Assembly: GCA_964187785.1 (NCBI GenBank)
Contig: OZ076415.1
Span: forward strand, 18,538,001-18,602,000
Direction of reading: 5' to 3'
Source of the DNA: Amphiscolops sp. MND2022
Lineage: Eukaryota
DNA length: 64,000 bases
Positions 1-64,000 of the stretch are shown one piece after another. Position 1 is the stretch's first letter; each line of letters opens with the position of its first letter. The notes beneath the pieces are model-generated. The model was not told the DNA's origin. It ran no database searches and saw nothing but the letters and a program-made list of their open reading frames with translations. The translations under genes and the position numbers were made by a program.

Positions 1-3
1 CCT

Positions 4-2677
4 ATGTCACATGAGGCCATTAAGCAGGTGGATAGTCCAGGAGCACAAACTTTAGCTGGACTCAAAGCTGAGGCAATTGCCGAGAAGTCAAAATCTGGAA
101 GTCGTAAGAAACAGCGTAAAACTACTGCTCGCACAACTGGGGGAAGCGGACATCGGGTTCCACGTGGATGCAAAATCATGAAGGAGGCGTACTTCAAGGG
201 AATGGAGTGGACCAAGACCTTCGTATCAGGTCCGGTTGATCCTCGTTGGAATCCATACAAGTTTTATTGCCAGATCTGCAAGGGCAATGTCTCAATTTAT
301 GGTCGCGGGGCGCGTGAGATCCTTCGTCATCATGCCACTGAGCGTCACCTCCGGAAGGACCAAAGGTGGCGGTATGAACACTTGGCAGTAGAAGATCCAG
401 TGACGAAAACCCTGCGAAGTTACGGTGACATTGGCATGCTGAGGAATTTCTGGCGTGACGTGGGCGTCGTAGTGAATCACCAATCGCTCTTAACCGACTT
501 CAACTGGAGCAAAGAACGGCTATCGGTACGTAATTCCCTCTGGTCAAGTTGACCCTAAGTCTATGTTAAGAGTGTAGTCTTCTATTTGGCTAGTTATGAC
601 CCTGATGTTGTTGTTCTAGGCTCTCTTCCATCATTTATTCATCCGTACTATCCACGACGTTGCTGAGCACGTTGTGGCTTCTGGTGAATACTCCCTGGAG
701 TTTGTAAAACAGGGTGTCTTTCTGCTCGTCTTCATCCGTTTTTGGAGGAAAGATGAGCTGTGCCGAATATTCCTGAAGCGAACTGGAAGAGTCTTGGGAC
801 AATCATCGGCAGAGTTGTGCTTGATTGCTGACGTCATGGCCGCTTTATCTACCAGCCCAAACATTGTCAGTTGCTCTGGGTGTTCCTTGGAGACAATTCA
901 ATTAGTCGACAACTCTCCGTACTTTGGGTATGGGCTTCAGCGTCCCCTCAGATTCGAGGACTTCTCAATTGCGCGCCTCATGCATAAGGAGAGTTATAGT
1001 GTCTTCGGGCGCATTGACTTCCACTCAGTCCTCAAATATCTGGTAGTCTTCCTGGGTGGATGTCTGGACTGTGACTGGACACTGATGACTCCTGTACTTG
1101 CGGAGGTAAGGTTCTATCTTTTCACTTCATGGTGAGAATCTTTTGTACGGTACAATTGGTCTAATGTTTTCAGGCAGTACGAACTTGCCGAATAGAGTTG
1201 GCTACGCTCCCAACCTTATGCCAGGAATTGCTCACAAACTGGACCAAGGTGATAGAGTACCTGAATGCACATGCCCCTCCACATGAGATGATGGGCGTCA
1301 GAAAACAGGTGAGTTGATGCCGTCACGATGACCTTCAGTCCACTTTACATTATTTTGATATTGAATCGTTGTTACAGCCCCAGAACCTGGAACGTGCGAT
1401 GATCCAGGATGAGCTATTTCTCTGTCGTCTTGAACTTTTCTACCGCCTTGTTAGAGATTGTTAGTATGAATCACAACGTCTATATGACCCTTCGTGGTGT
1501 GGTTTTTCTTACATGTCTTAGGCTACCTTGTTTAGACTTGTTTAGACACCACTAGTTTTGTGCCTCATCTAGTGGAAAGACGGGATCATGGCTTCCATAT
1601 CTACAGACAATTGTGCCAAAACTTGTTCAAGCTTGGGAGGCGTTGTATCAAGGCAAAGAGCTTGCCGCAGGAGACAGATCTCTCTGGGATCCTGGGTGTA
1701 TCAGTTTCTGACGCCAGGGCTTTAGCTGTCCCAGACTTCATTGCTCGCTCCAAACTAGACCAACGCCTCAACACCGCTTGCAAAATCAAGGCCGAAAAGG
1801 AGCTTAGTGATAAAAAGATCAATCGTGCTAATTTGCGGCCAAGCTTGTGAAGGAGAGGAAGGAGGAGTTTGGGCGACTTGGCCGAAGCTATGTTGCCTAC
1901 TTGTTTCACGCGGTCCAGAGCAACCTACAGTTAACATCAGATATTGTGAAAGGGATGGGAGCATTCGACCTTGACATCATGTTCCGATCTCCGCTCAGTC
2001 AGGCTCTGTATTGTTTCAAGCAGCTGTTTCGCAGCTTCCAACTGCGCGGTTATTACCAGGCCGATGATGAGTCAATCTGCACCGAAGAATATCTATCTTT
2101 TCTTGACGAACTGCGCAAAGAGTTCCCTGATTTGGACCAGCCCAGAATCATCATCACTGATGCAGTTTCCTTCATTTCAGGCCATGTCACCCTGCAATCG
2201 CGCCCGCACCTAGCTCGGATTTTCAGGCTATGCTGCTTATGTTTGGATCAGAGTTTTAATGCCATGCCTGCAGTAAAATTTGGCCCTGTTCGGACTGATG
2301 ACCCTAAGAGCAAGTTGATAGACACCATCCTGCCTGTCCAGTCCTATTTTATTAATGTTGGGCGGAGCATTGATGCCCTCACAACTGATTCTTCTATTGC
2401 AGAATTCTTGGCGTTCGAGCCCTCATTCGGAGGTTCAGCATTTTCGGATACTTATAGTCCTTGGGACGGGATGAATCTGTTCGATCGTGCTAAGATTCTT
2501 TCTACTCTAAAGCCTGTTTCAATGAAGAAGAAGGGAGATACCCGAAAGTTGAGATTTAAAGGACTGAAAGGCGACAAAAGTTCGAAAAGTCTCCCTCCCC
2601 CTAGTGCTAAGAACTCGCCAGTGAAACGGCAGTCTGATAGCGAATTGCCATCCCCTTCGTTTACTAAAGACTCCTAA
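4..2677 (+). CDS. Spliced antisense accessory gene of Gypsy-A (BED-like Zn finger plus hAT-transposase-like body); 5' end probably outside window; one frameshift
   Basis: Exons <=4-525, 620-1105, 1174-1308, 1378-1459, 1546-2677. GT-AG introns 526-619, 1106-1173, 1309-1377, 1460-1545 (phases 0,0,0,1). The spliced product aligns with the Gypsy-B copy across every junction. One-nt frameshift near 1835-1846. Motif FYCQICK...HHATERH. Confidence 0.8.
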
Positions 2678-2888
2678 TTGTACTATATGTACATCTATGT
2701 GTATTTGTATTTATGTATTCTTTCGTTTGTCTGTCAGTCTTGAGTCTTTTATCTGTCTGTTTGAATAATCGTGTCATTTTGACATTCGTTTGGAATTTCC
2801 TGTAGTCCAATAAGTCAGTCAAGGCCCATAAAAGATGGTTTGGAAAATCAGAAAAAGTTCTACGGGCCAGAAAATTTACATATTCTGA

Positions 2889-5800
2889 CTAGTATCTGTA
2901 TTCATCAGTGAAGTTGGGGGTAGGATTGGGACGTAGGTTATATCTCCCTCCCCTAGGACTTTCATTTTCTACAACACAATCATCAGTTTCTTCAATTAAT
3001 ACATCGGGCACGGTTGTATCGTTCCCCCTGGAAGTTGAAATTTCTGAATTTTCATCTCTAGGAAAGTCCTGATTGGTCAATTCATCGTTTTCAGATTCGG
3101 TACTTTGTTGCCGTCTAGCGGACTGACGGTCCTCATTGTGTGCGTTTCTTGGGTACTGCTCCGTATTATCAGCCTCAGTATTTGTTTGCCGTCGCGCGGA
3201 CCGAAGGTCCGCTTCGTTTATTTCGTTTGAGCGTGAGTCACTATCAGTATCATCAGCGTGAGCGGCGTCAGTATTTGTTTGCCGTCGCGTGGACCGTAGG
3301 TCCAAATCTGTGATTATAGCATCTTGTTCATCGGAATTGGTAGGGAGTTCATTAGTAACAGTCCGATTTTCAGAATTAGGAGGGAAATCGTCAAAATTGG
3401 TTTCCCATGAAATGATGTACAGATCATCTTGTGGAATAATAATTTCATCGTCTGCTTGTAAATTTCCTTCGGGACGAATGTCTTGTGGGGTAGTATTTGG
3501 AGTGTATTTTCTAAGGCGTATTCGGTGTAATATCTGCGTTTTGTTAGTACTAAGTTTGCGAACAATATAGTTGTCGTTAGGTAAAACTTTTTCAATGACG
3601 TACGGTCCGATCCAACGAAATTCACGAAAAGGAATTTTAGAGCCTTGATGGTCAGCTAGAGGTTGTAAAATGAAGCAAAAATCTCCTTGTTGTAGAGGAG
3701 CTGCTTTAGCCTTTCGGTCATAATATTCCTTGTACTTTAAATATGATTGCATGATGTTTTTCTTTGTTTGATCAATTAGTATTTGCGTACGTCTTCGAAA
3801 TTCTTCAGCAAAATCAGTCGTTGGAGTGATCTTTGGGTTAGGGTTTAATCCTAACCGATGGTCTAAGATATTATAGGGTACTCTTCCGTGAAAAATTCGG
3901 GTGGGTTCGCATCCAAGACTTGAATGATAGGTCGTGTTATAATTAAGGACGGCCAATGGGAGATATTTGTGCCATTGACGCCTGTATTCACCTGATGCCA
4001 TTTTAAGGTTGCCCTTAAGGCTGGCATGAGTGCGTTCTAGTTTGCCTATCGTCTGAGGATGCTTTGTGGTCGCGCACCGAAGGTGAATTCCTAAAATTTT
4101 GGTAATTTCTTCTAGTAGTTTGGACGTAAAGGCAGTGCCTTTGTCGGTGATCAGCGTAGTCGGCAAGTAGGAATGTTTTGTCATGATATCAATAATGACC
4201 TTTGCCGTATTGACGGCCGAAGCGTCCGTTACTGGGTAGGCAAAAAGATATCTCGAAAACACGTCCAGAGCCGTTATGACATTTTCGTAACCTCCACTTG
4301 GGGGTAAGTTGGGCAGAATGTCAATTTGTAAGGCATCTTCTGGGCCAAGATCCCATTCAGGTAAAGTGAGTAATTCAGGTGTTATGGATGCATTGTTGAT
4401 TCTTTTGTCTTTTATACAAATTTCACACCCTTGGACCCACTTTTTGACAATTTTTGCAATTCCAGGAAAGTAGTATTTTCGTCGAATTTCGTGCAGCATT
4501 TTTGAGATTCCCGGGTGTTTGTTCGCGGAACCATGTAGTGATTGAAGTAATTCTGTGACTAGATGTTTCGGTAATAATGCTTGGCGGAATTGGACACTGC
4601 CTGTTTCATCGTAGTAGTCTCTGAAAATGATGTCATCATGTACGGACAGACGGTCAATTTGACGGCAGTAATGTCGGTAGCGCGAATCTTGCTGTAAGAT
4701 GGTTTCAGAGTATTCTTCTTTTTGCAGTTTGAGTCGTAATTGATGCAAGATAAGGTCGTTCTGTTGTTCTATAGCCATGGTGGTTGGTTTTGTCAGTTTT
4801 TGTATATTTTGAGGTTGGAATTGTGTATTATCATGAGTGCTAAGATGATCTAACAAAATATCAGGAGGTTGATTCATAGGATTTGACCTGGCATCTTGTT
4901 TGCGCTTCCAGATTTGTTCTTCGGTTTCCTCGTCATCGTCTGTATAGAAGATCTGTTCCTCTTCAGTGACTCCCGCCGATTGGACGTTGAGTTCAATGGG
5001 TGTGGTGGGGATGTCCTCCCGTATTCGGAGTATGAGTTTCTCTTTGGGACAGATTTCAAGACGAGACAAATAATCTGCAGCGGTATTGTTTTTGCCTGGT
5101 ATATGAGCGATCGTGAAACTAAACTGCATAACGTAGTCACACGCGTTCCACAATGTAGGTGGAATGATTTTTGTTTGAAAAAAGCGAGTGACTGACTTGT
5201 TGTCTGTTAGTATTATCACCGGTTTCGGGGTCCCCCAGAAGATATGGCCAAACTCTTTGAATGCAAAGAATATTGCTAGGAATTCTTTCGCATAAATGGA
5301 CATCTTCAGTTGGGCTGGACTAAAGGTCTTGGATCCATATGCTACAGGTGCGAAGGCTTTTCGCATCGAAGTATACTTTTCCATCGGATCGTCCTCGATG
5401 AGAACTGCATAACCTGCTGCCGAAAAACTAGCGTCTGCCATCAGGGCTATCTGTTTATCGGGTAGAGGTTGTTTGAGTGCCAGTTCACAACATCGGTCAA
5501 GAGCTTTGTTGATCTCGGTGAATTTCTCTAACAGATCGGGTGTCACCATGACTTTGGCATCACTTTTCAATAATTTGAAGAACGGTGTGAGTTTTTCTGA
5601 GAGCCTTGGGATGTAGTTACGGTAGTAGTTCAAGAATCCCAAGTATCTTTGAAGTGCTTTCTTGGATTTAGGGAATTTGGTCTTTTCCAAGAAATTCTGG
5701 ACCCTGGGTCGTTGTGGCCGCACCCCTTCAGGAGTGATGGTGCGTCCCAGGAAGTCGATTTCCTTGGCTCCGAAATGGCACTTGTGCATCGTTAGTTTGA

Positions 5801-8063
5801 GACCAGCGGTCCTGATGCACTGGAACGTTGCTCGAAGGTTGTTGATGAGCTGAGTAGCATCGTTTGCAGCTATCCCAATATCATCTACGTACTGAGCGCA
5901 TTGATCAGCTTTTATCACTTTATCCAGGTATTCGCGCATAAAGCTCGAGAATGCGGACAGCGCTCTGCTGAGACCTTGGGCAAGTCGACGATAGGCAAAG
6001 GTTCTGCTGGCAAAATTGAATGCCAGCATCTCGATTGACCTCTGGTCAGCCATCTGAAGGCAGTGGTATGCTTGAGAACAATCAAGTTTGCAAAATAATC
6101 GTTTGCCTGCCATGTACTGCGCAGCATCCGTTAGTGTGCTGACAGGATGGTTGTTGTTGATATAATCGTCGGAAATCAGGTTGTTGATCTTTCGGAGGTC
6201 GACCAGGAGTCGAAGTTTGCCGTTAGGTTTTTTCTGGGCAAAAATGGGACTTGCATATTTGGAAAATGGGAGAGTTGTTATAATCCCATATCGATGTAGT
6301 AGGACTAGTTCTACAAGGATATCTTTGAGGTTGATAGGAGTAGGTAAGCTTTGACTATAGGCAGGAGAGTCGTCTTTAGGGGTCAAAGTGACCTTGGAGT
6401 CCTCGTTCATACCTATATCAAAGCGTAGTCGTGCAAATATATCGTGAAATTCAACAAGTAATTCTTCAATTTGGGCAATTTCGGCTGGGTTTAGCGTCGA
6501 GTCTGTCCAGTCGAAGTTAGCAAGAAATTGTTTCCGCGATTCAGGGTCATCCTGAGGGTTGAGTTTCTCTAAATCTTGGAGATTTCGTAGTTCCCTAAGG
6601 ATTCTTTGTTGTATTGGTGTGTGAGTTTGGGGATCTCCTGGTTCTTCTGGAGTAGGGAACCAATAGTTCTCACTATCATCGCTAGTTTTCGGAGATTTGA
6701 TCAGGCTACTGGCATAATAGGCAGCATGTTCCGGGTTATCCTTCAAAAGGTGCCAAGTGGTCACAGGATCAATGGGTTTGACGTATTTCATCTGCTCTGG
6801 TGTGAGGACAGAGAAATTGGCAATGTGCGCACCTCTTTTGAGGGTGTACGGTTGGTCAGTGAAGTTGTTGACATGGATTGATACCTGACCTTGGGTCAGT
6901 GTGGCTAGAGCGGCGCAGAAGGTTATATCACCATCTTCTGCAAGGTCGTTGCTCGGTTGAAGAATTCCAGTGACGTTTGTGTCGTCATATAGTTGTGAGA
7001 ACATGGAAACCATATGTCTGTCGTTGGGGGGAATAGTTATGTCCTCCCGTGCACAGATAGGTTCCATGACGTTAGTGTACTTGTGGTCAGCTGTTTTCAA
7101 TTGCATGGAGAAGAAAGGGAAGTTTAAAACTCCTTGACGCATGTCCAGTATGGTATTGTTCCGTTGCAGGAACGAGAGACCAATTAACGGACTTGTGAGT
7201 TTTTCCATAACAATGAAGATCTCATGGAAATCGATGTCCCCGACCTCAAATTTGAGTTCAACGGTGCTCTTTGGAGTCTCCAGCTGTCCATTGGCTACCA
7301 TAATCTGGAAGTTGGGTGCCGGGCCCTCTTTAATTATTGACTGAGGGGCTAACAATCGGATTTTACGTAGATCAGCTTCTGGGATAGCGCTAGATAGGGC
7401 TCCCGTGTCTACAAGGCCATCTAATGTTAGTTCGCCAAAATCCATGGGGAAGTAGAGCATTCGTCGTTTGTATTTGAGTCCCAAATTGGTCGTCAACGGG
7501 ACGTAGTCAGGTTCACCATTTCGTGAGATCAGCGTGTTCACAAAGCGCTCTTCCACTGTTGCCGTCAATGTGACCAAAGGTCCATTGTGTGGAAGTTGTT
7601 CGGTTATTGCCTCCTGGATTGGTGAATTGGTGTTAATCCACACATTTTGCCAGGGGTCAACAGAGGCCGTGGATAGTTTTGTGTTCAGCATCTGATCAAT
7701 GTGGGGTTGATCATGTTCGATATCTACAATGTTTTTGGTAAAGTTTTTGTAGAAGTGTAGCTGATGTTGGTTGTAGATTTGAATGTCCCAATAGGGGTCG
7801 AATCCGAAGTCCGGGTCAGGATAATATGGGTTGTAGTTATCGATTAGGGGAAGGGGGCGAATGGTCGTAGTATTAGAGTGCTGTCTGTCGGACTGAAGGT
7901 CCGGGTTGTGTAAGTGAGTAGGCAAATGCTTCACCTGCTGCTGCCAGTCAGCTGATGAATTTTCTTTAATGGAAGAGTAATATTCAGTATAGTATATAGT
8001 AGGAGGATCAGATATTATATATTGTCTGATGCGTAATTTTTCATTAATATGGAGTCGTGGCAA
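2889..8063 (-). CDS. pol: Gypsy Pol polyprotein (protease, RT, RNase H, integrase), open reading frame
   Basis: 1724-aa ORF: LVDTGA (protease), LDCSQAY and YVDD (RT), DASF...EFLA...TDNK...ADYLSR (RNase H), H-H-C-C plus IDIL/TDKG/LER (integrase), WIGPY (GPY/F). Confidence 0.97.
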   Translation of the reverse strand: MPRLHINEKLRIRQYIISDPPTIYYTEYYSSIKENSSADWQQQVKHLPTHLHNPDLQSDRQHSNTTTIRPLPLIDNYNPYYPDPDFGFDPYWDIQIYNQHQLHFYKNFTKNIVDIEHDQPHIDQMLNTKLSTASVDPWQNVWINTNSPIQEAITEQLPHNGPLVTLTATVEERFVNTLISRNGEPDYVPLTTNLGLKYKRRMLYFPMDFGELTLDGLVDTGALSSAIPEADLRKIRLLAPQSIIKEGPAPNFQIMVANGQLETPKSTVELKFEVGDIDFHEIFIVMEKLTSPLIGLSFLQRNNTILDMRQGVLNFPFFSMQLKTADHKYTNVMEPICAREDITIPPNDRHMVSMFSQLYDDTNVTGILQPSNDLAEDGDITFCAALATLTQGQVSIHVNNFTDQPYTLKRGAHIANFSVLTPEQMKYVKPIDPVTTWHLLKDNPEHAAYYASSLIKSPKTSDDSENYWFPTPEEPGDPQTHTPIQQRILRELRNLQDLEKLNPQDDPESRKQFLANFDWTDSTLNPAEIAQIEELLVEFHDIFARLRFDIGMNEDSKVTLTPKDDSPAYSQSLPTPINLKDILVELVLLHRYGIITTLPFSKYASPIFAQKKPNGKLRLLVDLRKINNLISDDYINNNHPVSTLTDAAQYMAGKRLFCKLDCSQAYHCLQMADQRSIEMLAFNFASRTFAYRRLAQGLSRALSAFSSFMREYLDKVIKADQCAQYVDDIGIAANDATQLINNLRATFQCIRTAGLKLTMHKCHFGAKEIDFLGRTITPEGVRPQRPRVQNFLEKTKFPKSKKALQRYLGFLNYYRNYIPRLSEKLTPFFKLLKSDAKVMVTPDLLEKFTEINKALDRCCELALKQPLPDKQIALMADASFSAAGYAVLIEDDPMEKYTSMRKAFAPVAYGSKTFSPAQLKMSIYAKEFLAIFFAFKEFGHIFWGTPKPVIILTDNKSVTRFFQTKIIPPTLWNACDYVMQFSFTIAHIPGKNNTAADYLSRLEICPKEKLILRIREDIPTTPIELNVQSAGVTEEEQIFYTDDDEETEEQIWKRKQDARSNPMNQPPDILLDHLSTHDNTQFQPQNIQKLTKPTTMAIEQQNDLILHQLRLKLQKEEYSETILQQDSRYRHYCRQIDRLSVHDDIIFRDYYDETGSVQFRQALLPKHLVTELLQSLHGSANKHPGISKMLHEIRRKYYFPGIAKIVKKWVQGCEICIKDKRINNASITPELLTLPEWDLGPEDALQIDILPNLPPSGGYENVITALDVFSRYLFAYPVTDASAVNTAKVIIDIMTKHSYLPTTLITDKGTAFTSKLLEEITKILGIHLRCATTKHPQTIGKLERTHASLKGNLKMASGEYRRQWHKYLPLAVLNYNTTYHSSLGCEPTRIFHGRVPYNILDHRLGLNPNPKITPTTDFAEEFRRRTQILIDQTKKNIMQSYLKYKEYYDRKAKAAPLQQGDFCFILQPLADHQGSKIPFREFRWIGPYVIEKVLPNDNYIVRKLSTNKTQILHRIRLRKYTPNTTPQDIRPEGNLQADDEIIIPQDDLYIISWETNFDDFPPNSENRTVTNELPTNSDEQDAIITDLDLRSTRRQTNTDAAHADDTDSDSRSNEINEADLRSARRQTNTEADNTEQYPRNAHNEDRQSARRQQSTESENDELTNQDFPRDENSEISTSRGNDTTVPDVLIEETDDCVVENESPRGGRYNLRPNPTPNFTDEYRY

Positions 8064-8065
8064 AT

Positions 8066-9862
8066 CTAGTTTTTTGAGTTTTTAAGGATAGAAGTTGTGG
8101 GTTTATTGGTAGGGTCATCACGACTACTGGTCGTGTCGTCATCCTTTGGACTATCCAATTTGAGGTTTTTGGGGTTGAGGTGGGCTCCAGCGCCTTTCCA
8201 ACATCTCTCCGCCGGGTGATTGGTTTTGTCACAAGTCGGGCACTTTGGGTACTCTTTTTTGGTACTCGAGCCTTCATTGCGTTTTTGCTCTTCCTTTCGT
8301 TTTAGTTTTCGGCAATCGTCTTTGACATGTCCAGGTTTTTTGCAGTAGTTGCAAGTTATTCCTGGGTCAATGCCTGATGAAAGGAGTCCTTGACCCGGTC
8401 GTGTGGCTGTCGGGGCTGTTGACATTGTGGGAACGGGAATGTCGTCGCCTTCCTCAAGTCCATTCAACTCCAGTTCTCGTTCGAGATGAGTGACAATTTC
8501 TTCATAGGTGGCATTCTCTAATCGTGCCATGTTGACTGAACGTTTGAGTTTCGGTGGGAGTTTTGCGTATAGCAGACTGTCAATCATGGCTTGTGCGTGC
8601 TCGCCAAAGGCTTTTTCGGCGCCCTGATTGGATTCCTCGAGAAAATCGGGCAATTTCATTGTGTTTGGGTCAAATACCAATTTGTGCCATTTATGTTTGG
8701 CAGTTGCCTGGGATTCAGGTTTGACATATTTCCTACGAAACACAGCTAGTACGTCTTCTAAGGTTTGTCTATTTGCTGAACTGATGTTGCGGAAGGTTTG
8801 CAGGGCATTTTTGCGCAACAGTGAATGAAAGTGATTAATTTTCATTGCTTCCGTCATATCGGGTTGCATCTTTATCACCGTGTGAAAAAGGTCTTCAAAC
8901 AGTTCGAATTTTTCAGATTTGCCGTCAAATGTAAGTGTGGCAGTATTGACTGGTCGTACCATCAGTGTTTGTGCTGATGATTTGTTGTTCATTCCCATAA
9001 TGACATCGGCAAGTCTGTTTATGGGGTCTAATGGTGTTTGGGGCTGCATTTCCCGGTCATTGATAGGGTTTGAGGGAATCTGTGCCGGGAGAGTGGTATC
9101 TAATGTGTCATCGTTGACGCATTGTTGATGGGGAATTTTGTTTCTGGACTGCGTGGGACGTCCGGTCAGAAATTCAGGGACTACATGTGGAGTAAGGTTG
9201 GCTCCTGTCACCATGTCATAACCTTCATCATTTTCACTCTGTTCAGAATCTCCCAAACATTCCATTTGATGATTTGAAAGGTTATTTGCTGTCTTGTTTA
9301 GTCTAGGAAAATTCTCTCTTGAGTCCTGGACCTGTTGGCCAAATTTAATTTTATGCCGTCCATATGACCCAAGGTCCAAAGTCTGGTCCAAAGGGACGTT
9401 CCTACTCGGATGCCGTCCATCTGACCGAAGGTCCAATTTCGCGTTTTTACACTCCCTTTGATTTACTATGACATTTTCGATGCTCGGTAGTATTTTTTCA
9501 TCAATAGCAGAGTTTATTACCGCCATAATATGGGAATTTAGGTCAGATTTCATTTCTTCCAATTTCCTTGACATCTGTGAAGAAATTTCTGAACTAATTG
9601 CTCTGCTAGTTTCTACTGTAATTTCACTATTCTCACTCAAATTTGTATTCAAAAGAGATCTATAGTTACTTTCTTCATGACTGAAACCTGGTTGCCGTCT
9701 ACTTGACTCAGGGTCAATTTCTATTTGATCTACCGTGTTTTGGTCCCTAATTTCGCTGTTTAAGTAATTTCCGAGCATCACATCTAGATTTTCAATATCA
9801 GACATTATGTCAGATTGTCTTGAACGTTTCTCTTTCGCCTTTTGTCTTCTAGTTGAAGGCAT
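8066..9862 (-). CDS. gag: Gypsy Gag (N-terminal ~216 codons lie inside the 5' LTR)
   Basis: 598-aa ORF with CNYCKKPGHVKDDC and CPTCDKTNHPAERC knuckles; ATG at 9862 is inside LTR 9214-10716. Confidence 0.93.
   Translation of the reverse strand: MPSTRRQKAKEKRSRQSDIMSDIENLDVMLGNYLNSEIRDQNTVDQIEIDPESSRRQPGFSHEESNYRSLLNTNLSENSEITVETSRAISSEISSQMSRKLEEMKSDLNSHIMAVINSAIDEKILPSIENVIVNQRECKNAKLDLRSDGRHPSRNVPLDQTLDLGSYGRHKIKFGQQVQDSRENFPRLNKTANNLSNHQMECLGDSEQSENDEGYDMVTGANLTPHVVPEFLTGRPTQSRNKIPHQQCVNDDTLDTTLPAQIPSNPINDREMQPQTPLDPINRLADVIMGMNNKSSAQTLMVRPVNTATLTFDGKSEKFELFEDLFHTVIKMQPDMTEAMKINHFHSLLRKNALQTFRNISSANRQTLEDVLAVFRRKYVKPESQATAKHKWHKLVFDPNTMKLPDFLEESNQGAEKAFGEHAQAMIDSLLYAKLPPKLKRSVNMARLENATYEEIVTHLERELELNGLEEGDDIPVPTMSTAPTATRPGQGLLSSGIDPGITCNYCKKPGHVKDDCRKLKRKEEQKRNEGSSTKKEYPKCPTCDKTNHPAERCWKGAGAHLNPKNLKLDSPKDDDTTSSRDDPTNKPTTSILKNSKN
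8069..8075 (-). promoter_or_regulatory. -1 ribosomal frameshift slippery site A AAA AAC (gag-pol)
   Basis: X XXY YYZ heptamer in the gag frame just before the gag stop; pol is in the -1 frame; identical site in Gypsy-B at 50070-50076. Confidence 0.8.
9201..9213 (-). promoter_or_regulatory. Primer binding site TGGTGACAGGAGC (Gypsy-A)
   Basis: Starts with TGG directly after the LTR-terminal CA; identical 13 nt in Gypsy-B; lies within gag and encodes (M)VTG. Confidence 0.85.
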
Positions 9863-10716
9863 ATTAAAAGAAGGTTTTGTTCAATAGTAGATTGTCGAAT
9901 CGAAAGTGTATAACAGAACGGTTTGTATTGAGGTTATCACATTGAATGAATGAATCCGAATTAACTCCTTATATATATACTCCTCCCTGCATGACATCCA
10001 ATATTTGGGGTGTCATTGGGTAAAAATAGTAATGACATCATTATTAAAAATAACTATTACATCACAATTCTAAATATAGCAACTGAGGTGACATATGACC
10101 ACACGTCATAGGTTCTATAAATAGAAGCAACATACTGGTTAATAACAGGTACATGTTAGCGGTGACTTTCATGCAACTACAGATTTAATACTACATGCGT
10201 TAACTAATTGGACCTAACGTCCGCATGACGGCATTGAACTATAACTAAATGTAGCGCCGTGATTGGTTAGAAGCGAAGTGACTACGCGTCAGCTAGACGG
10301 CAGCAGCGTACCAGTTGAACGCGTTTCCTTTCACTTGAATAGTCATCTTGCTTTCTATTGTTATTATCAACGTCAATCAAATTAACTGCTTGTACAGCGT
10401 TTTGCACCTTTTGGTACTAGTTCACATCATTATTATTAATGTAATGCAACAACTAATTTACATAAGATTGTATCAAAATATGATTATTCATGCCGTCAAA
10501 ATGACCTTGAGTCACATTAATAAGACTTCATATTTACATGTAGAGATGAATAAGAATAAATAAATGAACTAAAGTGCATGAGAAGATTGTTAACTAAATA
10601 ATTAACGTATTGCGGAGTTTTCTCTCAAATAGGCAAAACGCCCGGTCCGGGATTAGTGTTATCGTCTTCGGGTCCAACTCGGTATAATATTCCGTCACAG
10701 GCGGCCGCCTGCGACA
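9214..10716 (-). repeat. 5' LTR of Gypsy-A (~1.5 kb)
   Basis: Begins TGTCGCAGGCGGCCGCC like the Gypsy-B LTRs and ends GACA next to the PBS. Confidence 0.85.
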
Positions 10717-10916
10717 CAAGTATTATAACAAAGTATTGCTATCTCGAAATCTGAAGCTAAAAAACTTGATCATGTTATGTTCATGTATTTCATTGAGTTC
10801 TTTAAAAAGTTGCGGGATTTACTAGATGATTCATAGTTCCCACATATTGTTTCTTCAACTTTCATTGGTGTTTCATCTAAATTCAAATACAAACTCTAGT
10901 TGCCTAAAGTTTTATA
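10717..10916 (+). repeat. Truncated 5' LTR of BEL-A
   Basis: Near-identical to 19460-19659; lacks the first 50 nt of the 3' LTR (19410-19459); abuts the Gypsy-A LTR end. Confidence 0.88.
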
Positions 10917-11656
10917 TGGTGGCCATAGAGAGGCACTTTGGCTCATGTTAACTGAGATGTTCGAATAGCTGTTGGCACCCGTATATGTCAACTCAGTGTT
11001 AGTCAACTCGTGGGCGTGGGGAACTCTGGAAGAAGAATCAAGTGGAAACTGGGCAATTAGATGACTGGCACCAGGACAGCATATAACCTACATTGACTCA
11101 TCCCAAGGGCCAGTTCCCACCCTTATCGTCACCCGCGCCTTCCCTTCTTCAAATCCTCAAAACCCGGAAGCACGGAAGACGCCCCTCAAACCCGAGACTA
11201 CTACAAAAAACTGGTTATGTTCAAAAACAAAAAAACAAAAAAGAAGTTTTCATTTGCTGTTTTTGAAAACTTGAAAAAACTTGGTGCTTATTTAATTTCA
11301 TTGCTTCGAGATAGCAAATCCAGATTTGTAACATAAAACAGAAGATAAATTTTAAGGATTCGAAAAAAAAATTTCATATGTGCTATAAAATTAGATTTTT
11401 CGAGCTAGCAAGACTTTTGAAAAAATCAATTCCAGTTATTGAATTTTTGCAAACATAAAAAAAACTTTCCGAGTGATTTATTATTGAAACAGAAAAAAAA
11501 CCACAAGATTTGGGAAAATCTTGAGTAGCTCAATTCGAGCAAACTGTGGTAAAAAAAAGGTGCGCCTTCGATACTTCAATGTTCTGAGAAATTCTTGACT
11601 TTCTTCCAAAAAAAAAAACAAAAAAAAACAAACAAAAAAAAACAAAAATAACACAC

Positions 11657-12271
11657 ATGGTATTCATCTTAGCTGCTAGCTCTTTACACCATGCTTTTGA
11701 AACTTCAACCCCCGAAGAAAAAGAACGTTATAAAGATAAAATCTATTCGATCCCCGGCCTGAGCTTGAACCCATATACAAAAATTCCTCGAAAAATCGTT
11801 CAAAACTTGCTTGCAAAGGATCTCAAAGAGAAAACAGATATAGTTATATGGCATGACGTTTTGAATAATAGTATTTCACGTCATGATAGTAACAATTTTC
11901 AAGCCTTGACTGTGCCGCAATTGATTGATGTGCTAAAAGGACTTCAAGACAAACTCAGTGCTCTGGTTTATTGCCAACGTTTTCGAACGCCGTATATTTT
12001 TGATGCTTTGAATGTTCTGAAAACCGACCATTACATTGAAGTGTTCAGTATCGTGAAAGATTTCATTTCGTCGAAAAAACAAAAGGATCCGGAACTTTTG
12101 AAACAATACAAGGCTTTACACCAGAGTCCTGAGCTTGAATTGAAAAGTCTTGACTTCATTTTACGTAAAGAGAGTCAACTTTCGGCCATCACCGACAAAA
12201 GCCGTCCAAAGAGGCCAAGCAAGCGTGCCCGAAACGCTATCAAAAAAGCATCTTTGCATCCCTCGCATTAA
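11657..12271 (+). CDS. BEL-A upstream accessory ORF, SGNH/GDSL hydrolase-like (inferred)
   Basis: 204-aa open ORF between PBS and gag; homolog in BEL-B (62012-62629). Motifs ILAASSLHH, IPGLSL, IVIWHDVLNN and ALHQ resemble SGNH blocks I, II, III and V. Confidence 0.6.
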   Translation: MVFILAASSLHHAFETSTPEEKERYKDKIYSIPGLSLNPYTKIPRKIVQNLLAKDLKEKTDIVIWHDVLNNSISRHDSNNFQALTVPQLIDVLKGLQDKLSALVYCQRFRTPYIFDALNVLKTDHYIEVFSIVKDFISSKKQKDPELLKQYKALHQSPELELKSLDFILRKESQLSAITDKSRPKRPSKRARNAIKKASLHPSH

Positions 12272-12300
12272 AACCCCGTTTTCGATTGACTGTGGAGACT

Positions 12301-12844
12301 GTGTCCAGACTTCACTGTCTGGTTGAAGTTTCCACTGGTTGTTGCTTGTTTCAGAGTTGTGTCCAGACTTAGTTGTCTGGTTGATACTCTGTAAACTTAT
12401 TCATCCCTTCCTCTCAAAATTATAACGGGGTGCAATTTTTTGATTGGACGAAATTGCAGTAACAATATGATTCAATTTCCTCAAGTACTAGGAATACGTT
12501 TCTATTAAAATTCCAGGCCCACAATTATTTTTTCCGATAGTTACCATTAGCAAAAAATTGCTTTTAGTGTATTAGCTTTTTTTGTTTAATTGATGATTTT
12601 ATAATTCAGTTTTCGTCTGTCAATGTTAGAATAGTGTCCTGACTTGATTGTCCGGTTGAAATCCTGACAGTACACCCCCTTAACAGCATCTCAGAAAACG
12701 AACCTTTAAGTTTTTCGTCGTCGTCCTCGTAGTCCGTGACTACATTCTAATCCGAAACAAATAAAATCGTTTGTTTGTCGGACCCGTCCCGTTCTTTGAC
12801 ACTTAATCTCTTTGTGCTGTGTCCAAACTTCACTGTTTGGTTGA
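12301..12844 (+). repeat. Four copies of a GTGTCCAGAC-N6-GTCTGGTTGA hairpin motif in the BEL-A leader
   Basis: Copies at 12301-12326, 12359-12384, 12634-12659 and 12819-12844; also in BEL-B at 61899-61924 and 61957-61982. Confidence 0.8.
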
Positions 12845-12929
12845 TGCTCAATGAGATTCGGTCAATTACGACACATTTGACAGATTAATCCGGTAATTTT
12901 CTCAAATTCGATCAATACTTGAACTGAAA

Positions 12930-15900
12930 ATGGCGAATCCGGTACAGGAAAAAGTTCAAAAGTGCTTTGAGAGTCGTCTTAAAGCCGAAACCGAGCTGAA
13001 GAAGGTCCAAACTGATATTGTAGACGCTGTTGAACATTCAGAGCGCCATGCTCGCATAGTGCGACTAGTTGAGTCTTGCGAAGCAGCATTGACAAAGGCC
13101 TTCGCTAAAAATGAAAAACTTTTAGAGCTGACTAAGAAGTCCAATGATCCGACTTTGACAACTCTAGACCTGGAGAAATGGTTAAGTGATGTTACTGCGG
13201 AAAATGATGCAATCCTGAAGAAAGCAAGAGACTACATTGATCAATGCCCAGATCAGGACAAAATTTCCCAGAGCTCACGTCAGACAACTACGGTCAAGAG
13301 TAAGTCCAGCAAAGGTACCAGCTCCAAAATATCAAAGACTTCTAGTCAGCGGCAACGCGATCTCATAATCGCGCAACAACGACGTGAAGAGATTGAGAGA
13401 CAGAATGAAGCCACCGTACGCTTGGCGAAGCAGAAACAACAACTCGAACTTGAACAGCAAGAACTAGAAATGCAGAAATTGCGAAAAGAACAGGCTTTGA
13501 GGGTTGAAGAACTAGAAGAAGAAAATCGCCGGAAATTAGCCGAAGCCACCTTAGCCGAAATGGAACTTCGAGATGACTTGTCGGATTCTAATGCTGAATT
13601 TCATGAAAGTTTGTCGCGCTTGGGCGATTCAAGCGAAGGAAAGGAGACAGCGAGGATCAATGACTGGGTCAACAACTCCCCAAGCGGACCCGAAACTGAG
13701 ATGCAGCCCAGCGTTGGAGCTCAAGCCACAACAGCCCCAATTGACACCCTCGGAGTCCAACCAAGACCTCAAAGTCCCCCCAACGACGTTATCGCCCCAG
13801 CTTCGGTAACAGTTCAACCAAGAATACCGGAAGAGAATCCCACGACGACGACTCAAAGAGCAACTATCCACCACCAAGTTTTGCTGCCGCCACCACCACC
13901 TGTACTCTTTAACCCATCACTCACAGTGCCAGTGAGCCATGTGGTATTCCGAACACGTCTGCCTGGAAAATTCCAACTGCAATCAACAACTCTTCCGCAC
14001 AATCAAGCCCGCATTTACCGTCAAACCAAGTGATTCAAGTGACAACAACGAATGCAATATCGAGTGGTGTTCCGGCTCAGCCAGTACCAGCCTTGTAGAG
14101 GAACGGTTTATTACGTACCGCCTCCAGTTGCAACACCAGCTGTTGCCGGTACTACGACTCAACCATCATCTTGGATTCCGAATGCGAGCGCCGCCCCATT
14201 CGTCCCACCTTTTCTTACCGCAGCACCACCTACGAGCTCTGCCAGTTTAACACTACCTGAAGTCGCACAACTTCTAGCGTCAAGTAGAAAAGATCATCTA
14301 CCCGAGTGGAAACTGTCACAGTACAGCGGAGATCCGCTTCAATGGCACGAGTGGTTCGGACAGTTCAAGAGCGCCATTGACTCTGCTCCTCTGTCAGATG
14401 ACGTCAAGCTGACCTACCTCAAAACGTTGGTTGCCGGAAAGGCCAAAGTGGCCATAGCCGAGTTTGCCTACTGCGGAGCTATGTACAAAGATGCACTCAA
14501 AACACTTGAGCGCAAATTTGGCCAACCCCAGGCAGTAGTGACTGCATACTTGGATAAGCTCGCGAATGTCCCACCAGTGAAAATGCACAACAGCGAGAGC
14601 ATCATAAGCTACTCTGCAACTGTCAGTTCGTTAGTTGGTGTATTCCGATCACTCAACTACAACCAGGACCTGTCAAGTGCATCACTACTCGGTCAAGCAG
14701 TTCATAAGCTCCCGCCTAACATGAAGGAGGCTTGGTCGATGCACACCGTGAAGCGTAGTTTAGATCGACCAACACTAATTGACTTCAATGAGTGGTTGAA
14801 AGATAAAGCTGAGGCTCACGAAAGAATGAAAATTGCATCTGGCAAACCAAAGTCGGACGAAAATCCCCAACCAAGTGTCAACAAAACCAAGACAACATCG
14901 AAAGTCTTTGCGGCAACGACCTCAACGAACCAACAAAGCAACAGTTCAAAACCGAAGTCCGACAAACTGCCAAACAATTGTGCAGCGTGTAAAGAGAAAC
15001 ATCCGTTGTGGAAATGTCCGGTGTTTCGCAAGAAAACTCCCACTGAAAGAGCAAAACTAGTTGCCGACAATAAACTTTGCTTCTCATGTTTCAACGCCAA
15101 CCATTCCTTCCGACAATGCCCGCAACCGCGCAAATGTAGTAAAGAGGGCTGTGAAAGCACTCACAACACGTTTCTACACGGAGCCGACCGGATCTTCCCG
15201 AGTAAGAACCAAGTAACGAAGCAACGAAGTCCTGAAACCTCCACCTGCATCGGAACAACAAAAATAAAGGACCAGGTCAAAGAAAGTTCGGGTTTAGCTT
15301 CCGTGACGAATGTTAAAGGTCTTCTTCAAATTACAGAAGTTGAGTTGCATTCTGCTGGGGAGTCGAAGAAAGTTTTAGCTCTTTGCGACTCAGCCTGTAG
15401 CCATACTTGGATTTCCGCAAGTTTGGCTAGCAAACTGAAAGTCCAAGGAACACCGATAAAACTGACCGTTCATGGGATCAACTCCCAGCAAATAGTTGAT
15501 ACACAAATGGTAGAACTCAAGTTGACACCGGTTCATTCGGGTGGCTCTTGTTCTCCCTTTACAATCAAACCTTACGTGAGAGACAACCTCAGTGTAGGCA
15601 CCGATACTATTGACGTGGACCGCATGAAAATCAAGTACCCTCACTTAGAATCAGTACCTTTACACAAGTACAGCTACGCCGACGTTGACATGATCCTGGG
15701 TCAGGACGTGTTTCACTTTATCCGCCCGCTGGAGTATTTTGATTCCGACTGCAAAAATGCTCCAGTTGCCGTCCGTCTTCCGTTGGGCTGGGTATTAAGT
15801 GGACCTATTCCAGCGACTTCAGGAATAATCTCAACGTGCTTCAAAGCTGTTACGAGTAACAAAGACGCTGATTCCGAGCTCGTCGACCAACTCCGCAGCT

Positions 15901-18900
15901 GGTATGATATGGAATCATACGGAGCGATGAAACAAGTGGACTCCCGTTCCGCAGCCGACGCGAGAGCGGAGAAGATCCTTGAGGAAACGACTTACCACGA
16001 TGGAACTCGGTATCAAGTGGGTATGCTATGGGCTGACGATGAAAGTAGTTTACCGAACAACTACTTTTCGGCTCTCGTTCAGCTGAAATCTTTAGAACGC
16101 CGTCTAGGGAAAGACGTTGACTTGAGAGAACGATACTCAAAAACATCCAAGGCGACTTTTCGAAAGGTTATATAGTGCGCGTTGACAAGACTGACTGCTT
16201 CAAAGTTAGTAACTCCCGTGAATGGTATCTCCCACACCACCCGGTCATCCATCCGAACAAACCAGGTAAAGTTCGACGAGTGTTGAATGGCGCGGCCAAA
16301 TTTCAAGGCTCCTCATTGAACAATGCACTTTTAACGGGACCAGATCTTCTACAAAGCCTCATTCATATCCTGATTCGATTTCGACAATACCCGTACGCTG
16401 TGTCTGCAGACATTGAAGGAATGCTTCTCCAAGTTGGGGTAATTCCAGACGACAGGCCGTCACTTCGTTTTTTGTGGCGCGAGGACCCAGCTGCAGAAGT
16501 TGCTGTGTTCCAGTAAGTTCGTCATATCTTTGGATCTAAAGACTCTCCCACCTGTGCGAACTATGCCTTGAGACGAACAGCGACTGACAATGCATCCCAG
16601 TTCCCCGAAGCTGCCCAAAGTGTCATCAACAATTTCTACATGGATGACTACTTAGAACCCAGCCCAACCATTGAAGAAGCTACCCGAAAAGCTAAAGATC
16701 TGGCGAAATTGCTTTCACTACGTGGTTTCAAACTGACAAAGTTCGTCTCAAACGTGCCTACTATCCCGCCACAAGTAGAAACCAACTCCACATCACCAAC
16801 TGAAACGAAAGAAACAAAAGAAATCCCGAGCACCGAAGAATCGTCACATGTCTTGGAATTAAAGTGGAACCACAGTAGCGACACTCTTGTAGTCAGTCGT
16901 GGTACGAACCCTGAAGTCAAGCCGAAAGTAACTCAAAGAATCGTTTTGAGTTTAGTCTCTTCAGTGTACGATCCGATCGGACTTGTCGCGCCGTATACCG
17001 TCAAAGCGCGACTACTGCTAAAAGACATCTGGAGGTTAAGTGGACAACAATGGGATGACGACTTACCGCCGGAGGTTGTATCCATGTTCCTTGACTGGAG
17101 TGAAGAACTACTAGCTCTTAGCGACAGGGTCATTCCACGAGCGTATTTCCAGGGAAAAGTCAAAAATTTGGAACTTCACCTATTTGGCAATAGTTCACAA
17201 GATGTGTTCAGCGCTGTCGCTTTCCTACGTGCCAAGGTTGTCAAGAAAGAAAACCAAGAGCAAACACAACTCGCCTTCGTGTTTGGGAAAGCCAGAGTGG
17301 CACCCATGAAAGCCCTGACAATCCCAAAACTTGAACTACAGGCCTCGTTACTAGCAGCAAGGTTTCGGAAAGAAGTTGAGAAAGCATTGACACTGGAGAT
17401 TAGCAAGACTTTCATGTGGTCCGACAGCACAACTGTCTTGCAGTGGATACATTCTCTGGACAAACAGCCAGTTTTCGTTGCGAACCGCGTGGCGGAGATT
17501 TTGGATCTTACCACGGCCGACGAGTGGAATTACGTTAAATCCAGTGAAAACCCCGCCGATGCAGGCACGCGAGGCCTGTCAGCAAAAACGTTGTTAGACA
17601 GCAGTTGGCTCAAAGGACCGGAGTTTCTGAAAACATCCGACTGGCCATTCAAGCCACCAGAACCTGCAAAATTTAAACTGAAACCTGACATTAACGACAA
17701 GAGTACAGAAAAGCTTTCCCCCAAAGATGAGACTTCTCTCAGTTCCAATGCGGACATCAACACATCAACTTTCGAGTGGCAAATGTATAGCTCTTTCGAG
17801 AAACTTTTGCGTATTGTGGCCTACCTGATGCGTCTCATACCAAAAAATGAGGCCTACCGCTCCGAGACAGGTACCATCACGGACCCAAGTGAACTTGAGA
17901 ATGCACAAACGAAGCTTTTCTATCTGGTGCAATTAGAATCATTCCCCATAGAAAAGAAGCTACTGCTGAAGAATTCCCCTTTCAGTGGTACCTCTAAACT
18001 ACTACAGTTCTCCCCTTCAATTGGACCCAAAGGTTTACTTCGAGCAACTGGCAGAACAAAACAACTTGACGTATCTAGTTTTGACGCGAAGCATCCCGTC
18101 TTACTGGACGGTCGCCATCCAGTTACACGTTTATTCCTGGAACAATTACACCAATCCCATTGTCATCAAGGTGTGGACTACTTGAGGGCGTTGGTGCAGC
18201 AACAGTTCGCCATCGTCAAGCTTAGAACCACCTTGAGATCAATAGTTCAGAGATGTGTAACTTGTCGCAAACGTCGAGCTGAGACTATGGCTGACCTTCC
18301 ACGAGAAAGACTTGCCTTCAAGGAGCTACCGTTTACCAACACTGGCGTAGACTACTTTGGTCCATTCTACGTTTCCGTGAAAAGATCAACTGAGAAAAGA
18401 TGGGGATTCCTTTTCACTTGTTTGACTACACGAGCTGTACACTTCGAAGTTGTGCCTTCTATGGACACTAGCAGCTGTGTAATGGGAATCGAGAGGTTTA
18501 CGGCCCGCCGGGGTATCCCATCAGTTCTATGGTCAGACAACGGAACCAACTTTATTGCCAGTGAAAAAGAACTCCTACAGAACATTTCCAGTTGGAACCA
18601 ACATGTCTTATCTGAAACTCTCGTCAAGAAACGTATTCTCTGGAGGTTCAACCCACCTAGTGCCCTCACCATGGAGGAATCTGGGAACGACTGGTCAGAA
18701 GTTTCAAACACGTTTTCTACGCTGTTCTTGGGAACAGGAGCCTAACTGACGAGATCTTGACAACAACGTTTTGCCTTGTTGAGCAAAGTCTGAATGCACG
18801 ACCGTTAGTACCAGCTAGCCCCGATGCCACGGATTTGGACGCTCTGACTCCAAACCACTTTTTGCTAGGAACTGCGGGTTCCGTTCTACCATCGCATCAG

Positions 18901-19236
18901 CGTACTGAAATTGACCATCGAAAGCGCTATGTGCGTGCACAAGCCTACTCCGACGCCATATGGAATCGATGGTTGAAAGAATATGTGCCTCCGCTCAATA
19001 GACGTTCGAAATGGTCCAACCAGCCGGAGAGACAGCTTAAGACCGGAGACCTAGTTTGGATCGTCGAGCCAACGAGTCCAAGAGGACACTATCCACTAGC
19101 CCGAGTTGTGAAGTTGAACTTTGGAAGCGATGCCATTGCACGTTCCGCTGAAGTAAAGACCAGTACAGGTCGTCTTGTTCGTCCCGTTGTGAAGTTATGT
19201 CCCGTCCTACCTGTGCCTGATTCCGCATCATATTAG
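12930..19236 (+). pseudogene. BEL-A gag-pol polyprotein, disrupted
   Basis: Gag LPEWKLSQYSGDPLQW, three Cys/His knuckles, ALCDSACS protease, WYLPHHPV and YMDD RT, IPKLELQA and NPADAGTRG RNase H, GVDYFGP and SDNGTNF integrase. Frameshifts near 13930, 14090, 16160 and 18660; stop at 16514-16516. Confidence 0.93.
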
Positions 19237-19409
19237 TTTCGTTATCCACTCCCGAGAATTTGATAGCATTTGTTTAGTATGTATCACTGAAGCAATATAA
19301 CATTTACCATGTAATCTGAACATCTATGTAAACCGTTTTTGTGTATTTGAAAAGAAAAGATTTCTTTTTCGTTTGAAAAAAAAATCTTCATCTTCTCGGG
19401 CCCGGAGGA

Positions 19410-19661
19410 TGTTGTGTTCACAATATGGACAGATTAAAATTAACCAAAAATTCCTTTTTCAAGTATTATAACAAAGTATTGCTATCTCGAAATCTGAAGC
19501 TAAAAAACTTGATCATGTTATGTTCATGTATTTCATTGAGTTCTTTAAAAAATTGCGGGATTTACTAGATGATTCATAGTTCCCACATATTGTTTCTTCA
19601 ACTTTCATTGGTGTTTCATCTAAATTCAAATACAAACTCTAGTTGCCTAAAGTTTTATACA
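19410..19661 (+). repeat. 3' LTR of BEL-A
   Basis: TGTTG...ATACA directly after the PPT; matches the 5' LTR remnant. Confidence 0.85.
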
Positions 19662-19859
19662 GCCAGCTAATGTTTTAAAATTAGAAAAGGAAAAACTGAT
19701 TGAGTTGAATCCTGTCCTGGAAAACAATATCACAATATTCAGAGCCAAAACTCGAATTGAAGTTTGAAAACTTCAGTAGGTCTATCTAAATTTACATTTT
19801 TCTGGAGCTCGTTTGATTCATTCCAGTTCAAGGTCCAAAAAAAGTGATCAACCCTATTC

Positions 19860-20897
19860 GGCTCTTTTCTGTTCCCCCCCCCACCACCAAAATTTTTGAA
19901 AATAACTTTCCCTAAAAACTTTAGACTAGCCTAATTAAAAGTAAAACCTTCTTTCATAACAGGAAGTTAGTTTTTATTGAAGTAGTTTTCCGCTTGAACA
20001 AAAGATTGTTCACACATTTTGACAATAATTATGTTCGTATTTAGTGTTTATTGATGACTCAAAAAAGCAGCAAAAATGCGTGACTAAATAGGGAAAAAGT
20101 GTGAAGAAAGTTTGTATCTGAATCCTGAACTATCACCGCGAGAATAAATTTAAAACTGAACTTTTCTAGTTTGTCTTCAAGTCGATTTTTTATAAGATTA
20201 TCACAAATTTTCAAAATTACTGAGATAAATTAAAATATGTATCATACTTCTGTATTGCTCGTAATCTACTACTGTATTTTGTGTTTAATTGGATGTGTTT
20301 TAATCTAGTTCTATGATAAGAAACTATGATAATTTCATTGAATTCAAACTTTTGGAGCCTTCAGAAGTGCTGATTAAACGAGGTACATATTTCGCGATAT
20401 CTTGCAGTGGAATCCACTGTTAAAAACAGCAGGTGTCAAAAACTGCGGAATTCGCTTGCACAACAGCGGAATCCACTGGTGCTGTTGCGGAATCCGCTGT
20501 CGCACCAGTGGATTCCACTGTTTTTTCTTTTACATTACGAAAGCTTGTCCTTGGAATCCACTAATTTTATGCTGTGTATTAATATGTGACCCCGGATTCC
20601 GGTACAGCGACTGTGGAATCCACTGTTGCTAATATAATAATATATGCCTCTGAATTCCACCAAAAACTCAATGTAAAGAGATTTGTCCCCGGAATCCAGA
20701 AAACATTGCAAGCGGAATCCGCTGCACATGTTATAAAGTGTGTCTTTGAAATCCGTCATTTTAAACAGCGGATTCCAGGTCTGGTAGGTGCTACCTGCGG
20801 TTAGCAGTCAATTCCGCAGTTTTCAATAAGTGTAGGGATATGCGTCGTAATGTTCCAAAAAAAATTGGTGGTGGGGGGGGGGAAACAGAAAAGAGCC
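19860..20897. mobile_element. Non-autonomous TIR DNA transposon (MITE-like) with 8-bp TSD
   Basis: Imperfect TIRs of about 38-41 bp (GGCTCTTTTCTGTT-C9-ACCACC-AATTTTT) at 19860-19897 and 20857-20897; flanks CCCTATTC (19852-19859) and CCCTATTT (20898-20905). Confidence 0.75.
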
Positions 20898-21050
20898 CCC
20901 TATTTTAACCAACGTTGGGACAACAAGTAAACCAGAGTAAACTGTTTGAGCTCTGTGCGGTTTCTGATAGAATCATACATCATCATTCATAATTGGTCTG
21001 AATATTGCACTAGATCTGATCAGCTATCACCGAACATTCCGAGTTCAAAC

Positions 21051-21374
21051 ATGGCACAGCCACCATCGTCAGGAGTCCAAATAGCAGCTGGGGGTAATCA
21101 ATTCCTCTATGGTGTGCAACCAGTGGTACAACGTCAGTCCTTGGATTCTTCAGGGGGCTCTTCTGACTTTATGGCTGGTTTGGGCAATTCCAATCTGAGT
21201 GCCGGTTCGAATGTCAGTGGATACAGTGCCTCTTCAGGCAGCAACCAAGATGCACAAAACGCGTCAACTGGCAGTGGGTACAACCCTGACAGCAACACCG
21301 CTGGTGTGAATCAAAGCTCATCAAGCGGGGGTACTAGAGTCAGCCAGATGTCGAAGTATTCGGATTCACCGTGA
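21051..21374 (+). CDS. Possible host-gene exon, Gly/Ser/Gln-rich
   Basis: GC-richer open frame MAQPPSSGVQ...; possible donor GTGAGG at 21371; no recognisable domain. Confidence 0.3.
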   Translation: MAQPPSSGVQIAAGGNQFLYGVQPVVQRQSLDSSGGSSDFMAGLGNSNLSAGSNVSGYSASSGSNQDAQNASTGSGYNPDSNTAGVNQSSSSGGTRVSQMSKYSDSP

Positions 21375-21929
21375 GGGCATCAAATTTTGTGAAATGAAAA
21401 TCATACGTTTTTTCTCGTTCATTTCCAGGTTTGGGTTGATGACATTAACTTTGTTGTTGCTTTTTTTGGGGAGGGGTACTTGTTACAGAGCCACAAAAAG
21501 AGTCTAGCCCCTTATATACGCTTGAACGCTTTTTTGGAAATGATGAAAAACACTCACTGAAATTACTTGAAAAATGACTAAAAATTTTGGACTTTTTCGA
21601 TTTTCTCAAATACTCTTTACGGTTTGAAAGAACCCGTATGGAGTCTTTCTACAAGATAAAAGGGCTTAATATGTGCAATTTCATCAAAATCTTATGACTG
21701 GGATTCGAGCGAGTCACAAGGAATTAGACCCAAGCCGACTCCTTTACCGCACATTCGGCTCTGGTTCGCATTGTTTTTTTGTACCAAACCTTTATGCTTT
21801 CTACGTGTATTGTAGTCATTTGTGTCATTCATTTTCTTGAAAATCAAAACATGTCAAAGTCCTTTAAGCTGTTTTCATACTTCGTGTGAAACTTTGATAT
21901 CAATTTTGTAAATGTTGAAAACAATTTTA

Positions 21930-22600
21930 TCAGCGTATATTAAATTGATTTCAGGGTTATTCTTTGGACTGTGTCAATTGTTCCAATAACGATTATTGTT
22001 TGGGTTTGGCCAATGTTCCAATAACAATTTTGCGAAACATTAGGACGATCTGTGAAACATTAGGAGCCAATTCTGAGGTAACATACATCAGACCAGAGAA
22101 CTTGTTCAACTTTTTGTTAGGAATGAAACAAGATCTTTGTTCCAGTTTGAAGTTCAAAGTTTTGTCCTAGGTTTTACATGAACTCGATTCAGTAGTTTTA
22201 TTAGAAAAAATAGATTTTGACAACGGTTTCGTATTGCCGAATGTCAAGACTTCACACTTTTCCTCATTTTGTGTTAAGTTGTTTCTGTTAGACCAAACTT
22301 TAATACGCTGGATGTAGCTGATAATACCTTGCGATGGTTTTCCTTCTAAATGTTAACCGGAGTTGTCATCTGCAAAAAGTGTTATTTCAGAATGTTCCGT
22401 TTGTTTGGGTTGATCAATAAAAAGTAAGGGTCCGAAAATCGACCCCTGTGGTACCCCTGTTTTTATGTTTCTTTTTTCCGATGTTTGTCTCTGCTTAGCC
22501 ACATAATGCTCTTGGTTGTTCAGATAGTCTGCAAAAGGTTTTAAATCTGGAAAGAAAAGATGTGCCATTTACACTCTCGAATTGGAGCTTTGTCAAAAAT
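21930..22600 (-). pseudogene. Non-LTR (LINE, CR1/L2-like) reverse transcriptase fragment
   Basis: GVPQGSIFGPLLF and LFADD motifs, then KKLNKFSGL thumb-like sequence; broken frames. Confidence 0.8.
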
Positions 22601-22840
22601 CATTGAATAAATGATCCTAGATACTAGCGCCATGACAACTGAAAGACATCACGGAAACAATGGGGAAACAATAGCGAATTAAAAAAACAGACAAACAGGA
22701 GAAAGCCAGGATTTAGGATACAAAACAAACAAAAAGTATCTACTCTGAAATCCCTAAAAAATTCTAATTTATTTCTTTCTTAGCTAATTTTGAAAGTTTC
22801 AACTGATGCCTTGAAGTTACACTAAGTTTTAGATCACAGA

Positions 22841-24352
22841 TGTCGCAGGCTTATAGTTGCTCTGGTCCAGTTATGCAAGTGTAAAAAGAGAACGACAGAT
22901 GCAGCCCCGAGAAGCAGACTTGTTTTAATAGGCCTCTATAAACTGCAAAACCCAACTAACTTTTGGTGTTTCATTGTCTGTTTTGATTAAAATGTCGAGT
23001 CAAGTAAACATTTGTATTATATATTTTTTGAAGTGTAAAAGAAAATTATGAACTGAGATACATTTCATTAAGTGCTTTCTTGACGCTTTCCTTGGTCACA
23101 ACTCCAACTGATGCGTCATTTTGCCAAACTTAGATTGTTTTCATGAATGGAACTTGATGAATACTTGAATAAGTGATTTTTTAACCATTAGTCATGCGTC
23201 ACAATGCAGAAAACATAGTGACGTATGTACTTCATTGTGTTGTTTTTAAATATTAATTATGTGGTACAATGCGCAAAATTCCGCACGCATATACAGCAAC
23301 ATGCGGAATTTTGTTACCGCATATGCGGCATTATGCGGTAATTCATCATTTCTCCCATACAGTGCTCTGGCCTTTTTATACGTCACTATGCGGAAAAATA
23401 AAGACGTACATACGTCAATCTGCGGATTTCCATGGTTCTCACTATGTTTGTGCGATACCTAAACTAACTTTCATGCAACGTAAATATTAGAGTAATAAAC
23501 AAAATTAGGGCACATGACGCAATTGTTTTTGTATTTTTGGGAATCATGACACTTATGAAAACAGGTGGAATCCCGGATATTTTTCCTTGATGCATAAAAG
23601 TGCAGGTACTAATCATTCTTTGGAATAACCTTCGTGGGAAGCAGTCGCTCATAACCACAACTCGATCGTTGTAAAAGCAGATTTCTCAATCAACTGTTGT
23701 TCTACTCTTCAATTTGTTCTGTCGAAGACTCTTGAACAAATTCAAAAGCTTCCCCAGCAATCTCAACACATTTTTCACTTGAGAAAGATGGGAGATAGGA
23801 AAAACAGGAGGTCTAGGAGGTTGGAAACACCATCTCCTGACAGAGGTTTGAGCGAACTACAAGTAGAGTCGCCAAACCAAGTGATGAAACTTTGACGAAT
23901 GCTAAAACCGTTGTTCAGGAATCTTCAGGTGGAGACGATGTAAGGCCTCAGTTAGTAGACCTAGTCAAATCAGTAATGAGATCCAGACATGGATTGAAAA
24001 TTTGGAACAAACGAACAACGACATAATAATGAAAATGAGGGAAAAGATGGAAAACAAGTTTGAAGCAATTTTGAAAGAACTAAGAACAAATAAAAGTGCA
24101 TCAACAATAACAAATCCCAGATCCGAAATAAACGGAATTCGGCACTCTCAACCTTCGGGATCCAAAATGATAGTTCTACTGAAGTTCACCCATATAACGT
24201 AGAAAATTCAGATACAAAAGATGAAGATAACCCTCTTAGGGTTTCTGATATGAAAGAATTAAGGAATCCTGCTAGACCATTTTACCAAAACATACCAAAC
24301 TTAGACGGAACAATAATATCCAATGAGGACTCTGGGGAGGAGGATTATCACA
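22841..24352 (+). mobile_element. Solo LTR of the same Gypsy clade, carrying a decayed Gag N-terminus
   Basis: Starts TGTCGCAGGC and ends TATCACA; flanks ACAGA and ACAGC (4/5 TSD); 1512 bp. Gag-N-like peptide from ATG 23788 (MGDRKNRRSRRLETPSP...EEDYH) stops exactly at the CA. Confidence 0.75.
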
Positions 24353-26699
24353 ACAGCCAATGGTAGTAACCTCACAATAAAAAACAACGAATTTGAAAAC
24401 GGCTTTTTTGAAAATTTTTGGCATTAAAAATTAGTATAAATTTCAATGCAGAACCGTTACTATGAATAATTATAAACACGAAAATGCAAGTACTTCTAGT
24501 TCGTGTTGACCATCAGAATACAGATGTCAAAACAGACTCTAATACTGTGCATGCATTTAAAGTTTTTATAAATATATATCATAGAAAAACCAAAAAATCA
24601 TTGAAAATTGGTATATATCCTTTGTTTAGAAAATACCCATCGCGAAAACCTTTTGAATTCTTGACAAAATTTCAGCGAGAATCTATGCCGGAGGAAAGTA
24701 AGTCTCGGCAAATCTTTCGGTTGAGAAAGATATCAAATAAAAAGAAAGAAGAAACTGAATGAACAAAATACGTCACCATTACCTAGTATATTACAATGCA
24801 AAGAAAAATGATGTAGCTGTAAGTGCTAACAATACCGAAGGTTTTGTAGCTATCTAAAATTTTTTAAAAGATGCTTTTGTGAAGATCCACTCAAGTTATG
24901 CAAGATTTTGGTAAAGGTTGTGATAATTTTTAGACAGTCGACGTTTTGACTGAGCTTTCTCCATAATTAGGAGTAGTAGTTGTTGATACCCTGTAATCTC
25001 GAGAATATCTTCGGCTGCAGCAAGTGATCGCTCCATTTCACCTCAGCAGTCTCCACTGAGGAAAACCATTTCCAGCACAACCTCCGCCCTCTTCACAGAC
25101 TCTGGCTCCATCTCCATTCCCTTCGCATACACCAGTTCGGGTTGGCAAGTGAAATAGAGCTTCTGTCAAAGTATTCGAAGCCAAGTGACAATGCGTGGGC
25201 AGCAGGAGTAGGGGTTTCGAGTCCCACTCTAAACCAAAACTATTATATTTGCAACGGTAGAGAAAAACCCATAGCGTCCATCTTGTAGTTTTTTCGGCAC
25301 TATGAGACTATTTTGTGATAATTCTAGCGAAGAAAAAGTTTTTATTTGTACCCTGAAAGTTCCCTTAGAAAGTTTCTGCTGTAACAGTATACGAAAAAAA
25401 AATCGAAGTGCCACTGCAGCTCTTGTCTATTGTACAAGTTAGAGCGATGAAAACGTTCTGTTCTGAGTTGTAACCATTTAGGTTTCAAAAACGCTTCTTC
25501 CAAACTGGAAACATCAAAAAATTCGGAAAATCATTAGGAGGGAATGAATAATTGGATCACTACAGCAATGAAAAAGATATAAATTCACTGTAATAATGAA
25601 TACAATCCAATACACCCGTGGTGGGGAAAACATCAAAATTTCAATTTCTATTTATTTTGTTTTCACTTAGACCTGGTTTTTGAACTTATGACAACAATTG
25701 CATTGCCAATGCGATATTTTCTGTACACTGTTACACCAGAACCTTACCAAGGCAAGACGTTTTTGAATTTGAAAAAGACTTCTAAACTAATATATCATAA
25801 AAACCCACATATAATTTTTACCTGAAAAATCATCTCAAAACGTCAAAAACATCAAAACAACAGGCGGCATGAACTTATTAAATATTGAGAAGCCCATCAG
25901 TTACACAGAACATGAACAAAAACATTCCCTTGTTTCTCCGAAATAAGTCTCTCTACAAAAAACCTCGAAAAACCAAGAAAAGGATTGAAGAGAAAATTTT
26001 TCAAAAAATAGTTTTCCGAAAGTCTCACAGTGCCGAAATTTTTGATTTATTGCGGGAATTGAACCCACGTACTCCTGTTTCACTTGACCATGTCGCAAGA
26101 AAAGACTTCAACCTCTTTCTAGCGATTCTGAAATTTATTGGCAAAAAGTGGGGAGGAAAAGCTTGAAAAGAATCCCTACGCTGATACCAAGGTTTTTCGT
26201 TTTATAAGAAAACGAAAAAATCAGTAAGCATTTCATTTCAGATAATAAAAATATATCTTTAGCTTCATAAGAACAAATAACTGGTGCTGGAATTAAACGC
26301 ATCGCAACATGCGCTAACTCAAAATGTGGCTGTTTTCATGCATTTGGTAATTTAGTCATGTTTACCCGAGACTTGCATGCTCTTAACTATGTAGGTATGC
26401 ATATTGCAATTTTTTGTATACGGTTCATGAGAAATCACAATTTTAACCACTGTTCTCAGTAAATCATTTGGCGAAGATGTTGAAATGAACCTCTCCAAAG
26501 ATCTCCTGTTGTCAATCTCATGCCATTAATAATTCCATATTGAACCAAAAAAACATTACGAATCTGGAGTTTTTCATCCAAAAATTGATCGCAAAGCTAT
26601 CTTTGCTTTTACGAAAAACAAAATAACGTTTTCCCCATAAAAACTGTCTGAAAATTTCTCAAAGAAGCAGAGATTTCCGAAAAAAACGCACATTGATTT

Positions 26700-27430
26700 T
26701 TTTAATGCTTCATGAATCGATGACAAATCTGACATAACTAAAGCTGGCAAGTTCAGGTGAAAACAAACATTGATTACGACTTTTATAAAGCTTGTCCACA
26801 AACGGAAGATGTTTTCTCAGTACTTCAATATACAAACTCGCGCTGATATTCTGTTTCTCTTTCACGACCTTGTCGCATACATCTTTCGGACAATTGACCT
26901 TCAAAAACCACGACTTTAGGACAGACCTTTTGCTTCAGACGTATTTGAAATCTGGGGGAGTCTGTTAGCAATTAGATAGATAAAACCAATCATTGTCTTG
27001 TACATTGTCACTGTGCAATGTGAAGTTAGATTCATCTTCCATGATACATTGAACGTGAGTCATCACCTTGAAGCACATCGACTATGTTGTTCCCTTCACT
27101 GCTTGTCTGTCACCAATGGAACCTTCATTTTCGTACGGTATTTGATATCAAGTTTGCGCAGGGAATATGTTATGTATTGCTGTGTACAGGCGAACTTTGA
27201 TGCGAAACTACTGACTTGTTGTCCGACAAGTTTTTGAGTTCTTGCTTCTTTGAATGAGCTTTTCGCTTCGGAATCACTAGCGTTCTTCTTCAGTTTTATT
27301 CAGGGAAATAACAGTTTCTGCGCTCTTTAAGTCACTGTATTTGGACGTTTTTGGAAGCCACTTCGCGATTCCTTGTTCTCATGGTAAAATTTAAGAACCG
27401 ATCGTACCATTTCTTGCTATTCTTCTGCTA
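26700..27430 (-). pseudogene. Decayed Tc1/mariner-like transposase fragment
   Basis: Broken frames give LRKLDIKYRTKMKVPLV..Q..RC, MEDESNF and NISASLYIEVLRKHLP, typical of DD(D/E) transposases. Confidence 0.5.
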
Positions 27431-28569
27431 GATCCATCACTTCAGTATTAGGAGTCACAGTTAGTGAACAAATGTTCGAGAGAAATAAGTTGGCTACACA
27501 AGCATACTAGAAATAGCAAAACGTGCTAACAACTTTCTCAATAAATGAGCTTTCAAATCAATGTTATAATTTGTGTGTCACCCATTAACCATCTCATACG
27601 CTTTTACGAAGAGTAATCAATAATTTTTCGATGAAAAATGAATCAAAGTGAATTGAAAAGAAGTAATTTCCGAAAATGACCTTTTTTATCCAAGTTAGCA
27701 TTTCTCAAAATTTTCCTCATTTTAGATTCACAAGATTCACAAGTTAAGGTGACAAACAAATCCACAACTCCGAGCGTTCAGAAAAATTGGATTTTCCCCA
27801 AGAATTTTTTGTCAAACATGTAACGACCATCGGTTGTTTCAATCTTTTTCATTGGAAATACCTTTTCCGGGAACATTTTCTGGTCCGGCACTTTTTTAAA
27901 CTCTCTGACAGTAATGATAACTTGTTCTTGTGGACTTTGATCTCGTGCAGAAAACAAGGCTCCGAAAGAAACGTTTTTCAGAAAAAGATGGAGCGAAAAA
28001 AGAAAGGGTGAGACCATAATCGTTTTTCTATGAAAAAATGTAAATGAAGTTCATACCCTTGTTGGAACTGTTTGAACTTTTTGCTTGAAGTTTTTGTAGG
28101 TTACAACGCTAAATTTTGATGAATTTATAAAGTTCTCAAGGAAACGTCCATGCTTTAAAATTTTCACTGATTCAATTTAAACTTATCAAGCTGTCAATAC
28201 AATGCATACTAAATTTGGCAGCAATTCCGAGCTGCGAAGTTTTGCAGGTTTCTTCAAGACGCATTTCTAATTTTGGAAGCAGCTGAGACCTTCATTGATT
28301 TTACCGCGATTTCAATGCAAAAAAACTTCAGTCATATCATAGGTTTTAAAATAGCGTCACATTCAGCGTGCTATTTGACTAACGGTGATTACATAAACTT
28401 ACGCGTGAAATGAAAGTTGCGGCGACGAAGGAGTGGAAATGTTTTCAGTTTCAATTCAAATAGTGAAAGCTGCATTGTAATCCTTCAAGACAATTTTATG
28501 TATGCTCCCTAAATTTTTCATGTTTTGTTTCAAAAATCAAATTTTGATAGACTATTTCTGTAAAACCGA

Positions 28570-29200
28570 TCTCACAAATATTTGGGGATACACTTAGACA
28601 GTTGTTTCAGGTTTAAAGAGCATATTGATTACGTTGTCAAAAAGCTGAACAAAATCTGTGGACTGATAACCCGATTGCGACATGTCTTCTGATGTATTAC
28701 GATTCCTTTGCTAAGTCGGTCATTTGCTATGGTCTACTTGCTTATGGGTCAGCTGCAAAAACTAATTTTGAAAAAGTTGAAAGCGCACAAGGGAGAATTT
28801 TGAGGGCAATTTTTTTTGAACGAAACATGGTACACTAAAGGACGAATTAGAGCAAAACAAAACTTTGACTGTTTTTGAAATTTACTTGAAGCGAGAGAAA
28901 GAACTATTCAAACAACATCGTCTGGAAGCACACATCCGGTATTTTTGAAAATTGAACAATCCTACGAGTAAGTTCACAACTAGGTGAAACAATTGGAAGG
29001 TCTCTTTTCTTTAACCTGCAACAGAAATGTCGCGGAACGAAAATCATTGAACACTTTACGGAAAACCTACAGTTGGTTGACGTGGATGGAGTTAATACCT
29101 TCAAAATTTGATAAGATGAACCCAGGGCAAATAAAGTCATATAGATACAAAAAATTTCTGCTTCATATATTAGAGATAAAAAACACCTTTTTCAATATTT
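28570..29200 (+). pseudogene. Non-LTR RT C-terminal (thumb) fragment
   Basis: KYLGIHLD..FRFKEHIDYVVKKLNK...YGLLAYG...QGRILRAIFF across frameshifts. Confidence 0.7.
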
Positions 29201-29657
29201 TTTTTTGGAAATCTCTGCGTTAGATACAACTAACTTCAAAAGAGAAATAAACATGTGCCATGTTTGTTTCTCGGGGGCGAGGACTCGAAGAACATTAGTG
29301 CTCCTTCCTCGTCCTTTGTGGATGTGATCATTTTCAATAAAGTTGAGGTTTTATAGTACTTTTATATTACATAGGTTTATGTATATACATTATAAAACCG
29401 ATTTTGTTTCTTTATAACATCCAAATAAATCAACTCTACTTTACTTTGCTTTAAAATTAGACTGCATGATTCCATGCAGCATGAAAAAGTTCAAGCAACC
29501 TCGACTAGTGTAAAAATTCTACAGAGACAGATTCGTTTATGCTTAAATTTGACGAATTTTTTGTAATTTCGTTTCCAAAACGAAAGCCTTGAAGCTCCAA
29601 ACTTCGTAGACGCTGTCAAGAAATTGGACTTCTTGATTAAACTTTATTTTTCCACAG

Positions 29658-30458
29658 GGTTATCTGAAGAGCCAACAAGCCCGGGATTTCGATATTCCAG
29701 TAACTCAAACGCTGGTGGCGCTCGTCCACCTGCTGCATTCAGATTTGCTAACGGGGAGAGTTCTCCAAGTAAGGCCACTACCGGGAGGTTTCCGGGTGGG
29801 AACCAGCTAAACATGAGCAGGAACCGGTTTTGCTCTTCACACAATTCTTCGATGAACGGAAGTGGAAACTTCAGCAATCCAATACAGCAAGGGATAATCG
29901 AAAACATTAGCTCCTTAGGAGAGTTTGATCTCTAGAGTTATCTCTTGTCTTTGCTATATTTATTTCGAACACGATTCCAGTTAAAACTTACTCTCGCCTA
30001 ATTGGTCAAAAATTGTAAAATGTTCTTTCCGGAAACGGCGTGAACCAAACGCCCGAATTCCAAAGAAAAACTAACAATGAGCTACAAGACTCTTTGTTTC
30101 TGAAAGCTTCTGAAGCTTTCATTTGTTAAAATTAAACTTTTCGTTTTTTTTTTCATGTTACTAAAAATAATTAAAGCCCAATCGATGGATCCCGTTTTCA
30201 GCATCTCCGATTGCAATTTTGATACCGGTCAACCGGTCCTGGGCAAATCCGAACACCACGGTCTTTTCCGACCTTTCTGAAACCTCTTCAGGCTCGTATC
30301 CAGGCGCAGTTAGTAAGATATCCATTGGGCAACCTTTGATGAGCAGCTCCCCTCAACGTCGCATTGGCGTGGCGCAACTGGGTCCTCTGGATAGTCAGGC
30401 CGGGGTATCATCTTGGCTACGGAAAAGCGTGGCTCCCAAATTTTACCAACAGATGCAG
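29658..30458 (+). CDS. Possible pair of host-gene exons (29658-29768, 30202-30458), Ser/Pro-rich
   Basis: Acceptor TTTTTCCACAG, donor GTAAGG at 29769, acceptor GTTTTCAG ending at 30201, donor GTACAG at 30459. The phase-1 join reads ESSPTSPIAIL in frame. Confidence 0.35.
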
Positions 30459-31459
30459 GTACAGTCGATGGAGCGCAGACCCTCACAGTAAAGACAGGAA
30501 CAACAACGTTTGAAGTGGGAAAAACTTCTGGAAGACACAAACATGTCAATAACAAACATGTGGAAAATGAGCACTTCCTTGCAGAATCATGACATTGGAA
30601 ACTAGTGCTTTTCAGTTCAGTGTCATTTGGGACCGGTCATGGAATCACTTTGTCAATGAATAACCCATGGGTACGCATTGCAATTCACATTTCAGTACCC
30701 GGGAGCAAAACGTTTGTAAAACAAACTAAGTTTCCAATATAAAATTCACATTCTATTTTGAGTGTTTTATTTTTCATTTACATACTCAATTTATACTTTA
30801 AAGACAAAACAAATTTATTTTCTTTTACGCTACGAGGTGGCCAATTTTCAAATTTGTGTATATTAAAATTTTACACTGAAGTCTCACCTGCAAGGCATCA
30901 TGACACGGAGGATCCCGTGTCGTTAAAAGAAACAGAAAGAAGCGGGTTCGAAATCTCTCATTTTCTGAAATAACGCATATAAGCTAAAACACTATTTCGG
31001 AAACAACGTATACGGTTGTGTGGTAACGTTCTTCGGGGTACTCAACTACCAGAACGATTTAGTCCAAGTTAAGTTAGTTTGGAATGTTGGTTTTGCAGAT
31101 TGCCTTAGTTCTCTCATTTCCGAAGCCCTATGTTTTTAATAGCTGGAGAACGCCTTGAATCTTCAAAATTGAACACGGCAAAACAAAAAGAAGAAAAAGT
31201 TTTTTCTTCATATACTTTTCCTCCTATTTTGTAAGTTTTAAGAATAAATAGTTTCAATCAACTCTGACATGGAAGTACCTGCCCATATAAACATCCTAGA
31301 CACTACATTCCTTATATTAGTGCTTTGTGTTCGATACAGTATGATTCTTACATATACCATACTGAGTTTTGTTGATAGTGCATTCGTTTGATTTTACAAT
31401 CGAAGATCATTTTACCTCCTTTTTATCAGTCTATCACATGGCGCAGTCAGCATGAAGAA

Positions 31460-32130
31460 CGAGAAAATATGGATACTAAAAACACACCCGACAAGACCGC
31501 ACCGAATCAAACCACGATTATAGAAAGGATAGAGAAAAACAAATACAAAATGCAGATTCTTGCGGATAGAGAAACAGATCTGACAAAACAAACCCGAAAA
31601 TATGGTGAGAACAAATCTCAGAACACATTGACCTCGCATACCGAAAAACCTAGAAGAACTGATGGATCCATGAACAGATTCTCTGGGTGCACAGATAACT
31701 CATCAAAGCAAAGGCGATGTCATTTGGGCCTAGGTCCAAAGGCAAAACATTAGATAATGAGAGATCAATGATGCAGAGAACTAAAAGGCATCAGCCTACA
31801 AGAACTACAAAGATTGTTCGAGAAGACATTTTTACCAACGAGAAATGAACTCCGCAGCAGAGCCCAATTCTTCAAAATCGAAAAAGAAGACAACGAGACA
31901 CTTGATGAATATTGGAAAAAAACTGTTGAAGTCGAAAGAAAGTGCGAATTGAACAGAATTATTACGAAAAAATAATCACTTATAAAGTAGCAGCCACGTT
32001 GAACGACACGAAAGCACGGGACTGGTTCATCAAAGGACCATTTATATTACCTTTGGTATTGGAAACTATCGAATTGGACAACTAAAACAGTAAGTACAGG
32101 GATAAAAATTCCAAGAAGAGATAACAAACT
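31460..32130 (+). pseudogene. Decayed Gag fragment of another Gypsy family, cut by the assembly gap
   Basis: Broken frames give LGPKAKH, FEKTFLPTRN..SRAQFF..E.ETLDEYWK and LVLETIELDN, a retrotransposon-gag-like pattern. Confidence 0.55.
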
Positions 32131-32330
32131 NNNNNNNNNNNNNNNNNNNNNNNNNNNNNNNNNNNNNNNNNNNNNNNNNNNNNNNNNNNNNNNNNNNNNN
32201 NNNNNNNNNNNNNNNNNNNNNNNNNNNNNNNNNNNNNNNNNNNNNNNNNNNNNNNNNNNNNNNNNNNNNNNNNNNNNNNNNNNNNNNNNNNNNNNNNNNN
32301 NNNNNNNNNNNNNNNNNNNNNNNNNNNNNN
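32131..32330. other. Assembly gap (200 N)
   Basis: Run of N. Confidence 1.
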
Positions 32331-32399
32331 ATATGTATATGAACTTTAAGTGTAATACTAAAGTTATTGCGTATGTAAATACACCATAGGGTGGGTCTG

Positions 32400-33100
32400 G
32401 TATGTTTGTCAGGTGGTCCCTGATTGTATTTTTATCCATGAAAGATATCACCAACAAGCAAAGAATGATATTTCTGGTATGGCAGTCTTCAGCAGATCAG
32501 TATAGTTGGCACTCGTGCATCTTTTTGGGGTCTTCAACAATTCTCGAGACCCATTGCCACTTATGCAGCCCGCAAACATCATCGAAAATAGCGACGTTGT
32601 CTTCTCGATTGTGTTTTCTGGCTTGTACCGAGTACCAGTGGTCCTCAAGATAAAGACTCGTTCATCACTCTTCAATTAAATCTTGCATTCGTCGCTAAAA
32701 ACATTGCATTTCCACTCCTCCAGTGTCCTATTACGTCTCTGTTTTGCCCAGAGCAGTCGATTAACACGGTTTCTGCTCTCATTTGAAGCTTCTTCGCAGC
32801 GGCACGGCCTACAAGGTCCAATTTGTGCAAATTCCGTCGAATTGTCTTTGTAGATAGTTTTTATGCTGAAACTGTTGAATAAATAGTTTTTCTGCTGATG
32901 CCTTGTTTTTCTTTTTAACAATTCTCCGCAGCCAATTTTGTTTTTTTTTCTGTGTCAATTTCGGAGGTCTACCACTCCTTTTTGCGTCGTCTACACTGCC
33001 ATTTTTCAGGTAGTTTTTATAGATTGTTTGAGCCGTTGATTTGTTTGAAAACCGCATCTTCTCTCGAATTTTCAACCACGAAAGGCCCAAATCTCGAGGA
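32400..33100 (-). pseudogene. Tc1-like transposase fragment
   Basis: KRSGRPPKL (HTH linker), RLLWAK...W..VFSDE (first catalytic Asp) and MMFAGCIS in three broken frames. Confidence 0.8.
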
Positions 33101-33293
33101 ATAATTTTAAGCGTAATAATGTTTTAGCAGTGAACGGAAGTAAGTTTTTTCACGCTTCCTATAAATTTTTTACATTTAACTAGGATGCCGTAATTTTTTG
33201 TTCATGCACTGTACATGTGATAAGTTTCATCGTTTGCAACGTGTGCAAAATCAAAATTTCAGAACATTTGGAATGATGTTAAAATAACGTCAC

Positions 33294-35459
33294 TGTCACA
33301 GCCAGAGTTGCTGTGGAGAAATAAATCAACTGGGAACGCCTGAGGAGAGAAGCGAAGAAAGTGACCAGAAAGAAACAGAAGAATGAGCATAAGAACCTGA
33401 AAGAACCAAACCAACAAACAACAATTAAAATACAAAACACTTAGGTAGTTATTTAACAATATCAATAACTTGATCCCTGTGCAGTACCTAAAATACATGA
33501 ATATGTAAAAACTTAAATATTATTAACTGCAATGAGTGTATTTTGTTTATAGTAAAACGAACGGCGTGCTGATTGAAATTAATCCAACCAGCGCACCGAC
33601 CAGCTTACTGCCACAATAGCAGCGGAGCTAAGCAAATCTATTTTCCTTCTTGTATTATTTCACCAATCAGCGCTTAGCGCAATTTCACTGTGCTAGCTGA
33701 GTGGACTCCACAGGCAGCTCACCAGTCAACCGAAAACTGGGACGCACGCCCAGTCGCTCGATTAAATTACCAATAATGATGCTATAGATGATGAATATTT
33801 TGTACAATTGTAATGTAATCCCAATTTAAAAGAAGTTGAAATATGGGAAAACAAGTACGGCAAGGAAGATATATCCACCTATAACATAATACCGATGCTA
33901 ATAAATTACTTTACTACTGCTAACTTTGAGTCAACCACGCGGGCAACCGATTAATTAAACAATTTTGAGCCTAACTCCCAGCTGTTGAATTTGTTAAATT
34001 ATAGACTAAACACCCTTCAATATCAGTACACGCGACCCTTTATGAACCAAATTGACCCCGTGGATCCTAAAATATGAAGAACAGTGCAGAAATTTGACGC
34101 ATTATGTTATTTATTTAATGTTAAGTGCGGACCACGTTTATTTGAATTTGAGACAACACTCCAGTCTCCCAATTGGCGATTACAAATTATAAACTTTTGT
34201 AAAACCCATAAGACTGTTTAGTTCAAAGATGGGTGTAATTTTCATTCATTGGTGCAATATTATCCTTTCCCTCATGTATTAACCATTTTAGTATACCAAT
34301 ATTTGTTAATCGTTTCATTCGGAGCGACATTTGTTCATGTAATTTGAGTCAACGTTCTGGTGACCGTTCAATCAACCTAAAGTCGACCGTGCTACCAGGG
34401 TTGTGACCAGAAAAATTAATTGTTTGATTCACATAAAATGCTAATTATGAGCAGTATTTATTTAACGTTTATTTGGAAAATGTACATATTCCATGTTTTG
34501 TAACTTTTGCCTTTGAATTGCATTTTGTTTCGATGAAAATGTTGTTTCTTTTCCCGCGTCAGTAGCTAGATTTATGAACTTGCATTGCCAATTCATCCTC
34601 GGCGTCACTAATTTGCGGGAAATGAAGGAGAATGGACGCGGAATTAGGACTTCGGCAGGAAGTTGATTCCCACTTTTTTTAAAGTGGGATGACGCCGAGA
34701 GCCGAAGTCCGAGGAAGCTTACCAAATTCGAAAATTCCTCGCCTCGGAAGAACGCCGGGCTGAACGAGGTGTGAGTTCACACGCGGTATTCATCCCGCGT
34801 GTCTAGCGAAAAGTAATAATACCTGAAGCGGGTTAAGATAAGAGCAGTTGTTATTTTGAATTGATTTAATTTGAAAGTGATCGTTGTAACTTGTTTCCTT
34901 GAACTAATTGTTAAAACCTTTTGGGGATTGACTGAAAAATTTGGACAATCTTAGAATCCCGTATTGTGTTTGTTTGATTCGATATTACTCCAACTAATTG
35001 TTCTTTCGTTTTGCAAAACTTTTCCTGTGAGACTATTCGAATATATTAATCTGAACCTAAATTCATCGGGTAATTCAACTCTCGTCAGTTCCTAATTTCC
35101 TTTTCCTCAATGCCTGAGAAATCCCAGAAGAGAAAGTTAAGGAGAAACCCAGTGGAGGATTCAGACCTAGTGGAGAATTCAAGTATCCCAACCGATGAAA
35201 ATAACTGCATTTCGGAACCTGATTTTGAAGAGATTACTAGCAAAGTGGAAAAAATGTCAAAACGTTTGAGAGATACAGAACAATGTCAAAGAGAAATCCT
35301 CAAGTTGATTGAGAATCTGTCTGCTAAAGTAGATAATTTGACTAACTCATCATCGTTAGATCCTGGTTGCTCTAGCTCCAGGACTGAGACTCACGAAAAT
35401 CTACAACACGTTTTAACTCCAGAATTTGTTGATATTCCTGAACAACGTAAGCTCCATCA
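33294..35459 (+). mobile_element. Probable LTR remnant or solo LTR of a further Gypsy family with Gag-N ORF 35110-35487
   Basis: Starts TGTCACAG; candidate end CA at 35458-35459 with flanks GTCAC and GTCCC (4/5). ORF MPEKSQKRKLRR... resembles the basic-then-coiled-coil Gag N-termini of the other LTRs. Boundaries uncertain. Confidence 0.4.
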
Positions 35460-35682
35460 GTCCCTTTTGATTTTAGGTAAAGTTTAATAAAGTTTCCGAG
35501 CGTGTTGTTTGATAATTTTAAACCAGCATGCTCGCAATTGAATTCGTCTTGCAATTAACTGCCAGCACGCATTTTTGTAAACCATTTAAATTTATTTTGT
35601 CGCTAAATGGTTTCCAAACATGCTTTTTGGGACATTTGCTTGTTATTTTGTTATTGCACGCAAACTATAAAGGGTTCATCCA

Positions 35683-36152
35683 ATTTTTTAGTCGGCGCTT
35701 TTCTTGAAAAGAGCCGACTATAGTAATGGCGTTTCGTCAGTGTTTTTTCCATACACCTGAAGTGACCAAAATAAATCTACCAAAAGTTCTAGCGAAAGTT
35801 TAAATTGCTGCTGTTGGACCAGGGAACTGAACCAAAAATGTTTCCTGCGTAACATACAATACCGGACGAGATCAAAGGGTATTTCCCCTTTCCCCTGTCA
35901 GTTTTTTTCGGCATTGCGAGCCTTTTTTCGGAAAAAACTCCCCAATGTGCCCCCCTTCAATTTTTCGGAGTTTTGCGACAGAATGGATCTTGAAAAATAC
36001 CAAAGGCCCCCCTTTCACTTTTTTTACACACCGTGAGAAATTTTTCCAAAACATTTCCAGTGCTGTAGAAGAGAATACTTTGACACTTTGAAGTATTTTT
36101 GCCATTTTTGAGCCTTAGATATGGCGCCGACTTGGGTCGTTCCTGGCTTGTT
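35683..36152 (-). mobile_element. HINE/DINE-like non-autonomous element, copy 1
   Basis: Terminal stem-loop AGTCGGC...GCCGACT at 35690-35719 plus an inverted GCGCCGACT at 36124-36132; both ends shared with 54405-54806. Confidence 0.5.
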
Positions 36153-37117
36153 ATGCATTGGAAAAGGCAATGTAGTTGTTTTTGGAGGAGAGATTGTGAA
36201 GATAAAACGTCCACCTAACAAATTATCCTAAGAAACGAAAAAATACTATTTGATGTGTTACATCCATGATTCATGATAAAGAGGGTCAAGCCGGATCATC
36301 ATACGTTAAACCAAAATTATGTTACGGGGTACCTTATTGAAAAGTAAACGATGAGTTGCTGGACATGGGCAGTTATCGAACCCTTTTTTCTGCCTCTTTC
36401 TGCAAATTGAAATAAATTGAATAATTGATGGAACATTTTCCTCCCCCCCACACACACACACACACTTTTCAAGATGATGTTTTTGCAATTAATTATATCT
36501 CAATTGCGTTTCCAATGAAACAATTCAGTTTTAAACTTATTCTCAGGGTGATAGGTTAGGATTCAGATACAAACTTTGTTCACACTTCTTCCCTTATGTA
36601 GTTATGAATTTTTGATGAAGAAATCAACAGCTTCCTGTTTTGAGTAATCAATAAACACTCAATACGAACATAATTAGTCAAATTGCGTGAACAATGTTTT
36701 GATCAAGCGGAAAACTACTCTAATAGTGTGGAGACAACAAAACAATGAAAAACACTTATTCGAAGAAATATTGAATGATATAGTCAAATATAATCCTTTA
36801 TGTTGAGTTTGTTTTCTTTAAAAAGTGAGGGGAGGGGATGGGGAAGGAAGAAGAGCCCAATTGATAGCCCCTAAAATGAGCTCAAATCACCCCCCTCTTA
36901 CGTAAAAACTGTAACCTCGCTTCAAAAAAAATACATTAAAAATATTATCTATGACTTCCAAGAGTTCGACACAATCAGACACTAACTATTTTTAAATCCT
37001 TTTTCCCAAAACTCCACAGATGTGGGTGCAAAAGAAAAACTGACTTTTGTCTCCCGAGCCCCATAAGACTCTTTTTCTACCATTTCATACCACCCCCAAA
37101 CAAAAATAAACATGAGG

Positions 37118-38699
37118 TGTAAGGACTAACGTCCGTGTGGTCTCTCAAATCACAAGCAGATCTTGAATCCTTCTTTGTTAGTCTTGTATTTGTGTTCTCC
37201 CATGCGCTTCTGATTCCTTCCTCATTTGTGGACGTACACGGCCCAACGCTATGTTGACCCAAAGGCAAATTTTCTACCATATTCTGTATTTCTGGAATAA
37301 TTCTCTCACTTATAGCAGAACTAATGGCCCTGCTAATCTGCGATTGCATTAGGTCCATCATAGCCTCCATCTCGCGTGACATCCTAGCATTCATTTCCCC
37401 AGATAGTGTGTTGATAGACTCTATCAGTCTACTTTCCCTAACAGGTTCATTTCTACTGTCAATGTCTCTAATCTCATTTTCTTGAGATGAATTTTCTCTG
37501 TTCGGAAAAGACTGAAAGTCTCGTTGTCCCTCTGAGACGTTAATTAAACTGTCAAGTTCTCTTTCTATAGAGTTAGAGTTTCTCCCACCTAGCATCACGT
37601 CCATGTTGCCGTAATCAGACAACATATCTAATTCTCTTGATTTCCTAGACTTGGCCTTTTGTCTCCTTGAAGAAGGCATTGAAAATATTGTTCCAGGAGA
37701 AAATAAGTAAATTATTCCTGTGGACAATCAAGAAATTGGGCTTACAGTGTATCTTTAACGATTAGTATAAGAGCAACTGATCTAGTACCGAGTTATTTTA
37801 ACAATCCCCGCTCAGAGGCCAACATGGGTTTATATACCCAAGTGGGCATGACACTCAACAAAATGGCTGTCACGTTACTAAAAATAACTTACAAGTTATA
37901 AATAGATCGCGTCACTACTTTTTAAAGCATCATTACAACACTGGGTATGTTTGGGGCGACATGATCAAAGTGCCTTGTAAGGCCGTGGCGGGACATGCCG
38001 TTTGAACGGCTGAAATTATTTACATGAGTCTCATGTTTGAATCAACACTACATGTATACATAATCTATGTGGACCTGCATGGCCGATCGTCATGAGGGGC
38101 ATTCTAAATTCATGAAGGATAAATGATGAAACTGCATTTACTAAGAAAGCGCTGTATATCCATCATCTAATTACATTTTCATGTACAATTTCAAATAACA
38201 CTCAATGTGTCGATAGGCCGTGAAAGGCCTTACTTAAAATAATAGCATCTAGCAATTGGAACACTTAACTCGTAAGCCGAGTCCGTCCTTATTTTGCTTG
38301 TACAGTTATCAACAAAGCATAGCATGAAACAAAGCAGGCCGGTCTAATCACGTGGCCGGACTGGTCCTTTCTTGATTAAATATATAGTTAGCAACAATGA
38401 GCGGTTGAGTGAAATTAGCATGGCTGTGATTGGTCAATTTGCCGTACGCGGCCATATTAGCTATACTGAACAGGCAGCCATTTGAACACGTTTCCTTTCT
38501 GCCTGTCAGTATAACTTGCTGTCAAATAATATCACAATAAACTAAAATAACTTTCCATGTATTGAATGGACTAATATTGAGTTTTAATCAACAAATAAAG
38601 TTTGTGAAATAGTTTATATTGGAATTGTTCCGGGTAGGGCAATCGGTATACTGTGGTCGATCGTATAGAGGTTGCCATCGCAGGCGGCCGCCTGCGACA
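37118..38699 (-). repeat. 3' LTR of Gypsy-B (contains an uninterrupted Gag-N frame from ATG 37679)
   Basis: Direct repeat of 51207-52834 with scattered substitutions and an indel of roughly 40 bp; ORF 37077-37727 runs out into flanking DNA. Confidence 0.95.
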
Positions 38700-39439
38700 C
38701 TCCCCCTGGAAAGAGTAAAAAAGTGCCGACTTGCATCCCTCTATGAAAGCTCTTCTTCGCGCCTCGACTTAAAGGGCAGTCTCTCCCGGGATAGTTGTTT
38801 TGTCCAGATAATCAGAGATTGCTTCCTGCTGTAGCGTAGATTTTCCGCAGACCACACAGTCAGAGTAGTTCACCAATGGTCCGAATCCACTAAGCTCCAT
38901 ACCTTGGAAGTGGTTCGTGATCGTATCCAAGGTCTGTTGCGGGCCTGAACCAACTGATTGACTTGAATGAAGACTGGAGGCCGGCCCCCTCTCTTCGGGT
39001 GGGGGCGACATTGGTGTATCCACCAGTGGAGTTGATTTACTGCATAATTTTATCGGGTGGTTATTACGCACTCGGTCATCACGTCATATTGGTCCATTTC
39101 CTCTTCCCAATGAGAAGAAGGACTGGACAAAAACAGGCGGGGGCTGTGCTTTTGGTCGAACGTTTTATTCCTTGCGAGATTGTCTCGCATATTAACACAG
39201 TCTAACCTCGAACTTGATGGACCAGGGACGGGAATGGGCGCTGATAACTCCATCTCAACACATTGCGCCATCATCATGATCTCGTCATCGTATTCTTCGT
39301 CATCTGAGGTTAATTGTAAGTCCATCACGGACGTAACGCTGAGGTTGTCCAATTCTTCCTCCTCGTCACTGGACAGGTAGATCAATTCTATCCTTCGAGG
39401 AGCGGCGCCACAAAAGTCTTGAGGAAACCGTTCAGCCAT
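38614..39439 (-). pseudogene. Sense accessory ORF of Gypsy-B (acidic, SIM-like motifs, CxxC), reading into the 3' LTR
   Basis: ORFs 39050-39439 and 38769-39071 join by a frameshift. Past a TAA at 38769-38771 and a second indel the frame continues EARRRAFIEG-MQVGTFLLFPGGVSQAAACDGNLY...PI* to 38614. Confidence 0.65.
38700..38709 (-). promoter_or_regulatory. Polypurine tract of Gypsy-B
   Basis: Minus strand CCAGGGGGAG immediately before the LTR TGTCGC. Confidence 0.75.
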
Positions 39440-40632
39440 ATATTTTGCTTTAAACAGTTTTTTTTTCGCAATTTTGAAAGAATCAGAAAATGAAAACTGA
39501 AAGTTTTAGTCTTCACAAGGTGACTGTTTTTGAAAACTTCAGAAGGAAGAATGGCAATTTCTTCTTTCTAAGGTGGCTTGAAGTTCTTTCAGGTCTCGTG
39601 GGTCTTTCCCGGGTTTTCGTCTTTCCCGGCGATTGTTTCACCGATAACGTCTCCTAAACTTCTTTTGATGATTCCAATAAGCCGCTTTGTTTACATCATC
39701 ACTTCAGTCGTTTGCCCGACGCGGCGAAGAGCCATAAATGACATCGCTGAGTGTTTATCTCCACTTGATATCCACTTGAGAATTTCAAGAGAGGGTGATG
39801 AAGTTTTAAGGCCAAGCGCGGCGCATCGCCGCGACAGACAATGGGAATCGCCCACTCAGTCCGCTTTTCAGAATGGCGGAATTAAAAATAATAACCCAAA
39901 TAAGGAAATAATAAAATAACTAAAAATAATGAAATAACCAAGATAATAAAATAATGAAAATGCATGTTTTGAAATATAACTAATGTGGATTTCTCTGGCA
40001 GATTCCATCCACAAAATAATTCTCATAATTGTAAAAATATTTGACATCAAATCCAGTTTGCCACGAACTCCAACTTTGCTACTGCAATTGCAATCATTCT
40101 CTATTTCAATTGTTATTTTATCAATTCAAAATTTAACCATCGTTTACTTGGTCTTTAGTAAGTCTTTTAGTCGTCATCATTTTAAATCAGTTCATCAGCG
40201 AACAATTTATTTTCCTTCCGTCACTATTTACGCTTCTGTCCCGACGCCACTATCGTCACTTTCTTTCTTTCTTGGAATCTTTCCCAATTCATCTTCCACG
40301 TTTTCACTCCTGCGATTCATCTGGCCTCATCGGTCCTTCATTGCTGTTCCGAGCATACTGGTGCAACACGTACTCTTGCATTTGTGAGCAACTGCCTCCA
40401 GTCCTTATACGTCCATCATCCGCAGGTAAGCTATTTGGTCTTTTCAATTTTTGAACGGAAATAAGCTTGATCAGGTCTCTTCCTCTCGTTCATTGACTTC
40501 CTGTCCATTTTCACTAAACAAGTTTAGCATTTGGAATATTTTCTTTTCACTTCCGGAAGGTTTTAATTGCGGTTGTTCTTGGACTCATATTCAGGAAGTT
40601 GTCCGCAAAACTTTATATCCTTCTGTTTAGAT

Positions 40633-43600
40633 ATGTCTTCTGAGAAGGAAATGCCAAAATCCACTGTTCCCAGTGGTGATGGGAACGGATCTACTGAAGT
40701 AGAGCAGCAAGGTAACGCAGCACAAGTTGACCCTGTCCGGCCTTTGTCCCAAACGTCCTTTTCTAGTCCGTCTACAGAGGAGAGCGTCTCTGCCTTTATT
40801 GAAAGAATCGCCACATGTATGGAATTCCCAACACGTGAATCTGAGATCAGTGACATACCGATACCTATGCCTGCCACAGTTACGTCGACAATCTTCCCTG
40901 AACTTTTGAAAGTTTCTGTCTCTGACCCAATCGTCGTGAGTCAGGACGTGAGCGAGGAGAAAACTGGCCCTGCCATCGAGCCCGAGTTGACTTCGCAATC
41001 TGGAGCTGCTCCCCTTTATGGAGACACTAGCGATGCTGAAGAACTTTTAGATAGTTCTGGCGTAGATGCATTTCCTCCCATTACGTCCTCCTTGGCGTGG
41101 GATCCTTCTGCTTTCCCCGAGTTCGAGGGAGAATTCCGAGCCGAGTCTGGCCACATTGACACAGAGCAGGAGCAGTATCGCGCTAGGGTTGCCAATTCCG
41201 ATAGGCAACTATCAGTTAAAGGAAGATCGGTCATTAAGAAGTATTTCACAGCGGCCACTCCCGTCCAATTGCCAGCCGGTCATACGACCATTGCCTTCAA
41301 TGAGGATCAGGTCCACGCCATCCTTCGCACTGTTGCCGATGAGTCTGTGATATCTTCTTATCACATGATGAAATCTCTCTTGCTACATGCCACTAGTGGG
41401 ACTTCACAAGACAAGAAGAGAAGCCCTACACCAGCTCGTCGGCCTTCTAGCAGTTCAGGTGATGAAGGCAGCTTCGGAGGAAATACCAGTGACGGCTATA
41501 CGAGCTGGGGCGTTCAATACTGACGAGGACCCGTATCAGGGGGGGTCCATATCTAGGACAGATGGGGTAAGTGAGACTGGATCTAGAACAAAACTTCCTG
41601 AAACGCCTCTTAGGTTCAATCCCAGCACGTCTCGCGCTGAGGTCACGACTCCCACTTCCGGAAGTGGGTACAGCAGCACTGACCACCAGCCACTATCCGT
41701 CCTCAGACGGTCACGAGAACCTGATGTGGCTACTCCCAGTCCTCCATGAAAAAGAAGGAAAATGCTTAGTAAGCCAGGGAAAGTCATGAAGGACGCTTAC
41801 TTTAAGGGCATCCAGTGGACTCGGACTTTCGTGTCCGGACCTCTTGATCCTGTCCACAACAAGTTCAAATTTTATTGTATGCTGTGCAAAACGAAAGTGT
41901 CAATATATTCCAAGGGTGCCAGGGAGATCTTATGGCACTACAGAACAGATGGCCATCTGAGGAAGGACCAAAAGTGGAGGTTTGTGCACTTGCAGGAAAC
42001 CGACGAATTCACCGGAAATGTGACTCACCAGGTCAGAGGCAAAGACGGCTGGGTGCTTACTCCCGTCGAATTAGAGAAAGAGAAACCATTATTCATGGAT
42101 GTCCCTCTGATCGAAGCAGGAGATCGGTTTCCGTTTTTCGAAGATTATATGGCCAGTATAGGGGGTATCACTAACCCTGATGACTTGAGGACTAGCACTC
42201 TAATTTCCCTGATCGGCACCTTCATTCCCAAGGACGGAAATTTCTCACTACTCCAAAGTCTCTGGACTAAAGTCGGACAATTCACCAACCATCAGACCCT
42301 GTTTTCTTCTTTCGACTGGGGGTCCGCCACACTTACCGTAAGTATTTCTTTTCCTAGAATCCTGGTGGTGATTCGTTGTGAAATTACTACGATTGAGCCC
42401 ATATTCTCCTTTTCAGAACATTTTCCACCACATCTTCATGCGCGGACTTTCCGACATCTCAGGACATGTTGTCTCCAGTGGCTTGTATTCGCTTGAATTT
42501 ACTACCCAGGGCGTTTACCGTTGCCTATCGATCCGGTTTTGGAAGAATGACTTACTGGCAAGAGTTGAATTTTATCGCCACCACCAAGGGGAGGCTTATC
42601 CAGATTGTTATTTGTCTGCCATCTCGCACGTATTGTCTTCCACTTCCTCCAAACCCAGCTTGGTCAGTGTTTCCGGCTGTTCCTCCATGGTATTTCGCGC
42701 CCTTGAGACCAGCGGTCTTTTCAAGAATGGGATTCAATATCCATTCCGATTTGAAGCCATCTCCCTACCGGAACTCATGCACCCAAATGTGCTTCAAACT
42801 AAGCATGTCTTCGGCCGAATCGACATGTTCACACAACTCAAGTATCTGGTTGTCTTTCTGCGCGGGTGCCAGAGCCAGCCATGGGGCCTACAGTGTCCGG
42901 AGCTTTGCAAGGTTTTCATCTATTTTTGATCCACTGTTTTGGTTTATATTTCCTCGTCAGCAGTTTTGTAGTTGAGTTTTCCTTTTGTGGTAAACGTAAC
43001 TCAGATCTTTCCATGTTATTTCGTCCCCACTTTGTAGGCTTCGGCTGCATGCGACATTCAGTTGAAGAAAACCCCAGCTCTGTGTACTGAACTCATCAAA
43101 CACTGGAAGGACGTCCTTGACTTCATGACGAAGACGGCCCCAACACAAGTCTTGCAAGGTGTCAAGAACAAGGTTTGTATATTTTTAATCTTTCATTCCG
43201 CTTCGGTGTTAGGATGGTCCCAATTTCCCAGTGTTGTCTTAGGCCAGTATAACTTGCATCTTACTCCTTTGAAAGTATAATCTCCCTTTTCAGCCACAGA
43301 GTCTAGAATGGGTGATAATCCAAGACGACTTCTTCACTGTCAAGCTTGAGTTCTTCTCCTGTTTGGTCCGCGATTGTTAGTTCCTTTCCTATATTTGTCT
43401 AGTTCTAATTTTCATCTTTTTCCAATTGCCGCGCTCGGCCCCTAGGACATATTTAGCACGCTTTTACTATGGAGCTTCTTTTTCACGCTTTTGAGTCTGT
43501 ATTCTATTTAGATACGAAGTGCTTTGAACGCAGCCTGGCAGGACGACGAGATGCAACTTTGTTCGTCTACGGACAGTACTGCCGCTTTATTCGTCGCTTG

Positions 43601-44671
43601 CGTCACAGGGCGATTCTTTCTAAGTGTACTCCTGATGATGCCGAATGGACTAAGCTCCTACAATTGTGCCCCGATGACTTGAAACAGTTATCCAGCCGTA
43701 ATTTTCTGAGCCGGTTGAAATTGGAGACCGACTTGGACCAAGCTTGTCGAGCCAAAATAAAACGACATCAAGATGATAAGAAGCCGGGCCAACCAAGTCT
43801 TGATGCCCTCGTTGCCAAAGAGAGGGAGAATTTTGGAATTGAGGCCCGAGGTTACATTGTGTCCTTACTGGAGGCTCTGTTGCGCAACGTGCATTTCACC
43901 GCCAACATTGTGCACGGGATGGGTTGTTTCGACCCTCACGTACTGCTCTCTTTGCCGCTCAGCCAGGTTACTTTCTGTTTCGATTCCTTGTACGATAGTT
44001 TCCGAGTTCGAGGCTGGGTAGACGAAGCTTCTAAGAGCGAGTGCCGAGATGAATATTTCGAGTTTGTGGACTACCTACGCAGTGCTTACTCGTCTATAAA
44101 GAACTCCCCTGGCACTATTCCAGATATGCTGGACTTCCTCGTGCCCATGCCCGCTTTTCAGAGTCGTTCGAGGCTCTTTCATTTTTTCAGGCTCTGTTGT
44201 CTCTGCATCACTGAGGGCCATCATGACCTTCCAGCTGTCAAATTCCAGGATGTAGATACATCTAGTTCGAATTGTCGTCTTTCCGCTGTGATTCTACCTG
44301 CACAGTCTTATCTGGCCAACTGCCCTGATGCGATAGCCGTTTGCACTACTGAGTCCGCTTTGGCTGCATACAAAGAATTGTCTGACCAGTTTAATTCATG
44401 CCAGTTTGCCGGAGATCCTTGATCTCATGTGGATGTTTTTGGTCGAGCCAATTTCCTAAAAACTTTAACTACGGCTTACAAAAATCTGAAAGGAGTTCCA
44501 ACTGCTGTGGTTGCCACTACGTCTCGTTCGTCCTCTGTTTCCAGCTCTGCTGTGCGCAAGATTAATTGGGCTGCTGGTAAGGCCCAGGAATTGGCTTTTT
44601 TCGGCGACATCCCACCTAGCGAGATTTTCAAGACGGTGAAGGAGCTGCGTCAAGGCTCATCTAAAGACTAA
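40633..44671 (+). pseudogene. Spliced antisense accessory gene of Gypsy-B (~1190 aa when repaired)
   Basis: Exons 40633-42337, 42417-42911, 43038-43172, 43294-43375, 43512-44671. Introns 42338-42416, 42912-43037, 43173-43293, 43376-43511. Lesions: frameshift near 41505, TGA 41747-41749, TGA 44420-44422 (TGG/Trp in copy A). Confidence 0.8.
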
Positions 44672-44846
44672 ATGTACAGAGGGTACATTTGTTATTTTAG
44701 ACTTTCAATTTGTATCTTTGTTTCGTAGTTTTCTGTTTGTATATTTATGCAGTTAGTCTGTTTTAAAGTAAGTCAGAAAGGTCCCAGTGAAAAAACGTGC
44801 CATCTCAGGCAATAAAATAAATAGGGACACAATTTAACATTTCTGA

Positions 44847-47800
44847 CTAGTATCTGTATTCATCAGTAAAGTTGGGGTTGGGGTTAGGTCGAAGGTTGGA
44901 TTTCCCCCCTCTAGGGCTAGAGTTTTCATCAGTTTTTTCATTTGTTTTTCCATTCGATATTCCGGGCACGGTAATATCATCCCCCTCATTAAGAGAGTTT
45001 TTCTCGCCTTCTAATTCATTTGTGACGTCATTCACGTTCTTTTCTGAACTAGGTGGTGTATTTCGGCTAGTGGCCGTTCTCGGCCTTCCTGTTTCGCTGC
45101 TTTGTTCATCTCGCGCAGCATTCTCGTTAACGTCATGTTCGTCATGCACTATAGGTGCGTCTCGGCTAGCGGCCGTACACGGTCCCGCTTCATTTTCATT
45201 CATTTTGGTTCGTTCATTCAATTCGGTGACGTCATTTGCGTCTCGTGTGATTGTGCCTTCTCGGCTGGTGGCCGTCCCCGGCCTTACCGCGTTGTCATCA
45301 GCGTTGTCATCAATGACGTAATCACTAGTCGTGACACCAGCATCGCTGTCTGGTGTTTGCGATTCTTCGTCCGTATTATCGTCTCGTCTCGGCTCGAAGA
45401 CATGGTAGTCAAAGTCTGCTTCCCATGAGATGGTGTATAAATCATCTTGCGGTATGATTATTTCATCATCTGGTTGCAATTCCTCTTTGGCATATTTGTC
45501 CTCTAAAGGCGTGTTTGGAACAAATTTTTTCAGGCGGATTCGGTGTAATATCTGCGTTTTATTCGTATTTAAGCGGCGGACAATGTAATTGTCGTTAGGT
45601 AATACCCTTTCAATTCGATAAGGACCGATCCAGCGGTATTCTCTAAATGGTTATTTTGATCCTTGATTATCCCCTTTAGGCTGTAGGATAAAACAAAAAT
45701 CTTGTTCTCTGAGAGGAGCTGCTTTGGCTTTTCGGTCATGGTACTCCTTATATTTCAAGTAGGACTGCATAATGTTATGCTTCGTTTTGTCAATGAGAAC
45801 TTTCGTTCTCTGTTGTAATTCTTCAGCAAATTCCGTCGTCGGGAGGAAATCCTTATTAGGATTATTTCCAAGTTTATGATCAAAAACATTGTAGGGAATT
45901 CTTCCGTGAAAGACCTTGCTCGGTTCACAACCGATGCTGGATTGATAAGTTGTGTTATAATTGAGCACTGCTAGTGGCAAATATTTGTGCCATTGACGGC
46001 GATATTCCCCTGAGGCCATTTTCAAATTTGTCTTCAATGAGGCGTGAGTTCTCTCGAGTTTGCCAATTGTTTGTGAATGTTTAGTCGTCGCACATTTTAG
46101 GGTTCTTCCCAATACTTGCGTTATTTCTGCAATAATTTTTGATGTAAAAGCGGTTCCTTTGTCGGTGATGATCGTAGTTGGCAACTATGAATGCTTCGTC
46201 ATGATGTCTATTAAGACCTTTGCCGTATTAGAGGCTGTTGCCTCAACAAGCGGGTAGGCAAACAGATATCTTGAAAAGACATCTATTGCCGTCATCACTG
46301 TTTGGTAACCCCCGCTTGTTGGCAAGTTTGGGAGTAAATCGATTTGCATTGCGTCCTCTGGTCCAAGGTCCCATTCTGGTAAGTTAAGCAATTTAGGCGT
46401 TATCGTGTTGTTTGGAGCCCGTTTATCTTTTGCGCAAGTTACACATCCTTCTACCCATTTTTTAACATGTTTTGCTATACCGGGGTAGTAGTATTTCTGT
46501 CGGATTTCTTGTTACATTTTCGATATGCCAGGGTGTTTGTGCGCCGTTCCATGTAAGGCCTGTAACAATTCTTTCAAAAGGTGTTTTGGTAAGAAAACCT
46601 GGTGATACTTGACTTGTCCGGTTTCATCATAATATTGTCGTGACTATTTCGTCTTTAAGGACTATTCGGTCCAAGTTGTTAAGGTAGTGTTTGTATCGGA
46701 TATCTTGCTGAAGTAGTTCTTCAGAATAGTCTTCGTTCTGAATTTTGGCTTTGAGTTGGCGCAGTATAGGGTCTTTGGATTGTTCAAGTAAGATTTGATT
46801 CGTTCTGCGCATTTTTTGGGTAAAGTTTGTAATTTCATCTACTAAATTTTCAGATATTGCGTCAATGTGAATTACGCCTTCTTGGTCGATTGGGTTGGTT
46901 CGGCTTTGTTTTTTACGCTCCCAAATTTGAGATTCTGTCTCATCATCTTGGTCCGTGAAGAAAACCTGTTCTTCCTCTGCAACGCCTGCCGATTGGACAT
47001 TGACCTCGATGGGCTTAGTCTCTATGTCTTCGCGGATTTTAAGGACTAGTTTCTCTTTAGGGTCTGTTTCCATGCGAGATAAGTAATCGGCTGCTGTGTT
47101 GTTTTTTCCTGGTATATGTGCTATGACAAAGTTGAATTGTATTACATAGTCACATGCATTCCAGAGTGTTGGAGGGATTATCTTCGTCTGGAAGAATCTC
47201 GTGACCGATTTGTTGTCCGTTAGGATAGTAATCGGTTTGGGGGCTCCCCAGAAAATAAGTCCAAATTCTTTGAATGCGTAATAAATCGCTAAGAATTCCT
47301 TGGCGTATATGGACATTTTGAGTTGCGATGGCGTAAAAGTTTTTGAGCCATATGCAATTGGAGCGTATGATTTTTTGATAGATGATAATTTCTGGTTTGG
47401 GTCGTCCTCGGTAAGTATGGCGTAGCCGGCCGCTGTGAAACTAGCGCCTGTCATCAGGACCAGTTGCTTGTTGGGCAAAGGTTGCTTCAGGGCCAATTGG
47501 CTACATTTGTCGAGGTCCCGTTTGATTTCATTGAACTGTTGTATTAGTTCTGCAGTCACCAGGACTTTTTCGTCTTTTTTGAGAAGTTGGAAGAAGGGGG
47601 CTAATTTTTCAGATAGTCTTGGGATATAGTTCCTGTAATAATCGAGGAAACCAAGATATCTTTGCAAAGCCTTTTTAGACTTGGGGAATTTGGTTCTTTC
47701 TAGGAAGTTTGTTATTCGCTCCTTTTGTGGTTTGACACCTTCCGGGGTAATTGTTCTTCCCAAGAAATCGATTTCCGTTGCCCCAAAGTGACATTTGTGC

Positions 47801-50064
47801 ATTGTTAGTTTAAGGCCCGCATGTCTGATACACTCAAAGGTGGCTTTCAATTTTTTGATGAGATGATCCAAGTCGTTGGCGGCTATGCCGATGTCGTCCA
47901 CATATTGGGCACCTTGATCAGCTTTGATAACTTTATCCAGGTATTCCCTCATGAAACTTGAAAAAGCTGAAAATGCTCTGCTAAGGCCCTGAGCAAGTCG
48001 TCTATACGCAAAGGTGCGGCTTGCAAAATTGAACGCAAGCATCTCAACGGACCTTTGGTCCGCCATTGGTAGGCAGTGGTATGCCTGTGAACAGTCAAGT
48101 TTACAGAACAATTTCTTTCCTGCCATATGTTGTGCAGCGTCCGTTAGGGTGCTAACCGGATGATTGTTGTTTATATAGTCATCCGAAATGAGGTTATTAA
48201 TTTTTCTCAGGTCGACTAGTAGTCTTAGCTTCCCATTCGGCTTTTTCTGTGCGAATATGGGACTGGCGTATTTCGAAAAGGGCAGAGTAGTTATTATGCC
48301 ATATTTGTGTAAGAGGGCCAGTTTGACTAGTATGTCCTCTTTTAAATTGACTGGAGTTGGAAGACTTTGGCTGTAAGCGGGCGAATCGTCCTTAGGGGTC
48401 AGTTTGACCGTGAATTCTTCATTCATTCCGATGTCAAATCTGTGTCGTGCGAATATGTCATGGTATTCGACTAAAAGCGATTCGATCTTTTTGATTTCGT
48501 GTTGTTGCAGCATGGAGTCTTTCCAGTCGAAATTGCTAAGGAATTTGCGGCGTGACTCATCATCATTTTGAGGGTTCAATTGTTCAGCTTCTTGGAGGTT
48601 GCGTAATTCTTGAAGAATTCGTCGTTGGATGGGAGTATGGGAATCTTCGTCCCCAGGGTTTTTTGGCGTTGCAAACCAGTACTGTTTATATTGGTCATTG
48701 TTCCGATTAGTTTTAAGTAGGCTACTGACATAGTAGATCGCGTCCTCTTCATTTTCATTGAGGAGATGCCATGTGGACACCGGGTCAATGGGTTTGACGT
48801 GTTTCATCTGTTCCGGTGTTAGTACAGAAAAGTTTGCTATGTGTAGTCCCTTTTTTAAGCTTGTACGGTTGGTCTGTGAAATTGTTGATATGAACGTTGA
48901 CATTTCCACTAGTCAATGTGACTATCGCGGCACAGAATGTGATTGTCACCTTCTTCATGGAGGATATCACTGGGCTGCAGCACTCCTGTGACCGTATTTT
49001 CATTGTAGATTTGGGATTTGATCTCTACTAAGATACGGTCATTGGGTGGTATTGTGATATCGTCTGGGTTAAGTATTGGTTCCAGTACGTTGGAATATTT
49101 ATGGTCAGCCGTTTTGAGTTGCATCGAGAAATATGGGAAACTGAGTATGCCTTGTCGCATGTCCAGTACTGTATGATTCCTCTGGAGGAACATCAGTCCT
49201 AAGATAGGGCCAGTCAGTTTTTCCATTATTATAAATATTTCATGGAATTCGATATCTCCGACTTCGAACTTGAGTTCAACAGTGCTCTTTGGGGTTTCCA
49301 ATTGTCCGTTTGCGACCATAATGAAACGTCGGGGCAGGTCCCTCTTTGACTATGGATTGGGGCGCCCAGAGGCGTATTTTTTTGAGGTCTGCTTCCGGTA
49401 TTGCGCTGGAGTGAGCTCCAGTGTCTATGAGGCCGTCTATGGTTAGTTCCCCAAAGTCCATCGGGAAATATAGCATCCGTTTTTTGTATTTGAGTCCGAG
49501 GTTTGTGGATAAGGGTATATATGCTGGTTCTCCCTCTTTAGTTACAAGGACATGTATGAAGGCTGTCTCGTCGAGGAGGCCAGGAGTGGCCTGTGTCTCT
49601 TCTGCATGTGGCTGATCTTTGATTGCATCAAAATTTGGTTGCCACGGTTCGATAAGTGCCCGAGACAGTATACTGTCCACAATGTCGGGGTCGTCCTCAT
49701 CGTCCGTTGGCGGGTAGTCATCATTCCGAAATTGTAAATTGTGTTTATCGTATATATCATCATCCCAGTACGGGTCTTTGCCGTACTCAGGGTCATAGTA
49801 TTGGAGGTTGTAGTCTTCGACAATTTGTAAGGGTCGGAATTGGGTTTCTGAGTCTTTAGTGAGGTTGTTACGTCGATATAAATATGGGTGGTCACTGTGG
49901 ATAATGTATTGAGTTTGAGTACAGGCTTCCACCATCTGCTGCTGCCAGACAGTCGATGGGGTCCCTGTGATGTCCTTTTGTGATTGCTTGTAGGCGATAT
50001 TAGCTGGGTCTGATATGACATATTGTCGTATCGACTTTTGATCAGAGATTTGGAGTCGTGGCAA
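44847..50064 (-). pseudogene. pol: Gypsy-B pol, disrupted
   Basis: LIDTGA, YVDD, RNase H and integrase motifs colinear with Gypsy-A pol; several frameshifts and a stop at 46185-46187. Confidence 0.95.
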
Positions 50065-50066
50065 AA

Positions 50067-51768
50067 TTAGTTTTTTGATTCAGGCTTTTTGGAGTTCGAT
50101 TGGCCTGATGAGAACGTTGTGGATTTTTCATTCTTGGTGCGAGTGCCTTCGTCTTCAGAGGGCTCCGTATCTTTGCAAGAGTATTGTCTGTTTCTTTTTG
50201 GACGAAGATGGGCACCAGCGCCACGCCAACATTTCTCTGCTGGATGATTGGTTTTGCTGCAGGTGGGGCATTCTGGATAAGTTTGTCGTTGAGGCTTCTT
50301 GCCGTCTTTGGCCTCTGATTCTTTCTTTTTTTTCAGTTTTGGACAATTTTTCCAGAAGTGGTCCTCTGCCTTGCAGAATGAGCGTTGGTTATTTTTGTTT
50401 GTGTCAATGCCAGTGGATAGTAAATTTCGGGATTTGCTGGACGACGAAGTCATTGTAGCAATGGGTAGGTCGTCAGATTCTTCTAATGCGTTTAATTCGA
50501 GTTCTCTTTCCAGATGTGCCACAATCTCCTCGTAGGTCCCGTTTTCCAGTCGGGCCATATTCACTGATCTCTTGAGTTTCGGGGGGTAATTTGGCGTATA
50601 ACAGGCTATCTATCATGCTCTTGGCGTTTTCCCCAAAGGCTTTCTCGGCACCCTGGTTGAGTTCTTCGAGAAAATCGGGTAATTTCATCGTGTTGGGATC
50701 AAAGATGAGCCTATGCCACTTATGTTTAGCTGTGGCTTGAGACTCGGGTTTGACGTACTTTCTGCGGAATATGACCAATACGTCCTCTAATGTTTGACGG
50801 TTTATGGAGTTTATATTTCGGAAAGTTTGCAGTGCTCCTTTTCTGAGCAGGGAATGAAAATGGTTTATTTTCTTTTGTTCAGGCATAGCGGGATGCATCT
50901 TTATCATTGTATGAAGTAAATCTTCAAACAATTCGAATTTCTCTGTTTTGCCGTCAAATGTCATGGGGTTCGTCGTGACTGGTCTAATTGTCATCGAGTG
51001 TGGTTTATTTTGGAGGTTTACCAGGTTATCTGATCGGTTAATAGGGTCTTGTGGCTGTTCTGCCGGAGCAGGCTCCGCTATTGGCATAGTTGTATCCAGA
51101 GTTGTGTCATGTGCAGATTCTTGCCTTTGGAGGTCTGGCTGGGAGTGAATTCGTCCAGTGAGGAATTCTGGAATTGGATGTTGGGCTTCGCTAGCTCCTG
51201 TCACCATGTAAGGACTAACGTCCGTGTGGTCTCTCAAATCACAAGCGGACCTTGAATCCTTCTTTGTTAATCTTGTATTTGTGTTCTCCCATGCGCTTCT
51301 GATTCCTTCCTCATTTGTGGACGTACACGGCCCAACGCTATGTTGACCCAAAGGCAAATTTTATACCATATTCTGTAATTCTGGAATAAGTCTCTCACTG
51401 ATAGCAGAACTAATGGCCCTGCTAATCTGCGATTGCATTAGGTCCATCATAGCCTCCATCTCGCGTGACATCCTAGCATTCATTTCCCCAGATAGTGTGT
51501 TGATAGACTCTATCAGTCTACTTTCCCTAACAGGTTCATTTCTACTATCAATGTCTCTAATCTCATTTTCTTGAGATGAATTTTCTCTGTTCGGAAAGGA
51601 CTGAAAGTCTCGTTGTCCCTCTGGGACGTTAATTAAACTGTCAAGTTCTCTTTCTATAGAGTTAGAGTTTTTCCCACCTAGCATCACGTCCATGTTGCCC
51701 TAATCAGACAACATATCTAATTATCTCGATTTCCTAGACTTGGCCTTTTGTCTCCTTGTAGAAGGCAT
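50067..51768 (-). pseudogene. gag: Gypsy-B gag, disrupted; starts inside the 5' LTR
   Basis: MPSTRRQKAK at 51768; nonsense codons near 51700 and at 51361-51363; frameshift near 50560; knuckle CPTCSKTNHPAEKC. Confidence 0.92.
51194..51206 (-). promoter_or_regulatory. Primer binding site TGGTGACAGGAGC (Gypsy-B)
   Basis: Directly after the LTR end TTACA; identical to the Gypsy-A PBS. Confidence 0.88.
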
Positions 51769-52834
51769 TGAAAAAACTGTTCCAGGAGAAAATAAGTAAA
51801 TTGTCCCTGTGGACAATCAAAAAATTGGGCTTACAGTGTATCTTGTACGATTAGTATAAGAGCAACTGATCTAGTACCGAGTTATTTTAACAATCCCCGC
51901 TCAGAGGCCAATATGGGTTTATATACCCAAGTGGGCATGACACTCAACAAAATGGCGGTCAAGTTACTAAAAATAACTTACAAGTTATAAATAGATCGCG
52001 TCACTACTATTTATAGCATCATTACAACACTGGGTATGTTTGGGGCGGCATGATCAAAGTGCCTTGTAAGGCCGTGGCGGGACATGCCGTTTGAACGGCT
52101 GAAAATATTCACATGAGTCTCATGTTTGAATCAACACTACATGTATACATAATCTATGTGGACCTGCATGGCCGATCGCCATGAGGGGCATTCTAAATTC
52201 ATGAAGGATAAATGATGAAACTGCATTTACTAAGAAAGCGCTATATATCCCTCATCTAATTACGGTTATATGTATGTAGCAACATTTCATGTTCAACAGA
52301 TCAACATTTTCATGTACAATTTCAAATAACACTCAATGTGTCGATAGGCCGTGAAAGGCCTTACTTAAAATAATAGCATCTAGCAATTGGACCACTTAAC
52401 TCGTAAGCCGAGTCCGTCCTTATTTTGCTTGTACAGTTATCAACAAACAAAGCATAGCATCAAACAAAGCAGGCAGGTCTAATCACGTGGCCGGACTGGT
52501 CCTTTCTTGAGTAAATATATAGTTAGCAACTATGAGCGAATGAGTGAAATTAGCATGGCTGTGATTGGTCAATTTGCCGTACGCGGCCATATTAGCTATA
52601 CTGAACAGGCAGCCATTTGAACACGTTTTCTTTCTGCCTGTCAGTATAACTTGCTGTCAAATATTATCACAATAAACTAAAATAACTTTGCATGTATTGA
52701 ATGGACTAATATTGAGTTTTAATCAACAAATAAAGTTCGTGAAATAGTTTCTATTGGAATTGTTCCGGGTAGGGCAATCGGTATACTGTGGTCGATCGTA
52801 TAGAGGTTGCCATCGCAGGCGGCCGCCTGCGACA
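51207..52834 (-). repeat. 5' LTR of Gypsy-B (1628 bp)
   Basis: TGTCGC...CTTACA; repeat of 37118-38699; flanked by the TSD. Confidence 0.95.
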
Positions 52835-54404
52835 TGAGGGGTTATATTTAACAATATCATTAAATATTTCCCAAAACTTTTGCATTATATTTTAATGAAG
52901 TTGCATAAATACACACAATCAACTACGGATTTATGCTAATTATTTTTACATAATTTTTCGAGTGTGGGGGATAAGTTCCCCTCTGTGACCCCTTGTTCCC
53001 CCGTGTGAATTTCTGTGGAGTCATTCAAATCCATAAAAAGATATTAGCAATCAGTTTCAAGGTTATTCATTAGGTGAAACAAAAAGATTTTAAAACATGG
53101 GTGAGGGTCAGAAAAAAGAGACCAGAATATTTGTTCATTACGAACAGTCAAAACACAAATGATCTTTTGAAAGGAACATCAGTTTAACAATCCTACAAAA
53201 CTTTCGAAGTGAATTTCAATGCCAATTCTCGATTTTCAAAATATTTTCAAATCCCGAAATCAATAAAATGATGTAAATTCTGAGTCATTCATGAAGATAT
53301 ATATACGAATAATTAAAATCATTACTTTTTAAAACATACACGCATCATTGAACAACCAAGCATATTATGATTTGAGAAGACAAAGACAAAAAAAATTGTA
53401 AAAGTAAGTTATATTGTTTTACAACCGCATTCAAGACAGAAGTCAATAGCTCTCTTACTTATTCCCCCCACACATTATAATAACTAATTTTTACCAGCAG
53501 ATCTGAACTAACTGTGCTGGCACTCAGCTGCCAACAACCAATGATCACCACTGGAGGCAATGTTGGATCATCTGTCACTATTTCCACTGGTGGCCACCGG
53601 TGGATTTTTATTTCGAAATAAGTTAGACAATGAATTTTGGAAAATTGTTTAAAATGTAACTTTTGTCTATCATTATTTTATTGTTAAGTCTGGAGGCAAT
53701 CTGCTGCTTTGACTAACTCCAGTTTTCGAAGAGACCCCAGCCCCGTTGTTAAACATCAAAACGTAGACCAAGTTTCTCATTCATTGATCGATGTACTCTT
53801 CCAAATGTTTTTTTTCGGCTCTTTTCGTAGTTCTTCGTATGAACAAAACATTACTCACGCATTTGGATTGTGATTAAGTTCGAATTAACTTTTTGTGACT
53901 AAAAAAGAAAGTTGTTAATTTCTTGATCAAGAATGCGTGACTTCATAAAAAAAACAGTTCTGAGCAATTCTCAGCGAGTAATTCATGAATACCACTGATA
54001 ATAACCAAACGTAAGTAAATGTAATATAGATTTCATTTAAAAACTTCAGAAGATTGGTGGAGTTTCTTTCACATGTTCACAGGCTCACAGGTTGATACTA
54101 ATCTGCACAACGTTGATACTGTGCCCATCAGCTCTTCAGTTGTGTACAATTCCATACAAAAAAACCACGTCGTATTTGAATTCTTCCCGATTTTAGCTTG
54201 TTTCAAGCGTGAATTTTGGACAATAGTATCGAAACATTAGGGTCATTTTTGCTGGAAGTGTCAAAACAGCTGTAAAGAAAGACAAATTTCTAAGAATTTA
54301 CATTCTCTAAGTATTTACATTCCCCTGTTGGGGGGATTCGAAAGAAGGTGTATCTGGAGAGGAAATAAGACACATAGTCAAATATTTTTGCTGCCAAACT
54401 CTTG

Positions 54405-54806
54405 TTTTTAGTCAGCGCCTTTTCCTTTAAGGAAAAAACCCGACTATTACATTGGGTAGTTGTTTTCAGTTCACTCTGAATGGTCCACTTTTTTTCTTCA
54501 TTTGCTCAACTTTTTAGCCGAGATGTTTCAGTTCGGATATAACGTTTCGAAGTTCGAATGTAACGTTTTCAAAGTTAAAGATCGGATGTAACGTTTTCAA
54601 AGTTCGGAAATACCGTTTTCAAAGTTCGAATGTAACGGTTTCAAAGTTAAAGTTCAGATGTAACGTTTTCAAAGTTCGGATGCAACGTTTTCAAAAGTTG
54701 AAACTAACGTTTTCATTTCTCGTATAACATTATCGATTTTCCCCAAAAATTTCACATTTTGTAGAGCCTTAGATATGGCGCCGACTTGAGCCGTTCTCGG
54801 TTTGTT
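54405..54806 (-). mobile_element. HINE/DINE-like non-autonomous element, copy 2
   Basis: Degenerate AGTC.GCGC...CGACT stem-loop at 54410-54445 and end motif GAGCCTTAGATATGGCGCCGACTTG..CGTTC..GG.TTGTT shared with copy 1. Confidence 0.5.
54528..54716 (+). repeat. Minisatellite, unit approximately GATGTAACGTTTTCAAAGTTCG (22-28 bp)
   Basis: About eight degenerate tandem units, no unique spacers. Confidence 0.85.
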
Positions 54807-55540
54807 GTTTTTATATTCGGAGAAAGCAATTCTATTTTTTGCGTACACAATTGAAAATTGAAATACAGCGAAACTTGTAAACACCATGACTGAGAAATAC
54901 CTTTTTCTGTTTCAAATGAAGCAAGTAATTTTTTCCTCATTCTGCTCGCAAGCCACACGAAAGAAGCAAACATATATCTGACATTTTTTTTATTTTCAGG
55001 AGAAATTCACGACTGTTTTTTTCGAAAATCCAAAGTGAAACCCGGGCGAGCATAAACAACAGATGAGAACAAAGACTTCGAGGCGGAGCTGAAGTTGAGA
55101 GTTAACACAATCCTTCTTGAACAAAAATGGCAAATGGACAGGACAATTTTGTTAGCAGATTTACAGCTACGAGCACAGCTACTGTCGTTAGGCCAAGCAG
55201 TCATTGAAAGGAATATAGTATGCCTATATGTCGTTTACCAAATGGTTGCAGAATATGTCAACGTTATTGAAACTGAGAGAAAAACAACAATGAACGATGA
55301 ACCAAAAATTATTCCCGCGAACAATTTTACAACTCAGAAAAATTCGTGAATGATTCATGACTCAAGCTTTCGAGATAGCAAAGAAATGATTTTTGCCAAA
55401 ATAATACTTTTAATTCAATCTTGCGACGCAACATCCTCCGGGCCCAAGAAGATGTCAATACAAAACATTAGAACTGAAAAAAAAGAACTTTTTTCGGAGA
55501 ACGGTTTACATGGATTTTCGATATAAATGTTACGCTGTGC

Positions 55541-58500
55541 TCAATGATAGGTACGATTACAAGGACAAATAAAACGAAAAAAAAAGATAATGGACCAAGT
55601 AAGATGAGGAGAATCATCATGTGGAAGAACGGGTGCGAGTTTTACAACCGGACGCACGAGAGATCCAGTTGCTGTTTTCAATTCAGCCGAGCGGCCAACA
55701 GAGCCTTTACCGTATTTCAACCTAACAACACGTGCAAGTGGGTAGTGTCCGCGTGGACTCGAAGGTTCGACAATCCAGACGAGATCTCCGGTCTTGACTT
55801 CTCGTTCTGATTGGTTCGACCACTTGGATCGGCGGTTGAATGAGGGGACGTAGTCTTGCAACCAACGGCTCCAAATAGCGTCACTGTATGCTTGTGCACG
55901 GGCATAGCGCTTTCGGTGGTCAGCGTCGGCGTGCTGATGTGATGGTAACGTGGAAGTCGCCGCGCCCAGCAGGAAGTGATTTGGGGTTAGCGCGTCCAAT
56001 TCGGTAGCGTCGGAGCTGACAGGTACAAGTGGTCGGAAATTGAGGCTCTGCTCTACTGAACAAAATATAGTAGACAAAATCTCATCAGTGAGGCGGCGGT
56101 TACCCAGTAATGCGTAGAAGACGTGCTTGAAATTTTTGACAACTCTTTCATAGACCTCTCCATGATGCGTTGCACTGGGTGGGTTAAATTTCCAGTGAAT
56201 CCGCCTTTTAACAAGTTCTTCGGACAGAGCTTGCTGATTCCAGTTGGTTAGATTCAGTAAAAATTCTTTTTCACTGGCAACGAAGTTTGTTCCGTTATCC
56301 GACCACAAGGCAGACGGTAAGTCACGGCGCGCTGCGAATCTGTCGATTCCCATTACGCAACTACTCGTGTCCATAGAAGTGACGACTTCAAAATGAAACG
56401 CCTTAGTAGTTAGACAGGTAAAAAGGAATCCCCAGCGTTTTTCAGTCGATCTTCTGACAGTAACGTGGAACGGTCCAAAGTAGTCGATGCCAGTGTTTGT
56501 GAATGGGCGCTCTTTGATTGCTAATCGTTATCGGACATTATCGGGTAGAGTATCTTTGCTCGGCGTTTCCGGCATATCACGCCTTTCAAAACAATTGATC
56601 TCAGGGCTGTCCTACGCTTGATGTCGGCTAGCTGTTGCTGCACCAACGCCCTCAAATAGCCCACGGCCGGATGACAATGTGTCTGGTGGAGGTGTCCTAA
56701 ATAAAGTCTGACGACGGGATGTCGGCTGTCTAGTAAAACAGGTTGTTTTGCATCGAAGTTGGAAGCATCGAGTTGTTAAGTTCTACCTGTCTCTCGCACC
56801 AAGCCTTTTGGTCCGACGAAACGGGTAAATTGACGTAGTTTGGATGAGGTGCTAGATGGTGCTTGATCGAGCAAACTCTTCTTCTCCATTGGGAAAGACT
56901 CCTCTTGGGCTGAATAAATGAGTTTTTGTTGAGCGTTAGTGAGTTCTATAGGGTCGGTAATTGTTCCTGTCGCGGAGCGGAATGTTTCGATTTGAGGGAG
57001 GAGGCGCAATAAGTAAGCCACTATGCGCAAAAGTTTCTCGAACGAGCACTACTTTTGTCACTCAAAAGTTGAAGCTGTCGTGGTCACAGCAGCCAATGCG
57101 GTTGTCTCAATGACTACTTGCTCCGATGTTTTAGTATCTACTTTGTTGCCTTTTAGTTTTAGCTAGAGCTCCTTTGACGGCTGGATTGAAAGTTCGGGGT
57201 TCAGCAGGAAAGCTGGACCTTTCAGCCACGGGCTGTCGCGGAGGGCACTGGCTGGTAGTCCTCTTGTACCGGCATCCGAGGGGTTGTCGCACGATTGTAC
57301 GTAATTCCATTCATCGACTGTTGTCAGATCTAAAATCTCGGCCACACGGTTGGCAATGAAGACAGTTTGTTTTTTGATAGAATGAAGCCATCGAATGGCG
57401 GTTGTTCTGTCCGTCCACATGAAAGTTATATCGATTCGGAGAGCAAGTGTGCTTTCGATATCTTTCCAGAGGCTCGAGGCAAGTAATGAAGCTTGCAACT
57501 CGAGTTTTGGAATGGTAAGGGCTTTCATTGGAGCCACTCTGGCTTTTCCGAAGACAAAGCCTTATTGAGTACGGCTTCCATGTTGGGTTGTCACTTTTGC
57601 TCGCAGAAAGGCAACTGCGCTGAAGCAGTCTTGCGAACTGTCGCCAAACACGTGCTGTTCCAACGCTGTGAATGGTCCCTCGAAGTAGCTGCGCGGGATT
57701 TCGATTTGACTCAGTTTCGCTAGATCTCTGTTCCATTCATTAAACTTGGTTACTGTTTCCCCGGGCAGGTTGTCGTCCCACTGTTGACCATGTAGTTGCC
57801 ATATATCTTTCAGCAAAAGCCGTGCCGACACTGTGTAAGGTGCGACGAGGCCTATCGGGTCATACACAGCGGACACAATGCCTAGGATGATCCTTTGTGT
57901 TAAAGTTCGATTGGTGTCCGGACTTGTCCCTCGACTAACTACGAGACTGTCTGACAAGTGGTTCCATTTCTCTACCAATTTGTTGGAAGACTCTTCGGTC
58001 TTCGGTTTGCTCTTTTCCGCGGTCAACGATGGTTTACAAGTAGGTTCAAGGTCATTAGAAATTTCAGGAACATTGGATACGCACTTTGTCAAGCTGAATC
58101 CAACTCTTTCGATTAGTTTAACCAAATTTTTTGCTTTCTTGGCTGCTTCTTTGATCGTGGGGATTGATTCTAGGTAGTCGTTCATATAGAAGCTACGATG
58201 GACAATCGCGGCTGCTTCGGGGTAGTCGGTCTGGTTGTCTGTCCATGTGCATTTTGGTGGTTTTTACGGGTGATCTACGGGGTGGTGCGACAAGTACCAC
58301 TCGCGGTTGTTATCCACTTTGAAACAGTCAGAGTTGTCGATTTGAACAATATAACCCTTTGCCAAGTCGTCTTGGATGTCTTGGATAGTTTAAGAGAAAT
58401 GTTGTTTCAGTCCCGGGTCTTTACTGAGACGGCGTTCTAATGAGTTCAACTGTACGAGAGCAGAAAAGTAGTTATTGGGCAACCTACTGTCGTCATCAGC

Positions 58501-61500
58501 CTTCAATTGTCCCACTTGGTATAGGTAACCAGCGTGGTAGGTTGTTTCTTCAAGTCACCTGGTCGCTCTCGCATCGGCTGCGGAACGGGAGTCTACTTGG
58601 TTATAAGCTCCGTACGACTCCATATCGTACCAGCTGCGGACTTGGTCGATTAGTTCAGTGTCGAGACATGTGGTTACAAGCAACATCTTTCAGACAGGTA
58701 GAAACGAAGCCTGAAGTCGATGGAAGTGGACCACTTAATACCCAGCCCAACGGTAAGAGGACGGCAACTAGAGTGTTCTTGCGGTCGGCATCAAGATACT
58801 CCAGTGGGCGCAAAAAGTTGAACACATCCTGACCCAGGATTATTTCGACGTCAGCGTAGCTGTATTGTGTCAAAGAGATCGGTTCGAGGTGAGGGTACTT
58901 TGTTTTCAAAGAATCCACATCAAAAACGTCGGTTCCCCCGTTAAGGTTTTCCCTAACAAAAGGGCGTACAGTGAACGGCGAGCAAGAGCCACCCGAATGA
59001 ACGGTCGTCAATTTGAGAGCCACCATGTGCGTTTCTATGAGTTGGTTCGAGTTGATACCGTGGACGTTTAGCTTAGGTGGTCGGCCGTGTACAATTAATC
59101 TTTTGACTAGTTTAGAAGAGACTCAGGAGTGGCTACACGCCGAATCACAGAGTGCGAAGATTTTCTCAGACTTATCTGGAGATCGCAGTTCAACTTCCGT
59201 CACTTGTAATAAGCCTTTGACGTCAGTCACAGAAGGGAGGTTTGAGCTTTTAACTGACTGTCCGCTGGTAGTAGTGGTCCCAATGCAGTCAGGTGTTTTA
59301 GTGTCTGCTTGATTCCCGGGCTGTGATTGCATCTTGAAGACCCTTTCTCTTCCGTGTAAGAATGTGTTGTGTGTACTTCCACATCCTTCTTTAGTACACT
59401 TGCGGGGTTGCGGTCACGGTCTGAACGAGTGGTCGGGCTGAAACCATGAAAAGCACAATGTAGTTTGAGCTGCCAGTTTTGCTCTCGCTATCGTTGTCTT
59501 TTTCCTGAGAGTCAGGCATTTCCAAAGTGGGTGATCTTCTGTGCACGTGGCACACTTTGAGAGTACATTTTCAGGTTTTGTTTTTAAAAGGCTGGTTTGT
59601 CGATGTGACGAAGTTGTGGCGTGACGAAATCATGATGTGTTTGATGCTGACTTGGATTTGATCACGTTCACAATGCCTAAAGTTTCAGTATTCACCTTGG
59701 AAGACGTTGATTTCATACGCTCGTGGGCTTTCGCCTTGTCCTTGCGCCACTCGCTGAAATCGATCAATGTTGGTCTATCCAATGCTCGCTTCAGAGTGTG
59801 TAGTGACCACGCCTCTTTCATATTGGGGGGAAGCTTCTGCAGTGCTTGGCCAAGCAATGAAGCGCTGCACAGGTCTTGCTAGTAATTGAGTGATCGGAAC
59901 ACTCCGACTAGTGACCAGATCATGGCAGCGTATCCAATGATGCTTTCACTGTTGTGCATCTTCAATAGAGGGAAAGCTGCTAGTTTGTCGAGATACGCAG
60001 ATAAATTAGCCTGCGGTTGCCCGAACCTTCGTTCAAGGCCCTTGAGAGCATCTTTGTACACTGTACCGCAGTAGGCGAATTCCGCGATGGCGGTTTTAGC
60101 TTTGCCTGTAACAAGAGTCTTTAAGTACGTCAATTTCACATCGTCCGTCCACGGTGTGGAGTCAATGGCACTTTTGAATTGGCCGAACCACTCATGCTAT
60201 TGCATAGGGTCCCCACTGTATTGTGCCAACTTCCATTCGGGTAGGTGGTCCTTCTTGGTTGACGCAAGTAGTAACGCTAAGTCTTGTACGGAGAAGCCGT
60301 TTGTACTTGGTTGCGGCAAAGTGGACAGTGCAGTTGGTATAAATGTAGCTGCCGTTGGACGGAGGTATGCTGCATGTGGCGTGGTTGCAAATGGTTTAGT
60401 AGAGGTACTGGTAGTAGTTGGTTATACATAGTAAACGGTGCCTCTCTTCGTTACGGGCATGGTCGGAACGGTACATTCCGGGGACTGAGCAAGTGGTATG
60501 CTCGTTGCCAGTGTCGATTGAATCGATGGTAGAACTGTTAGTACTTGGGTAAACTGCTGAACTAGTCGGGTGGGAAAGGTCCACGATGTCATCTTCGGCA
60601 GGAAACGGTTAGCTGGCATCGCGAGCGTACGTGTAATGATTGGCAAAGATTGCGTTATGACTGGTGGGTTGACTGTACTTGCTTGTGTTACATTCATGGT
60701 CGGTTGTGGTTGTTGCACGACAGTCATCGGGGTTGGTGTTACACCATTTGGACTACGTTGCTGTAGGACGTTGGGAAAGGGGTGTACACTTGTTGCCTCA
60801 ATTGAAATTGCTGGCGCCGGAAATTTCATTGGTTCTGAGTGCTTGCGGTCGAGGAACAACAGCCGGAGGCTGACTGCTGGTAGCGCAGTCGAAGTAGTCC
60901 CAGAGAAGTCTGGAGGCGACAGAGTTCACTACATCGGTTAGATTGACAACATGAATTGCAGTTGGTGAACTACCAACACAGTCCTTAATCCTTCGCGTCT
61001 CGTCAACTACGCTCGCTCCGCTTGGTTGTGACAATGTTTCCTGAAAGTCTGCGTTTGTTTCTGAGAGATTCCACAAGGTGTGCTTCTGCTAGTCGTTTAC
61101 GAGTTTCTTCTTGGAGCAATTCAAGTTCCAACTCTTCCTTCTGCCTAGCGGGTCGCATTGCTATATCGTTCTGCCTTTCTATCTCTTTGCCCTTGTGTTT
61201 AGCAATGAACAGGTCACGATGTCTTCGACTCGACGATTTGGACAATTTACTGCTGGTGGCTTTGCTCGACATCGCTTTGTGAGTGGTCGTTTTAGCTGAG
61301 GTCTGAGACGATGTGTCTGGTTTGGGGTATTGGTCATGGTAATCCCTAGCTGTTTGCAAGCCTTCATCGTTCGCGACTACTGTGATTTCATTGAGCCAGT
61401 TTCCAGATCTGACGTGACTGACGGTGGGTTGACAGTTTTCTCGGCTAGTTCGAGTAATTGATCCTTCTTTGCGTACGCTGTTACGATGGCTTCATCACAA

Positions 61501-61646
61501 GACATCACTAGCCGTTCGACGCGGACGCTTCGTTCAGTATTGTTCACAGCGTCTATCACATTTTTTTGGAAATTCTTGAGGGCTGTTTCGGCTTTAGCGC
61601 CATTTTCGGACAACCATTTAACTTTATCTTGGACAGGATCCGCCAT
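55541..61646 (-). pseudogene. BEL-B gag-pol, multiply frameshifted
   Basis: MADPVQDKV (cf. BEL-A MANPVQEKV), ALCDSACSHS, IPKLELQA, SDNGTNF and RGHYPLARV fragments. Confidence 0.92.
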
Positions 61647-62011
61647 TGGGTTTATCGAGTTTAAGAATCCGGGCTAGTGCACAGTTCCAATCAGAAGAAC
61701 AATATGTGACAAAAACGGGAAGGGTGATGCATTTTGTGATTTCCGAAAGAATTGAGAGGGCCCGGAGTATCGATAAAAAAACTAGTCGTAGAGAAAGAGG
61801 ATGTTTAAAGTAATGGTGCTGACCCAATTTCAGCCGGTCAATGCACTCCGGACTTTATTGAGACAGTCGTATGTATGCGAAAAAAAGCTTCCAGAGTATC
61901 AACGAGACAACTAAGTCTGGACACAACTCTGAAAGAAACAACGCGCTCTAAAGGTTTCAACCAGACAGTGAAGTCTGGACACTGCCTCCACAGCAAACAA
62001 TACTCTGGGTT

Positions 62012-62629
62012 TTACTGGGACTGGAAATTAGCAGCTGCTCTCTTAGCAGCTTTGCGAGCACGCTTACTTGGCTTTTTAGGACGGTTTTTCTCGGTAATGA
62101 CAGAGATTGTTCTCTTTAGGGAGCAAGAAGTCAAGATTTTTCAGTTTAAGCTCGGGGCACTGGTGCAGTGCTCTAAATTTTTTTTTCAAGAGCTCGGCAT
62201 CCTTCTGTTTTTTCGGTGAAATAAAGTCTTTGACAATGTTGACCACTTTGACGTGCAGATCGGCTTTTAACACTTTCAATTGTTCAAAAATGTCCGGGGT
62301 ACCATTGCGATGGCAATACACCAGAGCACAAAGCGTGTCCTGAAGACTTTTTAGAACCTCAATTTTTTGAGGTACTGATAATGAACGAAAAGTGTTCCGA
62401 TCGTGTCGAGAAGTGCTGTTATTCAAGACATCATGCCAAAGAGCAATGTTTTTTTACCTTTTAGATCTTTTACAAGTGAATTCTGAACAATTTTTTTCGG
62501 ATTTTTGGTTTTTATGTTCAGACTCAGGCACGGAATGGAGAATACTTTACTTTGGATCGGTTCTTTTTTATCGGGGGATAAAGTTTCTAAAGCGTGATGC
62601 AAAAAACTGGCGGCTAGAATCAATACCAT
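62012..62629 (-). pseudogene. BEL-B upstream SGNH-like accessory ORF, frameshifted
   Basis: MVLILAASFLHHALET...ALVYCHR.GTP.IF...ALHQCPEL...KRARKAAK, colinear with 11657-12271. Confidence 0.75.
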
Positions 62630-63247
62630 GCGTGTCTTTTCTCTCAAGTTTTGAGGTTTAAGATCTGGTGAGCAACAAACCACAGTAACAAAGGCTATGA
62701 GTTTTATGTTTTTTCTCTGTGGAATCCGAGCATTCATTTGTTTTTCAGTGAACTACAGCAGAAAGTGGTACACAATCTTCAAAGTGAAGGCGTGAAACCG
62801 TTTGATTTCTACTGGGAACTTTACAAAATGAAAAGCAAACTCTTTGTTTTCACTTAATCGCTATAATTCTTTCAAAAATTTTATGCAATTTCGCTATCTC
62901 GATTGATGAAGCCAAAAAGTTACGATAGCAAAAGTTTGTTCAAATTGTTTTGGTTCTCTTCACACGATCAAGCGATCATATGCATTTTTGGGGGTCCTCA
63001 GCGCTCCACCTCTGTGTGCCGTTAGTCGAGTTTCAATCACTTTGAACCAAGTTTCCCATTCAAGTTTTCCAATGTTTGAAACTCGTTTTCCTTCCGAACT
63101 GTTGATGAACACCTTTTCCTTCTTAATCGATTTCAAGTTGACTGCTTTGAGGCAGCAGAGAAGACACGTGGTCGTCGAATTGGGTGGATAGGGTGAACGT
63201 CGAAATTGGGAATGTCAGCATTACACCAGGCCTCTCAATGGCCACCA

Positions 63248-64000
63248 TAAAAGGAATATAGTATGCCTATATCTCGTTAAAACAAATGGTTGCAGAATAT
63301 GTCAACGTTATTGAAACTGAGAGAAAAACAACAATGAATGATGAACCAAAAATTATTCCCGCGAATAGTTTACAACTCAGTAAAATTCGTGAATGATTCA
63401 TGACTCAAGCTTTCGAGATAGCAAAGAAATGATAATTGCCAAAATAATACTTTTAATTCAACCCTATTGCGACGCAACATCCTCCGGGCCCATGAAGATG
63501 TCAAAACAAAACAATAAAACGGAAAAAAACTTTTTTCGGAGAACGGTTCACATGGATTTTCGATATAAATGTTACGCTGTGGTAAATGTTAGGTACGATT
63601 ACAAGGACAAATAATACGAAAAAAAGATAATCGACCAAGTAAGATTGGGAGAATCATCATGTGGAAGAACGGGTGCGAGTTTTACAACCGGACGCACGAG
63701 AGATCCAGTTGCTGTTTCCAATTCAGCAGAGCGGCCAACAGAGCTTTTACCGTATTTCAACCTAACAACACATGCAAGTGGGTAGTGTCCGCGTGGACTC
63801 GAAGGTTCGACAATCCAGACGAGATCTCCGGTCTTGAGTTCTCGTTCTGATTGGTTCGACCACTTGGATCGGCGGTTGAATGAGGGGACGTAGTCCTTCA
63901 ACCAACGGCTCCAAATAGCGTCACTGTATGCTTGTGCACGGGCATAGCGCTGTCGGTGATCAACGTCGGCGTGCTGATGTGATGGTAACGTGGAAGCCGC
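63248..64000 (-). mobile_element. 3' end of a further BEL copy (BEL-C) sharing its LTR with BEL-B
   Basis: 63480-64000 repeats 55434 to about 55960 (PPT, 3' UTR, integrase C-terminus 63599-63901). Confidence 0.88.

Follow-up and report, generated by a model that had tools for sequence, protein, structure and literature searches.

The BEL/Pao elements and the ORF upstream of gag

The window, by which we mean the whole stretch of 64,000 nucleotides analyzed here, contains two diverged BEL/Pao LTR retrotransposons, A and B, whose gag-pol regions are 67-68% identical (Table 1). TG...CA LTRs, a primer binding site (PBS), a polypurine tract and BEL-type domains in one gag-pol define the element type, and the Pfam E-values in the frames downstream of the ORF considered here (DUF1759, 2e-16; Peptidase_A17, 1e-38; DUF5641, 2e-23) correspond to the BEL/Pao set. 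This ORF lies 723 nt behind the PBS and 658 nt ahead of the gag ATG (12930) of element A. Twelve short upstream ATGs precede it (10717-11656), and its predicted product is basic (pI 9.6), with a Lys/Arg tail at about residues 178-204. The first-pass annotation of this DNA had reported an open frame of about 204 codons between PBS and gag, a homolog in the second BEL element and the motifs ILAASSLHH, IPGLSL, DIVIWHDVLNN, YKALHQ and KRPSKRAR. The frame runs from ATG 11657 to TAA 12271, its translation contains all five motifs, and the homolog of element B sits at the equivalent place (72.6% DNA identity), with frameshifts near codons 63 and 175-180.

It had also been pointed out that the ORF is open although gag-pol is broken. 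Both observations are true, since stop codons interrupt gag-pol of A near 14031-14040 and in 16175-16517, and the frame shifts near 16140 and again near 18690. However, with at least four lesions in 6.3 kb, a 612-nt ORF would by our estimate stay intact by chance about two times in three; the intact frame was therefore rejected as evidence of selection, and the case for selection rests on the codon pattern and the family of homologs. Contigs from two small-share DNA sequencing runs, seemingly one data set, cover the ORF and gag-pol, and since no listed piece bridges ORF and gag they were left out of the evidence. No RNA run carrying the ORF was found among the sequencing runs listed.

Several other features of the window were recorded. 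The 5' LTR of A appears to be interrupted at 10716, where a minus-strand Ty3/gypsy LTR seems to start, which suggests nesting; the gypsy end motif seen there recurs at 38699, and the 50 bp that the BEL LTR lacks are expected to the left of the window. Only 1 of 200 bases differs between the two LTRs of A, although its gag-pol is broken, a combination that may reflect either assembly errors or a defective copy mobilized in trans. In both elements the 5' LTR ends in TA just before the PBS (10915-10916 and 63248-63249) and the 3' LTR in CA. Element B follows, in a tandem arrangement, the 3' end of a copy (63250-64000) that is 94% identical to it and has an LTR in common with it. The 64-kb window contains no tRNA gene with which the PBS could be compared. 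Two Ty3/gypsy-type elements (2889-9880 and 44847-51360, both on the minus strand) carry a dUTPase domain between protease and RT (PF00692, E 1e-5), a layout that the available part of PMC5408684 describes as rare among retrotransposons. Antisense ORFs lie 3' of pol in both (1832-2677 and 43457-44422 on the plus strand, also 620-1135 and 40567-41523); the three scanned had no Pfam match, and those at 1832 and 43457 have a Cys-rich motif in common and look homologous. A LINE reverse transcriptase fragment is located at 22239-22544 (minus strand, E 6e-13). Judging from the elements it carries, the DNA comes from an animal, perhaps an acoel flatworm.

Table 1. Features of the two BEL/Pao elements in the window and of related LINE loci in metagenomes (LINE coordinates refer to each locus)
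Feature	Position	Strand	Remarks
5' LTR, element A	10717-10916	+	first 50 bp missing; 199/200 bases identical to 19460-19659
PBS, element A	10917-10933	+	TGG-initiated, abuts LTR; 16/17 bases common to element B
Stand-alone ORF, predicted SGNH fold, element A	11657-12271	+	ATG to TAA, 204 aa; putative active-site residues S8, G34, H66, N70, H155
Leader repeat copies 1 and 2, element A	12299-12384	+	28-nt repeat (family D1); each a 6-bp hairpin within a longer stem
Leader repeat copy 3, degenerate	12632-12659	+	79% identity; z = -0.4, folds no better than shuffles
Leader repeat copy 4	12817-12844	+	two-sided change, stem kept; z = -2.1
gag-pol, element A	12930-19236	+	Pfam DUF1759, Peptidase_A17, Integrase_H2C2, DUF5641
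Polypurine tract, element A	19398-19409	+	12-mer identical in element B
3' LTR, element A	19410-19661	+	TG...CA
3' LTR, element B	55205-55433	-	
Leader repeat, two copies, element B	61896-61982	-	58 nt apart, spacing as in A; weaker folding, z = -1.6 and -0.5
SGNH homolog, element B	62012-62629	-	between PBS 63231-63247 and gag ATG 61646
5' LTR, element B	63248-63479	-	also serves tandem upstream copy
Three-ORF LINE, L007	346-4803	+	esterase-like ORF, PHD-type ORF1, APE-RT ORF2; also L001, L002, L004, L009
Three-ORF LINE, L010	256-5006	-	as L007
Direct repeats in LINE spacers	L010 4107-4293; L001 986-1072; L004 1478-1648		33-51 nt

Predicted fold of the ORF product

The product was modeled from 80 close sequences (pLDDT 78.6) and, with AlphaFold, from 79 diverse sequences (pLDDT 96.5, pTM 0.88). 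The best Foldseek match was a GDSL-like lipase (E 2.5e-4, TM 0.49), and VIA-align against 48,161 chains returned the OatA catalytic domain and ties (Z 11.4, rmsd 3.1, 143 residues aligned). These VIA-align matches cover residues 1-177 and leave the basic tail outside; of the 50 listed, about 40 have titles naming an esterase, lipase or acyltransferase, one is Oskar OSK (Z 8.4) and nine are uninformative. Two models and five fold searches, among them the Foldseek comparison proposed earlier, agree with the SGNH assignment first suggested from motifs, and a flavodoxin-like alpha/beta/alpha SGNH fold is predicted with near certainty. The Z score of 11.4 is lower than the 16.8 (TAP) and 19.6 (PAF-AH) given for the LINE esterase ZfL2-1 in its published description, as far as available.

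The Pfam SGNH/GDSL profile matched neither the query nor appeared among the 25 families listed for the 80 and 79 members, and matches to TPR_ZFYVE26 and KaiA_N fell below cut-off and were rejected. A PDB sequence search gave no SGNH match, hhalign against one bacterial GDSL protein gave a probability of 2% and no register, and the ZfL2-1 structure (4c1b), whose crystal form is domain-swapped, was absent among the fold-search matches listed. ESM Atlas returned no match for the query ORF; for the distant relative P0211 it returned GDSL clusters at 0.88-0.89, a lead. Since the family is invisible to Pfam, it has likely been missed in annotation.

A putative Ser-His active site

Catalytic residues were assigned from motif spacing and secondary structure. 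Among 79 diverse family members, about 30-40% identical to the query, the conserved positions are A7 (72 members), S8 (73), G34 (73), H66 (74), D67 (72), N70 (64, with Ser in 13), N71 (71), H76 (68), H155 (75) and E161 (71). In the register that we infer, S8 is placed after strand 3-6 as the block I nucleophile, and S9 is replaced by Cys in nine members. The residue before the block I Ser is Ala (A7) instead of Asp, the block III GxND motif is altered in the family, and the block V Asp is missing, position 152 being variable and mostly K, R, Q or A. The earlier reading that Ser and His are kept while the Asp positions are atypical fits this distribution. In ZfL2-1 the active site comprises S143, G165, N195, D279 and H282, with H191 and S228 as transposon-specific residues (PMC3905857, available in part). 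By spacing, H66-N70 equals H191-N195 of that protein, and C106 (49 of the 79 members) is the likely candidate for a counterpart of S228 in strand 4. D67 or E161 might, speculatively, substitute for the missing acid. SGNH enzymes with a Ser-His dyad can be active, according to the available text of PMC9487903, so the missing block V Asp excludes only the canonical triad type. We think it rather likely that the protein is catalytically active.

The protein could also be a catalytically dead SGNH scaffold, like Oskar OSK, that attaches to the repeated leader hairpins and governs how the element RNA is translated or packaged. The lack of Asp in blocks I and V and the presence of OSK among the fold matches would suit such a role, but each of Ser8, Gly34, Asn70 and His155 is retained by 81-95% of the 79 members, and conservation of all four is not what a dead scaffold would lead one to expect.

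A different proposal is that the enzyme is an active de-acylase with a host target, be it a protein, a glycan or a lipid messenger, and serves for instance to blunt silencing, while its tail directs it to the nucleus instead of anchoring RNA. The Lys/Arg tail does resemble a nuclear localization signal, and the best fold matches are acetylesterases and O-acetyltransferases; these neighbors, however, are only 9-18% identical and not indicative of substrate. Deacetylation and depalmitoylation are among the options raised in the accessible part of PMC3905857, but the same part reports that ZfL2-1 did not deacetylate histone peptides. We regard this proposal as unlikely.

Selection and linkage to BEL elements

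Between A and B the SGNH ORF differs at 20%, 15% and 48% of codon positions 1, 2 and 3, and its dN/dS of 0.11 (194 codons), a check proposed in the first-pass annotation, points to purifying selection. For gag-protease the corresponding value is 0.09 and for pol, with dS close to saturation, 0.06. The proportion of synonymous differences (pS) is 0.67 in the ORF, 0.72 in gag and 0.75 in pol; this similarity indicates that the element already had the gene when A and B diverged.

A protein search with the ORF gave 326 matches. The best 120 listed are unnamed proteins, 63-99% identical, come from ENA in 119 cases and are mostly 202-205 aa long; 100 of them have at least 195 aa and both end motifs, and 20 are short or lack a motif. 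A profile search gave 781 clusters, the clustering being at 50% identity. Seven read-through homologs (P0044, P0051, P0071, P0119, P0202, P0203, P0319) have tails that match the A/B leader repeat. No fused longer form of the protein was found, a weak negative; viral contigs searched for the family gave no locus, and none was confirmed in the prokaryote genomes searched. Locus L012 was discarded as a chance pattern match (tblastn negative).

BEL relatives were collected with the gag core (41 long proteins, 39 of them from ENA) and include single polyproteins of 2130-2174 aa with DUF1759, Peptidase_A17 and DUF5641. Taking an identical exact contig size to mean one contig, we found a BEL and an SGNH protein together on contigs of 8474 bp (P0428, 1822 aa, and P0014), 8866 bp (P0388, 2158 aa, and P0055) and 10066 bp (P0387, 2174 aa, and P0017). 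Because these contigs are short (8.5-10 kb), the two genes cannot be far apart. Each cluster contributed its listed members, no more than 15 out of as many as 389. Of the 63 distinct contigs so obtained for five close BEL clusters, 14 equal one of 191 known SGNH contigs in length, against none of 70 in five distant clusters (Fisher p 1.2e-5); the SGNH list covered only proteins of at least about 63% identity, so that the zero in distant clusters does not show absence, and these control clusters, which have no shared contigs, may stem from another assembly. One close cluster, P0398, had 0 of 14 contigs matched among its listed members. A P0399-P0192 contig match (70% and 92% identity, 600 kb) and a P0163 match involve very long contigs and are probably due to chance.

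These data bear on whether the ORF is a neutral passenger, a LINE fragment inserted into the leader of these particular copies. The broken copy in element B and the 20 short or motif-less sequences among the best 120 would be compatible with it. Against it stand the dN/dS of 0.11, the equivalent position in two families whose gag-pol regions are 68% identical, the seven homologs that run on into the BEL leader repeat and the absence of LINE ORF1 or ORF2 sequence near the ORF within the window. Moreover, ordinary LINE insertions leave 3' ends and not a 5' ORF. The passenger explanation is largely refuted already and highly improbable. An independent insertion had been named as one result that would overturn the first-pass reading; instead, dN/dS, the shared contigs and the same place in A and B indicate that the gene travels with the BEL lineage. 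We are confident, almost to certainty, that the conserved ORF is a real selected BEL gene.

LINE-linked relatives and the direction of transfer

A search with a degenerate block III pattern yielded 11 metagenome loci, all of which encode a relative (28-44% identity over the matched segments). The LINE context was read at seven of them (L001, L002, L003, L004, L007, L009 and L010; the other four are L005, L006, L008 and L011), which represent six families because L002 and L003 belong to one. In these seven, a separate ORF of about 200 codons is followed after about 70-270 nt by ORF1, and an APE domain is also present in six. L007 and L010 have a full APE-RT ORF2 (RVT_1, Exo_endo_phos), in both with a Cys-rich motif at its end. 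ORF1 gave weak PHD/C1 matches, below Pfam cut-offs and with none in L001. By these predicted domains, the elements are CR1/L2-like LINEs in which the SGNH relative forms an ORF of its own, placed first and followed by a PHD-type ORF1. The first-pass annotation had missed this first ORF and the GDSL ORFs already described in rotifer LTR elements. Such three-ORF LINEs merit a description of their own: PHD and esterase ORF1s, which here occur in succession, are alternatives in published classifications, and the available part of PMC4120745 treats them as separate types and places esterase ORF1 only in vertebrate CR1/L2 groups.

Identity among LINE-linked members is 25-42%, and 30-38% to the query, whereas BEL-linked members are at least 63% identical to each other. 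Both kinds have the basic tail. A quick maximum-likelihood tree of 118 rows was built from proteins of 180-285 aa among the listed profile matches (150 of 781), 16 close homologs and eight loci, shorter fragments and L002, L006 and L008 being left out. The BEL-linked rows form one shallow group (SH-aLRT 91) and the LINE-linked rows three other deep groups, with deep supports of 74-91. Since a single branch splits the BEL-linked from the LINE-linked rows and the root is a midpoint root only, the tree cannot fix the direction of transfer.

The gene could thus have another history, being old in BEL or derived from a third source, with BEL or a common pool as the origin of the LINE copies. Besides the unrooted tree, the context is known at only seven distant loci as compared with 781 clusters, and P0211 (41% identity), which groups with L004 and L009, shares one contig of 34,119 bp with the gag of a distant BEL element (57-58% identity). 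This may represent an older or repeated BEL association; among the 15 listed members of the P0211 cluster no other BEL contig was matched. The available text of PMC5408684 also makes a case for ORFs of this kind being drawn from a shared pool. On the other side, BEL or gypsy proteins of the window found no match at any of the 11 distant loci, the LINE-linked members span three deep groups and the BEL-linked ones a single shallow group, and LINE esterases have long been known while the word esterase does not occur in the accessible text of the BEL/Pao survey PMC3118150. Another history is a minority view, with perhaps one chance in four. A LINE donor is the simpler reading of these sequence relationships, and we consider it probable.

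The spacer between the ORF and gag

A 28-nt repeat occurs between ORF and gag four times in A and twice in B. The region of its first two copies in A (12285-12400) folds far better than shuffles (z = -6.6), and the hairpins may be packaging or translation signals. Repeats are also present in three of six LINE spacers scanned behind the esterase-like ORF (L001, L004, L010), unrelated to the BEL repeat, and folding z is below -3.6 in three of the six. Repeated or strongly folding spacers 3' of the ORF in A, B and several LINEs are what an RNA-binding scaffold would call for, as is the basic tail in LINE-linked members; the other three LINE spacers, however, fold weakly (z -0.9 to -1.7). Together with the conserved active-site residues, this leaves the dead scaffold doubtful.

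Proposed origin and role

As a whole, the reading we favor, with about even confidence, is that the ORF is a LINE-derived 5' accessory gene of one BEL lineage, encoding a low-turnover, membrane-binding Ser-His esterase with an RNA-binding tail. Template switching or recombination would have brought the ORF, along with its structured spacer, into one BEL/Pao lineage from the 5' end of a CR1/L2-like LINE residing in the same genome. ZfL2-1 hydrolyzes esters slowly, and its binding to acidic phospholipids and liposomes does not depend on catalysis (PMC3905857, part available). By analogy, the basic surface of the BEL protein would bind acidic membranes, an acyl chain would enter its active site and slow hydrolysis by Ser8-His155, without the usual Asp, would bring about release. 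The Lys/Arg tail would tether the element RNA or particle, and the outcome would be a matrix-like hold on membranes during assembly or transport of the particle. This anchoring role is tentative, slightly short of an even chance.

A broader, improbable possibility is that dyad SGNH esterase, basic tail and hairpin spacer constitute a portable 5' cassette that moves between LINEs and BEL elements and, as a matrix-like anchor, loads env-less particles into vesicles, so that they could pass from cell to cell or enter the germline with no envelope protein. Among transposon esterases, a small stand-alone member such as this one should be easy to express and assay. The gene is common to LINE and LTR retrotransposons and traceable, with both contexts in hand.

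Comparison with known systems

Our literature search found neither a BEL/Pao esterase nor a stand-alone esterase ORF ahead of ORF1, and the word esterase is absent from the available text of PMC13524379, as it is from that of PMC3118150; Repbase, GyDB and most subscription papers lay outside the search, so a prior note may exist. Esterase ORF1ps are known in CR1/L2, RTEX and Penelope elements (ZfL2-1, PDB 4c1b; accessible part of PMC3905857). The BEL protein resembles ZfL2-1 in its predicted SGNH fold, the Ser, Gly, Asn and His residues, a His four residues before the oxyanion Asn, its basic character with an Arg/Lys-rich motif and its 5' position in a retroelement. The esterase of ZfL2-1, as described there, is the C-terminal domain of ORF1p behind a coiled coil and has an intact Asp-His-Ser triad, neither of which applies to the BEL protein. 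The latter is stand-alone, lacks the block V Asp, has its basic motif at the C-terminus and belongs to an LTR element, while related LINEs carry the gene ahead of a separate PHD-type ORF1. The ORF stands alone in the window and at L001, L002/L003, L007, L009 and L010, without the coiled-coil arrangement of ZfL2-1.

Vesta LTR retrotransposons of rotifers have Ty3/gypsy affinity. An SGNH domain is also reported in a Helitron, going by the title of a paper (PMC4021074). Vesta elements carry a GDSL ORF3 that, like the BEL ORF, is a separate SGNH ORF in an LTR element and is common to another retroelement class, in that case Athena/Terminons (PMC5408684, as far as available). ORF3 differs in lying 3' of pol, in its length of about 1.3 kb and in its intact invariant residues, whereas the BEL ORF is 5' of gag; the accessible text does not call Vesta BEL/Pao, and the two were compared by description, not sequence. 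The SGNH ORF of amphibian Ngaro elements (PMC9210276, in part) is likewise an extra ORF of unproven function in a retroelement, but it follows the recombinase ORF of tyrosine-recombinase elements in which LTRs and integrase are absent.

In position, there is a parallel with sORF1 and sORF2 of the MDG1 group, which are selected accessory ORFs 5' of gag in env-less LTR elements and have been tied to cell-to-cell transmission (bioRxiv 10.1101/2025.03.14.642691, available part). They encode 70-110 aa, among them a FAST-like transmembrane protein, belong to Metaviridae and are unrelated to SGNH in fold. An SGNH fold without the block V acid is found in CE2, SsEst and NanS (PMC9487903, in the text available) and in Oskar OSK; these are cellular proteins, of which CE2 and SsEst are active and OSK is inactive. 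With the present gene, BEL/Pao joins the element types that carry an SGNH protein, and its stand-alone place at the 5' end arranges a known kind of transposon cargo in a new way, with LINEs as the plausible class of donor.

Follow-up and report, generated by a model that had tools for sequence, protein, structure and literature searches.

Among described systems, the closest known counterparts of the gene discussed here are the antisense open reading frames (ORFs) of plant Tat/Retand gypsy elements (gene23 of Grande, RIRE2 and the TRP28 ORFs of Retand), together with Boty in Botrytis. Passages in two plant reviews (PMC11963269, PMC7264820) describe the Retand/Grande type as an extra coding region that lies in antisense between pol and the 3' LTR and is found in nearly all family members, features shared by the locus analysed below; the Grande antisense product is reported there to be nuclear and to have its own promoter. 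The same reviews describe as unknown where the antisense extra genes of LTR retrotransposons come from and what they do, and PMC7264820 states that a transposable-element (TE) origin of the plant ORFs lacks support. The word "intron" occurs in the main text of neither review.

The antisense gene considered here lies between pol and the 3' LTR of a Ty3/gypsy element, on the strand opposite to gag-pol, in a window of 64,000 nucleotides (the whole stretch of DNA that was analysed). Unlike the Retand/Grande type it has five coding exons, about 1,200 codons and a predicted RNase H core of the transposase type, it yields no TRP28 match, and its host is likely an animal. In our reading, to which we assign a probability of about 0.5, this is a selected antisense accessory gene whose product, probably a dead hAT-type protein, would bind DNA or chromatin in the nucleus and so help the element against repression by the host.

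Structure of the element and of its antisense gene

The gene copy under study (copy B) had been predicted to lie inside an element with matching LTRs and a target-site duplication, and this is borne out: both TGAGG copies (37113-37117 and 52835-52839) are present around a 15.7-kb element at 37118-52834, whose LTRs run TG..CA and are 94.4% identical. On the minus strand follow the 5' LTR (51207-52834), with a TGG-start 3' of it as candidate tRNA primer site, gag (50070-51774), which starts within the 5' LTR and has a weak DUF1759 match, and pol (44847-50079, with protease (PR), a dUTPase-like domain, reverse transcriptase (RT), RNase H and integrase; its stop is at 44847), and then ORF3 (38617-39439), which extends into the 3' LTR (37118-38699), and a polypurine tract (38700-38707) adjoining that LTR. 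The order PR-RT-RNase H-integrase was read from the open pol of a sister element at 2889-8081, and the same pieces are found in copy B; the nearest structures to the RT are those of foamy virus, caulimovirus and Ty3. ORF3, the other additional reading frame of the element (about 278 aa), has the same sense as gag-pol, an acidic N-terminus and a CxxC, and matches no Pfam family below E 0.1. It has an intact reading frame in young copies, with dN/dS of 0.08-0.17 in four unsaturated between-subfamily pairs and as high as 0.37 in close pairs. The window also holds, on the plus strand at 1-2677, the 3' part of the same antisense gene as it exists in a distant lineage; this copy A shows about 33-43% amino acid identity and belongs to a second gypsy element. 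Bel/Pao elements, which are not known outside animals, also occur within the window and point to an animal host.

The coding exons of copy B, all on the plus strand, run from 40633 to 42337 (exon 2: an N-terminus rich in S/T/P/D/E, the basic motif, a C2H2 finger and a helical region), 42417-42911 (exon 3, the predicted RNase H-like core), 43038-43172 (exon 4, 45 codons), 43294-43375 (exon 5, 82 nt) and 43512-44671 (exon 6: a helical body whose C-terminal features resemble hAT, followed by a tail of low complexity). Their lengths sum to 3,577 nt, or by arithmetic alone about 1,190 codons, in agreement with the predicted repaired product of about 1190 aa. The individual landmarks of the original prediction are likewise present in the sequence, namely a candidate 5' UTR splice donor GTAAGC (40426-40431), with a similar donor in most aligned B-type lineages, the ATG at 40633, a frame change near 41505, premature TGA stops at 41747 (in frame, within the basic motif) and 44420, and the final stop at 44669-44671.

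Where the gene begins calls for a refinement. The ATG at 40633 exists, and an equivalent is found in 78 of 79 B-type loci, but in none of the 17 A-type or six C-type loci, and the start conserved across the family lies 18 codons upstream, at 40579-40581. That upstream in-frame start is kept in all 102 loci where the block it opens was found (14 of 116 loci gave no match to the block). The sequence proposed as a splice acceptor before the ATG, TTCTGTTTAG, is indeed present at 40621-40630, but its TTAG closes the conserved in-frame 18-codon block (40579-40632, ending at the invariant TTAG), in which several codons vary synonymously and three are invariant in nucleotide sequence. In copy B the family start is altered, probably a fourth lesion. 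At the other end, an AATAAA does lie between the gene stop and the pol stop (44811-44816), as predicted, but this candidate poly(A) signal is weak on its own, as shuffling the 260-nt stretch produces a hexamer 27% of the time; a hexamer lies at most 260 nt from the stop in 53 of 66 other copies.

The same splice dinucleotides recur at fixed codon positions: per site, in 79-85 of 86-89 B-type loci (six sites) and 18-20 of 19-20 A-type loci, and in 26/26 distant loci (five sites). Intron length ranges from 62 to 174 nt across copies, and positions are constant between lineages whose proteins are only about 33% alike, so that the exon structure is more than chance. The gene model also finds support in natural intron loss: intron 4 (43173-43293) is exactly missing from 34 loci of one clade (support 100/100) nested among intron-bearing lineages, which suggests that reverse transcriptase can have access to spliced RNA of the antisense gene.

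Carriage, selection and cassette exchange

If the gene moved with the element, full-length family members should carry it. This is what we find for 132 of the 135 copies examined (copy B's own included) out of 146 selected by RT, the three gene-less copies being deleted or rearranged. The gene converges on an integrase end in 20/20 distant loci as well. The expectation that the repaired reading frame would be open elsewhere in the genome also holds, since all exons are open with GT-AG in 42 of 84 natural copies; among copies whose LTRs match at 99.5% or more, 9 of 11 have an open gene, while among older copies this is true of 1 of 11. The lesions of copy B do mirror the decay of its surroundings: pol carries four frame changes and three stops, ORF3 two of each, and gag is broken too.

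Comparing copy B with a young relative gives dN/dS of 0.03-0.05 for four parts of the gene, alongside 0.07 for gag and 0.04 for RT. The family is large, with about 7,000-7,300 first-look candidates, and some copies have identical LTRs; it is recently active. In copy B we thus see the decayed state of an accessory gene that is under selection and fixed in this gypsy family, and we regard it as almost certain that the antisense gene is a real, functional one. Chance ORFs on the opposite strand were considered and rejected, as the gene does not overlap pol. Although the gene diverges more quickly than pol, this does not demonstrate an arms race: positive selection is not measurable because synonymous sites saturate between lineages, and the selection that was measured is strongly purifying.

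The gene is swapped as a cassette between elements that are otherwise 96-100% identical. Borders were mapped between two natural copies with a common backbone, in which LTRs, ORF3, gag and pol are 91-100% identical and the cassette 55-73%; projected onto the window, the exchangeable unit (5' region, gene and 3' UTR) covers approximately 40050-44790 on the plus strand. Among 40 copy pairs with RT less than 3% apart, which are not independent of one another, exon 6 is more than 20% apart in 16. Such diverged cassettes in matching backbones argue for a host-facing rather than a lock-and-key role, and provide natural swap experiments in which one backbone is combined with different cassettes. No pair of terminal inverted repeats common to the three copies examined was found at the cassette borders (3/3), and no locus among those with flanks examined had the gene outside an LTR element.

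A protein with predicted transposase-like features

Serine, threonine, proline and the acidic residues make up 46% of the first 290 aa of the protein, which carries a conserved CxxC..H..H finger upstream of the core (C2H2 families match in Pfam only below threshold, where a hAT transposase would have an N-terminal BED-type zinc finger). The exon 3 model (pLDDT 64) has the order helix-b1-b2-b3-helix-b4-helix, and with moderate confidence we predict an RNase H-like fold. In Foldseek searches with this model the top five rows are Hermes (E 0.010-0.024, probability 0.84-0.96), and no row gets down to E 0.001. By VIA, model residues 1-109 superpose on Hermes 149-263 with Z 5.9 (rmsd 3.6, 95 aligned) and ISCth4 scores Z 6.4 (rmsd 3.7, 102 aligned), so that by VIA Z Hermes stands level with ISCth4, retroviral integrases, Pelota and kinases. 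Exon 6, whose single-sequence fold (pLDDT 42) was too poor for structure search, has Atlas matches that score 0.93, 23 of 30 in the Dimer_Tnp_hAT set, in hAT dimerisation and FAM200/GTF2IRD2 clusters; recognition was 1972, under the threshold, with 135-154 of 256 features shared (fewer than 170) and only two of the ten best matches in the same clan as the best. An Atlas search with exon 3 returned nothing.

Sequence comparison did not bear this out. When the protein was compared with 14-40 natural hAT ORFs of the genome by profile search and hhalign, the scores did not rise above reversed or shuffled controls, and no donor transposon was found among these natural hATs. Pfam searches of window ORFs and alignment members returned no family above cut-off for the gene, no transposase and no TRP28 (PF04195), and PDB sequence searches with three exon profiles gave best E values of 0.25-0.71 and no transposase. 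DUF4371 had no match in the genome itself, where the control was also silent. A protein search with exon 6 found none at longer lengths among 4,826 candidates, and metagenome and viral contig scans confirmed 0/66 and 0/26 pattern matches. The finger profile had 302 matches, of which the 120 listed are unnamed, without Pfam domains and 42-96% identical; the exon 6 profile had 802 among 1.84 billion representatives, of which the best 150 are without exception short fragments, none longer than 418 aa, and a remote transposase may lie among the weaker ones.

With catalytic positions placed by offset to ISCth4 D175/D241/C262-H265, Glu27 of exon 3, on strand 1, is invariant in 38/38 rows. None of the 38 rows has Asp or Glu in columns 82-90, where the second catalytic acid was sought, no CxxH occurs at 105-124, and after the C-terminal helix no column is acidic in more than 52%. 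In exon 6, Asp140 and Asp204 are kept at 91-92%. The DDE triad and the C/DxxH motif of a hAT transposase were not found, and the protein therefore looks catalytically dead. An env-like gene was also considered and rejected, the gene being antisense and having no membrane-spanning segment (the highest 19-residue hydropathy across the three large exons is 1.13). All in all, we think it likely that the protein is hAT-like transposase in origin.

Possible roles and relation to known systems

How might such a gene persist and act? From established splicing and LTR biology we infer that the element RNA, made from the opposite strand, would leave the gene's introns unseen by the spliceosome, so that they would be copied by reverse transcription; the family illustrates how a retroelement can hold a multi-intron gene. 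A separate antisense transcript would start from an internal promoter, probably at about 40,000-40,600 and head-to-head with ORF3, and would be spliced and terminated ahead of the pol stop. Finger, basic motif and transposase scaffold may have been retained for binding, and the long acidic, Ser- and Pro-rich N-terminus may engage host factors. We put even odds, roughly, on a host-facing role that favours the element; that this role is counter-silencing or transcription-activating is a guess. The full scenario is less likely than not: an animal gypsy lineage would have taken up a hAT transposase gene together with its introns, inactivated the catalytic site and preserved the introns by virtue of antisense orientation, and would now exchange diverged versions of the cassette between backbones as a host-facing counter-silencing factor.

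There are other scenarios that might explain the same gene. The dead transposase might be a cofactor of integration or nuclear import, tethering or importing the pre-integration complex: finger, basic motif and scaffold would suit DNA tethering, nearly all copies have the gene, and nuclear import of that complex is raised for plant antisense ORFs in a passage of PMC7264820. However, cassettes about 30% apart in DNA sit within gag-pol backbones that hardly differ, so that cassette and integrase do not visibly vary together, and target duplications are ordinary 5-bp ones (15/15 other copies with both LTR ends resolved exactly) without common sequence; we consider this unlikely. Slightly less likely in our view is a self-limiting regulator, with the protein or a convergent antisense RNA repressing gag-pol and capping copy number. 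HBZ of HTLV-1 opposes sense transcription, a dead transposase would be a natural DNA-binding repressor, the gene converges with pol (stops less than 200 nt apart), and ORF3 and the antisense gene diverge from a shared spacer; control by antisense RNA is discussed in a passage of PMC7264820. Yet copy number is very high and activity recent, selection is on the protein, and the candidate poly(A) signal ahead of the pol stop leads one to expect little RNA overlap.

It is also conceivable, if rather improbable, that a real accessory factor drew its scaffold from another RNase H-fold source, such as a Mutator/IS256-like transposase or a host gene. ISCth4 is tied with Hermes by VIA and, according to a passage in PMC7780238, likewise has a helical insertion and CxxH, and hAT profiles give no sequence signal; against this stand the Foldseek ranking, the clusters matched by exon 6, and a domain order and size that are hAT-like when compared by eye with natural hAT ORFs. 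That the protein is still an enzyme, acting as a nuclease or aiding strand transfer by means of a reconstructed active site, strikes us as very improbable: the conserved Glu27, Asp140 and Asp204 would fit, but strand 4 lacks a second acidic residue, CxxH is absent, and the element already encodes an integrase. Least credible by far is a nested DNA transposon or neutral passenger hitchhiking in the element. The transposase-like fold and the broken state of copy B would be in keeping with it, but it is at odds with the low dN/dS, the open gene in young copies, the lack of a shared inverted pair at the cassette borders and of loci outside LTR elements among the flanks examined; the selection and carriage data contradict both forms of it.

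Under our preferred reading of a host-facing helper, the family offers a traceable candidate origin, a DNA transposase, for an antisense extra gene, and a high-copy, recently active system for testing whether animal LTR elements encode counter-defence proteins. The proposed role is modelled on the VANC anti-silencing factors of VANDAL (Mutator-like) elements, TE-encoded accessory proteins that, as passages in PMC6719617 and PMC13547354 describe, evolve faster than core enzymes, as does the product here. VANC proteins differ in being family-specific, MAIN-like and encoded by DNA transposons, and showed no homology to the gene here, where cassette exchange argues against a strict match of protein to LTR. 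HTLV-1 HBZ and HTLV-2 APH-2, nuclear proteins encoded antisense near the 3' end (a passage in PMC11963269), resemble the proposed product, but their genes are short and transcribed from the 3' LTR, whereas ORF3 separates our gene from the LTR, at a distance of about 1.7-1.9 kb, and the 5' region of the gene moves with the cassette. Animal gypsy elements with an ORF3 (bdelloid GDSL, DEDDy and env-like, planarian Burro) share the dUTPase between PR and RT and the added coding capacity, but the passages of PMC5408684 and PMC6431247 drawn on here describe no antisense, intron-containing or transposase-derived ORF, and neither "transposase" nor "intron" occurs in PMC5408684. In the literature searched, which leaves aside subscription journals and repeat databases, no title or abstract described an LTR element with an antisense gene that is both spliced and derived from a transposase. 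With hAT transposases such as Hermes, and with dead derivatives of the FAM200 and GTF2IRD2-like kind, the predicted product would share the succession of finger, RNase H-like core and helical body with hAT-like C-terminal features; it differs in having no DDE triad, CxxH, terminal inverted repeats or significant sequence match to them, in an extra N-terminus of about 370 aa, and in being carried by a class I element instead of a host genome or DNA transposon. What appears new here is an LTR-element protein with a weak resemblance to hAT-type DNA transposases, apparently without catalytic activity.

The element family and carriage of the antisense gene

Copy B of the antisense gene occupies the plus strand of a gypsy element (37118-52834; 15,717 bp) in a genome of 1.07 Gb. 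The element carries gag and pol on the minus strand, has LTRs that are 94.4% identical with TG..CA ends, and shows TGAGG at both flanks. Domains in gag and pol follow the gypsy order, and a dUTPase-like domain sits between protease and RT, as read from the open pol of a sister element (2889-8081). Gag starts about 570 nt within the LTR (51207-51774 and 37118-37727, minus strand), and its first ~190 codons are present in both LTRs. A second extra ORF, ORF3 (38617-39439, minus strand; ~278 aa, with an acidic N-terminus and CxxC, and without family assignment), runs in the gag-pol sense, points away from the antisense gene and overruns the polypurine tract into the 3' LTR. Just beyond the element lies a short tandem array of 22-28 nt units (54530-54715).

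Copy A, from a distant lineage of the gene, belongs to an element at 1-10716 (15,849 bp including the part left of the window) with LTRs 99.1% alike and with gag and pol open. The antisense gene that it carries is broken in exon 6 and has lost an internal part of exon 2. Because the end of this element coincides with the start of a 200-nt repeat of a Bel/Pao element, it may have inserted in a Bel/Pao LTR. Bel/Pao elements are known only from animals, and since the window also holds two of them (10717-19659, plus strand, with DUF1759 and Peptidase_A17; 55207-64000, minus strand, 67-73% like the former), the host is likely an animal.

Searching the genome with exon 6 gave 142 matches among 7,308 first-look candidates, copy A led to 150 other places, and two remote proteins used as queries added ~220 further matches, chiefly from other lineages. 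To avoid picking copies by the antisense gene itself, we picked them by RT. Seventy-five of the 146 RT hits were paired with a gene hit; when 60 of the remaining 71 were inspected, 57 contained exons and 54 all three tested exons. Counting copy B's own element, the gene is present in 132 of the 135 RT-selected copies examined (the 11 RT hits outside this set belong to one young family), so that most family members carry the region, as the original prediction of a gene moving with its element had implied. Of the three copies without it, two have large deletions and one is rearranged. The gene converges on the integrase end in 20 of 20 distant loci checked, and no free-standing copy turned up at the loci with inspected flanks. 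The antisense gene is a fixed part of the element family.

Two pairs of loci (L073 with L074, L083 with L084) have lost pol largely or wholly and still have an open antisense gene. Proteins P0171 and P0254 are remote exon 6 relatives, with best identities of 29-32% among the scored candidates of this genome; they stem either from another genome or from old copies outside those candidates.

All exons are held by 84 of 90 B-type loci, and 42 of these 84 have open exons with GT-AG at each junction, in a sample ranked by likeness in which many of the 42 are near-identical; the predicted repaired frame is thus open in other copies. In a set of 22 copies with paired LTRs, which excludes one with a partial pair, an open gene occurs in 9 of the 11 whose LTRs are at least 99.5% alike and in 1 of the 11 older copies. 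The dN/dS (Nei-Gojobori) between copy B and a young relative is 0.04 for the N-terminal piece, 0.03 for the finger, 0.03 for exon 3 and 0.05 for exon 6, compared with 0.07 for gag and 0.04 for RT. These comparisons argue that the gene works in young copies. In copy B, one frame change and two stops interrupt it; pol is interrupted by four frame changes and three stops, and gag and ORF3 are broken too, mirroring the shared decay originally proposed and fitting decay after insertion. The finding concerns the family, this locus being a decayed member.

Gene bodies are also exchanged between elements. Two young copies are 91-100% identical in each 500-nt bin of LTRs, ORF3, gag and pol, and 55-73% across the gene. 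Projected onto the window, the borders of the exchanged cassette lie at ~40,050 and ~44,790, and the 5' region and 3' UTR therefore move with the gene. Across 27 copies, 16 of 40 pairs with RT less than 3% apart (the pairs being non-independent) show exon 6 more than 20% apart. ORF3 is under purifying selection and is likewise swapped among backbones. Since the cassette borders have no inverted repeat pair in common, we infer that the swap likely proceeds by template switching between co-packaged RNAs.

Exons, introns and the 5' end

Every site named in the original prediction was found at its position in the sequence. The coding exons, numbered 2 to 6, lie on the plus strand at 40633-42337, 42417-42911, 43038-43172, 43294-43375 and 43512-44671, and by their lengths comprise ~1,190 codons. 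The 5' end is less settled than had been claimed. The proposed start, ATG 40633, exists and is kept in 78 of 79 B-type loci, and is found in none of the 17 A-type or 6 C-type loci; an in-frame start 18 codons upstream (40579-40581), altered in copy B, is kept in all 102 loci where the block was matched by a pattern with some residues fixed and third positions free. Synonymous variation in several codons points to the block being coding sequence. Three other codons are nucleotide-invariant, including the TTAG before ATG 40633, and the block may double as coding sequence and splice or promoter signal. CCGGAAG and CAGGAAG motifs at 40540-40600, kept in all aligned lineages, may mark a putative internal promoter. 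They resemble ETS-type sites.

Six junction sites retain their GT or AG in 79-85 of 86-89 B-type loci; for the A type, splice dinucleotides are retained in 18-20 of 19-20 loci, and 26 of 26 distant loci retain them at five sites. The sites hold across lineages whose synonymous sites are saturated and whose introns measure 62-174 nt, and by this comparison we regard the introns as real. Exons 4 and 5 are directly contiguous in 34 loci. These loci group in a single clade (100/100) inside the B group, and the intron is kept in every other sampled lineage, so the pattern indicates one exact loss. The simplest route would be recombination with cDNA of a spliced antisense RNA, an exact genomic deletion being also possible. 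That introns outlast retrotransposition would follow, on established biology, from the element RNA being the opposite strand, where they have no splice signals.

One young lineage (L256-L261, protein P0285; 20 copies at 99-100%) has an intron 2 that is in frame and stop-free, so that exons 2-3 read as one open frame of 844 aa; in sister lineages this intron has a stop. One distant lineage (L236, L239-L244) has a much longer intron 5, exceeding 400 nt. On the minus strand of 38700-44846, four copies hold 4-8 AATAAA sites on the genomic strand, at or above the 3.4-4.0 expected by chance, and full-length RNA must therefore read through them.

The product and its proposed role

Sequence searches of Pfam and PDB with the product returned nothing significant. 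Modelled from an alignment of 30 rows, exon 3 (pLDDT 64, pTM 0.58) shows its structural elements in an RNase H-like order, and we place moderate confidence in that predicted fold class. The first five Foldseek rows are the Hermes hAT transposase (E 0.010-0.024). VIA aligns 95 residues, model 1-109 on Hermes 149-263 (Z 5.9, rmsd 3.5-3.6), which puts Hermes on a par with ISCth4 (Z 6.4), integrases, Pelota and kinases. For exon 6, 23 of 30 ESM Atlas hits at 0.93 are hAT dimerisation clusters, a lead the Atlas itself flags as weak. A CxxC..H..H finger lies upstream of the core. From these two weak, independent leads and the domain order we put the hAT label at about 0.7. Compared by HMM and hhalign with natural hAT ORFs from its own genome, the protein did no better than reversed or shuffled controls, and no close donor was found among the several ordinary hAT transposases of this genome (L216-L235, open frames of 600-700 aa). 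Some other, non-hAT scaffold seems improbable.

Catalytic positions were placed via ISCth4 residues D175, D241 and C262/H265, as given in PMC7780238, and structurally aligned ranges. The first-acid position lies near a Glu invariant in 38 of 38 rows; no row has an acid at the second position, CxxH is absent from the alignment, and none of the acids beyond the C-terminal helix is conserved. The canonical transposase active site is lost, and by its catalytic residues the protein does not qualify as a hAT transposase. The protein may work like a transposase-derived DNA binder; that it is a rebuilt enzyme is very improbable.

The comparisons demonstrate that the gene is carried by the family, is under selection, keeps its exon structure, is exchanged and has lost the canonical active site. 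In the most likely scenario, the putative internal promoter, head-to-head with ORF3, would drive a spliced antisense mRNA. The basic motif would bring the protein into the nucleus, the finger and dead transposase scaffold would bind DNA or chromatin, and the acidic, Ser/Pro-rich N-terminus (46% S/T/P/D/E) would engage host factors and keep the element expressed. No membrane segment was found in the protein. Because the protein is exchanged so freely, it is unlikely to have to match its own LTR, Gag or integrase precisely; a role as integration or import cofactor is itself rather unlikely, and that of a self-limiting repressor slightly more so. For a gene under this selection and open in young copies, we give the status of passenger almost no credence.

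Comparison with known systems

In the literature searched, which took in few subscription journals or repeat databases, no title or abstract reported an LTR element whose antisense gene is spliced and derived from a transposase. Gypsy elements of animals that have a dUTPase and additional ORFs are already known (PMC5408684 and PMC6431247), and VANC is described in PMC6719617 and PMC13547354 as TE-encoded anti-silencing. PMC11963269 and PMC7264820 describe additional antisense ORFs located between pol and the 3' LTR, in Boty and in the Retand/Grande elements of plants, call the origin and role of these ORFs unknown, and say that a TE origin lacks support. The likeness to Retand/Grande and Boty lies in an antisense extra coding region in the interval between pol and the 3' LTR, present in both.
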